In this document: one piece after another, positions 1-63,242 of the stretch
Layout: each line of letters opens with the position of its first letter
How positions within the stretch are numbered: position 1 is the first letter of the stretch
Source of the DNA: a virus
Taxonomy: Duplodnaviria; Caudoviricetes
Strand: one strand, 5' to 3'
DNA: 63,242 nucleotides
IMG/VR virus record: IMGVR_UViG_3300032294_001820
Coordinates: 1-63,242 of that record
The notes under the pieces: model-generated
What the model saw: only the letters and a program-made list of their open reading frames with translations
Databases searched by the model: none
What the model was told of the DNA's origin: nothing
Program-made: the position numbers and the translations under genes

Positions 1-128
1 AGCCTCACTTTCATTTACATTTGCCGTAGCGGTATTATCTCTGGTATTCTTACCTGTATATGGTCTTTCAAGAATAAAGCACTGACGAGCCTTAGAATCG
101 CCAATAAACAATTCTGAAATACTACTAT
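1..128. repeat. Terminal direct repeat, left copy (imperfect)
   Basis: Positions 1-128 match 63115-63242 except for 9 substitutions, all within 76-99. Confidence 0.95.
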
Positions 129-240
129 TTGCAGTAAACCTAAATTTGCGTAGATGTAGTTCTAATGGAGTAATTTCTGCACGAACCTCAACCGGTCTTG
201 CATTATTACCGCCTAATGGCAAATCATTTATCTTGGCCAT
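1..240 (-). CDS. N-terminal part of a DUF5675-like putative lysin; continues across the junction into 63114..62845
   Basis: ATG at 240 opens MAKINDLPLGG...ELFIGDSKARQCFILERPY...NESEA, which joins in frame with ILPGRYEL... at the other end (about 169 aa in total). Confidence 0.8.
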   Translation of the reverse strand, partial: MAKINDLPLGGNNARPVEVRAEITPLELHLRKFRFTANSSISELFIGDSKARQCFILERPYTGKNTRDNTATANVNESEA

Positions 241-481
241 CTTCAGGATTGCTTGAATTGTTTTTATGAGCAAACTGAATTATTAGCCCAGCAAATGGAC
301 AAATCCAATCCAACCAATCCATAATTAATTCCTTACCAATATCAGTTCCAAAAGGAGCACTATGAACCCACTCCATTACCATTGGCTGATATGTAGCATA
401 ACCGATAAGGAAAATAGAAATCCAATTCCAAAGAACAGGAGTTCCGTGCATAAAACCATCAAGTGTAATTTTGTTTTTCAT
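224..481 (-). CDS. Holin-like small membrane protein
   Basis: Two hydrophobic stretches (WNWISIFLIGY, WICPFAGLIIQF), directly upstream of the putative lysin. ATG at 481 is preferred over the track start at 514. Confidence 0.55.
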   Translation of the reverse strand: MKNKITLDGFMHGTPVLWNWISIFLIGYATYQPMVMEWVHSAPFGTDIGKELIMDWLDWICPFAGLIIQFAHKNNSSNPEDGQDK

Positions 482-494
482 AGCATTTAAGTAA

Positions 495-773
495 TCACTT
501 TCTCCAATACTCAATTTCTTTTTTTATCCCCTGCAACTCCTTCTCAAACATATCATTTTTTGCGTCCTGCAATTCCTGAGAAGTTTCCATTTTTATATTT
601 AACTCAATCTGATTCTTTTGGATTTGATCTAAAACCATTTGGTTTTCCTTATTCCCATCAACAATCTGATTACCGTAAATACTTACAACAAGAGTTATTA
701 CAGGAACGCCCAAGGATTTAGCCCAATCTGAAATAATACCGATAGTTTTTTTGTCTTGATTTTCTGTTGACAT
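495..773 (-). CDS. Single-TM coiled-coil protein of the lysis module
   Basis: TM segment LGVPVITLVVSIY followed by a Q/E/K-rich coiled coil. Likely start MSTENQ at 773. Confidence 0.5.
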   Translation of the reverse strand: MSTENQDKKTIGIISDWAKSLGVPVITLVVSIYGNQIVDGNKENQMVLDQIQKNQIELNIKMETSQELQDAKNDMFEKELQGIKKEIEYWRK

Positions 774-774
774 A

Positions 775-987
775 TCAACTATTGTACCAATTATCCCATT
801 CCTCAATTTGATTCTCTGTGGATTCTTTTGAACCTTCAGGAATTAATGAACCTTGGTTATCACCGGCAACTAAGTAATCGCTCGGAGAATAAATACCATA
901 CATTCCCTCAATAATGAGTTCTAAAGCCTTTATTGTTCTTTCTCCAAACTCAGTTTGAATCCTGTAATATTTTCCTGTCTTTATCAT
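775..987 (-). CDS. Hypothetical protein
   Basis: 70-aa ORF with an ATGA overlap to the upstream gene. Confidence 0.6.
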   Translation of the reverse strand: MIKTGKYYRIQTEFGERTIKALELIIEGMYGIYSPSDYLVAGDNQGSLIPEGSKESTENQIEEWDNWYNS

Positions 988-1586
988 GATTGCAATGCAA
1001 AAAGAATAAGCCTTGTACCTACTGCGTATCCATTTGATATGGATGCGTAACCTAATTGAATACTTGTTAAGTTCGTAGAGTTATCACGCCACAAACCACC
1101 AAAGGTTGGATATAATGGAACTGTAATTTGGTTTGCTCCAAATGTATTTGCAACCCCTTGAATTGTTCTGTTTTTTCCTGTGGAAGCATCTATGTTAATG
1201 TCAAACATAGTCATCGAATTACTTCCGTTGTTAGGAGCAAGAAATATACTTGTTTGTGCATTTGAACCAACACTTGATGCAGCACCTACATAAGAATACC
1301 TTGAATCATACACATTTGTAGCAATGCTATTAATGCGTAAAATATGTGTATCCGCAGTTCCAGCATTAATTGTTGTGCCAATAATTTTATAATACTGCTC
1401 AGTATTGCCATTTAAACCTGTAATACTTATTGAGGTTTGAGCCCCTACTAAATAAGTAACTCCTGGAATTGGCACAGCAGGTAAAGCAGAAACAATTCGT
1501 ATATCACGAATTTTAATCATAATACCTGCCAAACTTGTAGGTACATCAACTAAACTCGGACCTAAAACATTATTATCAGTTACCAT
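984..1586 (-). CDS. Putative tail fibre / receptor-binding protein
   Basis: Beta-rich T/N/G/S composition. The C-terminus (GGLWRDNSTNLTSIQL...GTRLILFA) resembles phage fibre tip domains. Confidence 0.55.
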   Translation of the reverse strand: MVTDNNVLGPSLVDVPTSLAGIMIKIRDIRIVSALPAVPIPGVTYLVGAQTSISITGLNGNTEQYYKIIGTTINAGTADTHILRINSIATNVYDSRYSYVGAASSVGSNAQTSIFLAPNNGSNSMTMFDINIDASTGKNRTIQGVANTFGANQITVPLYPTFGGLWRDNSTNLTSIQLGYASISNGYAVGTRLILFALQS

Positions 1587-1591
1587 ATATA

Positions 1592-2329
1592 TTATTGCAA
1601 AGAAGCCCTAATACGCAAATCTGGGAATGTTGCCGGAGCACCACTTGAAATACCAGAAGCACTTGCACGAATAGAAAGTCTGTAAAACTTACCGTATCCC
1701 GTACTATAACTAATACGAATTTGCTTTGAAGGTAATGATGCAAATTCATAAGGAATTGAAACAGCCCCAATTTCTGCTGTGATTTGTCTAAAAATAGCAC
1801 CAGCAGAATGCGGAATAGCAGCACCATCACTTACTAATACGGAAGCAGGAGCTAAATTATACAAGTCTTTCCAAACAGAACCATCATCACTAACCTCAAG
1901 AAGTGCTATTATTGTTCCATTGTTAGCCAAAGTTCCTCCGTTTGCAATAAGAAAATCAAAATGAACCTGTGCCCTTCCAGTTACTTCAATGCTTTGAGTA
2001 TTTACATAAGCACCTGTTGTAATAGCATTGGCACGAATCGTAGAAATCGTAGTTGGAGCTGGCGAAATTGAAGCTGAGGTAAAGATATTTTTATTGAACT
2101 CCTCCGCTAAATTGGCAAAAGTACCTGCCCAAGCAACTCCATCAATGATGAAATTAAACAATCCTGAGTTAAAAGGTAGGGTTAGTCCAATTGGAGGACA
2201 TTGCAAAATAAGCGTATCCCCACTAACACTATAATCTGCCTTAGAGGTAGATGAAGGAAAGTAGAAAATACTACTATTAAAAGTTACCTGAACATCAGGA
2301 GTGCCGGTTATTACTGTTACTGTTATCAT
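1592..2329 (-). CDS. Putative virion structural protein (fibre/decoration)
   Basis: Beta-rich 245-aa ORF in the tail cluster. Confidence 0.5.
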   Translation of the reverse strand: MITVTVITGTPDVQVTFNSSIFYFPSSTSKADYSVSGDTLILQCPPIGLTLPFNSGLFNFIIDGVAWAGTFANLAEEFNKNIFTSASISPAPTTISTIRANAITTGAYVNTQSIEVTGRAQVHFDFLIANGGTLANNGTIIALLEVSDDGSVWKDLYNLAPASVLVSDGAAIPHSAGAIFRQITAEIGAVSIPYEFASLPSKQIRISYSTGYGKFYRLSIRASASGISSGAPATFPDLRIRASLQ

Positions 2330-2332
2330 GGC

Positions 2333-2590
2333 TTAATCCTCCTCCTCCTCAATTTCCACCTTTGACATTGACATAATTTCCTTATCAACATCAGCACCTT
2401 GACCATTTGCTTCGCATATTTTCAAGTAAGCCTTTACAGCCTTGTCGTTGCTTTCAAAAACAAGTTCACGAGGCATACCCTCGGAATACATACCTCGTTT
2501 AATATCATCTGGTTCTTCGCATTTTGTGTAGCAAAGTTTATGTCCGTTGTCTGCCGGTTCTAATCTGATATACTTGTACTTTGTTGCCAT
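2333..2590 (-). CDS. Hypothetical protein
   Basis: 85-aa ORF with an acidic tail and tight operon spacing. Confidence 0.6.
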   Translation of the reverse strand: MATKYKYIRLEPADNGHKLCYTKCEEPDDIKRGMYSEGMPRELVFESNDKAVKAYLKICEANGQGADVDKEIMSMSKVEIEEEED

Positions 2591-2597
2591 AACTATA

Positions 2598-2906
2598 TTA
2601 TAACCAATTGTTAATGTCCGTAATTGCAGTATTCAATTCAGCCTGTGTTCCACCAACCCAAGTAGGTTGATTCACAACTTCTTGAATGTCAAAATCTAAG
2701 AAACTACCCATATCATCCCCTAAGAAAATTCTGCACTGATTCGGGTATGGATATGTTTGAGTTCCTAAAGCAGCAAGGTTAGCCACAAAAACAGGAGCAA
2801 CCTTAGTAATTCTCGTTTTGCGAATAGAACTCCACTGGATTCCATCTCCGCTTGTTACGATTACCGTTGTAGGAAAACCTTGGGTGGGACCGTTAGAAAT
2901 ATACAT
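2598..2906 (-). CDS. Small putative structural protein
   Basis: 102-aa ORF, first of a sub-operon. Confidence 0.55.
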   Translation of the reverse strand: MYISNGPTQGFPTTVIVTSGDGIQWSSIRKTRITKVAPVFVANLAALGTQTYPYPNQCRIFLGDDMGSFLDFDIQEVVNQPTWVGGTQAELNTAITDINNWL

Positions 2907-2950
2907 GGCTTAAAAATTTTATGTAAATGTATAGAAAATTAGACACTTTT

Positions 2951-3235
2951 TCAAGGGTTTACAGGATTTTCATTTGGAGTATGCCTTTGAATCCAATTAC
3001 AATAGCATTCAGCCTGTTTCTCGTTGATTGTTTCTAACACCTGACCATCAGCATCGAGGTCATTATACCTATCAACAATAGCCTTCAAAAGCGTTACTTT
3101 GAACACTTCCTGCAAGTGATTACAGCAAGATTCGTAGCCATATAGTCCTCGAACAGCCTGATTCTGTAATTCTTGGCCATGAGAATTTACTACTGAATTT
3201 ATCCTCGCCTCGCAGGTTACGCTTACATTTCCCAT
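2951..3235 (-). CDS. Small Cys-containing protein of the tail cluster
   Basis: 94-aa ORF with tight spacing. Confidence 0.55.
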   Translation of the reverse strand: MGNVSVTCEARINSVVNSHGQELQNQAVRGLYGYESCCNHLQEVFKVTLLKAIVDRYNDLDADGQVLETINEKQAECYCNWIQRHTPNENPVNP

Positions 3236-3238
3236 TTC

Positions 3239-5347
3239 TTATTGGCAATTACAGGTTGAACAAAGTTTTTTCAAGTAATTCAGCACATCCCTTTGATTCT
3301 CAAAAGTGTTTTCGTTATCAAGGTATTGCTTTACTGAAATCAAATACAAGTAATTCTGAATGCACTCGTTATCGCAAATGTTTACATTGCAGAACTCCTT
3401 AATACTACAATAAAGCCTATTTCTGTACTCGTTAATGCAATCGTCAAGGAAACAGAAATTAGTATAAACCTGAGTATCGCAATACTTTTCATCCAAACTA
3501 TTCTCAGATACCTCAGTCCAATAGTTCTGCCAACCACCTGTTGTTAATGGCGTAATTCCTGACCTACTCTGAATGCACTGAAAGAATCTTATCGCACCAG
3601 TTCCATCAATTAGGCAAACGCAGTCATCAACTTGGTATGCAATATCCGTTCTGAATGTAGGAACATTACACATTGTAAACTCGTAATACCCTCCCTGAGA
3701 AACAGGAAAAGTAGTAAAAGGTGCTAATGGATTTACCGAAGCAGGATTTATTAATATGTCGTATGGAACAACGGAGGACAAGAACTGCTGATTACCGTCT
3801 GGAAGTGTAACGGTAACTTTGCGGTACAAATTGAAGTCTGATTGACTATGCCCTGGCGTATATCCAAATAAGGAACTATCATTGAGTTGAATTTCAACGC
3901 AATCCCGTCCTTCGGCAAAGTTGAGGTCGAGTATTGTTTCATAATCACATTCTTGTCTTTTGATGGTAAGGGTTTGATCATTGCACTCAATACAATCAGC
4001 AGGGTAGTATTTAATCAGTTCTACATTCGCCCAATCGGAACTTGCACCATCATTTAAGTACAGGTCGCCAATAAGTAATGTGTTTGGTCCCGAAGCAAAT
4101 GTATTTACATATCGAACAAAAGGGGTAATTGCAGAACCAGCACCACTTTGCCATCTAATTCCTATATCATGCCATTGACCCGGAGGTGTATATTGAGTAA
4201 AGTAAGGAATTGCAGGATTAAAAGTTCCACTTCCAGAAACAAAGAATCTATCAAGGTGAACTTCCTCATTGGCTTTAATAAGGTGCAAAGGATTTTGAAC
4301 CCTTGCTTTGCATTTTAGCCAATATCTTTCGCCATTTGTAACAGAAATAGGATTGGCAATATCTCCTTGCCAAATAATACTTCCAGTAGTAGGCGAAGTT
4401 GCAACAGGCGTATTTGGAACAGGTCTATTGGTATAATCAGGAGGACTTGTAATTGTTGTGCGAAGTGCTGTTCCAGCAACAGGATTAACGGTAAAAGTAA
4501 ATGCGGTTAAATCTCTTGCAAATATTCCTGCTGCATTAAATTGTCCTTGGGTAACATACCCTGACATCGTACCATTATTGAAATTGGTAAACAGATTAGG
4601 ATTAAAACAAGAGGCATACTCTGTTGTCGCAGTTATATTGCAAAAACAGTTAATTAAAGCTGAATCGTAATTGATATATATACCAAAGTAGTCATCGGCA
4701 TAGTCATACGGTAAACTAACTTCAAGCTCTGTTGGACTAACTAAGGTATAGGTTACTCCTGCTGTTGGTTGGGTTTCATTAAACTCTAAACCCTCACATT
4801 CAGTTTTAAACAATACTCTTACAGGACCAGTGCATTGTGGGCTTTGACCAAGGCTAAACCGAGTATTTAACAAGCCCGAACCTGTTACATTTATTAATGG
4901 TTCGTCAAATTTAGCATAGCATTTGTTTGGCCATCGAGCATCAAACCTGCAAACCTTAATGCTTCTGTTGGGTTTAGAACATGGAGTAGGCTCTCCTCCT
5001 CCAGTATCTGCCCCATAGTCAGGGTCAGCCTCATAGTAAACGGTAAATTGCCAAGAACCGCACCTGTCATATCCGCAGTCAGTAGCAGTAACCTTCAGGG
5101 GAATGTATAGAACCTGTCCGGCAATAACGGTCTTGGTAAGTGCAGTAGTTCCTGATTCAGCAAAAACAGCAGTCATTCCCTGTTCATCAGCAATGCTTAA
5201 TTGAACGGCTCCTGTGTAAGTAGGTGTCGCAGTGGTATCAATAACCAAGGCATCATTAACCAAGGTTTCAATACCTATCGTTAGTACGGCACCGGTATTC
5301 TGAGGGTTAAATCCTACTAAATCTTGTTCACACCTTGTATTAGCCAT
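3239..5347 (-). CDS. Cys-rich tail hub / fibre-like structural protein
   Basis: 702 aa with Cys clusters at both ends and a central beta-sandwich (carbohydrate-binding-like) segment, NPNLFTNFNNG...YWLKCKARV. Confidence 0.55.
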   Translation of the reverse strand: MANTRCEQDLVGFNPQNTGAVLTIGIETLVNDALVIDTTATPTYTGAVQLSIADEQGMTAVFAESGTTALTKTVIAGQVLYIPLKVTATDCGYDRCGSWQFTVYYEADPDYGADTGGGEPTPCSKPNRSIKVCRFDARWPNKCYAKFDEPLINVTGSGLLNTRFSLGQSPQCTGPVRVLFKTECEGLEFNETQPTAGVTYTLVSPTELEVSLPYDYADDYFGIYINYDSALINCFCNITATTEYASCFNPNLFTNFNNGTMSGYVTQGQFNAAGIFARDLTAFTFTVNPVAGTALRTTITSPPDYTNRPVPNTPVATSPTTGSIIWQGDIANPISVTNGERYWLKCKARVQNPLHLIKANEEVHLDRFFVSGSGTFNPAIPYFTQYTPPGQWHDIGIRWQSGAGSAITPFVRYVNTFASGPNTLLIGDLYLNDGASSDWANVELIKYYPADCIECNDQTLTIKRQECDYETILDLNFAEGRDCVEIQLNDSSLFGYTPGHSQSDFNLYRKVTVTLPDGNQQFLSSVVPYDILINPASVNPLAPFTTFPVSQGGYYEFTMCNVPTFRTDIAYQVDDCVCLIDGTGAIRFFQCIQSRSGITPLTTGGWQNYWTEVSENSLDEKYCDTQVYTNFCFLDDCINEYRNRLYCSIKEFCNVNICDNECIQNYLYLISVKQYLDNENTFENQRDVLNYLKKLCSTCNCQ

Positions 5348-5993
5348 TTCTGTTTTCTATTGTTGATTCAACCACTCCAATTGTATTTCTATTTCCTTGG
5401 CAATCGCATGGACAAATATCCTCCAACGCTTGTTTGTAAAGGTCATTTACAGCCTTCCAATCTTTTTTCAAGGTCTTAAACTGCAATATCTCGTCAATAA
5501 GAAACAATCTCATGAACCTTTGATAGCATGGGTCTTTGCAAATATCGTCAACACAGGCAATATCTAAATTGCAATAAACCTCACTCGCACTCAACAAGCA
5601 TTTTTGTTGGTCGCAGGTAGCATTATAGGAAAAAACAGTTGTACTACCCTCGCAACTAAATATACCCTCCTGTGTTTCGTATTCGAAAATATAAGTAATA
5701 ACACAATTGAAATCACCACAATCATCCTCTAAGTTTATTCTGAAAGGAATATAGTATTGATTATCAGGGTTAATGATAAGGTTGTAGTTGTTTGTGTATC
5801 CACTTTGTCCAGGGAACTTTATTTGGGTACATTCGCTGTCAAAACTTACTATTCTATTCGTGAAAGGAAAGTCAGGACTTACATCGAACCGTATTAACCC
5901 ACTTAAAACCACATCGGTATTTGCAGGAATATACCCTACATTGTATTCTGCCTGAGAAAAACCAAGGGTATCACATATTACTACTTCTGCCAT
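5340..5993 (-). CDS. Cys-rich tail-associated protein
   Basis: 217 aa. Its C-terminal Cys/helix pattern resembles the end of 3239..5347. Confidence 0.55.
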   Translation of the reverse strand: MAEVVICDTLGFSQAEYNVGYIPANTDVVLSGLIRFDVSPDFPFTNRIVSFDSECTQIKFPGQSGYTNNYNLIINPDNQYYIPFRINLEDDCGDFNCVITYIFEYETQEGIFSCEGSTTVFSYNATCDQQKCLLSASEVYCNLDIACVDDICKDPCYQRFMRLFLIDEILQFKTLKKDWKAVNDLYKQALEDICPCDCQGNRNTIGVVESTIENRNG

Positions 5994-6006
5994 ATACCAA
6001 AATTAA

Positions 6007-7053
6007 TTAATTTTCACTTACACCCCATATAATATCCAAAACGAAATCTTTCTTTTCTTCGCCATAAACCAACAGAAAACTAACCTTAACAGAGTTTATA
6101 CCCTTTATTTTGTTTGGAATGAAAGAAAATTTAATTGTTTTGCTGTCATATCCACCTATCTCAAATGGTTGTGCATCCGGTCTTGAAACAACAGAAATTA
6201 ATTCTCCTCCTGTAATCGTAGCACCCAAAACAGAAATAGCCCTATCGCTTACAGCATTTATCTTTATTTGTGCCGTAATGAGTTCAGGAGTATCAATTTT
6301 GCCTATTTTAAGACAATCGCCAACTAAATCAGATATTTCTTTAACAGGAGTTCTCGCTTGGCCATTTATTTTTATAGGCAAAACGGAAATGCTAAAAGGC
6401 AAATCAGAGTTATCGTACCCCTCAACTTCAATGTTTATTTTAAACTTAGAGGTAATATCTATCCCTCCAGCTCTGTAATTTACACACAAAGCAGATTTAA
6501 GTGGGTCAATCCCTGATATAATATTTACTGCAACGGTCTTTGTTACAGATTTACCTGGAGCAATTACGAATGGCTGAAAAGAGCCAAAGATAACGCAACC
6601 ATGTATATTGCAATTGAAACTAAGTGCTTGTACTTCATATTCGCCCGTATTTTTTAATTCAATATTGTGGTCAAATGCTTGACCAATTTTCAGCGTTCCA
6701 AAGTTAAGGCTTTTTTCACTTATTTCAATACCTGCCATAAACTCAATAATCTTAAACTCAACCTTTTCTACCTTGTCCCCAGATACAAAATCCACCGAAA
6801 CAAACACCTCATTCGTAGAAATATACCCTGCTTCAAAACCAATAATACATACCAACGCACCCTTCTTAAACGGAACTTCACCTATTGAAATGCCATTTTC
6901 ACTTATCCAATTGTACATCGGCAACAACTTAAAATGCTTGAAATCAGCATCTTTTACATGGATAAATACCTGCTCCTCCAAAGATTCTCGGATAACTACT
7001 ATCCTATCCTGCATTCCTGCATGAATTATATTGCTATGTGGTTTGATTGTCAT
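6007..7053 (-). CDS. Ig-like (ASH / choice-of-anchor D type) domain protein
   Basis: SLNFGTLKIGQ...IELKNTG...FVIAPGKSVT motif typical of ASH-type Ig folds. Confidence 0.55.
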   Translation of the reverse strand: MTIKPHSNIIHAGMQDRIVVIRESLEEQVFIHVKDADFKHFKLLPMYNWISENGISIGEVPFKKGALVCIIGFEAGYISTNEVFVSVDFVSGDKVEKVEFKIIEFMAGIEISEKSLNFGTLKIGQAFDHNIELKNTGEYEVQALSFNCNIHGCVIFGSFQPFVIAPGKSVTKTVAVNIISGIDPLKSALCVNYRAGGIDITSKFKINIEVEGYDNSDLPFSISVLPIKINGQARTPVKEISDLVGDCLKIGKIDTPELITAQIKINAVSDRAISVLGATITGGELISVVSRPDAQPFEIGGYDSKTIKFSFIPNKIKGINSVKVSFLLVYGEEKKDFVLDIIWGVSEN

Positions 7054-7057
7054 TGTC

Positions 7058-10000
7058 TTAATTCGTTTTAGGTTTTTGTCCGTATGCTAACTTTCTTTCC
7101 TTCCACAAAAATCTACGATTCATTAACTCCGAAGCCCCTACATCAAACTTCTCCGGTGCCCCTGCAAGGAATGTATCAAAGAAGTGGTCAATAGCAATAG
7201 GGCTAATCCTAACGCCATTCCTTTCAAGTTTTTTGCTCAGATTAACAGAATACTCAGGGGTAAATTTATTTTTAAGCAATGAAGGGCTATAAGGCTTTCC
7301 TGTTTTTGGATCAACAACCTCATTCATAATTGCATTCCTAAGCATTTTGCCTCGAATATTTTCTGGCAATAGTGGATATTTACCAAAGAAGTTTTTGTTT
7401 GCTATCCTTTCCAATGGATATTTTATCAGTGGGTTTAGTCCAGAAATAGCAGACATTCCCCTGTTAATCCACTCTTCTTCTTTTCTTTTTGTTTTTCTTT
7501 CTCCTGTTTCTGGGTCAATATCTGAAAGATAGGTTTTATCCGCAAGGTTGAAAGTCATCATTTCAGAACCGCTTGAAGTTAGCAGGTCTTTCACTATTCT
7601 CTTTATTTCTTCATCGGAAAGTTTATCCTTTATCGCCTCTCCAAATGCTTGTCCAGAAGCCCTTCCAATAGAGTTAAAAATAACAGGTAGCCCACGAATA
7701 GGGATTGTAACAAAATCTGCCTGTACGCCTTCGCCTTCAATTTCTCTTTCTATTGGAATTATCATGTTTTTCCACTTGGAGTTTTCATCCATGTCGTCAT
7801 ACATTTTCTTTTCTTCATCATCATCTGACTTTAATGCCATTGCTAATCCTGTCATAAACGCAGGAATTGTAAAAACAGCAGCGTTTCTTGCTGAGAAAAT
7901 CAAAGCATCTTTTCGTTCCTTAGCCGAAGCCCCTGCATTTACAGCATTCATCATTCTGGAAATATCAGTCATGTTCCCTTTTACCGCAGCACCAAGGAAA
8001 GGAATCATCACAGAAGCAGCCCTCATATTCGGTGGAATTTGCTCAAAGTTTGGACTGCCTATATTGTTAAGGATTTCATCGTTTATTTCCTCTATCGCAT
8101 TTTCCAACTCAGCCTGAGTTAGTCTTTTTTTGCTATGCAACTTGTCAATATAGCCACCAATATAGGTATCTAATCCACGCCTAACACCTGCCTCTGTGCC
8201 TGAAAGTTTTATATTCCCATAGATTTTATGGGAGTTTTCAAGAATCTTACTGATAGTATTGATTATATCTATTAGTCCATCAACCGTTAGCCTTGTCTTT
8301 TGCCTTGCACCAAGCATTGCCTCTGAAATTGCTTTAGCGGTTTTAGGGTTGCCAAGGATTGTTTGAGTTCTCCTTTGAACTGTTTCTAAGAATTTTGCAT
8401 CCTCGATTTCATTTTGGGTTCTACCTGATTTTAGTTTATCGGTAAAGTAGTTCATGTAAGTACCCTCTGAGTAAGAAGGAGATTTCCTCCACGCCTCATA
8501 TTCCTTAAACATAAAATCAGGAGTTATGCTTTTAAGACCTAAAGCATTTCCAAGTTTAGTGTTTAACAAATTACCAATGATACTTTCAACAAGAGCCTCT
8601 GAATATAATACAGGAACCTGAACAACAGAAGCAACTCTTTCGGTTATATTTGCTCCTGAACCAAGTCCAGCCTTTGAAGTAAGCGTACGGACGGTATCAA
8701 TAACAAAGTTTGTGGGAAGGAATGTAACACTCGCTGATGTAGCCGCTATCTTAAACCAAAATGAACCAAACTTTAGCACTTGTTCAAAAGCACTTAATTC
8801 AGGTTTGGTCATTCCATCAATAGCCTGTTTTAATTTTTCATCAACCGCAACTCTTTGCTGAACTCCATCTTTGTAGTATGTAATTATAGCCATACCGCTT
8901 GGGAGTTTTTCTCCATCCTCTAACCTCTTAAAGTAATCGTTGTTGGTATCTGCATCAATGAGCCTATCAACATCTTCCATATACCCTTGTCTTGCAACTT
9001 GATATTGAGAAGCATTAATGATATTTAATGTTTTGTTAAGCGGTGAATGCAGTTCTAATCCAGGTTCGGATAGAGAATCCATTAATTCCTCATATTCCTG
9101 CTGAGTTATATTCCCTTGATTCCTTGCATCAGTAATCTTTTCTGTTGCTAAATAGTAATATGAATCAACATCAATATCACCGTTTTGCATCATTTTGTAA
9201 AATATCTCAACAGTCTTGTCGGCATCCGCAGCATTCTTAGGTGTATCAACCCCTGTTATCTTTTTAATAACACTTTGCCCTTGGGCATTAGTCCTGTCGT
9301 ATTCCGTGCCTGTAATTACATTTCCTCTAAAATCTCTCTGTACTACATCAAATGGGATATAGAACTCATTCTGAGCCTTAATAGCATCGTACCTATCCTG
9401 TGTAAGCACTCCGGCATCAACTAAGTCTTTTAGGTTATCGTCAAAAACTTGTTGCAAATCATCCCCTGCCTGAGTGAACTTATCAAACATATCTGCACCT
9501 ATTTTGTTTCTAAGGTCATTAAGTAGAATATCAGCATTTGTTTCTGTTATTCCACCTGTTGTTCTCCTTACAGGCCTCTTCTTTAATAAACCTTGATTGT
9601 AAGCCTCTTGGTTGGCTTTGTCCTGTATAGCCCTATCAATAATCCTTCTGTATATCAAATACTTTTCAAAGTCAGGAAGATTGCTTTCAATAGGTTTTAG
9701 AATTTCTGATATTCTCTCCATGTACGGCAAAGCCAAAGACCTTGCTTTCCCACGAAGTTGTTCCATAGCCCTACCAAGTGGTAATTCCCTTGTTCTATTG
9801 TAGGATGAACCTGGAGTTGTGCCTATCATTTTTTCGACAAAATTCAACAGTTCTTTAGGGCTATCTAATTTCTGTCTTAATTCAGCAGTTTTCCTTTTTA
9901 CAGCAGTCCAAAATGGCTCACTACGAGAAATGAATGGCTTACCTTCATCCATTTTCTTTTCCATCTGTCTTGCAAGTTCCTCTTGTTCTTTTGTATAAAT

Positions 10001-13000
10001 AGGAGCCTGTGTTTTGTTTGGCTGTCCGGCAGTTCCGATTTGTCCTTTATTATTTCCCGAAGGAGAAACAACACCCTCTGCAAGTTTGCGAACACTATTG
10101 ATTATGTTTACAATATCGTCTTTATCGGGATTCAATGATGTTTGACCTGATTGTGCCAACATTTGATTAACCTCTAAGATAGCATTGTCAACTACCTTTT
10201 TTATTTGAGAGGCTACCCCTGCACTTGATAGTTTAGTTTGCTTTAACAGTATCTGTAAGTTCTTCCAAGCGATTTGAGCAAGCAATGATACCTGTTGTGG
10301 GTTAAGGTTCATTGTAGCCTTGCCCATTTCTTTTTTGAACTGCTGTATTAAAGAATCTCTTTCAGACTTTAAGGTATCAATATCAGATTTATCTAAAGCC
10401 TCCGTAAGTGCCTTATAATTCCCATCATTTAGAAGGAATGCCTTAAACTTCGCAGGGGTATCGAGGGTTATTTCTTGCCCACCGATTTTCAGGGTTTTGC
10501 CATCGTAGATTCCTGCTTTTCGGGCTCTATCTGATAAGTCTTGGCTGTTATCGAATGCCCTTTTGAGTTCCTTGTTAGTCGGCTTTGCGAGTGCGAGTTC
10601 ACGCCCTTTTTCTGGGGCTTTTTCTATTTTCTCAACTTGTGCTACATCTGTGGCGTTGATAGGGGTGATGGTGGGTTGGGGAGTGGTGGGAGATATTAAT
10701 TCTGTTATTTCTGCATCAGACAATCCAAGCGATTTCAAATCTTTTTTTGCCGATTCCATTTCTAATTCAGCATTTTTAATTTGATTCTTCCTACGCCTTT
10801 CGTTTACACTATTTACGCTAACATCCCTACCTTCTAACTCTCCACCAACTGAAACATTTAGATTTCCTGCTGATTTATATACTCTGCTTTCCCAATCTTC
10901 TTTTACTTTCTTGGCATTATTATATTGCTCTACAAGTTTCTTCTTTGCTTCTTGGTATGTTCTTGCCCACTTCTTATCGAATGAAGATTCTTGGTATCTT
11001 AATTCCCTTTCTTCATCTATGGGTAGTGGTTCAGCATTTTTAGCATCAGAAACTAATTTGTCAAAATCAACGCCTTTGGTTAATTCCTCTATATTGCTTA
11101 AATCCTCAACTACCTCCCCTTTGGCTTCCGTGGCTGTGGCTTCGCCTTTACCTTGTTGGGTAGGGCTTTCAGGTTTTGCTTGGGGTTTTCCTTCCGCCAC
11201 TTCCGGGCTAACTCCGGCTTTTGGCTGAACAGGAACTTTTGCTGTGCTTTCGATTTGAACGGCATTTTGTCCTCCTTGTGTTTTCTGTCTTTCTTTTATT
11301 TCTTTTACCTTGGCTTCTATCATTGGTCTAACACGGTCAGCATTATCTTTAGATGCCTGTGTTGCTTTATTATCCTCCATAAATCGAGGACTATTAAACC
11401 AATCTTCTGCGGCTTTTAATGTTAGTGTGTCTTCAATATTATCAGGAAGATTACCATTATCTTTAATCATAGCCATGGTATATCCTGTACGACCACCAAA
11501 TTGTTCATACCCTACTATTGCAACAACCCATGTATTATTTTTTGAATCCTTTTTTCTATATACAACAACCCCGTTATCAAACAATTTGCTTGTTTCTGTT
11601 GGCGTCCTTACATCTACTGCATTGTATGTTGATGGTTTAAACCCTCCATCCGCCTTTGCTGTTTCTATATTTTTTGCTACATCTTCTTCCACATCCGCCA
11701 AAGCCTTCGGTTGTCCCTGAACTTGTTGGGGTTGGGAGGAAGGTTTAGAGTATTTCTTTATATCGCTACTTGACAATAAAACAACCTCATTTGCAAACCT
11801 TGAACCTTTAGGGTACTTAAACGCATCAAACCCTTTTGCTTTCAATAAATCAAAAATCTTCTTGTCAATATTAGTCCATTTATCTTTTGATTTGCGTGTG
11901 TCAAATACGAAGTCAGGACTTTTAGAAATTAGGGCATCAATTTCAGTATCCCCACCTATATAGATTTTGCTTTGAGGAACTTCAATCTCTACAACTTCTT
12001 TTGCATCTTTTGAAAATACATCAGGAGTTTCAGTGTAATTACCGCCTTCTTCTTCGCTAACTATATTTTCATCAAAGAAACTAATTGGATTATCTATATC
12101 CGTTAATCCCTCCCTTGAATAATGAGTCAGTTTTACAACAGGTTCGTTTTTAATATCCTCCGCAACTACTTCCCCTTCCGCATTGGCTTGGGCTTGCCCT
12201 GTTTCTTGGGGACGCAATTGGGTACTTTCTTGCCCGACTTGACCTTGGTTCCCACCATCTCGTACCCCTTCCAACATGGGGACTTCTTGTTTGCCTGTTT
12301 CATTTTCTTGTATGGTTAGTTGTTGTTGTGCTGATTGTGGAGTTACTATAACCTCCCCTGAACTCGGTAGTACATTAACACCTCCTCGTACCCTACGGGC
12401 TTGCCTTATACTTTCCCCTTGTCCTTTCGGAGTTATCGTGGCTTGACCTTTAGGTTCTTGACCGGCAGGTAATGTCTTGACACCCTCCCTTACCGCAGGA
12501 ACCCTGTCTTGAACTGAACCTGCTTCTACTTCCTGAATGAACTTCTGACCTTCGGTATTCGCCTTGTCAATATCAGCAAGCATTCCCGACAAAATATTTA
12601 AGGTAGCACCTTTTTCAGCATCTGACAAAGCGTTGTTTCTAATTACTTTTGGGAACAACCCATTAGCCCATTGATAAGCACCATGTAACGCATCTGGACT
12701 AACCATAACCCCATCTGCAATCTTATCAAATATAGACTCCAATTCAGAAGTCATTTCATTTAGTGGATTTGTTTCAGAAGGTTTATTGTCATTGAAATAT
12801 GTTTGGGCTTCTGGAAGATTTGCAACCTCGTATGGCGAAGGTGTTACTATTGTCTGGCCAGATGAAGGAGTTCCTCCGCCTCCCATTGGAATAGCCTTTT
12901 TATCCTTTGCTGTTTGAGTTCTTTCTGGCAATAGACCTGCAACTTTAGAACCGCCCTCCGTTAAAAGTAACTGATTATCTAACGCCTGTAACTTATCCTG

Positions 13001-14578
13001 AACAAGAGTTTCAGCCTTATTAATATCCTCTAACTCCGCAATCGCCTCTTGTTGGGTTATTTCTCCATTCTGAACCTGTTGTCTTATTTTTGCTCGTTTG
13101 CCTGTTAGTGCGGTTAATACTGAACCTAAAACAAAACCTGTTGCACCTCCACCCTCTGCACTCTCATATAAACCACTTGTTAACCTTTGAGCCTCGTTAT
13201 AAGTCTGTCCTATTCCGGCATTAAGAACCAACTGCTGTAAGGTTTCCTGTATGGCTTCCTCAGCACCCTGAACACCGCCTTGCTTGAAAGCATCTATAAC
13301 AACATTCGTTACAGGTTTCCCAAGTCTTGCCATTAACCTTTCCAATGGAATAGCCTCCAAAGAACCTGCGAACAAAGCCGTAGGTATTATTGAACTTGCT
13401 ACTTCGTCCTCAGTTGTATTCCTTAATGATTCCCAAGAATTACCTGCATCTTTAGCATTTTCACCGGCTGTAACTCGTTCAAGAACATAAGCGTCCTTAT
13501 CCATTGAGTTAGCCATTTTGTGCAATTGTCGTGCAGCTTGTGTTTCTGCACCAACCATTTGAAATGCACCTGCAACAGAAGGTCTGCTAAATAATTGCTT
13601 CGCACCATTGGCTATTAATTGTCTATTAGTTAATGCCCCTCTGCCAAGTTTCATAATGCCACCTGCCGGATTTAAGCCTCCCTGAACCATTATTGAACCA
13701 ACTTGACCCAATGCCGTTGCAACCGTTCCTGTAAGTCCACCTGCGTATTCAGGGTTTCTATAAATGTCTTTTTCAGCAAAGTTTTCTAATCCCTTCCCTG
13801 CTTGATAAATCCATGAATCTTCAGGTTTAGAAAGCATTGAATAACTACCCTCTAATGGAGTTCCTTTAAGTGCATTGACAATTTTATTATCAAGACTATA
13901 TCCTAATTCAGAAATTCCCCTTAACTCACTTCCAATACCACCGATAAGTCCTGCCTCAAATTCACCAAGTTTAGTAACACCAAATTGATATGGATTAACC
14001 TCAGAACTTTGTGGAGCAGAAACGGGAATTACCGATTCTCCACTTACCCCAGTTACCTGTGGCTGAACTCCTGCCATCTGTGGCTTTTCGGAAGCAACAG
14101 GAGGCTTCGCTTCTGCACCACGAGTATCCGTAATTTGAAATTGCCCTGCACCAAGCCCTTGACCTTGTGGCATTCCTCCCTGAACCTGTCCTGCCTGTTG
14201 TTCAATCGGTGCTATTTGCGTTTCGGCAGAAGTGGCTTTTGGTTGGTTGGTTGGAACATTAGAAACAGGAGGTAATACCGGTTGACCAGAAACAGGTGTA
14301 CCCATCTTTTTTATTTCTGCAACTTCCGGTATATCTTCTGCTATTTCAGGCTGTGTCGGGAATTGACCAACTTGCAAAACAGAGTTAAATTCATTTTCGT
14401 TAGGAACCCCTTTTACAATGTTTAATTCAGCAGCAGTCTTTAGTCCACTATAAACAATTTTGGCATAATTATCATCTCGTATTTTGAGATTGAACGCCTC
14501 AAATGATGTTTCAGGCTGAACAACACCTGCCCTGACAAGTGAATCGTAATATGCTTTTTTTTTACTTTCGTCTGCCAT
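7058..14578 (-). CDS. Giant polyvalent internal virion (ejected cargo) protein with ART-like and LPD38-like regions
   Basis: 2506 aa. G/A-rich hydrophobic helices, an ART-like module near 11755-12140, and a C-terminal LNPLIKYPLERIANKNFF...ISPIAIDHFF segment resembling LPD38. Confidence 0.7.
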   Translation of the reverse strand: MADESKKKAYYDSLVRAGVVQPETSFEAFNLKIRDDNYAKIVYSGLKTAAELNIVKGVPNENEFNSVLQVGQFPTQPEIAEDIPEVAEIKKMGTPVSGQPVLPPVSNVPTNQPKATSAETQIAPIEQQAGQVQGGMPQGQGLGAGQFQITDTRGAEAKPPVASEKPQMAGVQPQVTGVSGESVIPVSAPQSSEVNPYQFGVTKLGEFEAGLIGGIGSELRGISELGYSLDNKIVNALKGTPLEGSYSMLSKPEDSWIYQAGKGLENFAEKDIYRNPEYAGGLTGTVATALGQVGSIMVQGGLNPAGGIMKLGRGALTNRQLIANGAKQLFSRPSVAGAFQMVGAETQAARQLHKMANSMDKDAYVLERVTAGENAKDAGNSWESLRNTTEDEVASSIIPTALFAGSLEAIPLERLMARLGKPVTNVVIDAFKQGGVQGAEEAIQETLQQLVLNAGIGQTYNEAQRLTSGLYESAEGGGATGFVLGSVLTALTGKRAKIRQQVQNGEITQQEAIAELEDINKAETLVQDKLQALDNQLLLTEGGSKVAGLLPERTQTAKDKKAIPMGGGGTPSSGQTIVTPSPYEVANLPEAQTYFNDNKPSETNPLNEMTSELESIFDKIADGVMVSPDALHGAYQWANGLFPKVIRNNALSDAEKGATLNILSGMLADIDKANTEGQKFIQEVEAGSVQDRVPAVREGVKTLPAGQEPKGQATITPKGQGESIRQARRVRGGVNVLPSSGEVIVTPQSAQQQLTIQENETGKQEVPMLEGVRDGGNQGQVGQESTQLRPQETGQAQANAEGEVVAEDIKNEPVVKLTHYSREGLTDIDNPISFFDENIVSEEEGGNYTETPDVFSKDAKEVVEIEVPQSKIYIGGDTEIDALISKSPDFVFDTRKSKDKWTNIDKKIFDLLKAKGFDAFKYPKGSRFANEVVLLSSSDIKKYSKPSSQPQQVQGQPKALADVEEDVAKNIETAKADGGFKPSTYNAVDVRTPTETSKLFDNGVVVYRKKDSKNNTWVVAIVGYEQFGGRTGYTMAMIKDNGNLPDNIEDTLTLKAAEDWFNSPRFMEDNKATQASKDNADRVRPMIEAKVKEIKERQKTQGGQNAVQIESTAKVPVQPKAGVSPEVAEGKPQAKPESPTQQGKGEATATEAKGEVVEDLSNIEELTKGVDFDKLVSDAKNAEPLPIDEERELRYQESSFDKKWARTYQEAKKKLVEQYNNAKKVKEDWESRVYKSAGNLNVSVGGELEGRDVSVNSVNERRRKNQIKNAELEMESAKKDLKSLGLSDAEITELISPTTPQPTITPINATDVAQVEKIEKAPEKGRELALAKPTNKELKRAFDNSQDLSDRARKAGIYDGKTLKIGGQEITLDTPAKFKAFLLNDGNYKALTEALDKSDIDTLKSERDSLIQQFKKEMGKATMNLNPQQVSLLAQIAWKNLQILLKQTKLSSAGVASQIKKVVDNAILEVNQMLAQSGQTSLNPDKDDIVNIINSVRKLAEGVVSPSGNNKGQIGTAGQPNKTQAPIYTKEQEELARQMEKKMDEGKPFISRSEPFWTAVKRKTAELRQKLDSPKELLNFVEKMIGTTPGSSYNRTRELPLGRAMEQLRGKARSLALPYMERISEILKPIESNLPDFEKYLIYRRIIDRAIQDKANQEAYNQGLLKKRPVRRTTGGITETNADILLNDLRNKIGADMFDKFTQAGDDLQQVFDDNLKDLVDAGVLTQDRYDAIKAQNEFYIPFDVVQRDFRGNVITGTEYDRTNAQGQSVIKKITGVDTPKNAADADKTVEIFYKMMQNGDIDVDSYYYLATEKITDARNQGNITQQEYEELMDSLSEPGLELHSPLNKTLNIINASQYQVARQGYMEDVDRLIDADTNNDYFKRLEDGEKLPSGMAIITYYKDGVQQRVAVDEKLKQAIDGMTKPELSAFEQVLKFGSFWFKIAATSASVTFLPTNFVIDTVRTLTSKAGLGSGANITERVASVVQVPVLYSEALVESIIGNLLNTKLGNALGLKSITPDFMFKEYEAWRKSPSYSEGTYMNYFTDKLKSGRTQNEIEDAKFLETVQRRTQTILGNPKTAKAISEAMLGARQKTRLTVDGLIDIINTISKILENSHKIYGNIKLSGTEAGVRRGLDTYIGGYIDKLHSKKRLTQAELENAIEEINDEILNNIGSPNFEQIPPNMRAASVMIPFLGAAVKGNMTDISRMMNAVNAGASAKERKDALIFSARNAAVFTIPAFMTGLAMALKSDDDEEKKMYDDMDENSKWKNMIIPIEREIEGEGVQADFVTIPIRGLPVIFNSIGRASGQAFGEAIKDKLSDEEIKRIVKDLLTSSGSEMMTFNLADKTYLSDIDPETGERKTKRKEEEWINRGMSAISGLNPLIKYPLERIANKNFFGKYPLLPENIRGKMLRNAIMNEVVDPKTGKPYSPSLLKNKFTPEYSVNLSKKLERNGVRISPIAIDHFFDTFLAGAPEKFDVGASELMNRRFLWKERKLAYGQKPKTN
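11110..11265 (-). CDS. Nested alternative-frame small basic protein (MPFKSKAQ type)
   Basis: Hand-translated MPFKSKAQQKFLFSQKPELARKWRKENPKQNLKALPNKVKAKPQPRKPKGR* (51 aa), preceded by AAGGAGGACAAA. Confidence 0.7.
   Translation of the reverse strand: MPFKSKAQQKFLFSQKPELARKWRKENPKQNLKALPNKVKAKPQPRKPKGR
12166..12303 (-). CDS. Nested alternative-frame small basic protein (PCWKGY...VPNCVP type)
   Basis: Hand-translated MKQANKKSPCWKGYEMVGTKVKSGKKVPNCVPKKQGKPKPMRKGK* (45 aa). Confidence 0.7.
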   Translation of the reverse strand: MKQANKKSPCWKGYEMVGTKVKSGKKVPNCVPKKQGKPKPMRKGK

Positions 14579-14586
14579 TGTTATTT

Positions 14587-17500
14587 CTATTGACCAAATG
14601 TAAATGGTTGTCCTGCTGATTTAGTTGACTCCTGCAATGTTTTTGCCTGTAAGACATCATCTGCAACTTTGAAGTTCTGAGTTATCGGGCCAATTGAATA
14701 AACCGTTTTTGATTTTCCGGGAACCGTTTGAATTCCAGATGATTTTGGCTCGTACTCAATGGTAATTTTTTGTTTTACAAACAACTCACTTCCGGTAGGA
14801 ACATCTTTTGAATCCCAAGGAACAAGTTTTCCATCAGGTGTCATAAGTACAATTTCCTGACCGACTAAACTACCTCCTGCTGCTCTTGTCGAAAAGTTAG
14901 TTTCATCTAAGCCAAAATCTGTCGGGTTTGAATTTCTGAAAGACTTGGTTTTTTCGTCATAAACCATATACTCCCCAAGCAAAGAAGGTTGTACTTTGAA
15001 ATTATACGGCTTAACATTTACTGGTTCAAATCCAATATACTCTTTTGTAATTTCACCTTGGTCGGAAATGCCTCTGAATATATTTTTAACAGCACCCTGT
15101 AAAGCACCAACTCTTTGTTGACCTTGCTGATTAGCCTTGTTTATTTTATCCAAAGCATCTTTTGTGCCACTAATAATACTATCACGCTGTTGGTTTATTC
15201 TTTCGTAGTAAGGCTTATTAGTAGTGGTTGCCCCTGAATTTACAATGATATTAGTATCGCTCTTACGATTCTCCGTAACTGTTCCTTGGCTATACTGTCT
15301 GCCAAATAAAGCAGCAATACCTCTGGCAATTCTTAATTTAGCATCTTCAACATTCTCTCCGGGAAGAACCAATTGTTCTGCTGCTGTTTTTTCTTGGTCA
15401 AAAAACGGCTGAACAATACCATCCATAACCTGTGGTAATGCAGCCTCAGTATATTTTTGAGTATACAGCCATGTATTAAAGTCAGGTGCTTTATCGCCTA
15501 AGTCTAATTTTACGGCTTCAAAAACCTTTTGATCTTCCGGTGTATAGTTTTTCAATTGCTCCGGTGTAGGAATATAGTCAGTTGGTTTTAACTTACCCAT
15601 ATTTTCCTGCTTGAATTTCTCCCATTTATCCGCAGTAATAAACTGTTGCTCTAACTTGTTTAAGTCTTCGCCACTTATTAATCCATCAGCATAAGCACCC
15701 GCACCATTCATGAAGTTAGTTGCAGCCCTAACGCCTTCGGGAGAAAAGTACATAGTAGTAGATTTTTCTTGGGCGTTTTTTAAGAAATCTTTTGCCCTAT
15801 CAGCCGTTTGGTCAATACTCTTTGCAATGCCATTGTATTTGTTTTCTATTTCAGCAAGTTTACCACTTTGCTTTAGGTTTCGCATAGCTATTTGCCTATT
15901 GCCCCCAGCCTGTTTAACAGCTTCGTTAACTACACTTGTTATTTCATTAGTAAAATCACCTCTGAATCTTTGAATATACGCCCCTGTTTTTATTTCAGGA
16001 ATTTTAAGTTGCATTATATTGCTTTTGGCTTCGTCAAGTTCTGCTTGTGCCCTTGCTTTTCGCTGTGCATCGTAAGCCGCCATTGGGAACTGTGCCCCTG
16101 CACCTGAAAATATCGGGTCGCCCCAAGCAGTACGGCTTTCAGAAAATGGTTGATTGGGATAGTAGTCTTCATTCTTCAAGTCAGGCATAGCAGCCTGTCT
16201 ACGAAGTTTGCGAGCATAGACATCATCATCGAATCCTGAACCACCTATTTCGATAAGGTCTTCAATAGACTTGCTTTTTACGCCTTTTTTGTCAGTGGTT
16301 TCTACTACTTGCCCCGGCATCACACGAACAAACTCACTTCCTGCACCAAGGTTAATTACACCACCCCCAACTATTCCCGGAGTAGAACCCGGAGGAGGAG
16401 CAGTTCCACCACCTCTTGTGTTTGCAACTCCTATTTCACCGCCTGTTGTTTGAGTGCCTATTGTTTGAGTGCCTGTTTGAGTGCCTGTTTGGTTGGTATT
16501 TTGCGTAAGTCCGCTATCAAATGTAGTAGCAGGAGGATTATTTGGGTCAAATTGAAAATTCTGAACACCATTTACACTATCGCTTATAGTACCCGTTTCC
16601 GTTCCTGTCGTTCCATCTAATGTCATCCCTGCATCCTCAAATGAGGAAATATCGTTTTGATTTTCTTCGTTAAACCCGAATAGTGATTTTAACTTCCCTA
16701 ATACGCTCATTTTTTGTTTTGGTTGTTGTACCGCTTGTGTATTTGGTTGCGTTACCGGTGTACTATTAACTCCTTGTTGATTTGCAACCGTTTTAGCCGC
16801 TACATCCTGAGCTTTAATCGCATTAGGGTCAGTATATACTCCAGGCTCAACATTGTCAGCAATAGCCATCATTTCGTTCTGACGATTGCCAGAAACTCCA
16901 CCACTAACACTTGGTGCTTCCTCTTGAATTGCCAAGGCTTGTTGTGGAAATCCTTGCGTTCCTAATCCTCCTTGGATTGTTTTAGGTGTTGCTTGCGGTG
17001 TACTTGGCAATGGCTCACTACCTAAAGTTCCAACATTTACAAGCGGAGGCAAAGGAACTTTACTTGTAGTTTCGTTAGGAACAGGCGTTTGCGGAATAGA
17101 CTGTTTAGGCTTTGGCATTACAGGTGCAGAAGCAGGTACTTGCTCTGCCTGTTTTTGCATAAACTCTACCTGACCTTGTGGGGTAGAAGGAGGAATTATA
17201 GGTGGTGGAGGCGGCGTTTGTGCTTTTTCAGGGGCTTGTTTAGTTGTTTCTTGCGACTGTGTGACTGTGGGTTGCTGTTTAGATTCTCTACCATAATCCA
17301 TAAACTCACGCTCACTGACACCAAGTTCAACAGGAGGAAATTCAGAATTTAACTTGTCCTGTAATTCCTTTTTCTTGTTATAAAGAATACTTTCAAACCT
17401 ACTGCTTTTTGAAATTGTTGGGTGATTTTTTAACTCTTCAACCTCTTTATTGTATTCAGATACTCTTTGATTTCTTAGTTGTTGTTTTTTTTCTTGCTCT

Positions 17501-17964
17501 TTTTTTTCGTCTTCGGTTAATTGCTTTGCAGGAGCAACGGTTTCAGTAGTGGTAGGTTGTTTAACTTCTGTGTCTTTTGTAAGAGGAGGAGGAGAAGTTC
17601 TTTGAACAGGAACATCTTCAGTATCTTCCTCTGTATTGTTTTTATTGTCGCTTTCCGGGAAAAATTGATTAATTAAATCCTTTACCTTTTGTGTATATGA
17701 ACCCTTTGATTTAGCAAGAAACTCAACATCCTCTTTTGAGTATCCTGAATTTTTTCTACTAAGAGTGGGAATTACCTTCAAAATCCCCGCCTCTTTGTAT
17801 TCAGGTGTGTTTTCTACACACGATTGACTTTCATAATCCCAAACATATCCTTCAGGACAATCTCCTTTACGAGCTTTAATCTTTTCGCATTCTTTCGTAA
17901 TAGGATTCCATGAATACCCCTCTGGGCAGTCGTTTGTGCTACTTGTATTTCTTGGTTCTGCCAT
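14587..17964 (-). CDS. Internal virion / ejection protein with disordered P/Q/T-rich N-terminal half
   Basis: 1125 aa, located between the small ejection-like protein and the giant cargo gene. Two N-terminal CPEGYxW...C repeats. Confidence 0.6.
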   Translation of the reverse strand: MAEPRNTSSTNDCPEGYSWNPITKECEKIKARKGDCPEGYVWDYESQSCVENTPEYKEAGILKVIPTLSRKNSGYSKEDVEFLAKSKGSYTQKVKDLINQFFPESDNKNNTEEDTEDVPVQRTSPPPLTKDTEVKQPTTTETVAPAKQLTEDEKKEQEKKQQLRNQRVSEYNKEVEELKNHPTISKSSRFESILYNKKKELQDKLNSEFPPVELGVSEREFMDYGRESKQQPTVTQSQETTKQAPEKAQTPPPPPIIPPSTPQGQVEFMQKQAEQVPASAPVMPKPKQSIPQTPVPNETTSKVPLPPLVNVGTLGSEPLPSTPQATPKTIQGGLGTQGFPQQALAIQEEAPSVSGGVSGNRQNEMMAIADNVEPGVYTDPNAIKAQDVAAKTVANQQGVNSTPVTQPNTQAVQQPKQKMSVLGKLKSLFGFNEENQNDISSFEDAGMTLDGTTGTETGTISDSVNGVQNFQFDPNNPPATTFDSGLTQNTNQTGTQTGTQTIGTQTTGGEIGVANTRGGGTAPPPGSTPGIVGGGVINLGAGSEFVRVMPGQVVETTDKKGVKSKSIEDLIEIGGSGFDDDVYARKLRRQAAMPDLKNEDYYPNQPFSESRTAWGDPIFSGAGAQFPMAAYDAQRKARAQAELDEAKSNIMQLKIPEIKTGAYIQRFRGDFTNEITSVVNEAVKQAGGNRQIAMRNLKQSGKLAEIENKYNGIAKSIDQTADRAKDFLKNAQEKSTTMYFSPEGVRAATNFMNGAGAYADGLISGEDLNKLEQQFITADKWEKFKQENMGKLKPTDYIPTPEQLKNYTPEDQKVFEAVKLDLGDKAPDFNTWLYTQKYTEAALPQVMDGIVQPFFDQEKTAAEQLVLPGENVEDAKLRIARGIAALFGRQYSQGTVTENRKSDTNIIVNSGATTTNKPYYERINQQRDSIISGTKDALDKINKANQQGQQRVGALQGAVKNIFRGISDQGEITKEYIGFEPVNVKPYNFKVQPSLLGEYMVYDEKTKSFRNSNPTDFGLDETNFSTRAAGGSLVGQEIVLMTPDGKLVPWDSKDVPTGSELFVKQKITIEYEPKSSGIQTVPGKSKTVYSIGPITQNFKVADDVLQAKTLQESTKSAGQPFTFGQ

Positions 17965-17975
17965 TTTCTTTTATC

Positions 17976-18677
17976 TTATATCCCTAACGGCATTCCACCA
18001 AAACCCATAATAGGGGCATTTCCAGCAGCAGTAATTTGTTCCATATTCATAGATTGTGGACCAAAAGAACTTCCGTAAATTCCCTTTGTTCCAATTTCAG
18101 CACCGGTATTAGTAGATTTCCCTCCCCCCATCTTCGCCATCCCTGCCATAATTCCCTGTGTTCCTGCACCGATATTCTTTTCACTTCTCATACTCATGGC
18201 ATCAGCAGCCTTACTTTGAACCCTCATTCTGCGGTCAGCAACGGTTTCAAGCATATCGTTAAACATAGTCCTATAACTCTGTTCCTGTGCTTGCCCCTGT
18301 GCTAAAATATTATTCAAGGCATTACCCTGAATCCTACCTAACTGAGCATATTGACCAAGATTTCCACCTCTACTTAAAGCCTTAACTCCTGCACCCTGCA
18401 TCTGTGCTAAATCACGCATTTGATTGCTAATATTAGCCCCTGTCATAGCATTATTCGCCCTACGCTGATATTCCTGCATTGCAGTAACTTGTTGAGCATC
18501 TTCCTGTGCCGGTTGCATTTTCTTAGCCTTAGCCCGTTGAATATGCCCCTGAATAAGTTGTGCCCCTCCAATTGCCATTGGTAATCCTGCACCTTGCATA
18601 CCACCTCCACCACCTTGACCCCCACTTTGACCCATCATCATTGGTAACATTTTCATTAATAACGCTGGTGCTGGCAT
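17976..18677 (-). CDS. Small internal virion (DNA ejection / pilot) protein
   Basis: 233 aa, rich in G/A/M/Q, following the tail muzzle gene as in podoviruses. Confidence 0.6.
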   Translation of the reverse strand: MPAPALLMKMLPMMMGQSGGQGGGGGMQGAGLPMAIGGAQLIQGHIQRAKAKKMQPAQEDAQQVTAMQEYQRRANNAMTGANISNQMRDLAQMQGAGVKALSRGGNLGQYAQLGRIQGNALNNILAQGQAQEQSYRTMFNDMLETVADRRMRVQSKAADAMSMRSEKNIGAGTQGIMAGMAKMGGGKSTNTGAEIGTKGIYGSSFGPQSMNMEQITAAGNAPIMGFGGMPLGI

Positions 18678-18701
18678 AATTTCCTCCTTATTTTAACACT
18701 T

Positions 18702-18709
18702 CAAAAATA
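18702..18709 (-). promoter_or_regulatory. Bacteroidota -7 promoter box (TATTTTTG)
   Basis: TAnnTTTG in the intergenic gap upstream of 18677. Confidence 0.5.
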
Positions 18710-18713
18710 CACA

Positions 18714-21700
18714 TTATACTAAAGGTTTCCAATAAATTCCGGAACTCACAATCTTAAAATCCCCACTTCCACCAAAGGTTATTTCGTAAACAATTGCCGT
18801 TCCCTGCATTCTATTGTCGTTTCCTGTAATTATTCTCCTACCAATGTACTGCTCAAAAGCACTTCCGTAATTCCTTAAATCAGCACCATTGATAAAACAT
18901 TGAATCGTTCCTGCCTCCGCTTGTTGAACATTATCAAACAAATTTACCCTCGTAGGAACCTGACTTGAACTAACCCTGATACCCTGAAACTCTTTAGCCA
19001 ATATCTGATTCTTAGCACTTGACTGCCAAACTTTAGCCTGAACAACAGCATTATTTATCCTATCCCCTGTATCTAACAAGTAAGTACCTGCTTCATCACC
19101 ATCTATCCACCTACCCATTCCGTAAGTCTTATTGTCAAAGCTCAGGTATTGGTCATAACGATATGAATACCTGCCATTCCAAGCCTGATTCTTTTGGCTA
19201 AACACAAACAATTGAGTTTCCTCCCTTGTATTCTGTATCTGAACCATATACTCTTCGTGCTTAGTGTCGTAGCATGATGTAATCCAAGTAGCATATCCAT
19301 TGCCAAAAGCATTCAAATACTGAATTATCTTAGCGAAATAGTTGAATTTCCTTGCAATATCTAAGGCTTCATTACCATTGAACAAATAAGCACTTGTCTT
19401 ATTCATAAAATACAATGAATTATTATACTCAGCCCTTGACCTCCAAGACTCCTCATTCATACCTATCTCTCGGCTAATCCAATACTCGCCACCGATAACC
19501 TTACCCTCAGTTACTAACCCCATTGCTATCTGCTCACCTGTTGCATCCCTAATAATAGCATCCTCAGTAAGCAATAAACACATACCCCTTTCGGTAAAAG
19601 CATATAGGTTATTACCCTTGTTTCCTCCCAATGCAGACCAAGCAAACTTGATTTCTCCGGTTTGATCATCCAAGTCATAAACATTTTGGGCAAGGAAAGT
19701 CCTGATACCTGGAGAATCTACTCTGGCAATTTCACGCTTTAGGCTATAAGCATCCCTTGTGCAAAACTCTGTTAATTCTCTAAATCCTGTTGTTGGTTTA
19801 GTTGTCCAAAAAGTAACATTCTGGATGTGTAAATAGTCAATATTGAATTGAGGTTGGTATCTGTAACCTCCATATCTCCAATAAATCCATTCATCGGGGT
19901 AGTCAGACTTATAGTTGTCATAAATAATACCTGAACCACCACAGAAGTTATCGTCCTGAACCGTTGTTTCCCATTCATTAGGACGCATAATATAGTTTGT
20001 CACAGGGAAGAATTTTCCCATTTGATAACTTGGGGGGTCTGTTATTGGTGCTTCGTAGTTGTATGGCAGGTGAATCCGGCTTTCGCAATTGAATAAAGCA
20101 ATCATTTGGCGTAACCACCTACTTTGCAAACTACTGCAATCTTGAATTTTGTTTCCACCACCTCTGGCATCCTGAGTAATAAACATTCTTGGATTAACCT
20201 GAATCTCATAGTAAGGCAAACCAAGGTTAAGTGGTAGCGGAGAACTTGTACCTGTATTTGCTGGATTTCCACCGCCATTAGGAATTTGTCTATCAACAAA
20301 ACAGGCTGTATCATCACCGGTATAAGCATCGCCCCCAAAAGCCTTAACAGGAACTTCATTATCGTATTTGATAATAACCTTGCTACCTGTAATGGGGTTG
20401 ACGGGAACTGTACCGCAATTAAATACAATAGAGTATATGTTTGATGGGAATGTTCCAAATGTAGTTCTATAAAAACCTGAAATTGTTACTCCATCTTTAC
20501 TGCCTCCGGGTGTGTTAGTGCCTATTACATACGGCAAAGAGGGAAGCATTAAGTCAACATTGAAATTTGAAACATTATCGGCATTTAACCAATATTGAAC
20601 AGTTCCATCAGGTAACTCTATTTGAATTATAGAGTTTATGGTATTATTGTCAATTGTCGCAACAGTTGTATATGTGTTTGGTGTCCAAGGTCTAATATCC
20701 TCCCACCTTTCATCACCTGCAAGGTTAAAGAATATTGAAGAAGGCGTGTATGTTCCTACCCAAGACCGCAGTTTCTGATATGCACCTGTATCAAAGTATG
20801 TAGTTACATCACTTTGTGGAACATTTGCCAAGGTATCAACAATGTTAATATTGTACCAAGGTTCGTGGAAACTCTTTAGGTCAGCACTTGGGTATTTGTT
20901 ATCACAAGCGTTTGAACCAACTGATTGAACATTATAAACAGCCGTACTTGTACCTAAAACAAAGAATTGATTACCTCTGTCGCCTAAATACTCACTACCA
21001 ATACCACTTGTGTCTGTTCCTGAATTATTGGCACTCCGGAATTCGTTTAATACAAAACTTGCCCTGTTTATATTCAAATTTGCTTCCCATCCCGGAAAGC
21101 CGGCATTTCTCCACTTGCCAAATTGAACATACCCACCTGTACTCGTAGGGTCAGGAGTAAGATTAATCGTTGCGTTATCCTCATAGAATCTCGGATACAA
21201 ACACATATCAATATGGTCTTCCTGAAGCCCTGTTCTATTTTCTCCGTGCGGAACTTCAGGGAATATACCAACAGGTGAAACTAATTGAGCCTCATACCTT
21301 GAACCTGAATTAGTACCTATCTCGTTAATTACCTGTTGAGAAATAAGACCAGCCCTTGCACTCGCTTCGAAACTATAAAACCATAATTTATCCGTTGCTT
21401 TATATGCAGGGTCTGTTGCATTGCCACTCGGATTCGGATAAAGATAGTAACCACCTATGCCTTGAAACACAACTCTGCCAGCAGGTTTAGTTCTAAGGAT
21501 TGAAAATGCCTGAATATATGAAGGCAAAAGACTGTCATCAATACCATTTAATGCAACTCCTAAAGCGAAATATTCAGGTGCAAAACCAGCAGGGTGAAAA
21601 TCCGCAAGTGAACTGCAATCATTCTGAACCCTTGTATTTATTACATAATCGTGTCCGGTTACGCTTGGGTCTCGTTCACTTATTGGAGTTAATGGTTGAT

Positions 21701-23366
21701 ATCCTATATCAACAGCCTGTGTTGGATTCGAAACAGAACCGCAACCGCAGAAAGCCGGCATATTAGTTATGCCCTCATTGCCATCGCAGGTTAAAATTCC
21801 TCCGTCTTGTTTTTGCCCATCACAAGCAATATTCTTAAAACTGCAACAATCATTCTTTGTTACAGCATTGACTAAACTATATGTTTCATAGCATTTACTA
21901 TTGCTATTTGTTTGATAAACAGACGCAATTGGCAGTGTAGTCGCACCTGCATAAGTATAACTATATGTGTCGTTAATAGAGTTGGTGATAATTTCATCCC
22001 TTCTATCAGGCAGTTGATAATTTGTAAACCCCGTAACAGGCGTAGCAAAACTTTGCCCCATTAAAGAATTCCAAAATCCTACTCCAAAACCGTACTTCTC
22101 GCCTCTGAATAAACTACGATAATAAGTTGTGTAATAGGCATCATTGTACCCAATAGTACCAAGCGGTGCCATTACAGGAAATAAGTTTGGTCGCCCATTG
22201 CTTACGAATGTCGGAGTAAAATCCATTGAGGCATACCTTACATTCATAAGGTGCAAACGGTTCTCAAAGTACCTTAAAGTCTTACAGGCTTCAATAGGAC
22301 CATACTGAACAGTATCGTCTTCATCAGTAATAGGTTCTCCAACTGCACCAAAATCAACAATGTACTTTACTACATTTTCGCCATCAACTAATCCCAATGT
22401 GCCTATAAGTTCTGCACTCGGAGTAAAACCTACGGGAACACCATTGTTATATGAATAACGCTTAATCTCAATGTAGTCGTACCCAAGTTCATTCTGAATC
22501 CTGAAATTAAGTACAATTCCATATCCTGTTTGAGTATTGGGGTCAGCACCATAAGTCTTAATGCTCGGATATTGGTCGCTTTTTACATTTATTTGAACAG
22601 GTACAGGAATTGTCGGAGTAACATTTGTCCATGCAGTTCTATCCCCACTTGTCGTTACATACCGAAATGAATAAGAATACATACCTACTTTTAATCCAGC
22701 AGAACCAATTACTTTATCAGCAGGATAGCCCGGACTTGGAGTAAGTTCAACAAACGACATCATATGTGGAGGCATCTGTGTATTTACCTCATACCTTCTT
22801 CTGTCGAATTCAGTAAAGTATTTCTCCGTACAAACAGGGTCGCTTGAATCTATCATGTCCTGAACATTCAGGATAATAGGTGCAGTTCTGTTATCGGTAA
22901 TATAAATCTCCCCACCAAGGCAGGTATTATTCCAATGGAACTGAATAGGATAATCTATGTCAATTGGCAGTTGTGGACTTGCAGCGTAAATAATGCCGTC
23001 AATACGAATGAATGGAGCAAGTCTTGTTCCCGGAGGTGTATCTGGGGTTTCATCACACCACAACTCAACTATCTTTCCTTTGACAAATATCGTCGCCATA
23101 CACCTCCAAGCACCATTGATGAATGTTGCACCATAGTAACTATTGCAACTATTATCCTCTGAAATATACTCAATCTCTTCTCCACTAATTCTTGACAATG
23201 CCATTTCATCAGCATTAAGCCCCGTTGGTCGCATATTCTCGGCATCAATATACATACCTGAATCTGACTGCCCAAGGAACTGCTCGTCAATGCTATATGA
23301 AGCACCTTTGTTAAAGGCTTTTACATCTATCTCCGTTCCCTTCTGATTGTGTATCGGTAATGGCAT
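18714..23366 (-). CDS. Tail stabilisation / muzzle protein (P22 gp10 / crAss muzzle-like)
   Basis: 1550 aa, N-terminal YIDAENMR motif, beta-propeller-like composition, directly after the ring-protein genes. Confidence 0.7.
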   Translation of the reverse strand: MPLPIHNQKGTEIDVKAFNKGASYSIDEQFLGQSDSGMYIDAENMRPTGLNADEMALSRISGEEIEYISEDNSCNSYYGATFINGAWRCMATIFVKGKIVELWCDETPDTPPGTRLAPFIRIDGIIYAASPQLPIDIDYPIQFHWNNTCLGGEIYITDNRTAPIILNVQDMIDSSDPVCTEKYFTEFDRRRYEVNTQMPPHMMSFVELTPSPGYPADKVIGSAGLKVGMYSYSFRYVTTSGDRTAWTNVTPTIPVPVQINVKSDQYPSIKTYGADPNTQTGYGIVLNFRIQNELGYDYIEIKRYSYNNGVPVGFTPSAELIGTLGLVDGENVVKYIVDFGAVGEPITDEDDTVQYGPIEACKTLRYFENRLHLMNVRYASMDFTPTFVSNGRPNLFPVMAPLGTIGYNDAYYTTYYRSLFRGEKYGFGVGFWNSLMGQSFATPVTGFTNYQLPDRRDEIITNSINDTYSYTYAGATTLPIASVYQTNSNSKCYETYSLVNAVTKNDCCSFKNIACDGQKQDGGILTCDGNEGITNMPAFCGCGSVSNPTQAVDIGYQPLTPISERDPSVTGHDYVINTRVQNDCSSLADFHPAGFAPEYFALGVALNGIDDSLLPSYIQAFSILRTKPAGRVVFQGIGGYYLYPNPSGNATDPAYKATDKLWFYSFEASARAGLISQQVINEIGTNSGSRYEAQLVSPVGIFPEVPHGENRTGLQEDHIDMCLYPRFYEDNATINLTPDPTSTGGYVQFGKWRNAGFPGWEANLNINRASFVLNEFRSANNSGTDTSGIGSEYLGDRGNQFFVLGTSTAVYNVQSVGSNACDNKYPSADLKSFHEPWYNINIVDTLANVPQSDVTTYFDTGAYQKLRSWVGTYTPSSIFFNLAGDERWEDIRPWTPNTYTTVATIDNNTINSIIQIELPDGTVQYWLNADNVSNFNVDLMLPSLPYVIGTNTPGGSKDGVTISGFYRTTFGTFPSNIYSIVFNCGTVPVNPITGSKVIIKYDNEVPVKAFGGDAYTGDDTACFVDRQIPNGGGNPANTGTSSPLPLNLGLPYYEIQVNPRMFITQDARGGGNKIQDCSSLQSRWLRQMIALFNCESRIHLPYNYEAPITDPPSYQMGKFFPVTNYIMRPNEWETTVQDDNFCGGSGIIYDNYKSDYPDEWIYWRYGGYRYQPQFNIDYLHIQNVTFWTTKPTTGFRELTEFCTRDAYSLKREIARVDSPGIRTFLAQNVYDLDDQTGEIKFAWSALGGNKGNNLYAFTERGMCLLLTEDAIIRDATGEQIAMGLVTEGKVIGGEYWISREIGMNEESWRSRAEYNNSLYFMNKTSAYLFNGNEALDIARKFNYFAKIIQYLNAFGNGYATWITSCYDTKHEEYMVQIQNTREETQLFVFSQKNQAWNGRYSYRYDQYLSFDNKTYGMGRWIDGDEAGTYLLDTGDRINNAVVQAKVWQSSAKNQILAKEFQGIRVSSSQVPTRVNLFDNVQQAEAGTIQCFINGADLRNYGSAFEQYIGRRIITGNDNRMQGTAIVYEITFGGSGDFKIVSSGIYWKPLV

Positions 23367-23372
23367 ATCGTA

Positions 23373-24137
23373 TTAATACTTTGAGGTTTCGTTGTTTAAA
23401 TTAAACTCATTACGCTTCCATGTTCCCATTCTGACAAGAAACACTTTAGCCCTTGCTAATGCCCCTTCTCTTGGGTCATCGAGGTCGCCTACTATCGTTT
23501 GGTAGATAGTCCGGTACTTCTTTTCATCCCTCGCCAATAATGCCTTACAGACACGCTTTGCAGTCATTAAAGTAATGCACTCCCTAACTACTCTCGGAAT
23601 CTCAATGGTAGAACCTATCTCACCTCCAAGGCTATTATAAACCAACCTCAAATACTTGAACTCCAAAGAAGGACTACTAAGCATTATCAGTCTATTCTCA
23701 ATATTGGCAAAGTAAGTAGTGAACCCCGTACTCTGAATATCGAACCCCTGACCACCTGCATTGTAGTAGTAATCCTGTGCCTGATTGTCTTTTATTAAAG
23801 CCGTATATCCAGGACCACCTTGGCTATTGTTATACAACCTCTTCCAATGCACAACAGCCATTTCGCTTCCAGGTTGACAACATACGCCATTATGCAAATA
23901 CATTTCACGAATATTGAAACTATCAGAAGGCATATCCAAAGTAAACCTACCGGGAACCAAGGGAATATCCTTAGTAAGAATAGTCATAAACGATTGCAAA
24001 TTCAAATCCTCATAAGACCTTTGAACACTATTCATATAGTACCCACGACTTAATCCCCTCTGTAAATCTGCATCATCAAGCATCATACTTACCTCTGAAA
24101 TAATATCGTCAGCAGTAATTCTATCGCTCCATTCCAT
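23373..24137 (-). CDS. Ring / head-tail adaptor-like protein
   Basis: Helix, LDMPSD beta segment, then IPRVVRECI helix, typical of podovirus adaptor rings. Confidence 0.6.
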   Translation of the reverse strand: MEWSDRITADDIISEVSMMLDDADLQRGLSRGYYMNSVQRSYEDLNLQSFMTILTKDIPLVPGRFTLDMPSDSFNIREMYLHNGVCCQPGSEMAVVHWKRLYNNSQGGPGYTALIKDNQAQDYYYNAGGQGFDIQSTGFTTYFANIENRLIMLSSPSLEFKYLRLVYNSLGGEIGSTIEIPRVVRECITLMTAKRVCKALLARDEKKYRTIYQTIVGDLDDPREGALARAKVFLVRMGTWKRNEFNLNNETSKY

Positions 24138-24139
24138 AA

Positions 24140-24916
24140 TTAATTACCTCCCTGTAATTGTTGTGTAACTTGTTGCTGATACAATTGGTCAGCACGACTT
24201 AATCCACTTTCAGCCGAAAGTGTATTCTGACCATCGTTGATATTATCACTAATCGTTGCTAATACAAATTTGCCAAGGCTGATTACATTGTATTTCAATA
24301 CCTCAATCAGGTGTTCCGGCAAATCAAGAATATCATCAAGGCTTTTAATATCAGCAGCAGTAGTATAGGCATAGCACCCTATCTGCAATTTAGCAATACT
24401 ACTACATTCTAAACCCAATAAATAAATCCGTACCCCATTTCCACTTTCGTCCTCAACTACATAGAAATATGGATTGGCTTCACTCGGTTTTTCATACTCA
24501 TTTCCATATAACCTCTGTATTCCAAAACCCGGTGTAGTTCGTGTGAAATTCACCTGATTTGGGCCATAACAGCAATTCGGGTCTAAATGGTCATAGGTAA
24601 TGAACTTTATTCCTCCATCCCTCGGCAGGTCAATTATTCTCGCAGGAAGGATGATATATTTTTGATTCTTAATTACATTCGGATTGCTTGATGTGCTTTG
24701 AGATTGAATAGGAATATTAGAATATACCCTTAAATAATCGCCTCCAATCGTGCTTGAATCCTTTAATTCATTGTTTAAATGCTGATATTTCAACCTGTTA
24801 GCACTTACGCTTACATGGTACAAAACCTGTGCTAAGGTCAGTTCTCCATCGTCAAAATTCTGTTTTAGGGATTGCCAAATATCATAGACAACCTCCCTAT
24901 ATGTGTATCCAGCCAT
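24140..24916 (-). CDS. Ring / head-tail adaptor-like protein
   Basis: TYREVVYDI...ILPARII...LPEHLIEVL pattern, as in crAss-like ring proteins. Confidence 0.6.
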   Translation of the reverse strand: MAGYTYREVVYDIWQSLKQNFDDGELTLAQVLYHVSVSANRLKYQHLNNELKDSSTIGGDYLRVYSNIPIQSQSTSSNPNVIKNQKYIILPARIIDLPRDGGIKFITYDHLDPNCCYGPNQVNFTRTTPGFGIQRLYGNEYEKPSEANPYFYVVEDESGNGVRIYLLGLECSSIAKLQIGCYAYTTAADIKSLDDILDLPEHLIEVLKYNVISLGKFVLATISDNINDGQNTLSAESGLSRADQLYQQQVTQQLQGGN

Positions 24917-24920
24917 ACCC

Positions 24921-24928
24921 CAAAGATA
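24921..24928 (-). promoter_or_regulatory. Bacteroidota -7 promoter box (TATCTTTG)
   Basis: TAnnTTTG 4 nt before the ATG at 24916 (near-leaderless). Confidence 0.55.
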
Positions 24929-24950
24929 CGAAATTGTATATTAAATAGGA

Positions 24951-24989
24951 CAAATAAAAAAAGCCCGAAGGTCATCAATCCTCCGGGCT
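24951..24989 (-). terminator. Intrinsic terminator
   Basis: Minus-strand stem AGCCCGGAGG/CCTTCGGGCT followed by TTTTTTATTT. Confidence 0.8.
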
Positions 24990-25016
24990 CTGTCAAAAGG
25001 CAACGCTAATTAACCC

Positions 25017-25493
25017 TTAATTCTTAGGCTGTAAACTCTGCCAGCCAGATGCTTGCGTCCTTACTCTGAACAATGCACTGTCTTTATCATAGTAGTAATA
25101 ACCAACTGTTGCGGTATCAGGAACAAATAATCCTATTTTCTGATAATTACCCAAATAGTTACCTTTTTTGGCATTTACAGATTGATTTAACAAGTCAACC
25201 GCTTGGTCTCTTGTGTAACCAAAAATTGTATCGCCATTCTGAGTACCTGAATAGAAAATTCTTGTGTAAATAAGATTCGTCAAAGCTCTGTCGCTGTAAA
25301 CAAAAATGTTTTGTGTACCAAAAGGTGCAAAGTAAACATTTGATATATTAGCTCTGAAATGTACAAAATTATTAGGACCAGTCCTAACTATCATCATATC
25401 ATTTTTGAACTCATAACTGAGAACCCTATACACCTGAGCATTTACAGATAATCCGCAAACAAGCAGTATTGATAAAAACAGAAATTTTTTCAT
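25017..25493 (-). CDS. Signal-peptide protein, paralog of 25504..25983
   Basis: Signal peptide MKKFLFLSILLVCGLSVNA-Q and C-terminal KGNYLG...PDTA..GYYYYDKDSALFR shared with its neighbour. Confidence 0.75.
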   Translation of the reverse strand: MKKFLFLSILLVCGLSVNAQVYRVLSYEFKNDMMIVRTGPNNFVHFRANISNVYFAPFGTQNIFVYSDRALTNLIYTRIFYSGTQNGDTIFGYTRDQAVDLLNQSVNAKKGNYLGNYQKIGLFVPDTATVGYYYYDKDSALFRVRTQASGWQSLQPKN

Positions 25494-25503
25494 GGTTGGT
25501 TAA

Positions 25504-25983
25504 TTAAAACTTAGGTTGAATACTTTGGAACCCACCTGTTGCTCTCTTGAATCTAAAGGTAGCACTATCGGTATCGTAGTAGTAATTCCCTGTAAAAGCA
25601 GTATCAGGGGCAATTAACTGTGATTTCTTATATGCACCAAGATAATTTCCTTTCGCAGCATTAATAGTCTGATTCATAATATCACGAGCCTGAACAGCAG
25701 TACGACCTGCAATAGTATCAAGTGTTGGAGAATATCGCAAATTTATAGCTGTTCCATTTCCGATAAATCGCAAAGTTGTGTGGTCAAAGTTATTTAAAGG
25801 TCTTTGAAGTGTGTCAACTTTTGCGTCTAATACTGATAAAGTTACCAGTTTAGTTGTTCCTGATTTTACCAAAAAGTAACCATTGGTAACTTCATAGGTA
25901 ATTGTTCTTTGTGCAGTAGCCGTAGAAGGCTCACAGGCAAACAGCAATACTGCTGTCAAAAGGAGGAAAAGAATTTTTTTCAT
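25504..25983 (-). CDS. Signal-peptide / lipoprotein-like protein, paralog of 25017..25493
   Basis: Start MKKILFLLLTAVLLFAC at 25983 and C-terminal KGNYLG...PDTA..GNYYYDTDSATFR. Confidence 0.75.
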   Translation of the reverse strand: MKKILFLLLTAVLLFACEPSTATAQRTITYEVTNGYFLVKSGTTKLVTLSVLDAKVDTLQRPLNNFDHTTLRFIGNGTAINLRYSPTLDTIAGRTAVQARDIMNQTINAAKGNYLGAYKKSQLIAPDTAFTGNYYYDTDSATFRFKRATGGFQSIQPKF

Positions 25984-26017
25984 GTTTGAAATATGTTTTA
26001 GTTGAACTTTGTGAATA

Positions 26018-26025
26018 CAAATATA
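26018..26025 (-). promoter_or_regulatory. Bacteroidota -7 promoter box (TATATTTG)
   Basis: Upstream of the ATG at 25983. Confidence 0.55.
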
Positions 26026-26041
26026 AGAAGATTTTAATTCA

Positions 26042-26332
26042 CTACCATTTGGATTTTTTGGCCCACCAAGCCGCACTCATTTTACCCTTGGCGATATTCT
26101 TACCATGACGAGCATTGAAACTCTCTCTACGCTTTCTATCGGAATCAGATTCGCCTTTTCGCTTAGGACTTCCAGAAACTCCCTGTTGCCCAAAACGAAT
26201 CGTCTTAACTTTATCCCCTTCTTTCGCCACAACTACATGGCTTTTAGTTGGATGACTTGGTGTACGCTTAGGCTTGTTAAAACCACTCACGCCTACACGC
26301 TTCAAAATGCCTTGCTTTGGATTCTGTGCCAT
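26042..26332 (-). CDS. Small basic phage protein (DUF6321-like)
   Basis: NKPKRTP..KSHVVVAK...IRFGQQG...RRESFNARH...SAAWWA motif. Confidence 0.7.
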   Translation of the reverse strand: MAQNPKQGILKRVGVSGFNKPKRTPSHPTKSHVVVAKEGDKVKTIRFGQQGVSGSPKRKGESDSDRKRRESFNARHGKNIAKGKMSAAWWAKKSKW

Positions 26333-26338
26333 AATCTA

Positions 26339-27214
26339 TTACTCTACTGCCCCAAGTAATGAAAGTAATTCTTGATCCGTTGTGCCCCTCAAATTCGTGC
26401 CGTTATTCTGCTTAATACTGATATAGTTCAATGCCTTAGAAACTAAAACATTCATCATAATTGCAGGAAATGGAATAGTATCGGTTGCTAAAACTACCTC
26501 AGCAGGAGTATGAATGTAGAAAACAGCAACTAATTCATTGGGAATATAGGGTGCAATTTCTAATTCTCTGGGAATAGTAAGTTTGTAACCTCCATAAACC
26601 GAAGTATAATCAATGTAACTTACATAAACATATTCGGTAACATCGTCATTGTAGGAAATATTACCCGGTGCAAATGGATTTCCTTTATTAGTTGCATACC
26701 TTTCAAGGTTCTCTCTACGGCAACTTTTATCGCTTCGTAGGAAACTTAATTCAGGTCTGAATGTACCCTCGTGCGGAAGTAATGTAGTTAATCCTGTGGC
26801 ATTCCAAGCCTGTGTAACAATAGGTGCATTAAAAACCTGCTGATTCAAATAAGGCTGAATCTCGTTGTAGTAAGTACCTGGAAGATTAGGAATTAAATCA
26901 GAAGCATTTTCAACAACTACATAAGGCTTAGGGTATATTGCAAGAATTGTCCAAATATCCCTATTGTTCAAATCTGCTGGATTGATATTCACCCTGCTAT
27001 ACTCACTTGTCTGCCAAATTTTACTGAAAGTCAATTCCCGAAATAGTTCTTCGGAGAACTTTTTTTGACCAAGGTAAGGAGTAATAACAGATACAGACCA
27101 CTCTAAAGCATAGTTGATTGCTGGCTTAAAATCCCTGCCGAAATTGTAGTAATCACTACCCTCAGCATCTAAAGCCGACTTCATTCTGTCTATAATGGTC
27201 TGTACCTGTATCAT
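26339..27214 (-). CDS. Ring / adaptor-like structural protein
   Basis: 291 aa with an N-terminal helix and C-terminal IPFPAIMMNVLV; head-tail position. Confidence 0.55.
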   Translation of the reverse strand: MIQVQTIIDRMKSALDAEGSDYYNFGRDFKPAINYALEWSVSVITPYLGQKKFSEELFRELTFSKIWQTSEYSRVNINPADLNNRDIWTILAIYPKPYVVVENASDLIPNLPGTYYNEIQPYLNQQVFNAPIVTQAWNATGLTTLLPHEGTFRPELSFLRSDKSCRRENLERYATNKGNPFAPGNISYNDDVTEYVYVSYIDYTSVYGGYKLTIPRELEIAPYIPNELVAVFYIHTPAEVVLATDTIPFPAIMMNVLVSKALNYISIKQNNGTNLRGTTDQELLSLLGAVE

Positions 27215-27222
27215 AGTTTAGT

Positions 27223-28107
27223 TTATACTCTCTCGTGTACCGCAGGTTTGTTAGAACCCATTTCGAAGATAGCCTTACGCTTTCCATCGCTACTAAGCAT
27301 TGCGTTGTTGGCCATAATCTTATCTTCTTGCTTCAATCTTTCATCAGCCAAAACAGCAATTAACTGATTTCTATTCTGACCCATATCGGTAGATACCTCC
27401 TTGCCTAAGTTCTGCAACCTCTCAATTACGCTATCATTCCGCAATACATCAACCTCGTTGGCTGCATCTGCTAAAGCTCTGCCACGAATGGTATCTGTGG
27501 TGGTAATCTCATTTTTCGCACGGAAGAACTCAATTCCTAATTTCGGATGGTTCAACAAGTAATCCAACTCCTTCTGATTCTTACAGAAATAAGTACAGAA
27601 AGGAATGTCGTTAAACTCCCCTAATTTGTAATTGGCAACTTTCTCGGCATAACTGAACCGGAAGTGAATTGGTTTTACCGGATATTCACCATTCTCGTTT
27701 TTATTCTTGCCTTCATCCCTAAAAGGAGGAATGTGGTATCGTCCTGTTTTGTGGTCGAAACAACCATAATCAATAAACTCTCTACGCAAAGAAAAGAATA
27801 CTACGGGTTCATCAAGGTAATCCTCAACCCGATATTGTAACTCAGGATTGGTACTTTCAGTAGTTTTCTCTGCAACACGATTATGTTGTTCTGCAACTTG
27901 AATAACTCTCGGACCAAGGCTTTCCTGAATCTGTCGGAGTTGTTCGAGGGTGATAGTAACAGGTTTGCCATCTTTATCATTGATAACGATTTGACCTGTG
28001 AATGAATTGTCGTGAATCTCCTTCTCTGTCAAAGGTAATTCTACTTGGCTTTTATCGCTGTTGTTTCCAGCGTTTGTGCCGGGTTTCGGCTGATTGTTCT
28101 GTCCCAT
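27223..28107 (-). CDS. Hypothetical protein downstream of the major capsid gene
   Basis: 294-aa ORF in the head operon. Confidence 0.65.
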   Translation of the reverse strand: MGQNNQPKPGTNAGNNSDKSQVELPLTEKEIHDNSFTGQIVINDKDGKPVTITLEQLRQIQESLGPRVIQVAEQHNRVAEKTTESTNPELQYRVEDYLDEPVVFFSLRREFIDYGCFDHKTGRYHIPPFRDEGKNKNENGEYPVKPIHFRFSYAEKVANYKLGEFNDIPFCTYFCKNQKELDYLLNHPKLGIEFFRAKNEITTTDTIRGRALADAANEVDVLRNDSVIERLQNLGKEVSTDMGQNRNQLIAVLADERLKQEDKIMANNAMLSSDGKRKAIFEMGSNKPAVHERV

Positions 28108-28142
28108 TTTAATTTATGTAATGTGATAAGTTGTATCGGAAA

Positions 28143-28172
28143 TTCAGGGAGGATTTTAATGCCCTCCCTGAA
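28143..28172. other. Strong intergenic hairpin after the capsid gene (stability or attenuation element)
   Basis: TTCAGGGAGG / CCTCCCTGAA perfect 10-bp inverted repeat; no clear U-tract. Confidence 0.6.
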
Positions 28173-28194
28173 CCTTACCGATGATACAAAGAAA

Positions 28195-29436
28195 TTACTG
28201 AATTGTAATCAATGAAGAATACTGTGGAGCCTCAAACTGTAAGCCCAAAGAAGAACTCATTCCGAACTCATAGAAGTTGTTCAAAGAAGGACCACCGTTG
28301 TTACGAGGATTAATTGTCCAAGTAGCATCATAGCCTAACAATTTAACAGTTTTGATTTTCTCTTTCTGCAATACGAAGGCATAATTTTGCCATGCAGCAG
28401 GGAAACTTGCTCTGTCCTCAAAACGCAAATTAGGTACTAAAACTGCTTTTGCTGAACCGATGTCAATCATGTTCAGGTTCAATTTAGCAACCATGTCGTT
28501 TGGAGTGTAACGAGTCAAGGCAGACTTAAACTGCTTAGACAATTGAAGGATACGAGTAGGGGTAGCAAACAAGAACTTCTCTTCTCCAAGTGGACCACCC
28601 ATTGTGTTCAGCAACGCTGATTCAACGGCATCTCCAAAAGAAGAAATAGGAGTTTGAATGTTTGGACTACCAGCAGCCAACATTTCGTTCAAGATACCAC
28701 CCATCATTTTAACGGGAGTTCCGTCAGCCAAGAACATCATACCTTTTTTACCCATCCACAATTGGTTGGACATAGAGATACGGAAGTTTTTTAACATTCT
28801 ATCACGCTCGTCTGCAAGGAAAGTAGGCAGGTAGTTGTTTGACTTGTATTTCAACAATTCAACAAAACCATAACGCATACCAATCGCTAACAGATAAATG
28901 TAATTGTATTTACGCTGAAGGTTCAAACGGTAGTAGTTGCTGATATTGGTAGCACTATCACCCTCGATTTGAGAAGCAAAAGTAAGAACATCACCTGCTG
29001 CAATAGCAGGAAGACTGTCGTTCTGCATTGGAGTAACGGTAATAACATTACCGGCTTTAGCAGTTACAGTTCCTTGCTTGTTGTTAGGGTAAGTCAATAC
29101 CATGTTCAAGGTAACATTGTCAGAAGTAACAAGGGTTACATTCTGAGTAGTTGGCCATGTAACGGTTGCACTTACGGCATTTACAGGAAGACCATAACGG
29201 TCATAAGGGGCTTCAAACCACTCGTGTTCATCACTTGTCTTAGTGATAGGTGATTTGTCCATAAGCAATTTCAAATCGTAAAACTGCTGTGGGGCAGAAT
29301 CTACAATCGAAGTGTAAATCTCTCTTTCGAGGATTGCTTGTTGTTGGCCTGTTAGACCTCCCCAAAAGGAACCAAGGGGGTTTGCTGCGTTATTATTATA
29401 CGCTGCATTAGGCGGGGTGTATTGTGTACTTGCCAT
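28195..29436 (-). CDS. Major capsid protein (HK97 fold)
   Basis: 413 aa after portal and scaffold; SDEHEWFE and LWMGKK...MMGGIL motifs typical of podovirus capsid proteins. Confidence 0.8.
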   Translation of the reverse strand: MASTQYTPPNAAYNNNAANPLGSFWGGLTGQQQAILEREIYTSIVDSAPQQFYDLKLLMDKSPITKTSDEHEWFEAPYDRYGLPVNAVSATVTWPTTQNVTLVTSDNVTLNMVLTYPNNKQGTVTAKAGNVITVTPMQNDSLPAIAAGDVLTFASQIEGDSATNISNYYRLNLQRKYNYIYLLAIGMRYGFVELLKYKSNNYLPTFLADERDRMLKNFRISMSNQLWMGKKGMMFLADGTPVKMMGGILNEMLAAGSPNIQTPISSFGDAVESALLNTMGGPLGEEKFLFATPTRILQLSKQFKSALTRYTPNDMVAKLNLNMIDIGSAKAVLVPNLRFEDRASFPAAWQNYAFVLQKEKIKTVKLLGYDATWTINPRNNGGPSLNNFYEFGMSSSLGLQFEAPQYSSLITIQ

Positions 29437-29449
29437 TTCTTTTTAAGAA

Positions 29450-30595
29450 TTAAATTTTGTGAGTGTTAGTTCGAAGCCAATCTGGTACTATGTTTTGCTC
29501 ATTGGATTTCATAGAACTATCTCCACCTTTTTCATCTGCAACGGTATCTCTCCCTCGGCTAACAACCCCTGCAAGTTGGTCAGAAAGTTCTTTGTTCTTC
29601 TGCTGTAACTTCGTAAGTTTTTTGCTCAATCTTTCGATTTCTGTGGGAGCATACTGAATTAATGCAAGTTTTTTGGCGGCATCTACCCGATAAGTACCAT
29701 CCTTGTTGAAAAACTCAGAACCTAAACCGCCACCTGTTAAGACCTTTTCGAGTTTCTTCAACTCTTTGTCGTCAATACCAGGGAAGTCAGCCTTGACCTG
29801 TTCGAGTGAACTGAGTGCGGAATTCTTGAAAGAGTTTTGTCTTTCGTTTTGAACACGCTTTGCCTCAGCAACCTGCCGGTCATTCTGTTGTTTGTCAAGT
29901 CGGAAAGCTTTTTCAGCAACCCTTAACAAGCGTAAGACTTCTTTAGAATTTGGGTCATCTTCAAATTCCTCTTGAGTCAATTCATCTGGTGCATAGGCTT
30001 CGATTAATGCCCATCTGTCCTGACTTTCCAAGTCTTTATTAAAATCAAGTTTCAATCCAGGAGCAGACATAATTGCTTGTTTCCAATCACTGCCATTGTT
30101 ATAGGCTTCGATAGCCTTAACGATTTCAGGAGGCATTTCAGCAAATGCTGTTTCTATATCTTCCTTGTATTTTTCGAGTTCTGTTGCCTTCTGTGCATTG
30201 GTTCTTTGCTTGTTAAAAGCCTCAACCAATTTTGCATATCCAGCAGGGGTGTTTACATCAATTCCTAATTTTTCCTTGATATAACCTTTGGCTTCGCTTT
30301 CATCCTTGAAATTTACTTTAGTACCTTTCTTAGATTGAAATACGCTTACTTCTTCTTCTTCATCCTGTTCTTCCTCAAATTCTACCTCAGCCTCAATTAC
30401 AGGTGCTTCGGTGTTTTCGGGAGTTTCAGTTGTTTCAGGTGCTTGTTGTCTGGGAGTATCCTCTACTTCGGTTAAATAACCCTTTGCTTTGGCATATTCT
30501 ACCGGTGATAAATGGTTTAGAACGGGGTCTAATTCCATTACCTCCCTGATTTCTACTTCTTGTTCAGGGGTTAAAAGTGCTTGTTGTTCTGACAT
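29450..30595 (-). CDS. Capsid scaffolding protein
   Basis: Acidic coiled-coil 381-aa protein between portal and capsid genes. Confidence 0.65.
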   Translation of the reverse strand: MSEQQALLTPEQEVEIREVMELDPVLNHLSPVEYAKAKGYLTEVEDTPRQQAPETTETPENTEAPVIEAEVEFEEEQDEEEEVSVFQSKKGTKVNFKDESEAKGYIKEKLGIDVNTPAGYAKLVEAFNKQRTNAQKATELEKYKEDIETAFAEMPPEIVKAIEAYNNGSDWKQAIMSAPGLKLDFNKDLESQDRWALIEAYAPDELTQEEFEDDPNSKEVLRLLRVAEKAFRLDKQQNDRQVAEAKRVQNERQNSFKNSALSSLEQVKADFPGIDDKELKKLEKVLTGGGLGSEFFNKDGTYRVDAAKKLALIQYAPTEIERLSKKLTKLQQKNKELSDQLAGVVSRGRDTVADEKGGDSSMKSNEQNIVPDWLRTNTHKI

Positions 30596-30615
30596 ACTTT
30601 GTCCATTATTTTAGA

Positions 30616-30623
30616 CAAAGATA
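30616..30623 (-). promoter_or_regulatory. Bacteroidota -7 promoter box (TATCTTTG)
   Basis: 20 nt upstream of the scaffold ATG, just after a terminator. Confidence 0.6.
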
Positions 30624-30681
30624 TAAAATTCCTAATTATCGTACAAAAAATTGTACGGACAGAAAAATATACAATTGAAAT

Positions 30682-30719
30682 AAAAACAAATGTCCGAGGG
30701 ATGCTGATTCCCTCGGACA
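30682..30719 (-). terminator. Intrinsic terminator
   Basis: 11-bp stem TGTCCGAGGGA/TCCCTCGGACA followed on the minus strand by TTTGTTTTT. Confidence 0.85.
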
Positions 30720-30747
30720 CTCTCTCGTTTGAAGTGTAAAAGCAAAG

Positions 30748-30894
30748 TTAATACTTTTTGTACTTCATCATTGCTTTCTTTGCAGTTGCCTTACCCTTCG
30801 CAGGAACCGCTTTTTTAGCAGGAGAACTTTTCTTAGCAGGTGCCATTTTCTTGGCAGGTGCCATTTTTTTAGCAGGTTTTGGTTGCATCATCAT
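30748..30894 (-). CDS. Histone-H1-like PAKK-repeat peptide (absent from the ORF track)
   Basis: Hand-translated MMMQPKPAKKMAPAKKMAPAKKSSPAKKAVPAKGKATAKKAMMKYKKY* (48 aa, 16 Lys), between the portal stop and the terminator. Confidence 0.8.
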   Translation of the reverse strand: MMMQPKPAKKMAPAKKMAPAKKSSPAKKAVPAKGKATAKKAMMKYKKY

Positions 30895-30913
30895 ATGTGT
30901 GGAGTTTAAATTG

Positions 30914-33175
30914 TTACATTACTTGATTACTTTGTTGCCTCGGTTGTTGCCGACTTGCCATTTGAGCCTCTGACTTCATCATTGTTTCCAATAACTTAGC
31001 ATCCCTATTCTCAGCCATATTCGCATCAGCCCGTTCCATTTGCTCTAATTGTAGCATCTGATTCGCTATCTGCTGCTCCTGTGCCTGTGCCTCCATAGCC
31101 TGTCCTTGTGCTGCCATTGCCTCCTCTTGTTGACGCAGAATCTCCTGTTTCATTTTCAGATACCTGCGACTTGCACTATAAACCTCAGCCGGAGTACACA
31201 AATTAAGTACCTTGCTAAGAGTATTCTCGTCAAGCATACCCATTTGTAACAACTGCATCGCAACAACATTACCTTGGTTAATCAACTCCTTCTCGGGTTC
31301 GCTACGCTGTAAACTAATGCGGAAATCAGCCAATAGGTCATCAGCCGTAAAACTTATTCTCTCAGCACCTTCATCCCCAACAGCATTTATCAAAGTGTGT
31401 GGACTATCAGCATATATCTTCCTACCCCTGTTAGCAATACTCTGATACATTTGCTTCATGCAATCAGCCAAACTAAAGTAGAAATCCTCCTGAATAAGTG
31501 TTCCTCTGTTAATCATTGCCTGATTATTTCTAACCAATTCTAAACTACCGGTTCCAAGCATTTGCTCGTTTACACCCGTAATTGCCAATGCCGCACTTTT
31601 TACCTGACCAATCGCTGCACTTAAATACTCAAACCCATCAAGCCTTGTTCCAGGTATATTCGCAACAGCATTATTCAACCCAAATTTGCCATTTACCAAT
31701 ACAGGGTCGCCATTACGGATATTCCTTCTAAGCCCTTCTTCACCTTCCTCCTCGTCAATAATACCTCTGTCAATTAATGTAACAGGTGGAACTGCCCTAT
31801 TAACTTGATGCTCCTGTGCTGACCAAAAACGGTTAATCATTCGCTGTGGGTCAATCATAGAATCCAACGGACTAACCACCATTCCATTCCAATACTCAAA
31901 GGTCTGGACGCTATATGGGAATTTTGCACTGCTTGGATCTAAACTCGTTGTTTCCTGATAAGGCATAATTCCTGACTCCAAAACAATTGGAGCCATATCA
32001 TCGTCTTCGCCAAATGCACTGCTTGAAATATCGTACACAAATACACAATACCGAACTACATCAGCATTGAATTTCCGCTTCTTTTTGTTCTTACGATTCT
32101 TTCCTGAACCCTGTCCAAGAATCTTTTTATACTTTTCGTCTGTGGCAACAATGAGGTCTTTGTCTTCGTACTTCCCACCTTCGTAGTTAATACGCACAAA
32201 TAACTCATTCTCCATTTCATCGCTAACTACTCCGTATTCGTGTTCCTCAATATCACGCCAAAAAGCATAATAGGTACTTACCCTGCCTGTTTGGTCGCCT
32301 GTCCATAAACCATTGTCAAATTGGTCGCCATTGTTCTGATAACTTGCAATCTTCTCGATTTCCTCCCTTTGGAGTAAGGTCAAATCAGGGTACTTCTCAT
32401 ATATGTAGGTAGGGTCTAAAAACGCTTTATGGCCCATATACATAGAATCGCTTAGGTCATCTTTTTGGGCACTTACATCCCAAAAGAAATACCGGCTATC
32501 TAAACCCTCAAATACTTGGTGTCCGAAATGTTCCTTGTTAAATGCAACACATAGCCCCGAAGCACATAATTGCTTAGTAAGCCACTTCTTTAATTTTCCG
32601 TTTAAATCATTCCTGTCAGCAACAACCTTAATCAAGTTGTTTACATCACGAGTAAGGGTATCGAAATAATAACCATCAAATAGTCTTTCAGCATCTTCTG
32701 GTCCTTCTCCAATCGGGAATTGGTCTTGAAGAATATCCTTGAACATACCTCCCATTTCCTGAGCAATTTGGGAAATAATCATCATTTTGCTCATTTCTTC
32801 ATCTCGTTTCTGCTGAATACTCTCGCTTAGGGGTTCTGCCCTGTATTCGAAACTTGTCCTAATAGCATTACCTACATACTGACGAAGTACAGGTGCCATA
32901 ATATTATCTTGCCACCGAACCCTGCCATTAGGCTGTCCACTTTCGTCATTAAGGAATGTATCAATATCTTCATCCAACATCCACTGCCACTTCATTTGGT
33001 AGTTCGATAAAAGGAACATCCAATTGGTATCAGTTTTTGTTCTAAAAAAAGTTAGCCTCCAATCAAAGATTCTGCTAACAATATAGTTTGCCCAAGCTAA
33101 ATCATAATCCTCACCTTTCTTGCCGTCAATACCGGTAATCCTATTCGGTCTTATAGATGTAGTTGAGTATTCCAT
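30914..33175 (-). CDS. Portal protein
   Basis: 753 aa; DSMIDPQRMINR and AITGVNEQMLG motifs plus a Q-rich C-terminal barrel, typical of P22/crAss-type portals. Confidence 0.85.
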   Translation of the reverse strand: MEYSTTSIRPNRITGIDGKKGEDYDLAWANYIVSRIFDWRLTFFRTKTDTNWMFLLSNYQMKWQWMLDEDIDTFLNDESGQPNGRVRWQDNIMAPVLRQYVGNAIRTSFEYRAEPLSESIQQKRDEEMSKMMIISQIAQEMGGMFKDILQDQFPIGEGPEDAERLFDGYYFDTLTRDVNNLIKVVADRNDLNGKLKKWLTKQLCASGLCVAFNKEHFGHQVFEGLDSRYFFWDVSAQKDDLSDSMYMGHKAFLDPTYIYEKYPDLTLLQREEIEKIASYQNNGDQFDNGLWTGDQTGRVSTYYAFWRDIEEHEYGVVSDEMENELFVRINYEGGKYEDKDLIVATDEKYKKILGQGSGKNRKNKKKRKFNADVVRYCVFVYDISSSAFGEDDDMAPIVLESGIMPYQETTSLDPSSAKFPYSVQTFEYWNGMVVSPLDSMIDPQRMINRFWSAQEHQVNRAVPPVTLIDRGIIDEEEGEEGLRRNIRNGDPVLVNGKFGLNNAVANIPGTRLDGFEYLSAAIGQVKSAALAITGVNEQMLGTGSLELVRNNQAMINRGTLIQEDFYFSLADCMKQMYQSIANRGRKIYADSPHTLINAVGDEGAERISFTADDLLADFRISLQRSEPEKELINQGNVVAMQLLQMGMLDENTLSKVLNLCTPAEVYSASRRYLKMKQEILRQQEEAMAAQGQAMEAQAQEQQIANQMLQLEQMERADANMAENRDAKLLETMMKSEAQMASRQQPRQQSNQVM

Positions 33176-33909
33176 TATTTGTCTTGTTTTTCTCTTTCGT
33201 GTGCCATATCCATAAGTGTTCTGCCTTTCATACCCTCTATTTCAATCTTCTTAGAAACTGTACGAACACCATATCCCTCCTCCACATTTTTTATTACTGC
33301 TGGTAACTCTTCGTGAATCTTCACGCACATATCAACATACTTTTTTCTTTCATCGGTATCTGTAATTTCCTCTGGATTTCTATTGAGAAAATACATAAAA
33401 TCGTCCAATATCTTTTCAGCCATCAACCTTGCCTTGAACCTGGCATTGGGATTGAACATTTCCATTCTTCGGATAGCAGTGTTTACTTCCTCGGAAAAGG
33501 TACCTCTTAGGTAATTGTCGAAATCCTGATTGCTTATTCCATCACGCAGTCTGTCTTTATTGACATCCCACATAGCCCGTTTTACTGACCTGTTACGCCT
33601 TGAAGATTCAGCCATTTCAGTCTTTGCGTATTCGCTACACGGGCTTGCGTATAGCCACACAAAGTACATTTGCCAAGTCTTTAGTATTTTGAACTCTTCA
33701 ATTCTGCCAAGTTCAGGGTATTCTTTCCGTAAATCAGTAAGGATATACCGATTGTCCTTATTGATATTAGGAACAAACAGTATATCCTCACCAAGACTTA
33801 CATCAGGTTTTTTGGTTTCAGCCCCCAAACCTCTTTCGTTAGAGAGTTTCTCCACTTTTTGAGATTCGGGATGCTTTCCCATTTCTTCCTGTGGAGGCAG
33901 TTCAACCAT
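33175..33909 (-). CDS. Hypothetical helical protein coupled to the portal gene
   Basis: 244 aa with a TAATG overlap into the portal start. Confidence 0.65.
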   Translation of the reverse strand: MVELPPQEEMGKHPESQKVEKLSNERGLGAETKKPDVSLGEDILFVPNINKDNRYILTDLRKEYPELGRIEEFKILKTWQMYFVWLYASPCSEYAKTEMAESSRRNRSVKRAMWDVNKDRLRDGISNQDFDNYLRGTFSEEVNTAIRRMEMFNPNARFKARLMAEKILDDFMYFLNRNPEEITDTDERKKYVDMCVKIHEELPAVIKNVEEGYGVRTVSKKIEIEGMKGRTLMDMAHEREKQDK

Positions 33910-33931
33910 TTTTTATATACCCGATTTAGAA

Positions 33932-34699
33932 TTACGGACGAGCCAAGTAATCGGCAGCAACACCTGTACCACCAAAGATAGAAGACCAACTTCCAGCGAA
34001 AAGAATATCTGCGGTGTCATCTACATAGACAACAGCCTCACGATTGAATACCTCAAAAGTACCTGCGGCATTCTGAACTTTCTCTGTGTAGGCAACCTCA
34101 TAGGTGTTGTAAGTCGCAGCAGTAAGATTTGCCAAAGGAATACCTGTGTTGGCATTAATTACCGAAGGAGTACCATTTGGCTGAACCAATGCAGTAACTA
34201 CGGTCTGAGTAACAGCAAGGCTAATGCTCATATTGAAGTCATAAACTTCCTGATTCAAAGTACCTAAGTTACCCTGAATACGAAGGTCGTTTGCAACATT
34301 CGTAGCAGTGTAAGTTCCTTGGGAATCTGCTGTTATTTGTGCTGCAATAGCAGTAACCAAAGCTGCAATCGCAGGAGCAGTAGTACCAGTAATGTAAATG
34401 TAGGTACTTGGATTAATTCCACTTGCAGGGTCAGGGAAAATCCGAACCGTGTACTGAGTGTTTGCGGTAGGAACAACAGCAGCAGTGTTAAATTCCTTTA
34501 CGGAAAATACACCAGCACTTGAAGCGGTTACGGTGTTATCCGTAATATCTACCCACTTAATTACACCGCCCCATGACAAACTGCCAACGGTTACGGTAGT
34601 ATCTTGAACACTTAATTCTCCGTTTGCAATCGCCACATCGGCAGCAACGGAAGGGTTTGTGTTCAAAACCCCAATGAGTGAATAATTCTTTAAAGCCAT
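33932..34699 (-). CDS. Putative capsid accessory / decoration protein
   Basis: 255 aa, T/A/V/N-rich beta protein with its own promoter box. Confidence 0.5.
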   Translation of the reverse strand: MALKNYSLIGVLNTNPSVAADVAIANGELSVQDTTVTVGSLSWGGVIKWVDITDNTVTASSAGVFSVKEFNTAAVVPTANTQYTVRIFPDPASGINPSTYIYITGTTAPAIAALVTAIAAQITADSQGTYTATNVANDLRIQGNLGTLNQEVYDFNMSISLAVTQTVVTALVQPNGTPSVINANTGIPLANLTAATYNTYEVAYTEKVQNAAGTFEVFNREAVVYVDDTADILFAGSWSSIFGGTGVAADYLARP

Positions 34700-34729
34700 T
34701 TTTTGTTAAATAAATAGTTGAACTTGATA

Positions 34730-34737
34730 CAAATATA
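34730..34737 (-). promoter_or_regulatory. Bacteroidota -7 promoter box (TATATTTG)
   Basis: Intergenic, upstream of 34699. Confidence 0.6.
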
Positions 34738-34769
34738 CAATTGTCTAAGAAACTATACAAAAAAATAAA

Positions 34770-35117
34770 TTATTCCTCAATAAAATCTTCATCTGTCCTA
34801 TCACGAACCGCCTTAGAACTACTCAGAACCGCCCCTCTCTCTCTGCCTCCATATTTCATATCTTGTATCCATATTTCCTGAATCTCTTTTCGGTACATCT
34901 TTGTCAGTATCTCTACTTTCCTTAACTCCCTCAATATGTGCTTTATTTCCTTGGGGCAACTCCGCTTCGCCTCCACTGAGGTTATTTCTGCCGTCATTTT
35001 CACCAAATACTCTATCAACTCTAAATGAGTTGGCATTAACTCCCGTAACTTCGCTGATGTATCCGGTAATTTCCGTTTGATTTTGTTCTGAAACCCTATC
35101 TGATTTTTCTCTGTCAT
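34770..35117 (-). CDS. Basic helical hypothetical protein
   Basis: 115 aa, overlapped by 34819..35418 in another frame. Confidence 0.55.
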   Translation of the reverse strand: MTEKNQIGFQNKIKRKLPDTSAKLRELMPTHLELIEYLVKMTAEITSVEAKRSCPKEIKHILRELRKVEILTKMYRKEIQEIWIQDMKYGGRERGAVLSSSKAVRDRTDEDFIEE

Positions 35118-35418
35118 ACCTTTGCTTTGTTATTATCGCAGGACTTACCTCTTTATCCTCAATTATTAACTGAACCCTTAACTTAACTTTTAACAATGCA
35201 CAAACTCTAAGTACCTCATAATGACTAATATACTTAGTATTTACGCTGTCTGTAATTAGCCACAATCTCAAATCATCGTACTTCACCCCTGTCGAAGCCG
35301 TCAAACGCAAAGGACTTACATTGAAATCCTTTATGCGTTTGATTATCAACTTCTTCAATTGAGTGTTGTGCAGGATTATATCAACCCTGCCGGGGTCAAT
35401 ATTTTCATCCTTTAGCAA
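34819..35418 (-). CDS. Putative HTH-containing protein with a disordered overlapping tail
   Basis: N-terminal half resembles an XRE-like helical bundle; the C-terminal half overlaps the next gene. Confidence 0.5.
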   Translation of the reverse strand: MLKDENIDPGRVDIILHNTQLKKLIIKRIKDFNVSPLRLTASTGVKYDDLRLWLITDSVNTKYISHYEVLRVCALLKVKLRVQLIIEDKEVSPAIITKQRYDREKSDRVSEQNQTEITGYISEVTGVNANSFRVDRVFGENDGRNNLSGGEAELPQGNKAHIEGVKESRDTDKDVPKRDSGNMDTRYEIWRQRERGGSE

Positions 35419-35674
35419 ACCTGTGTTGCATTACATTAAACTTCGCAGTTTCTAATACCCCTACTACCTCAAAGGCAGACAAGGTATTCGGATACTCAGG
35501 GTCTGAACTATCAATTCTTAACTGCATATCCATACTTCCATCTTTCTTCATCGTTCTCTCGAATACAAAGAAATCTACTCTGGCTACGCCCTCTGGCAAC
35601 TCAATCTGTGGAACTGCCTGATTTGCCTCACTTGGGGCTTGAAATTGTGGTAAAATGAACTTCTCGTCTGACAT
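35405..35674 (-). CDS. Hypothetical protein
   Basis: 89-aa ORF after the terminase gene. Confidence 0.6.
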   Translation of the reverse strand: MSDEKFILPQFQAPSEANQAVPQIELPEGVARVDFFVFERTMKKDGSMDMQLRIDSSDPEYPNTLSAFEVVGVLETAKFNVMQHRFAKG

Positions 35675-35685
35675 ATAAATTAAAA

Positions 35686-38055
35686 TTAAACTAAACTTAC
35701 TACTCTCCTTAGGTTCCCATTGGCATCCCTGACAAAAGTATTCTTTACTTTTTTAGGTCTGTTTTCATCTATGAACTCCGGATACCTGTGGCTACTCTGA
35801 TAAACCTGTGAAGCCATATACGCAAAAGTTGAACTAAAAAGAATATCATCGTAATGCTTCTTTAGGTTCTCGGCTTGCCACTTAATACCTCCGTTAGCAG
35901 TATCCTTCTGAATAAATGTTTTGTGCTGTTCCCAGAACTCCTGAATGTAAATATTATCCCCATACATTTCAGACAATTCCTTCAATTTATTGATAATCTT
36001 ACCCTTAGTAGCAGCCTTATTGCTTATACCTATTCTTGAGCCGTCAATGTGCATCATAGGATTCAACTCCTTGTTATAAATCAAGTTTTTGTCAAATCCT
36101 TTCCTCTCCCTAAACCCAATGTAATCCCCTCCAATATTGTACTCAATCAACTCAGGTGTACCCTTCCACTCCTTTTGGTCATAGTATAACCCCATCAATA
36201 AACTCTGTTGGTAGCACTCCATAAAATTCCGAACACGCCAAAATAACTGACAACTAATGGTATTCCACTCGGCATCCCAAATCGTACTCGAAAACTTACT
36301 ATGCCCACTCTCTGTATTTATAGGGTCGGTTCCCTGAAAATATCTATGCTTCCACCTCTTATCGGGTTCGTGAAACATAATTATTGGTGGATCGTCCTCG
36401 TAAGCCATTGGCACGAATATCACTCCAACAACTCTATATGGCCAATCATTAATATCAGTAGTAGGACTATTGGTATCAAAAACGGGTTCAAATCTGCCGT
36501 AAATAGGTTTTGCAGCATCCTCTAAATCCCATATCCTTTTCAAATGACTATTGCAGGTAGAAATAGGAACCAATGTGTTTACACTCCGGATGAACATATC
36601 GTCAATATGAACGGGATAACCGGCATGAAACTGACTTATAGTAGCATCTCTGTCGGCACCGATTTTCGAATAAGCATTGGTTTTTTCACTTTCATAAAAC
36701 TCTCCCTCGATACCTGGTTTGCAAAAAGCATCAAGAAATACAGGTATAATTCCGTACTTGAAATTCCTTTTCTTCCAATTCTCTAATGCAGCCTTAAACT
36801 CTGTTTCAAAACTATCGGTTTTCATTTCTCCACCGGTTCCCCACATAAACAACTGCCGTTTGTACTCAATCCGTTTGGTTTCTGGATTGTAAATAAACAT
36901 AGTCGGACGAGCTTCGTTGACCATTTTAGTCAGAATAGGGATATTCCCAATTTCATCTATAAGCACTAATTGAGGACTACCTGAGTTCACAGCCGTTGCA
37001 CTTGGAGGAACTACCTCAACTTTAGAATTTGCTCCATCTACTCTACCCTTAACCTCCTTTAAGCCAAACTTCAACTGCCTTTCTTGGTCGCTAAAACTAC
37101 TTGGAACCAAATAGTGTGGCGTTTCGCTTATCGGGTACTTGATTTTATCCTCAAATACGCTTCGGGTCTTGCTGTCATCCTCACAAATGTACTTGGTAAA
37201 CCACTCTCTGCGGTACATAGTCTTAGAAGCAGCACCCATTCCGATTATACTCGTAATACCCAACTGCCTCATTTTACCGATTACAGCAGATAACTCGCAA
37301 TCAAGCAAGTACAAAAGTAGTTTCTGTGCTTTGTAAGGCTCTATTCGCCTTCTGCCACCATCGTAACTACCATCCTTTAACCTGCCGTTTTTATACACAT
37401 AGTACAGGCTGTTTTGCTCATACCTACGCTTTTCCTCTACACAGAAATCAATTTGTTCGTCAATTCCAAAAGCATTGTTTATATCATACCCTGCTTGGTA
37501 CCAATCCTCTGCTTGTTGGCAATAAAGATTAAATTTAGAGTATTCTGTTGCATAACTGAACCCTCTTGGAAACCATGAATCTACCCACTTAACGAAGGTT
37601 GTGTCGAAATCAAACTTATCACCATTCCTATATGGAATCCAATCTGCCTTGACAATCTTACCGCCCCTGTAATGCGTAAGGACATTTTCTTGCTCCTGAA
37701 GTTTGCGTTCCTCGGTAACAATTACCGTAGGTGCATCCTTGAAATTCCCCTCTAAGATCTCTATGTAGTTATCGCTAACTTGTTCGAATAACTGCTTTGT
37801 ATGTGTTTGCCCGAACTTCTGTTCAAGTTTACCTGTAAGCCGTTTTGACCTCGCTATTCGTTTCTTTCTGAATGCCTTGGCAATGTATTCACCAGGGGCA
37901 TAGTCGCTGTTTATCGCATGACCTTTGCGTTCAAGTTCTACGACATACTTTGGGGGCATAACACTTTCAGCACCGTACTCAAATAACATTGAATACAAGT
38001 CTGAAAGATTCTGTAATAGTATCTTTTCGTAATTTATTGCTCTTGGTTCAGGCAT
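35686..38055 (-). CDS. terL: Terminase large subunit
   Basis: Walker A-like GKMRQLGITS, Walker B VLIDEIG, coupling motif WGTGG, nuclease motifs QGTDP and HYDDILFS. Confidence 0.9.
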   Translation of the reverse strand: MPEPRAINYEKILLQNLSDLYSMLFEYGAESVMPPKYVVELERKGHAINSDYAPGEYIAKAFRKKRIARSKRLTGKLEQKFGQTHTKQLFEQVSDNYIEILEGNFKDAPTVIVTEERKLQEQENVLTHYRGGKIVKADWIPYRNGDKFDFDTTFVKWVDSWFPRGFSYATEYSKFNLYCQQAEDWYQAGYDINNAFGIDEQIDFCVEEKRRYEQNSLYYVYKNGRLKDGSYDGGRRRIEPYKAQKLLLYLLDCELSAVIGKMRQLGITSIIGMGAASKTMYRREWFTKYICEDDSKTRSVFEDKIKYPISETPHYLVPSSFSDQERQLKFGLKEVKGRVDGANSKVEVVPPSATAVNSGSPQLVLIDEIGNIPILTKMVNEARPTMFIYNPETKRIEYKRQLFMWGTGGEMKTDSFETEFKAALENWKKRNFKYGIIPVFLDAFCKPGIEGEFYESEKTNAYSKIGADRDATISQFHAGYPVHIDDMFIRSVNTLVPISTCNSHLKRIWDLEDAAKPIYGRFEPVFDTNSPTTDINDWPYRVVGVIFVPMAYEDDPPIIMFHEPDKRWKHRYFQGTDPINTESGHSKFSSTIWDAEWNTISCQLFWRVRNFMECYQQSLLMGLYYDQKEWKGTPELIEYNIGGDYIGFRERKGFDKNLIYNKELNPMMHIDGSRIGISNKAATKGKIINKLKELSEMYGDNIYIQEFWEQHKTFIQKDTANGGIKWQAENLKKHYDDILFSSTFAYMASQVYQSSHRYPEFIDENRPKKVKNTFVRDANGNLRRVVSLV

Positions 38056-38058
38056 TTA

Positions 38059-38343
38059 CTACACTTCTGTTTCGAGCCGTCCTGAGTTTCGGGCTGAATA
38101 CAAAAGTGCCATTGTATGCTTAAAAAGTTCATCTAATGCACGAATATCTACATCAATGCTTTGTTGGTTGAATTTGAAATTTTCAGCCTCCTTTAGCAGA
38201 TTAGGTATTCCGTGAATGATGAAATCATTTTTTTCTACATCAACGCTGACTTTAAGTTTCCTTCCCGTATTTTCGTCTATGCTTACCTCAAAATTTGAGG
38301 TACGGTGCTTTACTTTTACACCATTGGGCTTAACTTCTGTCAT
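38059..38343 (-). CDS. Hypothetical protein
   Basis: 94-aa ORF directly upstream of terL. Confidence 0.6.
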   Translation of the reverse strand: MTEVKPNGVKVKHRTSNFEVSIDENTGRKLKVSVDVEKNDFIIHGIPNLLKEAENFKFNQQSIDVDIRALDELFKHTMALLYSARNSGRLETEV

Positions 38344-38363
38344 AAATATGTTTGGTTAAATGC

Positions 38364-38645
38364 TTACTTACCGAGGATTTTATTAATCCTATCAATCAAC
38401 TTCTGATTGGCTTTCCCGTTTACAAGAATCCGGACTAATATAGAACCCCAAAACTTTACAGAACGCTGGATACGCTTAATCTTTTCTTCTATTTCGTCCT
38501 CAGACTTAACAGTGAAAGTTTTAACAATCGTCTTTCCGTTCATTATTACATGAATCGTAACGACATTTTCTGTTTCAGGAACTGCCTCGATAACCGGAGT
38601 AGTGGTTTCAGCAGTAGTTTCGGGTGAATCTTTTTTCTTTGCCAT
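38364..38645 (-). CDS. Hypothetical protein
   Basis: Likely start MAKKKDSP at 38645, downstream of a TACCTTTG box. Confidence 0.6.
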   Translation of the reverse strand: MAKKKDSPETTAETTTPVIEAVPETENVVTIHVIMNGKTIVKTFTVKSEDEIEEKIKRIQRSVKFWGSILVRILVNGKANQKLIDRINKILGK

Positions 38646-38663
38646 GACGGTAATTAGTTTCCC

Positions 38664-38738
38664 CAAAGGTAATGAAAAAAATATTTTCAGCAAAATGTAA
38701 CTTTTATTTGGGATTGTCGTAATCGCAATATACCTTTG
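38664..38738. promoter_or_regulatory. Divergent promoter region with two TACCTTTG boxes and one ECF-like motif
   Basis: TACCTTTG on minus (38664-38671) and plus (38731-38738); GTAAC-N16-CGTA on plus (38697-38721). Confidence 0.65.
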
Positions 38739-38740
38739 TT

Positions 38741-38845
38741 CCGTTGTTACGGCTTGACATCTGTAACGGGGTAACTTAAAGATAGTGTTCATCACAGAAC
38801 AAGTTAAAGCCCGAAGCCCGTCAAGCCCTTCGGGTTTTTTCTTTT
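38741..38845 (+). ncRNA. Three-hairpin leader RNA with kissing loops and terminator-like end
   Basis: GGCTTGAC (38751-38758) in hairpin 1 is complementary to GTCAAGCC (38820-38827) in the loop of stem AAAGCCCGAAG/CTTCGGGTTTT, followed by a U-tract. Confidence 0.6.
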
Positions 38846-38849
38846 ATAG

Positions 38850-39180
38850 GGATACCCGGAAAGCAACTCGGTTATGTATCGGGAGGGAATAAAAGACCAC
38901 CGGGGTACTAACTAAAAGCGGTACCGGGGGGATTCCTAACACACCGCAAACTGACTACAAAGGAGAAACAGTGTTTGGATGGGTGGCATATCACTTGAAA
39001 GTCGGCTCCAACCTAATAGCACATATGTGTTGACTATTGGGCAGTTTATCGAAAGGGCTCAACGGGGAGGAAAAACCTGTTACTGATTGAAACTGAAAGG
39101 TACCAACCTGGATTTGGAAGCAAATTTGGGGATGGTACTACTTTCAGTAATCTCAGGGTCTAACAAAGAGGAAGTATAGT
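38850..39180 (+). ncRNA. Candidate structured non-coding RNA
   Basis: ORF-free, locally G+C-richer, with several stems such as ACTGAAAGGTACCA/TGGTACTACTTTCAGT, CCTAATAG/CTATTGGG and GATAC/GTATC. Confidence 0.45.
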
Positions 39181-39231
39181 TAAGTAAGTAGTATAAAGTA
39201 TAGTAATAATAGTAAATAACCCCAATTCACT

Positions 39232-39256
39232 GTAACTTTCACCCCAGAAACTCGTA
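39232..39256 (+). promoter_or_regulatory. ECF-sigma-like promoter GTAAC-N16-CGTA
   Basis: One of 8 copies; 12 nt before the ATG at 39269. Confidence 0.65.
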
Positions 39257-39268
39257 AGAAATAAGATT

Positions 39269-39529
39269 ATGAAAACACAACCTAAAAAACACACCTACGA
39301 CTTTAAGATTTACAATGGCAGGGTAAAAATCTATGTAGATGGCTTTGTTATGTTTAGTTTCAATCAGATTGACTTCGCTGGGTATTATGGATTTAAAGAT
39401 GATTCGGAGATTTTTGGTTTGACCGTTTACCTCAATCGTGAGAAGGCTGGTCCTATGGAAATGGATATTTACTTCAAGAAAAAACAGACATGGTTGGCTA
39501 TCCTTGAATTACTTGATAAGAACTTGTAA
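39269..39529 (+). CDS. Hypothetical protein
   Basis: 86-aa ORF after the promoter motif. Confidence 0.7.
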   Translation: MKTQPKKHTYDFKIYNGRVKIYVDGFVMFSFNQIDFAGYYGFKDDSEIFGLTVYLNREKAGPMEMDIYFKKKQTWLAILELLDKNL

Positions 39530-39536
39530 TCACAAT

Positions 39537-39806
39537 ATGAAAACAACACTACTATCATTCTCAGACTTTCTTGAAGTAAGAAAAACAAAAGGTACAATCT
39601 TAGGTAAAATTGAAAACCGATTATTTATTCAAGAATCAAGAAGTCGCTTAGAGGAGTTTCAGTTGTTCACTAAAGAAGAACTTGATAATGCTGAAAAAAG
39701 CGAAGACAAATATGTAAAAACTATACACGAATTAGGATATGAATTAGTGTATCACATACGAACCCCTAAACCTTCCACTTCCCCAAAGGACAATCTTGGT
39801 TCTTAA
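39537..39806 (+). CDS. Hypothetical protein
   Basis: Likely start MKTTLL at 39537, right after the previous stop. Confidence 0.55.
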   Translation: MKTTLLSFSDFLEVRKTKGTILGKIENRLFIQESRSRLEEFQLFTKEELDNAEKSEDKYVKTIHELGYELVYHIRTPKPSTSPKDNLGS

Positions 39807-40173
39807 GCCATACCTTACCCCTTATCTTACCTACTCTGCTAATCAAAAAGCAGTCGCAAGCCATACACTTATCAAGTTTGCTGACCTTCTTTTCCTCAAA
39901 CTTACCGGTAAGTACATTCATCCTGTGTGGACATCCACGGCATATCTCCTTACGCCTCATGTACTCCAAATTATCTACATAGTCCTCATTGACCATATCA
40001 ACAACGCCTCTAACAAGGTTCTTAGCCTTGTCAATTATACCATATCCTTCTACCTGCCCAGCAACAATACTACCCTCAATTAACCTATTCTTCTCTTCGC
40101 AGGGACGGCACACAGGTTTATCCTCCTTAATTAATTCGCTATCAGTATTCATCATTGACTTCGTTAAATCCAT
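39766..40173 (-). CDS. Cys-rich small protein (DUF6171-like)
   Basis: RRKEICRGCP...KCMACDCFL...CPLGKW motif. Confidence 0.7.
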   Translation of the reverse strand: MDLTKSMMNTDSELIKEDKPVCRPCEEKNRLIEGSIVAGQVEGYGIIDKAKNLVRGVVDMVNEDYVDNLEYMRRKEICRGCPHRMNVLTGKFEEKKVSKLDKCMACDCFLISRVGKIRGKVWLKNQDCPLGKWKV

Positions 40174-40474
40174 CTATTACGATATTATCAATTTCCCCGA
40201 ACTTCTCCTTGACACCAGGTAACTCATAAACACTACCATCGTTTATCATTTCAGCAAGCATCTTCTCGGTTTTAATAGTTATCTTATCCTCAAAAACACT
40301 TTCACGATCAATAAACTTCAAGCTCAGGTACTGAGTTTTCTTATCAGGCATTAGTTTCACAAAGATACCAACTCTGCACAATTTACCACCTAACTCTAAA
40401 GGCAATCTTATATGCCCATAGAAATCAATGTCGTAAACACTCTTCTTCCTGTTGTTCTTATTCAAGAACCCCAT
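40142..40474 (-). CDS. SSB-like (DUF736-type) protein
   Basis: Start MGFLNKNNRKK at 40474; DFYGHI...IFVK...TQYLSLKF parallels the neighbouring protein. Confidence 0.5.
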   Translation of the reverse strand: MGFLNKNNRKKSVYDIDFYGHIRLPLELGGKLCRVGIFVKLMPDKKTQYLSLKFIDRESVFEDKITIKTEKMLAEMINDGSVYELPGVKEKFGEIDNIVIDGFNEVNDEY

Positions 40475-40530
40475 GCCTGGATTATAGTTGGTTACATACT
40501 CGTGAAACCCACCAAACCTAAACTGTCGTT

Positions 40531-40944
40531 TTAGAACGGAAGGTCGTCTTCCGTAGTCTGTGAAGAATGTCCATGGACCGTAGTAGGGGTTGGGCCAGAT
40601 GCTCCAGTTGCGGTAGCAGAATTGGGAGTCGATGTAGTAGGAACGCCCGTATTCCCACTTCCTGTTGAAGAACCACCACGATAAAACTTCTCCCCCAATG
40701 CAGATACTCCTCCTGAGTACCACAATTTTCCACTCTTACTTTCTCTTGCCCAAAAACTGAACTTCATTAGGGTTCCTGCTTCTAACACTTCTCCTTCGTC
40801 AGTTACAATTTTGAAAGGAAACCGAACAACAGCATCAATCGCAGGTTTTTTATCACCGGCAGTTTTGTGGTTTACATTACATACTCCCTGACCCGGCTTT
40901 AAGCCCTGATGGAACTCTGAATACAATGAATTTGAATTTGCCAT
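40531..40944 (-). CDS. Single-stranded DNA-binding protein-like
   Basis: SFWARESKSGKLWYSG core, G/T/S linker and acidic DDLPF C-terminus. Confidence 0.65.
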   Translation of the reverse strand: MANSNSLYSEFHQGLKPGQGVCNVNHKTAGDKKPAIDAVVRFPFKIVTDEGEVLEAGTLMKFSFWARESKSGKLWYSGGVSALGEKFYRGGSSTGSGNTGVPTTSTPNSATATGASGPTPTTVHGHSSQTTEDDLPF

Positions 40945-40965
40945 ATACTTACTTTATTTACAATT

Positions 40966-41298
40966 TTACTTAATAAATGATTTGTTGATGTAGGCAATGC
41001 AATCTTCAATAGACCTGCCACCTAATGCTACACCAACAGGTTCTCCTAACCTAACTTTTTCAATAAACTCCTCCTCGGTCATACCTACCGGAATGATAGT
41101 CTTATCGAACAAAATGGATTTACTTTGCAGATTTTCTATGTCCTTATCCATTGATTCAATTACCCTATCATAGACACGACAAACCCTTTCGTGTTCAGAT
41201 TCTTTTCTCTTTAATAAAATGTACCAATACAAGTTAGGGCCAATAAAGGCTAACAACAAACTCAATAAATCTAACATTTCCATATTACTTACCCTCAA
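40966..41298 (-). CDS. Membrane-anchored hypothetical protein
   Basis: N-terminal hydrophobic helix followed by a coiled coil. Confidence 0.55.
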   Translation of the reverse strand: MRVSNMEMLDLLSLLLAFIGPNLYWYILLKRKESEHERVCRVYDRVIESMDKDIENLQSKSILFDKTIIPVGMTEEEFIEKVRLGEPVGVALGGRSIEDCIAYINKSFIK

Positions 41299-41494
41299 AC
41301 AACCAACAACAGTCAGTCTTTAATACAACCAATTTACTCTCAGCACAAATACCATCACTCCCAAACTTAACACAGTTCACACACCTATCCCCCAACTCAG
41401 CATCACTCTTTCCGCTAAACTCATTAAATGCAACATCCTTCACCCACTTCATGTCTGCTTCGCTTAATTCAATTGGTTCCTTATTTTCTTCCAT
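41285..41494 (-). CDS. Small Cys-rich protein
   Basis: CVNCVKF...C...CCWLFE metal-binding pattern. Confidence 0.55.
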   Translation of the reverse strand: MEENKEPIELSEADMKWVKDVAFNEFSGKSDAELGDRCVNCVKFGSDGICAESKLVVLKTDCCWLFEGK

Positions 41495-41497
41495 AAC

Positions 41498-41926
41498 CTA
41501 AACCTTACTACCAAACAACCTATCCCAAATCTGAATAGCCCTTTTCCTGTCATGAAAATCCCCTGCAAAAGCAACTCTCGGATTTACCATAACACTCCTA
41601 CGACCTGTTACACTATTACTACTCAATACCAACCTTTTAGCCTTCAATACCTTCATATCACGCTGATACCTCCTGACATTGCCATCCCAACTATCAATAC
41701 CCCTATAAGCTATCCCAATTACATCAAACCTAACCCTGCTATCACAAAGCATAACGCAGTTGCTTAAAACATCACTATGGAAAAGCAATGAACGAAATAG
41801 CCTGAACTCACTATCACTCATATTGTTAAGGCTAAAGATACTGTCATTGTAATACCTAACATACCTATACCTATTACCGCAATACGGACTCAATTCAGCC
41901 TCATTAACTACTTTATCACTATCCAT
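41498..41926 (-). CDS. RepL-like winged-helix DNA-binding protein
   Basis: LKAKRLV...VMVNPRVAFAG resembles RepL-type wHTH; start MDSDKV at 41926 lies just after a TAACTTTG box (41941-41948). Confidence 0.55.
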   Translation of the reverse strand: MDSDKVVNEAELSPYCGNRYRYVRYYNDSIFSLNNMSDSEFRLFRSLLFHSDVLSNCVMLCDSRVRFDVIGIAYRGIDSWDGNVRRYQRDMKVLKAKRLVLSSNSVTGRRSVMVNPRVAFAGDFHDRKRAIQIWDRLFGSKV

Positions 41927-43325
41927 AATAATTAATATCACAAAGTTAGCAAGAATGAAACAAAAAACAAAAAAGCGTTCAATTTGTGTAATTATTTTTC
42001 CGAAAACGACAAGAAACTGTGGTTTTTGAGGCACTTTTTAGCAACCCAAATACTGAGTATCAAGCAGTTACAAAAGCCCCTTATCTTAGATGTGCTTCGC
42101 AGTTTTTTACTTACTGTTTTTAATCAAAAGCACATCCCTGTTATACGAACTCCAACTCCGCTTCCCTTCCCTTCAGCCTATCATTTTTATCGTTTAGTGC
42201 TTAACTCACAAACTAAACTAACCACAGCACTTAAACTCAAAAACATACTACTCCCACCCACCCACTCAAAAATTCATTTCGGTTCACAACTCCCAATTTG
42301 CCCTCATTCATTTTTTCGGGGTGGTCGTTTGATAACCAATTTGCAGTGTACTTAATTACCGATACCCTGAACACCTATCATCCCACAACCAGCCGCTTTA
42401 AATTTCATTCCCCACGCATTGCGGTTTGTTCGCATTTTCATGCCCTGCAATCCCAACCCTTCCATGACGAACAAATCCTCATTTGGGGGTGTGCGTGATT
42501 TTTTTAGCAGTGTAAAATCCGGTAGTAGCAATTTCGGGCGAGAAACCCCAAAGCCATGAAACGCAATCCGAATTATCGAAACAAACTTCGTATGTGTAAA
42601 ACCAAAACCAATCAAAGCCTGCTCGCTGAAATTAACTTCGTGTGTGAAGTGGGGGTATGATTATATAAAAGCACCCCCGGTCCTGGCTGTGGCGAAAATT
42701 CAAAATCCGCAAACCGGCAAAGGGGAGGTTCAATTTCGTGCCTATCCTATCCTTTGCAGGGCCTTGAATTATGCCAGTATGTCAGTACCTTAATACTATT
42801 ATATTGAATCCGGTATCATTCGTTCCTTAATTGCTTGCTTATCAACCTGTTAACCTATGAGATAAATCCTACTTAACATAATATAACTTATAAGTACACA
42901 CTATTAGTATAATGGTATTATATTCACGCTCATTCGTGCCGGGTTCGGGTTCGGTTGAATTCGGTTGAATGAATTTAGGATTGAAAAATTTCCTTACTTT
43001 CCCTTTGTACAAAAGATACGGAAATTACTCCCTCCCTTAAAACCTATTCAAAGGGATCAAGTTTTAGTTTATTCCGGTCCTTTCCTTGGTATCGTTTGAG
43101 CCTGGTTTTTATTCAGGTCCTTAGTTTCGTTTGTGTGCCTGGTTATTCGTTTGAGATAGGATTAATTAAATATAATTTACTTATTCATTAAAATTTTTTT
43201 TGGTTGATAATCAGGTTGTTATAAATTATTTGTTAACTTTTTATAAATACTACTTGTTTTTAATAAAATCCTGCTTTTACTTTGCTGTCAGTTAATCAAT
43301 TCACCACTTAATCATTTTATCACTT
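41927..43325. other. Large non-coding divergence region (possible genome end / packaging and early promoter region)
   Basis: About 1.4 kb without a credible ORF, at a strand switch; three IHF-like boxes and a GGGGGT/ACCCCC inverted repeat. Confidence 0.5.
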
Positions 43326-43616
43326 ATGAAAACTTCATTTTACTTTCGTTCGCCTGTTTTATCCTTTTGGGACCTATCCTTTGATGAACAAATCAAAGTA
43401 GGACAGGAAATGGATTATTTGAGTCCCTCAGAATTAGAGAATGAATCCTTTGTTATTGACTCGGAAAGGTCCGAAATTTTACCTTTGTCAATGTTTATGA
43501 GAGTTGATAAGCCGGGTATTTTTTGTGGCGTTTATGGTCAGACCGCTTTTTCAGCCTATTTCATAGCAATTTCAAAATGTGGCGAAGATGCCGTAATTGC
43601 TTACAAATACTCCTAA
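43326..43616 (+). CDS. Early hypothetical protein
   Basis: 96-aa first gene of the plus-strand cluster. Confidence 0.7.
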   Translation: MKTSFYFRSPVLSFWDLSFDEQIKVGQEMDYLSPSELENESFVIDSERSEILPLSMFMRVDKPGIFCGVYGQTAFSAYFIAISKCGEDAVIAYKYS

Positions 43617-43645
43617 TTTAATCATTCACCCTTAAACCGTTTTTT

Positions 43646-43819
43646 ATGTTTTTAACACCAAAAGAGAAACAATTATACACCCAATTAGTAAGGGAGTATA
43701 ACAGCAGTCCAATTTCAAATATTTGCAGTTTAGACAGGTTTTTTAAATCAAAGTACGAAAATTCCGGATACCTTACCAGTTATTACAATGTTTGGAAATT
43801 TGCCCAAAATAATCAATAA
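43646..43819 (+). CDS. Small early hypothetical protein (57 aa)
   Basis: Hand-translated MFLTPKEKQLYTQLVREYNS...WKFAQNNQ*. Confidence 0.55.
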   Translation: MFLTPKEKQLYTQLVREYNSSPISNICSLDRFFKSKYENSGYLTSYYNVWKFAQNNQ

Positions 43820-43883
43820 TTCACATTCAAACCGTACCGGACGGATTCCGGGATATTCACCTAATTAAAACCAAAAAAAAGTT

Positions 43884-44057
43884 ATGAGTACAGAAACAAT
43901 TAAAAGACAGACAAAGGATTCAATCCTTGCGGAAATCAATTCCAATGGCGGTTTTGACAATTTCAGAAATTGGAATATTGCCGACAAAACAAAGTGGGTA
44001 ATGGCAAACTACAATTGCACCAAAAAATTAGCATTCAAAATAGCCTGTGAGTTATGA
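43884..44057 (+). CDS. Small early hypothetical protein (57 aa)
   Basis: Hand-translated MSTETIKRQTKDSILAEINS...AFKIACEL*, with an A-rich leader. Confidence 0.6.
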   Translation: MSTETIKRQTKDSILAEINSNGGFDNFRNWNIADKTKWVMANYNCTKKLAFKIACEL

Positions 44058-44175
44058 GAAAATTTCCCAAGCGTCCGAAAAACATTCATTCTTTGTCATT
44101 CACAGAATGGCTAATTGTAATTCTTTTAGTAATGGCAACAACACTTATCATTCACAATTTAACACTTTGAAACCT

Positions 44176-44574
44176 ATGAAATTCATTCAAAAATCCCTCG
44201 AATACAGGGAAAGACAAGCAGATTTGCACAATGAAACCAAAGAACTTTCCAGGCTTATTGCCATCAGGGAGAAGCTCGGTCTACCTGCTGGAGATTATAA
44301 CCTGAAACCACAGGCAAAAAAACATCCACTAAAAACCCTCGTTATCCTGCTCGCTATTGCAATATTCACGGGCTGTCAAACCCAAGTGCCAAGCAACTGT
44401 ATTAAAGCAAGCAGAATGTACCGTATTGCCAAAAAGACCCTGAAAACAGGAAAGCACTCAGGGGGATTCTTTCTCATGCACGATTCAACCCACGCATTCC
44501 ATGTATCACCGGGCAAATACCGAGTTATCCGGAACTACTATTTAATTGACAATCACTTTATTTATGTACCGTAA
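44176..44574 (+). CDS. Hypothetical protein with internal lipobox-like segment
   Basis: Likely start MKFIQK at 44176; contains LVILLAIAIFTGC. Confidence 0.55.
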   Translation: MKFIQKSLEYRERQADLHNETKELSRLIAIREKLGLPAGDYNLKPQAKKHPLKTLVILLAIAIFTGCQTQVPSNCIKASRMYRIAKKTLKTGKHSGGFFLMHDSTHAFHVSPGKYRVIRNYYLIDNHFIYVP

Positions 44575-44577
44575 GTA

Positions 44578-44853
44578 ATGAAAACAACCCTTAAAGACAA
44601 CTACGCAAATGAAGCGTATAAAAAATTCATTGACGACTGCTACCTGAAAATGTCAGTAGCAAAACGGAGATTAGGAATGACCAATAACGAAATTGCCGAA
44701 ATCACCGGGCTTACTCCAGTAACAGTTTCTAATATCATCACCGGAAAAGCAAGTTCAGTACAATCTGTTATTGCAGTCCTGCATTGTCTTGATATGGACC
44801 TTAAAGCTCGTAACAGAGAAGGGTTCCAGGAAAGGAGAAGGGAAGATATATGA
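44578..44853 (+). CDS. XRE-family HTH regulator
   Basis: MTNNEIAEITGLTPVTVSNIITGK motif. Confidence 0.8.
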   Translation: MKTTLKDNYANEAYKKFIDDCYLKMSVAKRRLGMTNNEIAEITGLTPVTVSNIITGKASSVQSVIAVLHCLDMDLKARNREGFQERRREDI

Positions 44854-45050
44854 AATCATTAATTATTTGGCAGTTAATCTATTGGGCACCGTTCATTTGT
44901 TACTTAATCTGTGCAGTATTTTTGAAACGGATCAGGGGATACAATTGCTATTCAGACATATTGATTAACACTTTCCTATCCTGCTTCATGGTAACATGGT
45001 TCGTAGCATGGCATAATCTCTATGAGTTAATTACTGACAAGCACAGGTAG
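44850..45050 (+). CDS. Small two-TM membrane protein
   Basis: Two hydrophobic helices; ATGA overlap. Confidence 0.6.
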   Translation: MKSLIIWQLIYWAPFICYLICAVFLKRIRGYNCYSDILINTFLSCFMVTWFVAWHNLYELITDKHR

Positions 45051-45067
45051 GATTGATTGATTAGGTA

Positions 45068-45107
45068 GAAAAAAAAGAAACCGGGCTGTAATTAGTCCGG
45101 TTTTTTT
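45068..45107. terminator. Bidirectional intrinsic terminator
   Basis: AAACCGGGCT/AGTCCGGTTT stem flanked by A- and T-tracts between convergent units. Confidence 0.85.
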
Positions 45108-45185
45108 ATGCTTTTTATGGTAGGTTCAGGGCTGATATTAACCTGAGAAAACAGGGTGAAATTATACACGAATCACCGGGTAAAA

Positions 45186-45347
45186 TTACTCCGGTTGTCC
45201 GTCCGGCAACGAATGTTTTTTAACAAACTCGATTAAGACATCCAATGCCTCAGTAATTTGGCGTGGTGTGTATTTCATTTCATCAATCAGTCCTTGTCGA
45301 TACTGCTGATGATATTCAAGTATTTCGAGGGCTTTGTCTTTACTCAT
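45186..45347 (-). CDS. Small hypothetical protein (53 aa)
   Basis: Hand-translated MSKDKALEILEYHQQYRQG...PRQITEALDVLIEF...*, overlapping the previous stop. Confidence 0.6.
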   Translation of the reverse strand: MSKDKALEILEYHQQYRQGLIDEMKYTPRQITEALDVLIEFVKKHSLPDGQPE

Positions 45348-45783
45348 AAACCCACACTCCTTTCAATGTTGCGTCTGGGTGCGTGGCGGGAATTAATTGC
45401 CAAATCTCCAAAGCATGATTATAATATCGCACCATCTTCACCTCAATCGCAATTGGGATGCGTGGGGTGCGGAGGGATGCGATAAAGTCATCAAATGAAT
45501 CAAATGGCTCAAGTGTTCTACCGTAAGCGAATGCCTGAGCCATATCGTACAAGGTAAACTCGTACTTCTCACGGGCTTTGGAGTAACCTCTAACAAAGCC
45601 ACTTTTCAAATCTTTATTTAAGTCGTATGGATTACCTCCTCTGATGCTATCAATGTCAGTTCCGTATTGGGATTCAGCCATCCCCTCAATATCATCATCC
45701 TGATAATTTGGTATCTTAGGCAACTTGTACCCCTCCAATTCGGGGCAGGTTAGTTCGGGGGTTAGTTTAAATGTTTTTTTCAT
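45340..45783 (-). CDS. Hypothetical protein
   Basis: 147-aa ORF. Confidence 0.65.
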   Translation of the reverse strand: MKKTFKLTPELTCPELEGYKLPKIPNYQDDDIEGMAESQYGTDIDSIRGGNPYDLNKDLKSGFVRGYSKAREKYEFTLYDMAQAFAYGRTLEPFDSFDDFIASLRTPRIPIAIEVKMVRYYNHALEIWQLIPATHPDATLKGVWVYE

Positions 45784-45784
45784 G

Positions 45785-45940
45785 TTAATTACAATCGTTT
45801 AATTCAAATTCAATGATTTTTGAAACTTTCCTGTACATAAAATAATAGAAGTCTGGATAATAATTACTTCGATTCAATCTCCTTGCCTCGATTCGGTTGC
45901 GGATGTCGGAGGGGCGGATTATTTTTTTGTGGATAAACAT
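45785..45940 (-). CDS. Small hypothetical protein (51 aa)
   Basis: Hand-translated MFIHKKIIRPSDIRNRIEARR...ELNDCN*, filling the gap exactly. Confidence 0.45.
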   Translation of the reverse strand: MFIHKKIIRPSDIRNRIEARRLNRSNYYPDFYYFMYRKVSKIIEFELNDCN

Positions 45941-45943
45941 ATT

Positions 45944-45998
45944 TAAATTGCTGATTGTCAGATATGGTTTAGAATATTGTTGCGTAAAGCCTGTTGTT
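45944..45998 (+). other. attI-like landing pad A
   Basis: IHF-like box (AATCAGCAATTTA on minus, 45944-45956), N23, TTGCGTA, N7, TTG^TT; same layout as pad B. Confidence 0.6.
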
Positions 45999-46803
45999 AG
46001 CTGCCATGCCGTGACAGCCTCCGTTAAAACATTCGTAGTTGTGATTTGAAGTCATTAAAACGCTTTTTAGATTTTTCGTAATAATCGGCATCAATCTCAA
46101 ATCCAACAAAGTTGAACCCACCTTTGTCCGCTGCTATTCGTGAGCTTCCACTTCCCAAGTGAGTATCCAAAATCAAATCCCCACGCTTTGCATAGTTCTG
46201 TAAAATCCAATCATACAATGCTACTGGCTTTTGTGTGGGATGTATCCGTTCTTCTTTGTCCTTCATATTCTGTTGTAACATTCCGTTCCATCTCCATTGA
46301 AACTTCCTTACTGCAGTATCAAATGAAGTCCAAGCCAATTCACAATCAGCGAAGTTTCCTGTATTGTCTTTATCCCACACAAGCCAGCAGCTACTATCGT
46401 GTGGCATTTTACTAATAAAGTGATTAGCCCCCCACACAATTTGATTTTTGGATACTCTAAACAGTTGGCGGAAATATTCTTCATTTGGTGGCTGTTTATC
46501 CCATTCTTTAGCTCCGTAATCCTTAGCTTTACCTGCGTTGTTTCCGCCAACCTTCCCAGTTTTAGCCACGTCAATCCCATAAGGTGGGTCAACTATCGCT
46601 AAATCAAAATGGTTATCGTTAAAGCGTTTTAATGCCTCCGTGCAGTCTTCTAAATAAACTTCGGTGAAAGGCACGGCAGCTAACACGGGTTTGGCAAAAG
46701 CGGGGCTTCCGTTTTCCAAATCAACTTTTGTATGTAAATCAAATTCTGTCATTCTATTAAACTTTTGTGGTTAAATTCCCCGCCTTCGCCAAGCCCGAAA
46801 ACG
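45997..46803. mobile_element. Integron-like gene cassette 1 (807 bp)
   Basis: Start GTTAGCTGCC (45996) is the exact reverse complement of GGCAGCTAAC (46675), which opens its attC-like hairpin. Confidence 0.8.
46024..46752 (-). CDS. DNA N6-adenine / N4-cytosine methyltransferase (beta class)
   Basis: IVDPPY, HPTQKP and LDTHLGSGS motifs. Confidence 0.92.
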   Translation of the reverse strand: MTEFDLHTKVDLENGSPAFAKPVLAAVPFTEVYLEDCTEALKRFNDNHFDLAIVDPPYGIDVAKTGKVGGNNAGKAKDYGAKEWDKQPPNEEYFRQLFRVSKNQIVWGANHFISKMPHDSSCWLVWDKDNTGNFADCELAWTSFDTAVRKFQWRWNGMLQQNMKDKEERIHPTQKPVALYDWILQNYAKRGDLILDTHLGSGSSRIAADKGGFNFVGFEIDADYYEKSKKRFNDFKSQLRMF

Positions 46804-46812
46804 TTATGTGCC
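46675..46812 (+). repeat. attC-like site 1
   Basis: ...CTAAC, 20-nt arm 46686-46705, loop, 20-nt arm 46778-46797 (17/20 complementary), AAAAC, GTT. Confidence 0.8.
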
Positions 46813-47134
46813 ATTAATAGACACCACTCCAAGTACAATTGTGATACGGCTTCTTAATGTCGTTGCCGTTTTTGCCTCTTAATTTAAGAGAGTTGGTTCT
46901 CTTAAATCCAAAGTTTTTAAAATAAGCGACCTCAATAAACGGCAACTTAAATCCGAATGAATAATGAAAATGGTGTATGTAATGAACACCAGTAAGCAAT
47001 TGAATTAATCTAAATTTTTTCATCTGTTTTTAAATTTTAACGGCACATAACAAGGGCTTTGCGTAATAGCCCTATCAAGTGTCGTGGTTAATTTTAAGTT
47101 TCTACTAAGGGCTACTACGCAAAGCCCCGATACG
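46804..47134. mobile_element. Integron-like gene cassette 2 (331 bp)
   Basis: Start GTTATGTGCC (46803) is the exact reverse complement of GGCACATAAC (47042). Confidence 0.8.
46814..47023 (-). CDS. Small basic hypothetical protein (cassette 2 cargo)
   Basis: 69-aa ORF filling the cassette, with an A-rich leader. Confidence 0.55.
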   Translation of the reverse strand: MKKFRLIQLLTGVHYIHHFHYSFGFKLPFIEVAYFKNFGFKRTNSLKLRGKNGNDIKKPYHNCTWSGVY

Positions 47135-47140
47135 TTACCT
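47042..47140 (+). repeat. attC-like site 2
   Basis: ...ATAAC, arms GGGCTTTGCGTAATAGCCCT / AGGGCTACTACGCAAAGCCC (19/20), CGATAC, GTT. Confidence 0.8.
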
Positions 47141-47524
47141 CTTTACCCCTATCCAAAACCCATCCCCACTAATCGGGTATCGGTCAACCCGTTTGAATTC
47201 GAGTTTGCCCGGTGTAATGCGATAAATCAGGGCTTCGTTATTCCAATCAGTAACATCCCAGACCTGAACGAAATAATGCGAGTGTTTGCCGTAAAGTTTG
47301 ATAATAACGGCACAATCCGAGGCGAGTGTATCTTTATCGGACATAAACCAATCGGGGTACAAGCAGGACAAAGGAATAGCATCGAAGCCTTCGTAAACCT
47401 CGTTACGATTCAAGTCTATTAGTACCGTATCTTTTGGAATTTCGTTTCGGGTAAGCGTCCATCCGGCATAGTATTTATCGGATTCAAGTGCCCATAGTGG
47501 GTGTGTTGATGGTGTGAATGTCAT
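47135..47524 (-). CDS. Hypothetical protein
   Basis: 129 aa; its TAA stop forms the GTT core that closes array A. Confidence 0.65.
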   Translation of the reverse strand: MTFTPSTHPLWALESDKYYAGWTLTRNEIPKDTVLIDLNRNEVYEGFDAIPLSCLYPDWFMSDKDTLASDCAVIIKLYGKHSHYFVQVWDVTDWNNEALIYRITPGKLEFKRVDRYPISGDGFWIGVKR

Positions 47525-47697
47525 GATACGCTAAATGTTTTACCTGTTGATGTTTCGCAATAATACCTGCCTATTAAACCGTTTCTATAATGGAAATCGT
47601 TTGCAACAGATATTGCATGATTGTCTGAAATTGCTTCAAGTTTAAATTCTTGAATATTTACCCCACCGGAAATCTTGAACATTATAAATGTTATCAT
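47521..47697 (-). CDS. Small hypothetical protein (58 aa)
   Basis: Hand-translated MITFIMFKISGGVNIQ...GKTFSVS*; ATGA overlap; follows an ECF-like motif. Confidence 0.55.
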   Translation of the reverse strand: MITFIMFKISGGVNIQEFKLEAISDNHAISVANDFHYRNGLIGRYYCETSTGKTFSVS

Positions 47698-47705
47698 ACT
47701 CCTTA

Positions 47706-47730
47706 TACGCTATTCGTTCCAAAAAGTTAC
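47706..47730 (-). promoter_or_regulatory. ECF-sigma-like promoter GTAAC-N16-CGTA
   Basis: Followed by TAAGGAGTATG. Confidence 0.65.
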
Positions 47731-47846
47731 TTGCCCGTCTTAACTATCCTCAATATTGTCGATTCGGCTTTGCCGTACATTTTGGCTATGTCGTAGATTG
47801 ACATTCCACACTCGTAAAATGCAAGGATGTATTGGGTTTCGGTCAT
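47727..47846 (-). CDS. Mini HTH protein (39 aa)
   Basis: Hand-translated MTETQYILAFYECGMSIYDIAKMYGKAESTILRIVKTGK*. Confidence 0.55.
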   Translation of the reverse strand: MTETQYILAFYECGMSIYDIAKMYGKAESTILRIVKTGK

Positions 47847-48625
47847 TTCAATTTCGGGTTAACTCTCAATGATTTCTTCCAGTCCAAGCCGGATGGGAGG
47901 GTGTGGTTAGATTTAAAATCAACTTGATTCCAAGTGCCTTCTCTTCCCATGTTGTGAAGTACACCATACCAGCGACCTTTTCCGATTTCATCAAAACAAT
48001 GCACATTAGCCCAATCCGGAGCCTTCTCCCAATCCACCTGATACGGGTCGGGTTCAGAGTTGCGTAATGATTCAGCCGTTCTAATTATTTCGTCAAGTTC
48101 GGTTTGCGTTGCAATTACATTGTGTTCCTGATGCAATAGGTTAAACAATGGCTGATAATATTCAGCAACTTCCTGTATTGGTTTAGCCGTAACCGATTCG
48201 TGTACGCTGATGTGGTATTGGATAGGTCGGATGGGGCGGTAGCGGTTAGTGGATGGGATTGTAGGATTGTTCCAGATGTAACCAACTTGCATTTGCTCCG
48301 ATTCTGGCACACTCAAAATTATCTCCACCTTCACCCACTTCTCCGCATCTTCCTCGGTGCAGAACTCGTAGCCTTCTGGGAGTAAATGGGTGTAATCGGG
48401 TTCTGAACTATTCGGTTTTTCCGAATGGTTCAACTTCCCAAAATTATTCGGAATGTGCTGTTCGGCTAAGTGTGCCTCGATTCGCTCAATCCTTAATTGA
48501 AGTCTGTCAATTTGTTCCTGTTTTTTCCCCATTGGTTTAATTATATTAATGATTTCCTGCATATCTGAATCGGTTGCAATCAACCCCAATTCATGTAGAT
48601 AGTTAAATAGTTTTTGGTTTTTCAT
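47843..48625 (-). CDS. Mosaic hypothetical protein
   Basis: 260 aa with an internal repeat LFNxLH...IATxxxxxEII and a C-terminal VDWEKAPDWA module. Confidence 0.65.
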   Translation of the reverse strand: MKNQKLFNYLHELGLIATDSDMQEIINIIKPMGKKQEQIDRLQLRIERIEAHLAEQHIPNNFGKLNHSEKPNSSEPDYTHLLPEGYEFCTEEDAEKWVKVEIILSVPESEQMQVGYIWNNPTIPSTNRYRPIRPIQYHISVHESVTAKPIQEVAEYYQPLFNLLHQEHNVIATQTELDEIIRTAESLRNSEPDPYQVDWEKAPDWANVHCFDEIGKGRWYGVLHNMGREGTWNQVDFKSNHTLPSGLDWKKSLRVNPKLK

Positions 48626-48978
48626 GGTTTAAATAGATTGCTGGTGATTTTCAAAAGTGAAGGATACCTCCAATTATGCAAGTGCCAAAACTCGCCATTG
48701 CTATTCTCGACAACAAATGAACCATTTCTATATAAAACCTCTCCCAAAACCTCTCCTGTTATTCTTACTCGCATTCCTTCAAATATTTTATCTGCATTTT
48801 TATCGCACAACCCCGTAAACTGCCCAACGCTGTCGGGGTGAACGGGGATAATATCAGTTAGGCTATTTATTTCAATTGGAAGAATCCATTTTTTATTTAT
48901 CTCACATTGAATCAAATCACCCTCAACCCACTTGTTTAGGCTTTCTGAGAAGCCTCTAAATAGTATTATTCTTTTCAT
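48622..48978 (-). CDS. YopX-family protein
   Basis: ILFRG...WVEGDL...VGQFTGLCDKN..KIFEG motif. Confidence 0.85.
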   Translation of the reverse strand: MKRIILFRGFSESLNKWVEGDLIQCEINKKWILPIEINSLTDIIPVHPDSVGQFTGLCDKNADKIFEGMRVRITGEVLGEVLYRNGSFVVENSNGEFWHLHNWRYPSLLKITSNLFKP

Positions 48979-48986
48979 ACTCCTTT

Positions 48987-49019
48987 TACGCTTACTTACT
49001 CGGTTTTGTTACAAATGTA
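48987..49019 (-). promoter_or_regulatory. ECF-like promoter (48987-49012) plus TACATTTG box (49012-49019)
   Basis: GTAAC-N17-CGTA followed by AAAGGAGTATG. Confidence 0.65.
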
Positions 49020-49071
49020 AGTTGTTGATGTTCATATGTGAATTATGGTAGTATTGCGTATATTTATTGTT
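49018..49071 (+). other. attI-like landing pad B
   Basis: IHF-like box (CATCAACAACTTA on minus, 49018-49030), N23, TTGCGTA, N6, TTG^TT. Confidence 0.6.
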
Positions 49072-49822
49072 AGCGGAAAGCATTAGCACCCTGCTTATCA
49101 TTGAACATTTTTACCCTTTGTTCGTCAATTTCGTATGCTATAAAATTCCTATTTAATTCTTGACAAACTTCGCCAACTATTCCACTCCCAAAAAACGGGT
49201 CTAAAACTATCCCATTATCAGGGCAAAAGCATTTAATAAGTATCTGTATTAAATCTTTCGGCTTTGCAGGTATTTTTCCCGTATGTGGCTTATTAAAATG
49301 ATAGTGGTCTCTTATCCAAGTTCCTTCATCTGATTTATCAAATTGCCTTCCTTCCGCTTTGTAGTCTCCAAATACCTTACTACTTCGCTTCATTGATTTT
49401 GTGCCTTCATTGTAATCTAATCCAGTTCTTACATCTACATAAAAGTCTTTGCTCAATGTAAGCCAAAAAATTTTTTGGAAGGATACAAGTGGCATTCGCT
49501 TACTTACCCAAGCACCACCATTTGAAAAACTCCAAATAATTTCACGCCTAAATATGTGGTTTACTTCGTTCCGCAATTCGTAATCAAATGGTTGCTTAGT
49601 GAAGCAAATAATATTTCCAGTTAGTTTTGTAACCCTTACTGCTTGACAAATTAAACCTTCTTCGCAAAGTTTATCCCAATCCTGATAATCGGGGTCTAAT
49701 ATTGTTAAGTCAATACTATGGTCATCTAAATCGCAAATTAAATCCATTGCGTTACCGAGAATTAACCCATGCCTTCCGCTAACATCGGTTTGGCAAAATG
49801 GGGGCTGACTGCTTTCTATCAT
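49070..49822 (-). CDS. DNA N6-adenine / N4-cytosine methyltransferase (beta class, DPDY variant)
   Basis: ILDPDY, PAKPKDL and VLDPFFGSG motifs. Confidence 0.85.
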   Translation of the reverse strand: MIESSQPPFCQTDVSGRHGLILGNAMDLICDLDDHSIDLTILDPDYQDWDKLCEEGLICQAVRVTKLTGNIICFTKQPFDYELRNEVNHIFRREIIWSFSNGGAWVSKRMPLVSFQKIFWLTLSKDFYVDVRTGLDYNEGTKSMKRSSKVFGDYKAEGRQFDKSDEGTWIRDHYHFNKPHTGKIPAKPKDLIQILIKCFCPDNGIVLDPFFGSGIVGEVCQELNRNFIAYEIDEQRVKMFNDKQGANAFR

Positions 49823-49902
49823 CTTTTATCTGTTATTGAACATTAGTAATTCTAATCGGCTTTTGTTGGTATAATTCCCCCACTTCGCCAAGCCCGAAAA
49901 CG
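49070..49902. mobile_element. Integron-like gene cassette 3 (833 bp)
   Basis: Start GTTAGCGGAAAGCAT (49069) matches the reverse complement of ATGCCTTCCGCTAAC (49769-49783) at 14/15. Confidence 0.8.
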
Positions 49903-49908
49903 TTATTC
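49771..49908 (+). repeat. attC-like site 3
   Basis: Same AAC-to-GTT length as attC1 (124 nt); shares TTTGGCAAAA and CTTCGCCAAGCCCGAAAACGTTAT, with compensatory changes in the stem. Confidence 0.8.
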
Positions 49909-50211
49909 CTCCATCGCCTTCCTTGCAATATTTTCCCGGAACAAATCTTTCCTACTGCAATACAAATCCCACATAGCCATTTCTTGCGAAGTTATCTGGT
50001 CAATGACCAAATCTGTTTGATGAATTGAAACCAAATATAACGCCTTGTTAGTGATTGCTTCTTTCCGCCAATACATTTCATTGGTTTTGGAAATATCTCG
50101 CCGTGTTGAGGCTGTAATCCACGCTACGATTAATCCGGCACAGATAAAGGTCATCAGGTAGAATCCGAACTTGTAATAAAATCGGTAGGTATAGGAGGAG
50201 GGCATTTTCAT
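49903..50211 (-). CDS. Single-TM hypothetical protein
   Basis: FYLMTFICAGLIVAWI; its TAA stop forms the GTT core that closes array B. Confidence 0.6.
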   Translation of the reverse strand: MKMPSSYTYRFYYKFGFYLMTFICAGLIVAWITASTRRDISKTNEMYWRKEAITNKALYLVSIHQTDLVIDQITSQEMAMWDLYCSRKDLFRENIARKAMEE

Positions 50212-50468
50212 AATTCGTCCTGTGTGTTGTTTGGTGTTAAATTATACCTGTTTAAATAATCCACTCCGATATGAGGCACATTGTCCCTTATGTAGAATTG
50301 GCAGAATTTAATTTGCACGGCTTTGAGGTCGCTGTACGGCACTAATTCGATTCCAGATTTATTACTTGCAATCATCCGGTAAAGCATGATTTTTAGATTC
50401 TCGTTCTCGTATTGTAACGATTCGAGGCGTTTCTCTAATTCCTGAACTTGTTGGGATAGTTTGGTCAT
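50208..50468 (-). CDS. Hypothetical coiled-coil protein
   Basis: 86 aa with ATGA overlaps. Confidence 0.6.
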   Translation of the reverse strand: MTKLSQQVQELEKRLESLQYENENLKIMLYRMIASNKSGIELVPYSDLKAVQIKFCQFYIRDNVPHIGVDYLNRYNLTPNNTQDEL

Positions 50469-50968
50469 ACTATCACCCCCATGCTTTCCTTAATTCCTTC
50501 CGAAATCGTCTGGTTGACTACGGGGTAAGTGAGTTCGTGGATGTCGAATTGATTATTATTCGCTATAAACCTAATTAACATTTTTCTTCTCGGTCTTTCC
50601 CAATTAACTTTTTTTAGTTCATTGTAGAGATTATCCATAGCGTAATACATACCACGATTAAACAACATTTCCAACATAGCCCATGGTCTTACATCGTATA
50701 GTTCAAACCTATTTACATCGTCCCTATCTTTCAGTTCCCAATCTTTCCGCCAATCAAGTGAATCATGGTTAAAATTATGCTGAACGGTCTTGACATTATT
50801 ATCCCGGTCAAACTGAACCAAGCACGGCTTACCGCCCGATTCGATTTGGAAATTCTTTAGTTGGTCGTAATTATCGAACTGGCAATACAAGGTCTGGCCG
50901 TTCGGTAAAATAGCCTCGGCAAGTGCTGGGCAGTCTTGGGGCGTTTCGTGAAGTTTGGTCATAATCAT
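50465..50968 (-). CDS. Hypothetical protein
   Basis: 167-aa ORF in a tightly packed operon. Confidence 0.6.
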   Translation of the reverse strand: MIMTKLHETPQDCPALAEAILPNGQTLYCQFDNYDQLKNFQIESGGKPCLVQFDRDNNVKTVQHNFNHDSLDWRKDWELKDRDDVNRFELYDVRPWAMLEMLFNRGMYYAMDNLYNELKKVNWERPRRKMLIRFIANNNQFDIHELTYPVVNQTISEGIKESMGVIV

Positions 50969-51397
50969 TTATACGGTTTTAGGTTCATTTTGTTTCACCA
51001 AGGTAGCCAACATTTTCAGAGCGTCTTTATCCCCGATTGAAATTAATCCGCTGAAATCGTCTCTGTGATGCATTACCGTAGTGTGGTCAATATACCCGAG
51101 CATATTGGCTGTGTCTTTCAGGCTCAAGTTATTCAACTCAGTTAGGTAGTAACACAATGCTTTTCGAATGTTTATAATTTTCCTCAGCCTACATTTTGAC
51201 CGGATGGATTCTGGAGTGAATCCGTAATATTTAAGCCATTCAGAAAGGTCTTCAATCTTTTGAATTTTCCGCTTCGATATGTCGGGAGCAAGTGCTTGCA
51301 ATCGTCTGCGTTGTTCCTCGTATATCATATCGCTCAATGCTTGGCTGACTGCTTGCTGTCCGCATAACTTTACGGCTCGGTGGTATGCGTTGCTCAT
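50969..51397 (-). CDS. DnaA C-terminal-like HTH protein
   Basis: SKCRLRKI...RKALCYY...LSLKDTANMLGYIDHTTVMH. Confidence 0.75.
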   Translation of the reverse strand: MSNAYHRAVKLCGQQAVSQALSDMIYEEQRRRLQALAPDISKRKIQKIEDLSEWLKYYGFTPESIRSKCRLRKIINIRKALCYYLTELNNLSLKDTANMLGYIDHTTVMHHRDDFSGLISIGDKDALKMLATLVKQNEPKTV

Positions 51398-51666
51398 ATC
51401 TCAAACACCTTAACAGCCTCAACCAAACTCAAATCTACCTTATCCAAGCCATGACAAATAGTGCTGGGATGTTGGTTGTAAATCGCACCTATCTCTTCAC
51501 AGGTCAATCCTTTTCGCCTGAGATTCCACGCAATCGCTCGTCTGATTGCAACTATCTCTCGGTATTGGATACCGCTCAGGATTAATTCTTTCGTTACTGG
51601 CATCCATGTGTCGGTAAGCCTATTTTGCTTATCTCGCAGTCGGTATTTTAATTGGTTCTCGTTCAT
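51394..51666 (-). CDS. DnaA C-terminal-like HTH protein
   Basis: REIVAIRRAIAWNLR..GLTCEEIGAIYNQHPSTICH. Confidence 0.7.
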   Translation of the reverse strand: MNENQLKYRLRDKQNRLTDTWMPVTKELILSGIQYREIVAIRRAIAWNLRRKGLTCEEIGAIYNQHPSTICHGLDKVDLSLVEAVKVFEI

Positions 51667-51857
51667 TTTATAGTTATCGTTATTTCCAAAATCTTAACTA
51701 TTTCCATCAGCCTCGGAACGCTCAAAGTCGTTATTTGTCGTTCCATTCTGGTGTACTGCTGTTTGGTCATGTGAAGTTTGTCTGCCATTTCATTTTGACT
51801 TAAACCGATTAATTTCCGAGTGGTTCGGATTTTGTGAATTAGTTCGGGGTAGGTCAT
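51663..51857 (-). CDS. XRE-family HTH regulator
   Basis: LSQNEMADKLHMTKQQYTRME motif. Confidence 0.8.
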   Translation of the reverse strand: MTYPELIHKIRTTRKLIGLSQNEMADKLHMTKQQYTRMERQITTLSVPRLMEIVKILEITITIK

Positions 51858-52054
51858 ATTCCATCCTCCATTTTAGATTTCCGTTCCTCGTCACCTCGGC
51901 TGTTGGCATCCCACCACGCCATGGTTTCAATGTCCATTGTTTCTTCTGGAATGTCGTGGTGCGGGCATCTGCCTTTTTCTTCACAGCACCCAACTACATT
52001 ACAGCAGTTACCATCGCATTCACCGTTTAAGCATTTTACTTCATTAGTTTCCAT
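51854..52054 (-). CDS. Small Cys-rich hypothetical protein
   Basis: 66 aa, overlapping both neighbours at start and stop. Confidence 0.5.
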   Translation of the reverse strand: METNEVKCLNGECDGNCCNVVGCCEEKGRCPHHDIPEETMDIETMAWWDANSRGDEERKSKMEDGI

Positions 52055-52325
52055 CCTTAATCTCCTTTCCTATTGTGATAACAATGTACTCCGAGTGAAT
52101 CTTACGCTTAACCTGGGTCTTCTTGCACTCAATGATCCAATCATACTTATGCCTCAATTCATAAACCCTTGCACCAAGTCGGTAAATTCCAAGTTCCTTC
52201 AAAGCTTGCATAGGATTAATCTTCTTATGCACCCGAAGGTAACTCGCAAGTCTTTGAACGCCTATATTATCCTCATTAGAGTAGGTGTTTACATCTGCTT
52301 GCATTTGCGTGTATCCTGTTTCCAT
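52044..52325 (-). CDS. Winged-helix protein
   Basis: INPMQALKELGIYRLGARVYELR motif typical of phage wHTH proteins. Confidence 0.7.
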   Translation of the reverse strand: METGYTQMQADVNTYSNEDNIGVQRLASYLRVHKKINPMQALKELGIYRLGARVYELRHKYDWIIECKKTQVKRKIHSEYIVITIGKEIKDGN

Positions 52326-52423
52326 GTGATTTAATTGGTTTTAATTGATTAAACTTATTTTCTCCTCCTCCGACCAATGCTCGGATGAACCTAATCACCC
52401 GAAGCACGGTCCTATTTGGAGTA

Positions 52424-53236
52424 TTAATTGTCTGGAGTAATATCTAACGGAAGTTCTCCATTGTTTGTTTCAGGTTGTTCTTGTTGCTGAACAAACAACT
52501 CATTCAAATTAGGCTTCTCAACAATGAACTGCTGATTATCCAAGTCAATTACATTGCTAATCTGCTCAGACTTCGGCAAATACTTGTAGTGCCTCTTAAT
52601 TACGGTTTTCTTCCGCATTTCATCAGCCCAATTACTTTCCTGCCAAGGACTATATTGAGAGTTTGCACCATCACTTTTACTTTTAATCTTCTCTAACTCC
52701 CATCCAGGCATAAACTCATAATCAAGGCTTCCATCTGCTAATGTAGCACAGGAATATGCCCCAATTACTTTCCTTGCCATGTGTTCCTTCTCGGTTTCAG
52801 CATATCTTTGCTCATGTACTACGACCATTCTCGTACTTGCATTGTACTCAAATTGTTCATCGTCATAAACAACTACTGCTGATACCTTCTTTACGCTTCC
52901 TGAATCAGTAAGAATCTTTGTCAAACCCATATAAGAAGGGTCAAGTACGGCTTTCCCTTTGCGTGGGATAAGATATGCCAACTTCATTGCAGGATTCAAT
53001 GTAAGCCCTGTAAATGCGATATTCTCAACAGCACTACGAATGCTCACTAAATCAACATTCTGCCACCCTTTAGGATTGTTCTGAATAATTTGCAAGGCAA
53101 AGTTAGCCTCCTTGACAAATGTTTCCTGTGGCATTACGGATAGGAACCTCGCTTTTGCTGCTGCGATAGCCTCTGAAGGGGTAGTGATTTTTGCAGGTTT
53201 ATTTTCCTGCTTCTGAATTGCGTTTGTTTCTGACAT
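52424..53236 (-). CDS. recT: RecT-family ssDNA annealing protein
   Basis: GLTLNP...AYLIPR...SYMGL, SPW...EMRKKTVIKR..KYLPKS. Confidence 0.9.
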   Translation of the reverse strand: MSETNAIQKQENKPAKITTPSEAIAAAKARFLSVMPQETFVKEANFALQIIQNNPKGWQNVDLVSIRSAVENIAFTGLTLNPAMKLAYLIPRKGKAVLDPSYMGLTKILTDSGSVKKVSAVVVYDDEQFEYNASTRMVVVHEQRYAETEKEHMARKVIGAYSCATLADGSLDYEFMPGWELEKIKSKSDGANSQYSPWQESNWADEMRKKTVIKRHYKYLPKSEQISNVIDLDNQQFIVEKPNLNELFVQQQEQPETNNGELPLDITPDN

Positions 53237-53251
53237 GATTATTGGTTTAAA

Positions 53252-54130
53252 TTAAAGTTCTACTAATCCAAATTCGTTTGTGGCAAAGTATTCTACTCCT
53301 GGCCATTTAACACCCTCCATCCAAGGTTCTCCAAACTTATCAAGGCAATCACGATAAATCTGCTTCGCACGAGTGTAAATAGTCTTTCCTGCACTAACAG
53401 AATAATCCTGCCAAACAGAGTTAAATTCACCTGGAGATTGTGGCACCAAGAAAAATCCGTTCTGTTGGCTTTCTTTATGACATCCAATTACGATATGATA
53501 CTTGGTTTCGATACCCATTGTTACCTCTACGGCTTCGGTATAAACTGCTAATTGAGCATGAATAAGCCTATCTCTGTGCTTAATGTAGGTTTTCATACTT
53601 TCAATATCAATGTCGGGTAGTTTCTTTAAGTCGCCTATTACAGCAAATCCTGAAACAACTTTGAACAAATCCACTTTGCCTTTCATGGGAATATTGTACT
53701 CAGTGTCTATCCAATGAAATTCCTTCTCTACTTCGGCATCGCTGAATAGTTGCTGATAGATTGGAGATTTACGAACATTTCCTGCGGTACTCATAATTTC
53801 ATCCCAATCTTCTTGTTTGATAATTGGAGTTACTTTATCGAGTTCGCATTGATTTAGAAATTCATCCCGGATGCCTTTGTTTACTGCGGATCGAAATTCA
53901 ATCTTACCTTCTTTGTTGCGTTCAAGCCTTGTGTCTGCAAGTAGTCTGAATCTATTAAAGATTTCAGTTTGTTCCATTGTTGCTGTATGGATAAACTGCC
54001 CGTGGTTCATTGCTTCTGTGGTTTCGATGCCATTAAGCAGGTAGTATTGGTAGTGTGCAGGACTTTTCAGAATATGCTTTATTCCTGAACTGCTGAAACG
54101 GGTTTTGTCTGAGTAATATATTTGGCTCAT
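53252..54130 (-). CDS. RecE / exonuclease VIII-like PD-(D/E)XK nuclease
   Basis: SSSGIK...SPAHY, KGKVD...GDLK, QLAVY; adjacent to recT. Confidence 0.8.
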   Translation of the reverse strand: MSQIYYSDKTRFSSSGIKHILKSPAHYQYYLLNGIETTEAMNHGQFIHTATMEQTEIFNRFRLLADTRLERNKEGKIEFRSAVNKGIRDEFLNQCELDKVTPIIKQEDWDEIMSTAGNVRKSPIYQQLFSDAEVEKEFHWIDTEYNIPMKGKVDLFKVVSGFAVIGDLKKLPDIDIESMKTYIKHRDRLIHAQLAVYTEAVEVTMGIETKYHIVIGCHKESQQNGFFLVPQSPGEFNSVWQDYSVSAGKTIYTRAKQIYRDCLDKFGEPWMEGVKWPGVEYFATNEFGLVEL

Positions 54131-54138
54131 GGGTCAAT

Positions 54139-55311
54139 TTACTTAGTTGACTTTGCCCAATTTTTAAACGCTTCGAACTTAGCATTGATTTCCTGAACTC
54201 TTGCTTGTCCCTTTGCGGTATATCCTCCTCCGGGAATTGCTGGGAGTTCAAAAGATTCAATCCAAGTCAGGATTCGTTGCTTTTCTCCCTGTGAGGCAAT
54301 TGCTTCGGCTTCTGCAAGTCTATCAGCCTCCTCTTTGGATTTGGCTTCCATAAGGGCTTGTTCTGCTTTCTTCAATGCGTAAAGTTGGTCAATTGCTTTT
54401 TGAGTTGCTTCTTGTTCCGCTTTGAGTTTAGCATCTGCCTCGGCTTTCAACTTAGCCTGAGCCTCCTCATTTTCCTTACGGAGTTTTTCGGCTTTGGCAT
54501 CGGCTTCGTCCTGAATACGCTTCTTTTCGGCTTCGGCTAATCTTTGCTTCTCCTCAGCCTCCTTTTGAAGCCTTTCATTTTCGGCTTTGATTTGGGCTTG
54601 TTGGGCATCATAAGCATCCTTTTTGGACTTGGATTCAACGCCTAATTTGACAAAATCCTCCTCAGTGATTTCCCCGAAATAGTGGCTATCAAACTCCGGG
54701 ATAAAATCAGCATACCGGGATAACCGAGATTTCCGGTCATTATGTAAGGTATCCTTGCGTTGCTTTTCTTCCGCTTCTTTACGGGCTATTTCATCCTGCT
54801 CATATTTTGCCTTAACGCCTCCAAGGTACATTTCGAATTGGTCTTGCAACATCTGACCTAATCCCGGTATTTCTACCTGATTGTATTCAGCCAATAATGC
54901 AGACCTTTCAACTCTTCGTTTCTCAATCTGTTCTGCCTCCCATCTTTCAGCAAACTTCTCCTTTTCTTCGAGTTTGGTTTCGAGGTTCTTGAAAACGGCT
55001 TCCATAATTTGACCACTACGCAACCAAAGTTTATCCTCTAAGACATCATCTGCCATTCGGGATTTAACAATTTCTCGTTGGTTTTTAACAAGTTTTTCAG
55101 CCTCCAATCGAATGTTCTTTAACTGCAAACGACCTGTTTTCGCCAATGCCATTTTATCTGTTTGGCTTGGGTCGGTGATGACAATGGTTTCTACCTGTGA
55201 TTTCCATTCGTCTGCTTTGGCAAAAAATGGTTGAAGAATACCACTGACAATATTCTTCTTTTCTTCGGCAAGACTAAACTCCTGCAATACTTGTACTAAT
55301 TCTGTTGACAT
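54139..55311 (-). CDS. Long coiled-coil protein of the recombination module
   Basis: 390 aa, E/K/A-rich. Confidence 0.7.
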   Translation of the reverse strand: MSTELVQVLQEFSLAEEKKNIVSGILQPFFAKADEWKSQVETIVITDPSQTDKMALAKTGRLQLKNIRLEAEKLVKNQREIVKSRMADDVLEDKLWLRSGQIMEAVFKNLETKLEEKEKFAERWEAEQIEKRRVERSALLAEYNQVEIPGLGQMLQDQFEMYLGGVKAKYEQDEIARKEAEEKQRKDTLHNDRKSRLSRYADFIPEFDSHYFGEITEEDFVKLGVESKSKKDAYDAQQAQIKAENERLQKEAEEKQRLAEAEKKRIQDEADAKAEKLRKENEEAQAKLKAEADAKLKAEQEATQKAIDQLYALKKAEQALMEAKSKEEADRLAEAEAIASQGEKQRILTWIESFELPAIPGGGYTAKGQARVQEINAKFEAFKNWAKSTK

Positions 55312-55340
55312 AATTTAATTGATTTAATTACTTGTCCTTA

Positions 55341-55366
55341 TACGCAAAACAGATACTTGGGGTTAC
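55341..55366 (-). promoter_or_regulatory. ECF-sigma-like promoter GTAAC-N17-CGTA
   Basis: Intergenic, heads the recombination operon. Confidence 0.65.
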
Positions 55367-55367
55367 A

Positions 55368-55922
55368 TTAAACCCTCCCGGACAACATACTTAAAGCCCT
55401 GCTGAAATCTGCTGTCTTAAGACCGGCATAAAATACCGCTACCGCATCTGCTTTGTGTTCCTCCGTTGTTACCTGGGGCTTACCGGTTTTATCAAGTTTC
55501 CATTCAAGTTCAGGGTGCCGGTCAAATGCCCATGCAATCATATCAGCCTTACTTGCGGTCTTACTGCCTACTGTGGCTTTCTTTACCTCAATAGGAGTTA
55601 CCTCGATAGGGTTAGGTGTTAGGGTTGCTAACAAGAAGCAAGATACCCCATAAGACTTCATTCCGGAAGCACTTTGGCTACCACTTGGGGTTTCAGCAAA
55701 TATCAAATCCGGTTGGTGGATTTTAATATAATACTGCGTTGGTTCATATAATTCCCTACATCTTCCGATTAGGTCTGAACTTGCTCGAACTTGTTTAGAC
55801 TTGGTTTTCTCGGTATTCAGAGTTGTACTCCAAATCACTTTTGCGTCCATTGTCGCTACATCGAGTTCAAATAAAACCAATGCTGTGTGGCTCATACTTG
55901 GGTCAATACTTAGTATTTTCAT
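55368..55922 (-). CDS. ruvC: RuvC-like Holliday junction resolvase
   Basis: ILSIDPS, FAETP, VKKA..G...ASKADMI and HKADAVAV motifs. Confidence 0.8.
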   Translation of the reverse strand: MKILSIDPSMSHTALVLFELDVATMDAKVIWSTTLNTEKTKSKQVRASSDLIGRCRELYEPTQYYIKIHQPDLIFAETPSGSQSASGMKSYGVSCFLLATLTPNPIEVTPIEVKKATVGSKTASKADMIAWAFDRHPELEWKLDKTGKPQVTTEEHKADAVAVFYAGLKTADFSRALSMLSGRV

Positions 55923-57165
55923 AATGATTCTGTATTGCTTTCATAACTTGTAAAACTACTTGGGGCACTATGGCATTTCCGGCACATTTGATGGCTTCTT
56001 TCCGGAGCCAGTTGGCTTCTTTTCGGAGGTACGCTTCAATGTTTTCAGGCGTTTCTCCAGCCTCTCCAAGAGTGGTTCGGATATGTCGCACCAGTTCTTC
56101 GGAAAGCCCATCATATCCAGAGTGAAAAGGTGACTGAGATGGCCAGTTTCCCCAGTAGTTACCTGAATGTAGTTTGGCAACTGGTCTATGTGGATTACCC
56201 GATTCGGGTCTTTCGATAGGTGTTCCGGGCTGTTCGCTCCCTTGATGTCCCGGGTTGCCGGGGTGGGAATTAGTCCTGCCACCAGCATATCCCCAAGTCT
56301 TGCCTGTCCCTCCACTCCATTGTTGCTCTGAACCCTCGGAGAATTTGCTTTCATTACTACCGGACGAGCCACATCTATTGATTCCGATTTCGTTGGGGTG
56401 GGCAGTAACCCCTGCATCCTCTCCATCAGGATTCCATTCATGGCTTCCTGTGCCAAGTTCCCCGAACTCCCCGAAACTCCCTTGCTGTTCATATTCTCCA
56501 TCAGGGCATCCTGAGCTCCCGGAGTTTTGAGAAGTCCCTGTACCTGCGTTGCAAGATTCGGCATTTTCGTGCCATTCGGATATTTCTCCATTCGCTTTTG
56601 GAATTGATCCAAATCCTGAACCTCTTCGCACCTCGTTGGAGTAAGCAACAATCCAGACTCTATCCCGGCGGTGCGGTGCACCTGTGGCACAAGCTGGAAG
56701 TACAAACGCCTGGACTTCGTAGCCTTCGCTTTCCAAGTCAAGGCACACCTGTTCGAATACCACTCCCCCTTCAATACTAAGTAATCCAGGCACATTCTCC
56801 CCAATAATGTAGTCCGGACGGATTTCTTTGATAAGTCTAAACATTTCTGGCCAGAGATGTCGAGAATCTTCTGAGCCCTCTCTTGCACCTGCAACTGAGA
56901 ACGGTTGACATGGTTAATGGAACCCACCGGTTGCGATAATTCCGCAAGTTGCCCAGTGGGTTCCAAATCGTTTAGAAAGTTCAGTGTTAATTGTGTCATA
57001 ATTTAGTGTATGAATATCTCCGTGATGATAAGCGTTTGGAAATCTTTTCTTTAATACTGCTTGAGGAAATGGTTCAATCTCACAGGTAACACCTGTTTCC
57101 CATCCCATTTCTTTTGCTGCAATAGAAAAACCTCCAATACCCTCAAATATACCTATATGAATCAT
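55903..57165 (-). pseudogene. C5 cytosine methyltransferase alpha chain, interrupted by an in-frame TAA at 56914-56916
   Basis: FEGIGG (motif I), GGF-H-*-PCQPFS (IV), ENVPG (VI), HRRDRVW (VIII) and GNAIVP (X) are all in one frame. Confidence 0.8.
55968..56999 (-). CDS. C5 methyltransferase beta-chain-like protein in an alternative frame
   Basis: 343 aa open inside the alpha gene; repeated L(L/P)TP units and motif IX-like LSHLFTLDMMGFPKNW, as in M.EcoHK31I-type two-chain enzymes. Confidence 0.75.
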   Translation of the reverse strand: MTQLTLNFLNDLEPTGQLAELSQPVGSINHVNRSQLQVQERAQKILDISGQKCLDLSKKSVRTTLLGRMCLDYLVLKGEWYSNRCALTWKAKATKSRRLYFQLVPQVHRTAGIESGLLLTPTRCEEVQDLDQFQKRMEKYPNGTKMPNLATQVQGLLKTPGAQDALMENMNSKGVSGSSGNLAQEAMNGILMERMQGLLPTPTKSESIDVARPVVMKANSPRVQSNNGVEGQARLGDMLVAGLIPTPATRDIKGANSPEHLSKDPNRVIHIDQLPNYIQVTTGETGHLSHLFTLDMMGFPKNWCDISEPLLERLEKRLKTLKRTSEKKPTGSGKKPSNVPEMP

Positions 57166-57596
57166 ATATCAATTTGATTAATTGCTGTATTGTTTTTATG
57201 CCACTCATGATGGCATTTTTGGCACAACCACATTACCTCAAGTGGTTTGCTGTAATCGCAATGGTGAGCCTGAATTCCACTACGACCATCAGAAAATACT
57301 TTGGTTAAGTTACATGATTCGCATTTGTTTGGGTTTATAAGAACTCCCCTTTTTATCGCTTTTTCAACAATATGTTGAACCCTTTTCTTTTTGGAATTAT
57401 CTGTTGCTGAAGACCTATAAAATGTATTTTCTTGACCAAACTTTATATTATCTCTGAAAAGGCATCCTCTTCTTTTTAGAATAATATGCATAGCCTGCCT
57501 TGTAATACCGTAATATATAGCACAATCACTTATGCTCATGCCAGAATTATACAACTCAACAGCATTGTCGTATTTTTTACTTTTTAATCTGCCCAT
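57162..57596 (-). CDS. HTH-HNH endonuclease-like protein
   Basis: N-terminal HTH; CESC...AHHCDYSKPLEVMWLCQKCHHEWH. A TAACTTTG box lies at 57601-57608. Confidence 0.75.
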   Translation of the reverse strand: MGRLKSKKYDNAVELYNSGMSISDCAIYYGITRQAMHIILKRRGCLFRDNIKFGQENTFYRSSATDNSKKKRVQHIVEKAIKRGVLINPNKCESCNLTKVFSDGRSGIQAHHCDYSKPLEVMWLCQKCHHEWHKNNTAINQIDI

Positions 57597-57654
57597 GCCA
57601 CAAAGTTAATATAAAGTTGTCAGTATGCAAACCTTATTTATATTATTTGCATAC

Positions 57655-57942
57655 CTATTTACTCCCAATTATCTTCTCTACATCAAAACATTTATCATTA
57701 TCAACGAGGAATCTAAACTCCTCAAAGGTCAGTAAGTTTGGCTCATGGTTAAGTCCGTAATTAGGACTACTTATGCGATACCCACGACTTACGCTTACAT
57801 AGTGCTTTCCTGCTTTTAATTCAGCCTGAATACCGAAGCAATCAAGGAAGAACTTGTGTTGGTCATGGTTATTTATTGCCACCACAATAGGCATTTCTGA
57901 ATCCCGAAAGTAGGATAATATTGTCGCTGATGGGTTAGTCAT
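57655..57942 (-). CDS. Hypothetical protein
   Basis: 95 aa with an ATGA overlap. Confidence 0.6.
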   Translation of the reverse strand: MTNPSATILSYFRDSEMPIVVAINNHDQHKFFLDCFGIQAELKAGKHYVSVSRGYRISSPNYGLNHEPNLLTFEEFRFLVDNDKCFDVEKIIGSK

Positions 57943-58346
57943 GGTCTTGGAATAATAAATTCAGCGTCATAAATCCTAATTACCTCTTTAATGTATTCTT
58001 TGGCAACATATCTGTTTTTTGCAGTGTGGTAGTTATCATTGTAAAAATAACAAATATGTACTTCTGCTTTTGCATTATGAAATGCTTTTACTCTATACTG
58101 ATTCCTTGGATTAAACCTCGCATAAAAGTGTCTGCATTGTTCATTGTCCAATCTAAATCCGTAGCATTTCTGAACATGGTCGAAAAACTGCTCTCTTTGA
58201 CTATCATTCATTCTGTGATAATGCCTTTCAGAGAAATCATCAAAACACATTGAACGGGCAATAGGTCTTTCAGGAATAACCGATTCCGCTAAAAACATAA
58301 GTTCAAAAAAGTCAATTACAAATCCTTCGCTATTACTCATACTCAT
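57939..58346 (-). CDS. Hypothetical protein
   Basis: 135 aa with an ATGA overlap. Confidence 0.65.
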   Translation of the reverse strand: MSMSNSEGFVIDFFELMFLAESVIPERPIARSMCFDDFSERHYHRMNDSQREQFFDHVQKCYGFRLDNEQCRHFYARFNPRNQYRVKAFHNAKAEVHICYFYNDNYHTAKNRYVAKEYIKEVIRIYDAEFIIPRP

Positions 58347-58645
58347 TTCAATTTAATTATTCCCAAAACAAACATACTACAAACACGGTTAATTTCCGTG
58401 CTTAACTTCAATTTCTCTTCATTACTCTCCCCACATTCTACCTGTAACGAGCCAAACGCTGTTTCGGTTACAAGTTTATAGCCTCCATCAATCTTATGAA
58501 TCTCCCCAACCTTAACTCCATTGAGTTCTACAAGTATTGGATTCAGGCTCCTGTGATATTTGATATTCATTCCCATAACATTTGCTCCGTATTCGTCAAA
58601 AAACTCACTTACTAACTGCCATAAAGTTTCAAATTCAGATTTCAT
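58343..58645 (-). CDS. Hypothetical protein
   Basis: 100 aa following dnaB. Confidence 0.6.
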   Translation of the reverse strand: MKSEFETLWQLVSEFFDEYGANVMGMNIKYHRSLNPILVELNGVKVGEIHKIDGGYKLVTETAFGSLQVECGESNEEKLKLSTEINRVCSMFVLGIIKLK

Positions 58646-58651
58646 GACAAA

Positions 58652-60157
58652 TTAAAATGGAGATTCTTCTGTGTCTGAAGAACTTGGTTCAATAAACTTA
58701 TCGCTTGGTGAAAATGGTTGATGTTTATACTCTTGGGAGTTGTTGTTTGCGTACTTAACATACTGCCCAAATCGAATGTAGGCTTTATCAAACCTTGTCA
58801 TTACAGCCCCTGTTTTGCCATTCCTATGCTTTGCTACATGAAGTTCAGCCATATCAACAGAAGGAGTTTCTCCATCTGTCATCATTTCCTCTTTATAGTA
58901 TTCAGGTCTATGTGGGAATATTACCATATCAGCATCCTGCTCAATGGCACCTGATTCACGCAAATCAGACAACATTGGTATATTGCTACCTTTCCCCCTG
59001 CTTTCAACTGACCTATTCAACTGAGATAGCATAATCACAGGAATATCACACTCCTTTGCAATTACTTTTAGGTTACGGCTTATAAAGGATATTTCCTGCT
59101 CTCTGTTTCCGCTAAAGTCATTTCCAGCATTCATCAACTGCAAATAGTCTAAAATCAAAAGTTTAATCCCAAAGTCATGAACCATTCTTATTACCTTAGC
59201 CTTTAACTCAAAAATACTAATCCCTGCTGAATCGTCAATGTGAATAGGCAAATCCTTAATTGACATTGCAACTTCCTTGAATTGATTAAACTCATACTGA
59301 TTCAACTTTCCAGACCTAATTTTTTCAGATTCTACCTCTGATTCCATTGATTGAATTCTAAATGTCAATTCGCCATAACTCATTTCCAAACTAAAAACAG
59401 CAACCGGATACTTTGCCTTACTCGCTGCTAAAGCAAAAAACAAAGCAAGTGCAGTTTTGCCCATTCCAGGTCTTGCCCCAATTACGATAAGATTCTGTTT
59501 CTGCCATCCAGAAGTAAGTTCATCCAATTGGAAAAATCCTGTTGGTATTCCCGTAACACTTGCTGTAATTGCCATTCTCCTTGACAATTCGTCAATATTT
59601 TCTAATGTAATCCTCTCAAAAGAAACTGAACTTCGCTTGTATAGGGATTGAATAAGGGAAAATGTTTGAGATTGCAAATGGTCTAAAAGTTCAAAAGCAT
59701 CTACAAATGGATCAAAACCCATGTTTTTAATATCATTTCCTATTCTTATCGCATCCCTGACTATATGTTTTTCCTGAATAGTCTTTGCCTGATATTCAAT
59801 ATTTGTTGGATTAACAATGTTATTCCCTAATGAAACAATAAACTGAATACCTCCGACATATTCAAGTTTTCCGGTAGATTTTAATTTTTCAACAACGGAA
59901 ATCAACTCAATTGGTTGGTTTTCCATAAACAGCAATTGACATACTTCGAAAATTATGCCGTATTTCTCAAAATAAAACCACCTCTTGTCCAAAGCAGACA
60001 TAATCTGAGGTATAGTGTCAGGATAGTAAACTAATGCCGTACAGATGATTATTTCGGATTCTTCGCTGTATGGAGGAGTTAACCCTGCAACAAAAGCGGA
60101 TTGGTCAATTTTTGGCTTTTCTTCTTGGTAGCCTTTTTTTCTTCTATTATTGTTCAT
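58652..60157 (-). CDS. dnaB: Replicative DNA helicase DnaB
   Basis: GARPGMGKT, FSLEM, DYLQL, SQLNR, SDLRESGAIEQDAD and KHRNG motifs. Confidence 0.97.
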   Translation of the reverse strand: MNNNRRKKGYQEEKPKIDQSAFVAGLTPPYSEESEIIICTALVYYPDTIPQIMSALDKRWFYFEKYGIIFEVCQLLFMENQPIELISVVEKLKSTGKLEYVGGIQFIVSLGNNIVNPTNIEYQAKTIQEKHIVRDAIRIGNDIKNMGFDPFVDAFELLDHLQSQTFSLIQSLYKRSSVSFERITLENIDELSRRMAITASVTGIPTGFFQLDELTSGWQKQNLIVIGARPGMGKTALALFFALAASKAKYPVAVFSLEMSYGELTFRIQSMESEVESEKIRSGKLNQYEFNQFKEVAMSIKDLPIHIDDSAGISIFELKAKVIRMVHDFGIKLLILDYLQLMNAGNDFSGNREQEISFISRNLKVIAKECDIPVIMLSQLNRSVESRGKGSNIPMLSDLRESGAIEQDADMVIFPHRPEYYKEEMMTDGETPSVDMAELHVAKHRNGKTGAVMTRFDKAYIRFGQYVKYANNNSQEYKHQPFSPSDKFIEPSSSDTEESPF

Positions 60158-60998
60158 TTGTCAGTTGTGGTGGTGGTGGATTAAAAAATATTGTTTGACT
60201 TTTAATTTCTTCTGCTACCTTTTCTCGTTTGCGAATATCTGCAATAACAGGGCTGTTTTTTACAGATAGTGCCTCCCTTGCGTTTTTCATCACCCAAGAC
60301 TTACGCAAAACCGATTCATCTCGGACATATAACTCTTTCCCGCAATATCTGTCATTCTGTGCTTTGTAGAGGTCAAGTTGAATTATCATTTCATGAAGCA
60401 TAACCTTACCAAATTCCTTCAATAGTTTATCGTAATCCTGCCTTCTTAGGTAAACTAATTCATTTCCAAGTTTAACCTGCTCCTTTCCATCTTCCTTCAT
60501 CTTAGCCAAAAACTCTTCCTCGCTTAAAAAGTTTTTCTTTTTTCTTTTAGGTGAAACTTTGTTTACAGGTAAACTTTGTTCTTCTTGGGGTAAACTTTGT
60601 TTACTCAATAAGATTATAGAAGAATTATTTATACTATGTATATCTTCTTTTAATATATTATTGGGTAAACTTAGTTTACTCCTTTCGTTAACTTTGTTAA
60701 CCGGTAAACTTAGTTGACCGGTAAACTTAGTTAACCCCTCCTGATTTACCATTAACCATCCTTGTTCATTCTTAATCAGTAAGTTACGCTCAATAAGTCT
60801 CTGAATTGCTTTCAACAAACCTACCTTGCTCATGCCGAACTCTTCCGCAAGTCTTAACTTACCTACATAGCACCATCCTGAACCATTTTGGTCATACTCT
60901 GAAAAGTATCTAATCCTTTCAAGCAATCCAGCCTCAACAAAGGAAATGTTTAATTCCTTCATCAAAGCCAGATTGACCATTACGAATGATTCTTTCAT
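60147..60998 (-). CDS. Replication initiator (lambda-O-like, N-terminal wHTH)
   Basis: GWCY...LAEEFGMS...IQRLIERNLL HTH, internal iterons, upstream of dnaB. Confidence 0.75.
   Translation of the reverse strand: MKESFVMVNLALMKELNISFVEAGLLERIRYFSEYDQNGSGWCYVGKLRLAEEFGMSKVGLLKAIQRLIERNLLIKNEQGWLMVNQEGLTKFTGQLSLPVNKVNERSKLSLPNNILKEDIHSINNSSIILLSKQSLPQEEQSLPVNKVSPKRKKKNFLSEEEFLAKMKEDGKEQVKLGNELVYLRRQDYDKLLKEFGKVMLHEMIIQLDLYKAQNDRYCGKELYVRDESVLRKSWVMKNAREALSVKNSPVIADIRKREKVAEEIKSQTIFFNPPPPQLTNEQ
60552..60735. repeat. Iteron array / putative replication origin
   Basis: Seven GTAAACTTWGTTWAC-like quasi-palindromes (60552, 60569, 60590, 60665, 60687, 60704, 60721) around an AT-rich gap at 60605-60664. 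Confidence 0.8.
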
Positions 60999-61267
60999 TA
61001 ATTTACCAATGTTTCATATTCAATCCGATATGATTTACGGCAATCGCTCGGAAGGTCATTTTGTTCACTTGTCAACTGACCAAGCAATTGATACATAATT
61101 GATAAATTTTGGTCATTATCTTCCATTGCAAACAAAAGGAACGGATAATCAAAATCTAAATCACCATACTCATAAAGACAAACTAATGAATTTGTTTTTC
61201 TTTGTTTTTTGAATTTATGCACTATTAATGTGCATGCATCATGAACTGCTTTTACTGAATCTTCCAT
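60998..61267 (-). CDS. Hypothetical protein
   Basis: 89 aa, first gene of the replication operon. Confidence 0.6.
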   Translation of the reverse strand: MEDSVKAVHDACTLIVHKFKKQRKTNSLVCLYEYGDLDFDYPFLLFAMEDNDQNLSIMYQLLGQLTSEQNDLPSDCRKSYRIEYETLVN

Positions 61268-61280
61268 AACTTTCCTTAAA

Positions 61281-61400
61281 CTAAAAACCCCCGAAACAAG
61301 TGGTGGAAGGCACTCGTTTCAAGGGGTTCGTTTTCCCATGAAGAAGGAAATTTCTTGTATCTGCTTCCACACAGATTTAATCTAATACACTACAAACTTA
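61281..61400 (-). ncRNA. Three-hairpin kissing-loop leader RNA of the replication operon, with its promoter box
   Basis: TAAGTTTG box at 61393-61400; loop GTGGAAG (61364-61370) is complementary to loop CTTCCAC (61303-61309) of a terminator-like stem. Confidence 0.6.
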
Positions 61401-61402
61401 AA

Positions 61403-61792
61403 CTATTTTTTTTCCAAATCAAAATGATACTCGTCCTCGTCCTGAATCATCCAAGCTCCTGTACAGGCATCAACTATTAACGAAGGAATACCGAAAAAGT
61501 TTACCATCGGAATGAAACACATACCAATATTGGCAACAGCATACCCAGCCCTTACCTGCCGATTAGTCCTGATTTGAGCCGTTTCGTAGCCATCAGCCTT
61601 GACTATAATAGTGTTTTTCTTCTTCTTTTGTACCTCAACAGTGCAGGTTCCTTCGCCTACCTTGTTTCCGTTAATGAAGACTTTTGCGTTCTCAGGCTTA
61701 GTGTAGATTGTAATATCTTGCCTTGAACCTGTGGTGATTGTAGCACATCCTGTAAAGAATGCCAATGCTAAAATTAATGTAACTTTTCTCAT
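61403..61792 (-). CDS. PEGA-domain lipoprotein
   Basis: Lipobox FFTGC; ITIYTKPENAKVFING...VKADGYE. Confidence 0.8.
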   Translation of the reverse strand: MRKVTLILALAFFTGCATITTGSRQDITIYTKPENAKVFINGNKVGEGTCTVEVQKKKKNTIIVKADGYETAQIRTNRQVRAGYAVANIGMCFIPMVNFFGIPSLIVDACTGAWMIQDEDEYHFDLEKK

Positions 61793-61818
61793 AATGTTTT
61801 TGTGTTTATGAAGGTTCT

Positions 61819-61843
61819 AACGACAACTATTTATTTAGGTTAC
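61819..61843 (-). promoter_or_regulatory. ECF-sigma-like promoter GTAAC-N16-CGTT
   Basis: Upstream of the lipoprotein gene. Confidence 0.55.
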
Positions 61844-61854
61844 ATTTTTAATCA

Positions 61855-61975
61855 AAAATAAAAAACCCTCGAAACAAACGCTGCAAGTCATTTATTCCAA
61901 GGGTGCTTAAAAATTGGGGGAAGTCCTAAAAAAATTCCAGTTAATCAAGGAACCTCCCCCTTTCACCAATTAAAC
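61855..61975 (-). ncRNA. Candidate small RNA ending in an intrinsic terminator
   Basis: Promoter elements at 61980-62011, a GGGGGAGG/CTTCCCCC stem, then ACCCTTGGAATAAATG/CGTTTGTTTCGAGGGT plus a U-tract; no ORF. Confidence 0.45.
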
Positions 61976-61979
61976 CAAG

Positions 61980-62101
61980 CAAATATACGAGTATTCCAGA
62001 TGGAAGGTTACAAAAAACATTAAATTATTGGTTACTCTATTTACTCAAATTGAGTTTATTGAGTTTCCTTTTTCTGTAACTTTCAGATTCGTTGAGTCGT
62101 A
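61980..62101. promoter_or_regulatory. Divergent ECF-like promoters plus TATATTTG box
   Basis: GTAAC-N17-CGTA at 61986-62011 (minus) and 62076-62101 (plus); TATATTTG at 61980-61987 (minus). Confidence 0.6.
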
Positions 62102-62111
62102 TAGGGAGATT

Positions 62112-62405
62112 ATGGATATAATAGAACCAAGAAAACCAAAGAGAGTACAAGCACCGGAAGGATGTTCAATGTATTTAACGCCCGGAAAAGTTTATGATAT
62201 TGTCAAAGTTCATGAAGTTGAATATTCAGAAATGCTTGGATATTTACTTACAATTATAAATGATTTAGGAAGCGAAACCGCCACAAACGAAAAAAAATCA
62301 TACCACCTAAACTGTCAAGATTGGATTATAATTGAGCGAGAAGGTGATATATGGCTTGATAAAATCATTGGAAAGATTAAGAACTACTTTAAAAACCACC
62401 TATGA
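62112..62405 (+). CDS. Hypothetical protein
   Basis: Likely start MDIIEPRK at 62112, just after the promoter motif. Confidence 0.65.
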   Translation: MDIIEPRKPKRVQAPEGCSMYLTPGKVYDIVKVHEVEYSEMLGYLLTIINDLGSETATNEKKSYHLNCQDWIIIEREGDIWLDKIIGKIKNYFKNHL

Positions 62406-62848
62406 GAACATCAGAAACTCCGTTTTACCTACTAATCGTAGCAATACTATTCGGTTGGGGATTTAGCATATCACAGCACCTTAGAGTATCAAAAGAACTC
62501 AAACAAGAACGGCAAGTCCGAGAGTTCAGAGATTCCCTGTGGTTTAGTTACCACGAAATAGACTCCCAAGTTCAGGTACTCCTTACGGGAAATCCAGATT
62601 CTCAAATGATTTATAAGACAATCGTTAGTGAATCAGGAAACTTCAATTCGCCTCAATTCAGGAAAAACAGGAACTTATTTGGCTTCCACAATGGCATAGA
62701 GTATATTTACTTTGATCATTGGAAACAGAGTTTTTCTAAATTTATGAATCAGTTCTACTGCGACATTCGCCAAGGAGAATCATATTGTGCTATGATGCGT
62801 AGGAGGAAGTTTGGAAGCAATGGAGTGGTAGATTATTGTATGGATTAA
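62402..62848 (+). CDS. Membrane-anchored glucosaminidase (GH73)-like protein
   Basis: N-terminal TM; IVSESGNF...NRNLFGF...YFDHWKQS resembles the glucosaminidase / lysozyme-like core. Confidence 0.6.
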   Translation: MRTSETPFYLLIVAILFGWGFSISQHLRVSKELKQERQVREFRDSLWFSYHEIDSQVQVLLTGNPDSQMIYKTIVSESGNFNSPQFRKNRNLFGFHNGIEYIYFDHWKQSFSKFMNQFYCDIRQGESYCAMMRRRKFGSNGVVDYCMD

Positions 62849-63242
62849 CCCCTATCAATACTCAAAAACACCCTTCTGCCTTTGAGCATTTCAGGGAGTA
62901 TCCTACCAACTAAAGCCATTAAAGCATTCGTGCTATCTGTTACGGTATCAGTACCTACTCCATTACCAGGAGCAAGACAACCCAATAACTCAGAAGGCTT
63001 ATTCGCTATGTGTATTCTGATTCCATCACGACCCGGAACATTCAATACCAACAACATAATTTGCCTGAAAGCAGGACTCCAAGTCAAGGTCAATTCATAC
63101 CTGCCTGGTAATATAGCCTCACTTTCATTTACATTTGCCGTAGCGGTATTATCTCTGGTATTCTTACCTGTATATGGTCTTTCAAGAATGTAGCATTGGC
63201 GAACATTACTATTGCCAATAAACAATTCTGAAATACTACTAT
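62845..63242 (-). CDS. C-terminal part of the DUF5675-like putative lysin
   Basis: AILPGRY...SPAF...VPGRDGIRIHIANKPSELLGCLAPG motif. Confidence 0.75.
   Translation of the reverse strand, partial: SSISELFIGNSNVRQCYILERPYTGKNTRDNTATANVNESEAILPGRYELTLTWSPAFRQIMLLVLNVPGRDGIRIHIANKPSELLGCLAPGNGVGTDTVTDSTNALMALVGRILPEMLKGRRVFLSIDRG
63115..63242. repeat. Terminal direct repeat, right copy (imperfect)
   Basis: Matches 1-128 with 9 mismatches at 63190-63213. Confidence 0.95.

Follow-up and report, generated by a model that had tools for sequence, protein, structure and literature searches.

The 63,242-nucleotide stretch of Caudoviricetes DNA analysed here, from a phage of Bacteroidota (the window; IMG/VR record IMGVR_UViG_3300032294_001820) carries two sites, pads A and B, which on the evidence of their letters appear to be real attI-type sites of an integron-like system; the accessory boxes proposed for them are unproven. 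Sites of this class share one geometry and stand exclusively at array starts, the cassettes that follow them have precise boundaries, and cassettes have been exchanged between backbones. We consider it probable that the pads are double-stranded attI-type entry sites of an integron-like cassette system common to Bacteroidota and their phages. The features are listed in Table 1.

Table 1. Pads, upstream boxes, cassettes and distal junctions in the window (^ marks a crossover or boundary).
Feature	Position	Strand	Description
Box A	45944..45956	-	AATCAGCAATTTA; putative accessory box, IHF-consensus-like; matches WATCARNNNNTTR
Pad A left arm	45979..45990	+	GTTGCGTAAAGC; inverted, degenerate copy of cassette-end box GTTAnnnGCAAT
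Pad A spacer and crossover G	45991..45996	+	spacer CTGTT; boundary G45996^T45997
Cassette 1	45997..46803	-	N6/N4 DNA methyltransferase A (ORF 46024-46752) and hairpin attC1a (46673-46814 with flanks)
Cassette 2	46804..47134	-	orf69 (46814-47023) and hairpin attC2 (47040-47145 with flanks)
Distal junction, array A	47135..47149	+	TTA is the stop codon of backbone orf129; box consensus absent
Box B	49018..49030	-	CATCAACAACTTA; inside an 8-codon open frame (49036-49010, minus)
Pad B left arm	49053..49064	+	ATTGCGTATATT
Pad B spacer and crossover G	49065..49069	+	spacer TATT; boundary G49069^T49070
Cassette 3	49070..49902	-	N6/N4 DNA methyltransferase B (ORF 49070-49822) and hairpin attC1b (49772-49913 with flanks)
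Distal junction, array B	49903..49917	+	TTA is the stop codon of backbone orf102; box consensus absent

The letters and coordinates that the preliminary description gave for both pads and boxes were all correct on re-reading the genome. TTGCGTA lies at 45980 and 49054, each time exactly 23 nt past its box, and is followed by TTGTT after 7 nt in pad A and 6 nt in pad B. The resemblance of pad A, read on the minus strand, to the left arm of the hairpin at 47048-47073 (attC2) also holds. Both pads end at G^TTA (45996 and 49069). Here lies the left edge of a methyltransferase cassette, which an attC-like hairpin closes. Read as its reverse complement, the pad A arm, a member of a conserved array-start class, agrees with GTTAnnnGCAAT at six of nine defined positions with a spacer of 5 nt; the pad B arm agrees at 7/9 with a spacer of 4 nt, which is the top score among the 1151 GTTR sites of the genome. 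The likeness of the two cores (-17 to -1) exceeds chance, being reached in 1 of 2000 shuffles. Taken by itself, the half-motif is too frequent in this genome to stand out (3 matches vs 1.24 in shuffles). Core sites of the dif/lox type have two inverted arms around a central region of 6 to 8 bp, and the pads agree with this layout, with predicted cleavage positions. Double-stranded core sites of tyrosine recombinases have this geometry of an inverted arm and a short spacer (here 4 to 5 nt), and therefore the term attI-like is supported.

Downstream of the pads there are at least two attC within 4 kb and no integrase nearby, the arrangement called a CALIN, with hairpins called by the purpose-built covariance model R1: array A has two hairpins 226 nt apart, and array B has one, 2.6 kb further on. 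Methyltransferases A and B match PF01555 (8e-19 and 6e-23), and attC1a, attC2 and attC1b score 121, 74.4 and 103.5 bits. Although the two methyltransferases are unlike at the DNA level, attC1a and attC1b are 86-87% identical. The cassette ends are complementary at 14 of 15 positions in cassette 1 (15 nt from 45996 and 15 nt ending at TAAC 46684) and in cassette 3 (from 49069 and ending at TAAC 49783), and the ends of cassette 2, GTTATGTGCC and GGCACATAAC, are complementary as well. At neither site does the native right half (47135 and 49903 onward) match the box consensus. All three hairpins fold better on the minus strand. Each of the three cassette genes runs against the direction of the array, and two of them start within the hairpin loop. 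Promoterless genes pointing away from attI and read from Pc, a trait of classical integrons, are not seen here; in one bacterial array (L197) the cassette genes are co-oriented. Pfam gave no match for the two small pad-adjacent proteins or orf51, Rfam gave only a sub-threshold potC match (E 0.27) in positions 45500-50300, and megablast of the 40-60 kb region against 50,697 phage records gave no match.

The hairpins belong to a widespread family. The covariance model found 455 same-strand elements in 115 viral sources, and the exact attC1 23-mer is present in at least 118 contigs of viruses and at least 120 contigs of Bacteroidota genomes. Paired cells make up 93%, and 13 of 21 pairs change on both sides, a value reached in 0 of 500 shuffles. 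In 320 adjacent element pairs, the 15 nt after G^TT were compared with the reverse-complemented 15 nt that precede the next TAAC; they match at 12.0 of 15 positions (7.7 in random pairs), with a fixed A/G asymmetry at position 11 in 265 of the 320. The imperfect hairpin, the AAC and GTT cores and the G^TT boundary are those of attC sites, as judged from the covariation, the complementary cassette ends and the switch at ^GTTA; unlike usual attC sites, these have spacers of 2 and 6 nt and a strongly conserved sequence. A structural hairpin finder gave 17.6 matches per shuffled genome at threshold and was dropped in favour of the covariance model. In Polaribacter phage P12002L the model gave weak matches only (26 and 22 bits), and the sites were read by eye. 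Two relatives identified through a 260-aa backbone protein (L001 and L002) have no hairpin elements, and only L002 shows one chance half-motif; there is thus no close relative sharing the same backbone.

Among loci of up to 14 kb there are 91 unique first-cassette boundaries, of which 53 are non-hairpin (the pads) and 38 hairpin-type. The non-hairpin rule, that position -1 is not C, leaves out some genuine entry sites, namely L037 and three of the four that adjoin a recombinase; it replaced a first classifier that mis-sorted short hairpins and truncated arms. The pads carry C at -13 in 43 cases, G at -12 in 37 and A at -8 in 48, counts that are not fully independent since the pads are related sequences. 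The strict motif T[TGA]GCG[TG], placed 9 to 10 nt before G^TTA, occurs in 22 of the 53 pads and is missing in 31; hairpin-type boundaries have it in 1 of 38 cases, and control GTTA sites in 75 of 8095. In bacteria it is present at only 2 of 26 boundaries. In 1.02 Mb, both strands counted, the full motif occurs 22 times, with 21 occurrences at accepted boundaries and one 114 nt before an element. The inverted-arm match across pads has a single peak of 5.06/9 at a spacer of 5 nt (a 7-bp central region if the inner C and G are included), and other offsets reach at most 2.94 and controls 2.4. The combination of the core TTGCGT, 9 to 10 nt and G^TTA is not due to chance. The scan of related phages and Bacteroidota chromosomes that the preliminary description had proposed, at array starts and around integrases, was positive, with an enriched motif and recombinase-adjacent boundaries. 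Its view that these are dedicated recombination sites rather than chance secondary ones gains support from this enrichment, from the arm geometry and from the recombinase-adjacent sites.

No tyrosine recombinase was found in this genome (no PF00589 match; CheckV completeness 90%), nor an IntI integrase with the IntI-specific extra domain of classical integrons. Six related viral contigs carry a small recombinase, four of them typed as Xer-like. A GTTRnnnG(C/T)AA boundary precedes the recombinase ATG by 38-55 nt in five of these contigs; the sixth stops at GTTA. TIGR02249 aligns with the array-adjacent recombinases in two pieces only, skipping model positions ~180-238, with a score below the cut-off. 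In a search that left out 18 viral loci, a tyrosine recombinase was present in 9 of 100 related viral records and in 4 of the 27 that are at least 90% complete; because these are few, activity in these phages is unproven. Three bacterial relatives are 37% identical to a phage recombinase, and all three have a pad-like site just 3' of the gene. The phage recombinase-adjacent sites mostly lack the CG core and have C at -1 in three of four cases, which indicates more than one site type.

Based on these results, we propose that each pad would be a core site made of a 12-bp left arm, the spacer and a crossover at G^TTA. One strand of the hairpin site of a circular cassette would fold into the same box-spacer-box shape, here probably the minus strand, which folds better. 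A tyrosine recombinase would then exchange strands at G^TT and place the cassette next to the pad. The enzyme may be the small Xer-like recombinase without IntI insertion that adjoins such sites in some relatives; as it is absent from this phage, it would act in trans or have acted in the past. We infer both the single-strand mechanism and the continued activity of the pads. It is possible, and we put this forward more tentatively, that Bacteroidota and their phages harbor a second, unrecognised kind of integron, with a small Xer-type enzyme lacking the IntI insertion, a highly conserved attC family, a dif-like double-stranded entry site (box GCAA 8 bp from the centre) and, in phages, inverted cassettes whose hairpin supplies the gene start. 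If so, integrase-less virulent phages would swap anti-restriction methyltransferases by means of a recombinase from the host or a co-infecting phage.

Cassettes of this kind do change places. Three phages with an identical 60-nt flank have three different first cassettes, and six cassette types are each found beside two unrelated flanks; in both situations the switch falls at ^GTTA. Cassette 1 recurs in an unrelated backbone (L037) with 71% identity over 46025-46806. Metagenome contigs from other studies start exactly at 45996, 46803 and 49069, and also at 49067. In one contig of run X4, 45916 is joined to 47148 via 18 other letters and the pad core is absent, which suggests that the pad came or went together with array A and did not pre-exist in the backbone; joints of this type below 95% likeness often come from other organisms. 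The small shares in runs X2-X20 have no bearing on habitat, and contig-free stretches carry no absence information. A joint from 46699 to 49880 was rejected as a deletion, as it is another short-loop hairpin of the family that maps to both arms.

The X4 contig, which lacks both pad and array A, also fits a view in which the pads are relics: the arrays would have been imported as blocks of flank, core and cassettes from an integron-like platform, and the pads would never have been landing sites here and would be inert now. The absence of a recombinase from the genome agrees with this, as do the duplicated pad-plus-flank units in P12002L and L119, the resemblance of the boxes to the decayed start of a gene that follows pads elsewhere, and the end of the homology between flanks A and B (about 45920-45995) near 45916, where the X4 contig departs. 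Inert sites should decay, yet both cores keep the class consensus and geometry, and the identical pads with different first cassettes are those of three hemulen-type phages, so that pads of this class have been used. We therefore regard the relic view as unlikely.

The preliminary description had further proposed that a DNA-bending protein assists recombination through identically spaced IHF boxes in otherwise unrelated left flanks. The flanks turned out to be related. Anchored at TTGCGTA, A and B have the same letter at 13/23, 23/36, 29/50 and 33/60 positions, compared with ~27% in random genome tiles; at most 1 of 20000 tiles reaches the values for the longer spans and 48 of 20000 reach the 23-nt value. 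The distal flank alone, aligned freely and locally, is marginal (121/2000). As the flanks are homologous, gapless and in register, the equal box spacing follows from common descent and is not an independent coincidence. Box A sits in this homologous flank of ~60 nt left of TTGCGTA (about 45920-45979) and aligns with the first codons of the small gene following the pad in three other loci (L012, L014 and L051). Box B has C at position 1 of the IHF consensus, where W is required; box A alone matches WATCARNNNNTTR, a pattern with 19 occurrences in the 63-kb genome when both strands are counted. A match to WATCAANNNNTTR at a fixed position across independent sites was not found, and box A fits only its relaxed form (ATCAG).

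Across the 53 pads no conserved position was found left of -17, where no column exceeds 0.5 bit. The IHF consensus is present in six of them (three at -54/-52), compared with 1.2% of random 75-nt pieces, and YTGATW at -50 to -44 in nine, compared with 5.2% expected. However, all six consensus carriers belong to one homologous flank subfamily and hence are not independent cases, and 44 to 47 of the pads have no such box. Some observations do agree with an IHF/HU-type bending protein that would bind the boxes (45944 and 49018) with constant spacing to the crossover: each of the two pads of P12002L shows the consensus without mismatch, 40 nt away from its crossover, and at a single locus (L020) the motif falls outside the coding frame. 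In addition, accessory sites in a comparable range are a feature of classical attI1, and a host factor is required when CTnDOT integrates in Bacteroides. On the other side, a relative seen in metagenome contigs retains the pad B core and has 11 other letters, without box or spacer, between this core and the downstream gene. Together with the unconserved region left of -17, the few carriers and the failure of box B, this makes assistance by a bending protein quite improbable. An accessory site restricted to this flank subfamily may conceivably exist. Most likely, the upstream boxes represent shared flank sequence, left over from the 5' end of the gene usually found next to the pad on its downstream side elsewhere.

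A regulatory reading of the shared sequence, as a 5' leader (promoter or operator) of the downstream genes that was duplicated with the backbone and is no recombination site, appears very improbable. The distance from a pad to the next start codon is indeed 20-60 nt, many pads are followed by small genes from two recurrent families, and box B overlaps a TAnnTTTG-like motif ahead of a YopX gene. The conserved part, however, is the 17 nt touching the crossover and not a region at promoter distance, regulation does not explain why it should form an inverted arm to the cassette-end box at one fixed offset, and the site is also found beside unrelated downstream genes and 3' of bacterial recombinase genes. 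Finally, it is hardly credible that cassettes move by homologous recombination between hairpin repeats, with the pads as homology ends or chance GTT sites: the phage does encode RecT and a PD-(D/E)XK nuclease (52424-54130) and attC1a and attC1b are highly similar, but the 15-nt complementary cassette ends with their fixed mismatch, the switch exactly at ^GTTA and the conserved non-hairpin arm at array starts would all be left unexplained.

The entry sites that we propose resemble several known systems. Xer/dif-type sites, including those of the pdif modules of Acinetobacter plasmids, which are bounded by Xer core sites, have inverted 11- to 12-bp arms around a short centre and are used by an Xer-family enzyme. 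In the integration of CTX phage, a folded single strand mimics a double-stranded site and recombines with dif1. The arrays described here differ from these in their long hairpins and complementary cassette ends, which are integron-like, and in the absence of a XerC/XerD pair and a dif context. In PeSL cassettes of T4-type phages, repeated stem-loops flank small variable genes and carry expression signals, and their exchange is thought to be homologous, whereas here we see site-specific boundaries at G^TT, complementary ends and a separate entry site.

The closest likeness is to the classical attI1 of class 1 integrons. Both are double-stranded sites at the array start with a crossover at G^TT and two inversely oriented recombinase-binding boxes (predicted for the pads), both would have a folded single-stranded attC as partner, and attI1 adjoins a recombinase gene, as do the sites in some relatives of this phage. 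In contrast to attI1, the pads have no IntI, their associated recombinases being without the IntI-specific insertion; they have 12-bp arms with GCAA at positions 8-11, and direct-repeat accessory sites were not found. This genome also has two sites and zero integrases, and its cassette genes point towards the site and not away from it.

Integrase-less attC arrays (CALINs) have been described in virulent phages, including the Bacteroidota phage P12002L of Polaribacter, with N6_N4 methyltransferase cassettes, and in an assay IntI1 recombined one of the attC sites of P12002L at G^TT (Qi et al. 2023, PMC9892861). The absence of an integrase and the methyltransferase cassettes are shared with this genome. 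In the accessible part of that article only GTTRRRY motifs are noted at CALIN boundaries; neither a conserved entry site nor an Xer-like recombinase is described there, nor a hairpin family that also occurs in Bacteroidota chromosomes. According to the accessible part of the IntegronFinder 2.0 preprint, only In0 elements and one complete integron, in Salinibacter, occur in Bacteroidota. Integrons are regarded as nearly absent from this phylum, in which we now find a definable entry site and a candidate recombinase. In the part of the literature searched, cassette arrays with an Xer-like enzyme, or entry sites, have not been reported for Bacteroidota or their phages. All this points to an integron-like gene-capture system of phages and bacteria that has barely been described. 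The pads are its most easily tested part, as they comprise 17 bp with a predicted arm, spacer and crossover. If functional, the system would offer a route for the exchange of DNA methyltransferases and small genes among phages of a major aquatic and gut phylum, and would form a natural link between Xer/dif-type sites and the attI and attC sites of integrons.

Pads A and B, the sites at which arrays A and B of the window start (crossovers G45996|T45997 and G49069|T49070), can be assigned on sequence grounds to a class of sites conserved at array starts. To place the left boundary of a first cassette, the 15 nt ahead of the cassette hairpin were taken and their complement was sought, so that only sequence right of the boundary was used. 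This complement matched at 12 or more of 15 positions for 110 of 183 boundary candidates, and 91 unique boundaries matched at 13 or more. They split into 38 that carry C at -1, as an ordinary hairpin arm does, and 53 that do not, which are the pads. Among these 53, the preferred letters are T at -16 (34 pads), T at -15 (32), G at -14 (33), C at -13 (43), G at -12 (37), T at -11 (26), A or T at -9 (51) and A at -8 (48); left of -17 no column rises above 0.5 bit (largest 0.50, at -40). The strict word T[TGA]GCG[TG] at -17 to -15 is present in 22/53 pads, compared to 1/38 hairpin-type boundaries and 75/8095 control GTTA sites. When the arm was combined with the cassette-end box, the two strands of 1.02 Mb held 22 occurrences of the motif: 21 at accepted boundaries and one 114 nt ahead of an element.

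Only a 5-nt spacer brings the 12 nt to its left, taken as reverse complement, into agreement with the cassette-end consensus GTTAnnnGCAAT: the inverted-arm score there is 5.06/9, whereas control sites give 2.4 and no other offset exceeds 2.94. The arm of pad A scores 6/9 at 5 nt, and that of pad B scores 7/9 at a 4-nt spacer, the top score among the genome's 1151 GTTR sites. The pad is thus a double-stranded box-spacer-box site, the duplex counterpart of the folded hairpin. GCAA is found at positions 8-11 from the inner end in the right box, the pad left arm and the hairpin inner stem (GGGTTTGGCAAAA). This relationship accounts for the resemblance, noticed in the preliminary description, between the minus strand of pad A and the left arm of attC2.

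The virus record, which makes up the whole window (63,242 bp), has a completeness of 90% (CheckV), its genes are almost all on the minus strand, and large structural genes are present; no tRNA was found in the window. The letters, positions and spacings described earlier for both pads are exact in its sequence, and both end in TTGTTAGC. Inverted ends flank each cassette gene; over 15 nt they are complementary except for one fixed mismatch. The two methyltransferase ORFs both begin within a hairpin loop and read across the conserved left arm, so the hairpin seems to give the cassette gene its translation start. As they read this arm in different frames (..PAFAKPVLA.. for A and ..PPFCQTDVS.. for B), it is conserved at the DNA level. 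The TAA of the boundary TAAC serves as the stop codon of an ORF of at least 60 codons at 17/56 array ends and 73/296 internal boundaries of all viral loci; it does so at both array ends in the window (47135 and 49903) and for methyltransferase B. The RecT-family protein and the nuclease near array B form a phage single-strand-annealing recombination pair.

Features of the window around the two arrays
Feature	Coordinates	Strand	Remarks
Inverted cassette ends	start 45996, 46803 or 49069		partner ends stop at TAAC 46684, 47051 or 49783
N6/N4 DNA methyltransferase gene A	46024-46752	minus	first feature right of pad A
Hairpin, imperfect, 142 nt	46673-46814		second right of pad A; orf69 next
Hairpin, 106 nt			right of orf69, end of pad A series
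Methyltransferase gene B	49070-49822		right of pad B; unrelated to A
Hairpin of array B	49772-49913		86-87% identical to first array A hairpin; spacing exactly 3099 nt
Two neighbouring small proteins	50969-51666		DnaA C-terminal helix-turn-helix domain (PF08299)
RecT-family protein and PD-(D/E)XK nuclease	52424-54130		PF03837 (1.8e-27) and DUF3799; 2.5 kb from array B

The hairpins belong to a large, structured and mobile family. At least 118 viral contigs and at least 120 genome contigs contain an exact copy of the 23-mer from the right arm; the genome contigs are almost all from Bacteroidota, with isolates among them. The stem is backed by an alignment of 33 elements, in which 93% of the cells are paired and 13/21 pairs have changed on both sides; none of 500 shuffles was as good. 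R1, the covariance model built here for these hairpins, finds only three elements in the window, even with filters off, and none at the pads. On the viral sources it gave 460 matches, corresponding to 455 same-strand elements in 115 sources and up to 15 elements per locus; these counts are lower bounds, because R1 misses a class of very short hairpins. These are about 50 nt long with the loop ..CATTAAAACGA.. and are bounded by TAAC and GTTA (for example in L042, L026, L033, L061, L022, L080 and L095, and at 30010-30065 of Polaribacter phage P12002L). When the 15 nt that follow G|TT were compared with the reverse complement of the 15 nt in front of the next TAAC, 320 neighbouring pairs agreed at 12.0/15 positions (mode 14), versus 7.7 for random pairs. 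Position 11 is A versus G in 265/320 pairs, which gives A.C, a mismatch, on the plus strand and G.T, a pair, on the minus strand. For all three window hairpins minus-strand DNA folds better (-22.4 versus -15.3, -20.5 versus -19.1 and -15.7 versus -11.0 kcal/mol). These features are the signature of integron-type cassettes: each cassette bears both halves of one site, which closes on circularisation.

Several observations are sequence evidence that the pads may be in use. Three hemulen-type Flavobacterium phages have an identical 60-nt flank followed by three different first cassettes, and six cassette types each occur beside two unrelated pads, with likeness beginning at |GTTA. Methyltransferase cassette A recurs in L037 (71% identity over 46025-46806) and partly in G040, without the window's backbone. 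In other metagenome studies, contigs start exactly at 45996, 46803, 49069 or 49067; assembly graphs break at such points where neighbours vary. Apart from these observations, on a Bacteroidia chromosome a cassette of about 530 nt is present in at least four tandem copies (96-100% identity; L158, 1-2015), and a further copy elsewhere adjoins an Xer-like recombinase gene (L249, 569-1103).

The part of the preliminary description that invoked IHF or another bending protein is unproven. The 23-nt spacing between the boxes and TTGCGTA is exact, but adds no weight, because the flanks of pads A and B show homology, in register, across about 60 nt. Box B fails the IHF consensus, any match to which is found in 6/53 pads (versus 1.2% of random pieces); YTGATW at -50 to -44 is found in 9/53 (versus 5.2%). 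All these pads form one flank family, in which the box stretch lines up with the opening codons (M-x-T-I-S) of a gene of about 74 aa that follows the pad; in the window its frame has decayed to 8 codons at B and lacks a start codon at A. Within this flank subfamily the box may still be an accessory site: the two pads of P12002L share about 65 nt of flank unchanged and match the consensus perfectly at a distance of 40 nt from the crossover. Against this reading, two entries of the lake-water metagenome run X4 (depth 5.1 and 3) link the region of orf51 (45916) to the pad B core (49054) via 11 other letters, although joints in X4 were placed at 90% likeness and may stem from other organisms. A third X4 contig (depth 15.4, side 39) links 45916 to 47148 via 18 letters and lacks both the pad and the array; it hints that the two move together, a rival reading in which they would be an imported relic. 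These breakpoints (45916, 47148 and 49054) suggest that relatives of the window backbone exist in two forms, one without pad A and array A and one with the pad B core directly before an orf51-like gene.

In P12002L (L262), the nearly identical 65-nt flanks lie at 29170-29235 and 37200-37265, and each opens an array with methyltransferase or Mom-like genes, a two-pad layout as in the window. Two families of small genes recur directly after pads: the one of about 74 aa, ending in ..PF (L012, L014, L020, L051, L066 and L072), and one of about 60 aa with a ribbon-helix-helix-like FIRxAIxEK stretch, ending in ..CPF (L023, L025, L033, L057, L065, L112 and L018). Two examples gave no Pfam match; these genes could encode accessory DNA-binding factors of the cassette system.

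No PF00589 protein is encoded in the window genome. Such a protein is present in 9 of the 100 related viral records searched (from 118) and in 4/27 of those at least 90% complete. Six of the nine are small (265-294 aa), and the four that were typed are Xer-like: their best model is NF040815, with a score under the cut-off, and the match to the integron-integrase model is split in two, with the IntI-specific insertion left out. For five of the six small recombinases, a box-consensus cassette boundary lies 38-55 nt ahead of the start codon, and hairpins lie beyond this boundary; the contig of the sixth stops at GTTA. A phage recombinase and its bacterial relatives share 37% identity, and in all three bacterial cases examined a pad-like site (e.g., CAGCGTATATCTACTA before GTTA) directly follows the 3' end of the recombinase gene and precedes cassettes. 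In five Bacteroidota genomes, no integrase scored above the cut-off of the integron model. Few bacterial boundaries carry the strict motif (2/26), although relaxed forms are common by eye.

Qi et al. (2023, PMC9892861) describe attC clusters without integrase in phages, some with methyltransferase cassettes; a Polaribacter phage is among the carriers, and one of its sites was recombined by IntI1. According to the IntegronFinder 2.0 preprint, Bacteroidetes had shown nothing beyond In0 elements and a single integron in Salinibacter. In classical integrons the gene is followed by a co-oriented hairpin, as in the bacterial array L197 (Daejeonella oryzae contig, 136-7023), whereas cassette genes run antisense to the hairpins in both the window and the hemulen phage locus L121. 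The main-text literature searched (partial coverage) yielded no report of a conserved double-stranded entry site, of its dif-like geometry, of an Xer-like recombinase beside it, or of one hairpin family across Bacteroidota chromosomes and phages. On this account, we regard the pads as genuine attI-type sites, belonging to an integron-kind system in a new form.

What the first reader, a model, noticed from the sequence alone, without database searches (positions are those of the whole stretch)
46675..49905. Cassette genes are antisense, two start inside the attC, and arrays dock exactly at phage stop codons
Seen: all three cassette ORFs lie on the strand opposite to the attC direction. The two methyltransferases start within the attC loop (46752, 49822), so their N-termini (MTEFDLHTKVDLENGSPAFAKPVLAA; MIESSQPPFCQTDVSG) are translated recombination-site sequence. 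The GTT closing each array overlaps the TAA stop of the upstream phage gene (47135-47137; 49903-49905), and the stop of MTase 2 is the TTA of the left core (49070-49072). Established: most classical cassettes are co-oriented with attC. Inference: the pads are oriented so that only reverse-type cassettes are transcribed by the phage operon. Host-type forward cassettes, such as defence genes, would be silent here. This suggests a phage-specific cassette pool.
Basis: partly seen in the sequence, partly recalled or inferred. Interest (0 to 1): 0.8.

Follow-up and report, generated by a model that had tools for sequence, protein, structure and literature searches.

The report
Backwards integron cassettes in a phage
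A phage of Bacteroidota carries three integron-style mobile gene cassettes, two of them DNA methyltransferases, whose genes run backwards through their recombination hairpins and start inside them; this arrangement is common in related phages and rare in bacterial arrays that use the same hairpins.

Summary
Three attC-like hairpins (46681-46806, 47048-47137, 49780-49905) close three cassettes bounded by G|TT. All three genes are antisense to the hairpins. Both methyltransferase ORFs begin in a hairpin loop. The final GTTA of each array supplies the TAA stop of the upstream phage gene.

Related phages have empty sites at both places, or a different cassette at site 1. The same hairpin family occurs in at least 120 viral and 120 Bacteroidota genome contigs. 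Flanking genes are antisense in viral contigs (72 reverse, 7 forward). They are co-oriented in genomes (69 forward, 4 reverse). A structure-only detector gives the same split.

Homologues of the two methyltransferases show that the N-terminal leaders are modular and hairpin-encoded. Methyltransferase 2 has no other usable start.

Host arrays lie next to a XerA-like tyrosine recombinase that lacks the IntI-specific domain. The hairpins lack canonical extrahelical bases.

The idea of pre-existing "pads" is not: the sites are ordinary gene ends. Not tested: which recombinase acts on the phage, read-through transcription, and actual translation starts. I rate this a new variant of a known kind, interest about 0.8.

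The parts
45785..45940 (-). Phage gene downstream of array 1 (51 aa). Its N-terminus differs from empty-site relatives (MFIHKKIIRPSD versus MKVRPSD).
45917..45996 (.). 80 nt absent from empty-site relatives. Includes a 17-nt GTT..GTT remnant (45979-45996) that resembles a hairpin 3' end. Forms the distal junction of array 1.
   Evidence: reading of the sequence
45997..46803 (+). Cassette 1 (TT...G): methyltransferase 1 plus hairpin A.
   Evidence: I9; contigs run on unlike at 45996
46024..46752 (-). DNA methyltransferase 1 (242 aa, PF01555). The first 24 codons are encoded by the loop and 5' arm of hairpin A.
46681..46806 (+). attC-like hairpin A (R-box extensions 46670-46817).
46804..47134 (+). 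Cassette 2: 69-aa ORF plus hairpin B.
   Evidence: (I14)
46814..47023 (-). 69-aa ORF. No Pfam family and no relative among the fetched loci. Starts outside hairpin B.
47048..47137 (+). attC-like hairpin B, a different sequence family with the same architecture. Closes array 1.
   Evidence: (I2)
47135..47524 (-). Phage gene (129 aa) upstream of array 1. Its TAA stop is the TTA of GTTA.
49009..49069 (.). 61 nt absent from the empty-site relative L003, lying between GTTACA (49008-49013) and cassette 3. No hairpin. Nature unresolved.
49070..49902 (+). Cassette 3: methyltransferase 2 plus hairpin C.
   Evidence: I12; contigs start or run on unlike at 49069
49070..49822 (-). DNA methyltransferase 2 (250 aa, PF01555). 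The first 14 codons are encoded by the loop and 5' arm of hairpin C. Its stop is the TTA of the left core.
49780..49905 (+). attC-like hairpin C, same family as A.
   Evidence: (D2, D6)
49903..50211 (-). Phage gene (102 aa) upstream of array 2. Its TAA stop is the TTA of GTTA. It is 7 codons shorter than in L003.

Best explanation
These are integron-type gene cassettes: a circularisable unit plus a folded hairpin site, with crossover at G|TT. They belong to a phage-adapted, mirror-image class.

In this class the gene is antisense to the hairpin. The hairpin therefore lies at the 5' end of the gene. Its variable loop carries the start codon, and its conserved arm is translated as a short leader, in either of two frames. 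The gene runs to the other cassette boundary, where the core TTA can serve as its stop.

The cassettes were inserted at the 3' ends of phage genes, where TAA followed by C on the coding strand reads G|TTA on the other strand. That target polarity forces the hairpin direction to oppose phage transcription. Only reverse cassettes are then in sense with the phage operon.

The cargo here is two orphan DNA methyltransferases, which most likely protect phage DNA from host restriction.

Shown: the anatomy, the boundaries, empty and differently filled sites, the phage-versus-host orientation split, and the modular leaders.

Inferred: that a host XerA-like recombinase found beside host arrays moves the cassettes, that transcription is read-through, that translation starts in the loop, and that the methyltransferases act against restriction.
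For: 1. Architecture. All three hairpins are TAAC..GTTA, and the minus strand folds better through G.T or G.U pairs. As DNA: -22.4 versus -18.1, -20.5 versus -19.1, -16.3 versus -11.1 kcal/mol. As RNA: -44.8 versus -39.5, -44.6 versus -34.5, -36.1 versus -30.7.

2. Each unit's first 15-16 nt are complementary to its own R'' extension (I9, I12, I14).

3. Empty and refilled sites. Of 7 related loci, 4 (L001, L003, L006, L007) are empty at site 1, and 3 (L002, L004, L005) hold another hairpin plus two small ORFs at the same stop. All 7 are empty at site 2.

4. Other metagenomes hold arrays 1 and 2 but not the backbone between them. Contigs run on into unlike sequence at 45996, 46815, 47036-47039, 47137 and 49069. 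One run holds the empty-site joint 45916>47148.

5. Six of 16 local alignments of at least 250 nt reach the 3' arm of A. All six stop at 46805-46810, although at least 524 nt of locus follow.

6. The family is widespread. The 19-mer of the arm hits at least 120 viral contigs and at least 120 genome contigs, nearly all Bacteroidota.

7. Orientation.
- Viral, 140 elements: left unit 72 reverse, 7 forward, 52 none, 9 at an edge; right neighbour 106 reverse, 10 forward.
- Genome, 104 elements: left 69 forward, 4 reverse; right 62 forward, 10 reverse.
- The minority calls are short ORFs.
- Structure-only detector: viral 160 reverse, 13 forward of 256; genome 93 forward, 11 reverse of 152.

8. Starts.
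- The first in-frame ATG lies in the loop in 62 of 79 viral reverse ORFs.
- A loop ATG open through to R'' in the two readable frames occurs in 39 + 46 of 126 viral hairpins, against 8 + 4 of 93 genome hairpins.
- Methyltransferase 2: the 4 closest of 120 listed homologues carry such leaders. No such leader was seen in the other 116, and most of them start within about a dozen residues of the GDAM/GNAM motif. The window's gene has no start codon there.
- Methyltransferase 1: one core is joined to at least 5 different leaders. 57 of 120 homologues have a leader. Leaderless ones start a few residues before EVY.EDC.

9. Cargo. Of 41 loop-start proteins scanned, 15 match N6_N4_Mtase and 3 match C5 methylase.

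10. Cultured Flavobacterium phages carry three such methyltransferase cassettes in a row. Their describers linked a missing methyltransferase to reduced plating (PMC7077304, passages read).

11. Host arrays sit directly downstream of a tyrosine recombinase in 4 genomes and in 7 further loci.
Against: - No recombinase is found in the window, so the enzyme and the timing of movement are inferred.
- The hairpins fail two canonical attC features. There is no extrahelical base near L''. Instead there is a 4-nt bulge on the arm next to R', with a spacer of 5 nt against 1 nt (PMC5027507, introduction read).
- The host recombinase scores below the integron-integrase cut-off (198-212 bits against 265) and lacks the IntI domain.
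- The junctions with the empty-site relatives are not clean. 80 nt at site 1 and 61 nt at site 2 lack a hairpin and are unexplained.
- The conserved 20-25 nt arms could let the phage's own RecT (52424-53236) swap units by homology.
- For methyltransferase 1, an in-frame GTG inside the arm (46676-46678) could be the real start.
- Fifty-two of 140 viral elements had no ORF of 50 aa or more by my rule.
- Viral and genome contigs come from metagenome bins and may be partly misassigned.
- The contigs are not phylogenetically independent.
Confidence: 0.75

Rival explanations
1. The hairpins are portable expression modules: a structured leader with a start codon, working at RNA level. In phages they are shuffled by homologous recombination between their conserved arms, for example through the phage RecT, in the manner of the promoter stem-loops of T4-type phages. 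Site-specific recombination at G|TT would then happen only in bacteria, or not at all.
For: - The arms are 86-87% identical between A and C, and the same 19-mer recurs across hundreds of contigs.
- The sense-strand RNA folds 5-10 kcal/mol better than the antisense strand.
- The window encodes RecT and a PD-(D/E)XK nuclease.
- There is no recombinase in the window.
- One methyltransferase core is joined to several different loops.
Against: - Similarity between contexts ends at G|TT or the R box, not inside the arms.
- Each unit keeps a 15-16 nt complement of its own R''. This is expected from circular cassettes cut at G|TT.
- Insert boundaries against empty sites fall on TAAC.
- Hairpin B and the hairpin of L002 share architecture with A and C but not sequence.
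- Host arrays adjoin a tyrosine recombinase.
Confidence: 0.15
2. The true starts lie downstream of the hairpin. The loop ATGs and leaders are artefacts of open frames, and the hairpin is only 5' untranslated sequence.
For: - Methyltransferase 1 has in-frame GTG codons at the R'' end of the arm.
- One database homologue is called from such a GTG (P0150).
- Two of the three frames through the arm have no stop by sequence, so frames stay open for free (and my reading).
Against: - Methyltransferase 2 has no ATG, GTG or TTG between the hairpin and the conserved GNAM helix, where no leader was seen in 116 of 120 listed homologues and most of them start.
- In-frame loop ATGs are about five times more frequent in viral than in host hairpins of the same family.
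- In 62 of 79 viral reverse ORFs the first ATG is in the loop.
Confidence: 0.08
3. These are ordinary intergenic terminators or chance palindromes, with no mobility.
For: They are GC-rich stems lying between genes.
Against: - There is no U-tract, and the hairpins overlap gene starts.
- Three hits against 0-1 in shuffles.
- The family is shared with host arrays.
- Empty sites exist in relatives.
Confidence: 0.01

Closest known systems
[quoted passage not shown] 2023, PMC9892861; abstract and section 3.4 read)
   Same: Hairpin recombination sites and cassettes sit in virulent phages with no integrase in the phage. DNA methyltransferases are among the cargo (five reported there). A Flavobacteriia phage is among their cases.
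   Different: That section describes cassettes 'oriented in the same direction' as typical and notes divergent attC directions in one phage. It reports no systematic antisense gene orientation, no start codons inside attC, no leader peptides and no phage-versus-host contrast. Its supplementary tables were not available to me.
Canonical integron cassettes and attC sites (Nivina et al. 2016, PMC5027507; introduction read)
   Same: AAC/GTT triplets, crossover at G|TT, an imperfect hairpin with a more stable bottom strand, size within 57-141 nt, arrays of single-gene units, and host arrays beside a tyrosine recombinase.
   Different: The gene is antisense to the site in phages. There is no extrahelical base near L'', and a 4-nt bulge lies beside R'. 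The arm sequence is conserved across several Bacteroidota families. The neighbouring host recombinase lacks the IntI-specific domain.
Integrase-mediated insertion of cassettes at genomic secondary sites, attG (bioRxiv 10.1101/2022.09.11.507474; passages read)
   Same: Cassettes are inserted outside attI at short sites, can be expressed from a resident promoter, and can be excised again.
   Different: Here the sites are the ends of phage genes, the junction supplies the stop codon, and the cassette genes are reversed. No experiment was done.
Promoter stem-loop cassettes (PeSL) of T4-type phages
   Same: Short stem-loops upstream of small accessory genes that mark modular exchange in phage genomes.
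   Different: Those are thought to act through homologous recombination and carry promoters. Here the hairpin family is shared with recombinase-linked host arrays, and boundaries fall on G|TT.
Reverse-oriented cassettes with their own promoters in chromosomal integrons, such as toxin-antitoxin cassettes (known from search listings and from recall)
   Same: The gene is antisense to the array direction.
   Different: Those are a minority within host arrays and carry promoters. Here the reverse class dominates in phages and uses the hairpin loop as the translation start.

Membership tests
Integron attC site / gene cassette (canonical) | Conserved AAC ... GTT triplets with crossover at G|TT | tested here: met
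   TAAC..GTTA in A, B and C. Insert boundaries against empty sites fall on TAAC/GTTA. Similarity in other contexts ends there.
Integron attC site / gene cassette (canonical) | 7-nt consensus RYYYAAC / GTTRRRY | tested here: inconclusive
   By eye: A matches 6/7 and 6/7, B matches 6/7 and 5/7, C matches 5/7 and 5/7.
Integron attC site / gene cassette (canonical) | Imperfect hairpin, bottom strand the better folder, length 57-141 nt | tested here: met
   Lengths are 126, 90 and 126 nt.
Integron attC site / gene cassette (canonical) | Extrahelical bases near L'' on the bottom strand | tested here: not met
   Folds show only a 4-nt bulge on the R'-side arm and one C x A mismatch. The feature is as defined in PMC5027507.
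Integron attC site / gene cassette (canonical) | Unpaired central spacer of about 5-6 nt on both arms | tested here: not met
   5 nt against 1 nt in A and C, and 6 against 2 in B.
Integron attC site / gene cassette (canonical) | The cassette's own 5' end is complementary to its own R'' | tested here: met
   I9, I14 and I12, 15-16 nt at 93-94%.
Integron attC site / gene cassette (canonical) | Gene co-oriented with attC | tested here: not met
   All three ORFs are antisense. This is general in viral contigs.
Integron attC site / gene cassette (canonical) | Integron integrase with the IntI-specific additional domain | tested here: not met
   None in the window. Recombinases beside host arrays score 198-212 bits against the 265 cut-off of TIGR02249. 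Their alignment to 2a3v skips chain residues 202-242.
Integron attC site / gene cassette (canonical) | Detection by the IntegronFinder or HattCI attC models | not testable with these tools
   Neither model is available here. Rfam holds no attC family, and one search found nothing above threshold.
[quoted passage not shown] | Two or more attC sites close together with no integrase nearby | tested here: met
   Array 1 has hairpins A and B 242 nt apart, with no integrase in the 63-kb record. Array 2 has a single site. This depends on accepting the hairpins as attC.
N6/N4 DNA methyltransferase (PF01555) | Pfam domain above the gathering score | tested here: met
   68.9 and 82.3 bits against a cut-off of 26.7.
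XerA-type tyrosine recombinase (host array neighbour) | NCBIfam NF040815 above its cut-off | tested here: met
   227.5 and 233.8 bits against 220 for two proteins; the third scores 200.5, below the cut-off. The best solved relatives are archaeal XerA.

The most novel reading that the evidence does not exclude
Bacteroidota and their phages may share one hairpin-based cassette exchange system that is read from opposite strands.

Bacteria store forward cassettes behind a XerA-like recombinase that has no IntI domain. This would be an integron-like platform distinct from classical integrons.

Phages keep a mirror-image pool in which the recombination hairpin doubles as the translation start and encodes the first 14-24 residues. 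With it, anti-restriction methyltransferases and other accessory genes can be plugged in behind any TAA-C stop codon, using the host's recombinase during infection.
Probability: 0.45. Interest if true: 0.9.

Novelty: new variant of a known kind. Interest (0 to 1): 0.8.

Why it matters
Phage accessory genes such as orphan methyltransferases vary between near-identical phages and help set host range. How they are swapped is mostly unknown.

This suggests a concrete route: site-specific cassette exchange that uses a hairpin family shared with the host, but with gene polarity reversed. Host defence cassettes and phage counter-defence cassettes would then form separate pools, each expressed only in its own context.

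It also shows a recombination site serving as coding sequence and as a translation start. That is a compact design that could be reused for phage engineering.

The host side matters too. Arrays next to a XerA-like recombinase without the IntI domain would widen the definition of integron-like systems. Tools keyed to IntI and to canonical attC features may miss such systems.

Cultured Flavobacterium phages with three such cassettes make the idea directly testable.

Tried and rejected
- Rfam scan of 45500-50500 at E up to 1: only a sub-threshold potC match (23.5 bits against 44). No known RNA family.
- Integron-integrase (TIGR02249) and phage-integrase (PF00589) searches of the record: no candidates.
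- Relatives of the 167-aa neighbour (50465-50968) in viral contigs: none confirmed.
- Portal protein against cultured phages: no match, so no named relative of the backbone.
- tblastn of the 69-aa ORF against all fetched loci: nothing.
- Reading the hairpins in the opposite direction (gene-sense strand as top strand, gene followed by its hairpin): considered because the bulge sits on the 'wrong' arm. Rejected because empty-site comparisons put the hairpin at the gene-upstream end of the insert, because methyltransferase 2 would then straddle the crossover, and because host arrays of the same family fix the polarity.
- IS200/IS605-type single-strand transposition: considered, but no HUH transposase was seen, and the arrays adjoin tyrosine recombinases.
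- RNA libraries: the run laid (X16) holds contigs of cassette 3 and parts of array 1. Contigs of an RNA library cannot show transcription, a start or a strand, so no claim is made.
- Weak hairpin-like hits at 28926-29071, 31543-31649 and 60818-60950 (16 of 18 pairs) lie inside coding regions and are treated as probable chance.


Full report
**What is there**

The window is a 63-kb virus record with no end repeats, estimated 90% complete. From about 45 kb to 62 kb nearly all genes are on the minus strand.

Three long imperfect hairpins read TAAC...GTTA on the plus strand:
- A: 46681-46806
- B: 47048-47137
- C: 49780-49905

A and C are 86-87% identical in both arms. B has the same architecture but a different sequence. 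A structural scan finds exactly these three at 17 or more of 18 pairs, against 0-1 in each of 12 shuffles.

In every case the minus strand folds better, because A x C mismatches on the plus strand become G.T or G.U pairs.

The three ORFs between and beside the hairpins are on the minus strand. Two are N6/N4 DNA methyltransferases.

**Why these are cassettes**

Each unit is flanked by a 15-16 nt inverted repeat. The first bases after a G|TT are the complement of the R'' extension of the hairpin on the unit's right (I9, I14, I12). This is the mark of a circular unit cut between G and TT.

Seven related phage loci were found through the 129-aa neighbour.
- At site 1, four of them (L001, L003, L006, L007) have no insert. 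The gene ends in TGA overlapping the ATG of the next gene, so 12 nt stand where the window has 1225 nt.
- Three (L002, L004, L005) have, at the same stop, a different hairpin followed by two small ORFs in the phage's direction.
- At site 2, all seven are empty. In L003 the 102-aa gene reads 7 codons further, through TGTAAC. The window's insert (49009-49902) is bracketed by TAAC repeats.

Contigs from other metagenomes cover the two arrays but not the backbone between them. They run on into unlike sequence at 45996, 46815, 47036-47039, 47137 and 49069. One run holds the empty-site joint.

Among the fetched loci, six alignments reach the 3' arm of A. All six stop at 46805-46810, although at least 524 nt follow.

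**The family and the orientation split**

A 19-mer of the arm hits at least 120 viral contigs and at least 120 genome contigs. The genome hits are nearly all Bacteroidota bins and isolates.

I found 303 elements by fuzzy arm matching, 244 of them with both arms. Using ORFs of 50 aa or more:

| Source | Elements | Left unit | Right neighbour |
|---|---|---|---|
| Viral | 140 | 72 reverse, 7 forward, 52 none, 9 at an edge | 106 reverse, 10 forward |
| Genome | 104 | 69 forward, 4 reverse, 23 none, 8 at an edge | 62 forward, 10 reverse |

The minority calls are short, doubtful ORFs.

A detector that uses only the architecture gives the same result, including for hairpins of other sequence families in the same loci:
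- Viral: 160 reverse, 13 forward of 256.
- Genome: 93 forward, 11 reverse of 152.

In four host arrays, 31 hairpins share one direction and 1 opposes it. Twenty-three of 27 units are forward.

**Starts inside the hairpin**

In 62 of 79 viral reverse ORFs that cross R'', the first in-frame ATG is in the loop.

The conserved arm is read in two frames (31 and 31 cases). The third frame usually meets TAG in GTTAG. The nucleotide conservation is therefore not protein conservation.

Loop ATGs that stay open through to R'' in those two frames occur in 39 + 46 of 126 distinct viral hairpins, against 8 + 4 of 93 genome hairpins.

Methyltransferase 2:
- The four closest of 120 listed homologues carry hairpin-type leaders.
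- No such leader was seen in the other 116. Most of them start within about a dozen residues of the GDAM/GNAM helix.
- The window's gene has no ATG, GTG or TTG at that position.

Methyltransferase 1:
- The same core follows at least five different leaders.
- 57 of 120 homologues have a leader by pattern, 56 have none, and 7 lacked the anchor.
- Leaderless ones start a few residues before EVY.EDC.
- An in-frame GTG in the arm remains a possible start for this gene.

All of this is indirect. No ribosome or peptide data exist here.

**Stops on the core**

In viral contigs, the upstream reverse ORF ends exactly on the TTA of G|TTA in 35 of 134 elements, and 12 nt further in 28. Among neighbours that are not themselves cassettes, the exact overlap holds in 21 of 53.

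The overlap is common but not a rule. In the window it is a product of the junction rather than the ancestral stop.

**Host platform**

In four host genomes the hairpin arrays lie directly downstream of, and in the same direction as, a 360-388 aa tyrosine recombinase (244 aa, N-terminally truncated, in the fourth, G005). Seven more of the 120 genome loci show the same arrangement.

These proteins pass or approach NCBIfam's 'site-specific tyrosine recombinase/integron integrase' model. They fall below the integron-integrase cut-off. Their alignment to the Vibrio integron integrase structure skips its residues 202-242, which form the IntI-specific domain. Their best solved relatives are archaeal XerA.

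The hairpins, in turn, lack an extrahelical base near L'' and have a 4-nt bulge beside R'. The system works like an integron but fails two defining features on each side.

Two viral loci encode a 37-38% identical recombinase beside a reverse cassette.

**Function**

Of 41 loop-start proteins scanned (out of 61 distinct; near-duplicates and three spurious ones were dropped):
- 15 match N6/N4 methyltransferase.
- 3 match C5 methyltransferase.
- 6 match other families: radical SAM, HNH, DUF1643, a MetRS-like enzyme and two HTH proteins.
- 17 match nothing.

Cultured Flavobacterium phages (vB_FspS_hemulen6-1 and relatives) carry three methyltransferase cassettes in a row, each annotated start lying in a hairpin loop.

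The paper describing those phages reports 15 methyltransferase types among 35 genomes, and reduced plating of phages that lack one. It does not use the words integron, cassette or hairpin (PMC7077304; passages and term counts).

**Mechanism proposed**

A host recombinase recombines the folded bottom strand of a circular cassette with a G|TTA on the phage. The end of a gene, TAA followed by C, offers that site on the non-coding strand. The hairpin direction therefore opposes transcription.

Only cassettes whose gene is antisense to the hairpin are then in sense. These carry their start codon in the loop, because the hairpin is the only sequence between the gene and the cassette boundary.

The target logic and the enzyme are inference. 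How reverse cassettes first arise is unexplained.

**Compared with what is known**

Clusters of attC sites in phages, with methyltransferase cargo, were reported in 2023 (PMC9892861; abstract and section 3.4 read, supplements not seen). Insertion at genomic secondary sites is also known (bioRxiv 10.1101/2022.09.11.507474; passages read).

In six full-text searches and in the passages I read, I found no report of any of the following:
- antisense cassettes as the phage norm;
- starts and leaders encoded by attC;
- this Bacteroidota hairpin family with a XerA-like neighbour.

The library lacks most subscription journals.

**Limits**

- ORF calls are crude.
- Bins may mix phage and host contigs.
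- Contigs are not independent samples.
- The 80-nt and 61-nt segments at the distal ends of the arrays are unexplained.

Noticed in passing
L256:16935-18041 (-), L258:1314-2396 (-), L260:16828-17994 (-), L259:1487-2221 (+): Bacteroidota chromosomal hairpin arrays begin right after a co-oriented XerA-like tyrosine recombinase that lacks the IntI-specific domain. The same arrangement appears in 7 more of the 120 genome loci. This may be an integron-like platform that tools keyed to IntI would miss.
   Followed up: partly
L022:1596-2480 (+) and L056:4183-5016 (+): Two viral contigs encode a tyrosine recombinase 37-38% identical to the host array recombinase. It lies just downstream of a reverse methyltransferase cassette. 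It could be a phage integrase or a phage-borne cassette recombinase.
   Followed up: partly
L261 (MN812208.1) 1970-4984: The cultured Flavobacterium phage vB_FspS_hemulen6-1 has three consecutive methyltransferase genes (gp005-007) plus a small ORF, each preceded by a hairpin of this architecture. The annotated starts lie in the loops.
   Followed up: yes
window 45917-45996 and 49009-49069; L002 about 4860-4900: The distal ends of both arrays, and of the different array in L002, share a short AAC|AATA(A/T)AT-type junction without a hairpin. It may be an attI-like site or a cassette remnant.
   Followed up: partly
window 28926-29071 (-), 31543-31649 (+), 60818-60950 (+): Three weak hairpin-like hits (16 of 18 pairs) lie inside coding regions. 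This is somewhat more than shuffles give at that score (0-2 per shuffle).
   Followed up: no
window 47678-47711 and 48959-48992: A 34-nt direct repeat (79% identical) covers the start regions of two minus-strand genes. On the sense strand it reads AGCGTA(A/T)AAGGAGTATG. It is a shared start or ribosome-binding motif, also seen in relatives.
   Followed up: no
window 45916 to 49054 (run X4): Contigs in a lake metagenome join 45916 directly to 49054 with 11 other letters between. This points to a phage variant lacking the whole stretch that holds array 1 and four backbone genes.
   Followed up: no
window 52424-54130: A RecT and PD-(D/E)XK nuclease pair, a phage recombination module that could exchange units through the conserved hairpin arms.
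   Followed up: no
window 7058-14578 and 18714-23366: Two very large minus-strand ORFs (2506 and 1550 aa) have almost no family match. The only hit is an LPD38 domain at the C-terminus of the first.
   Followed up: no
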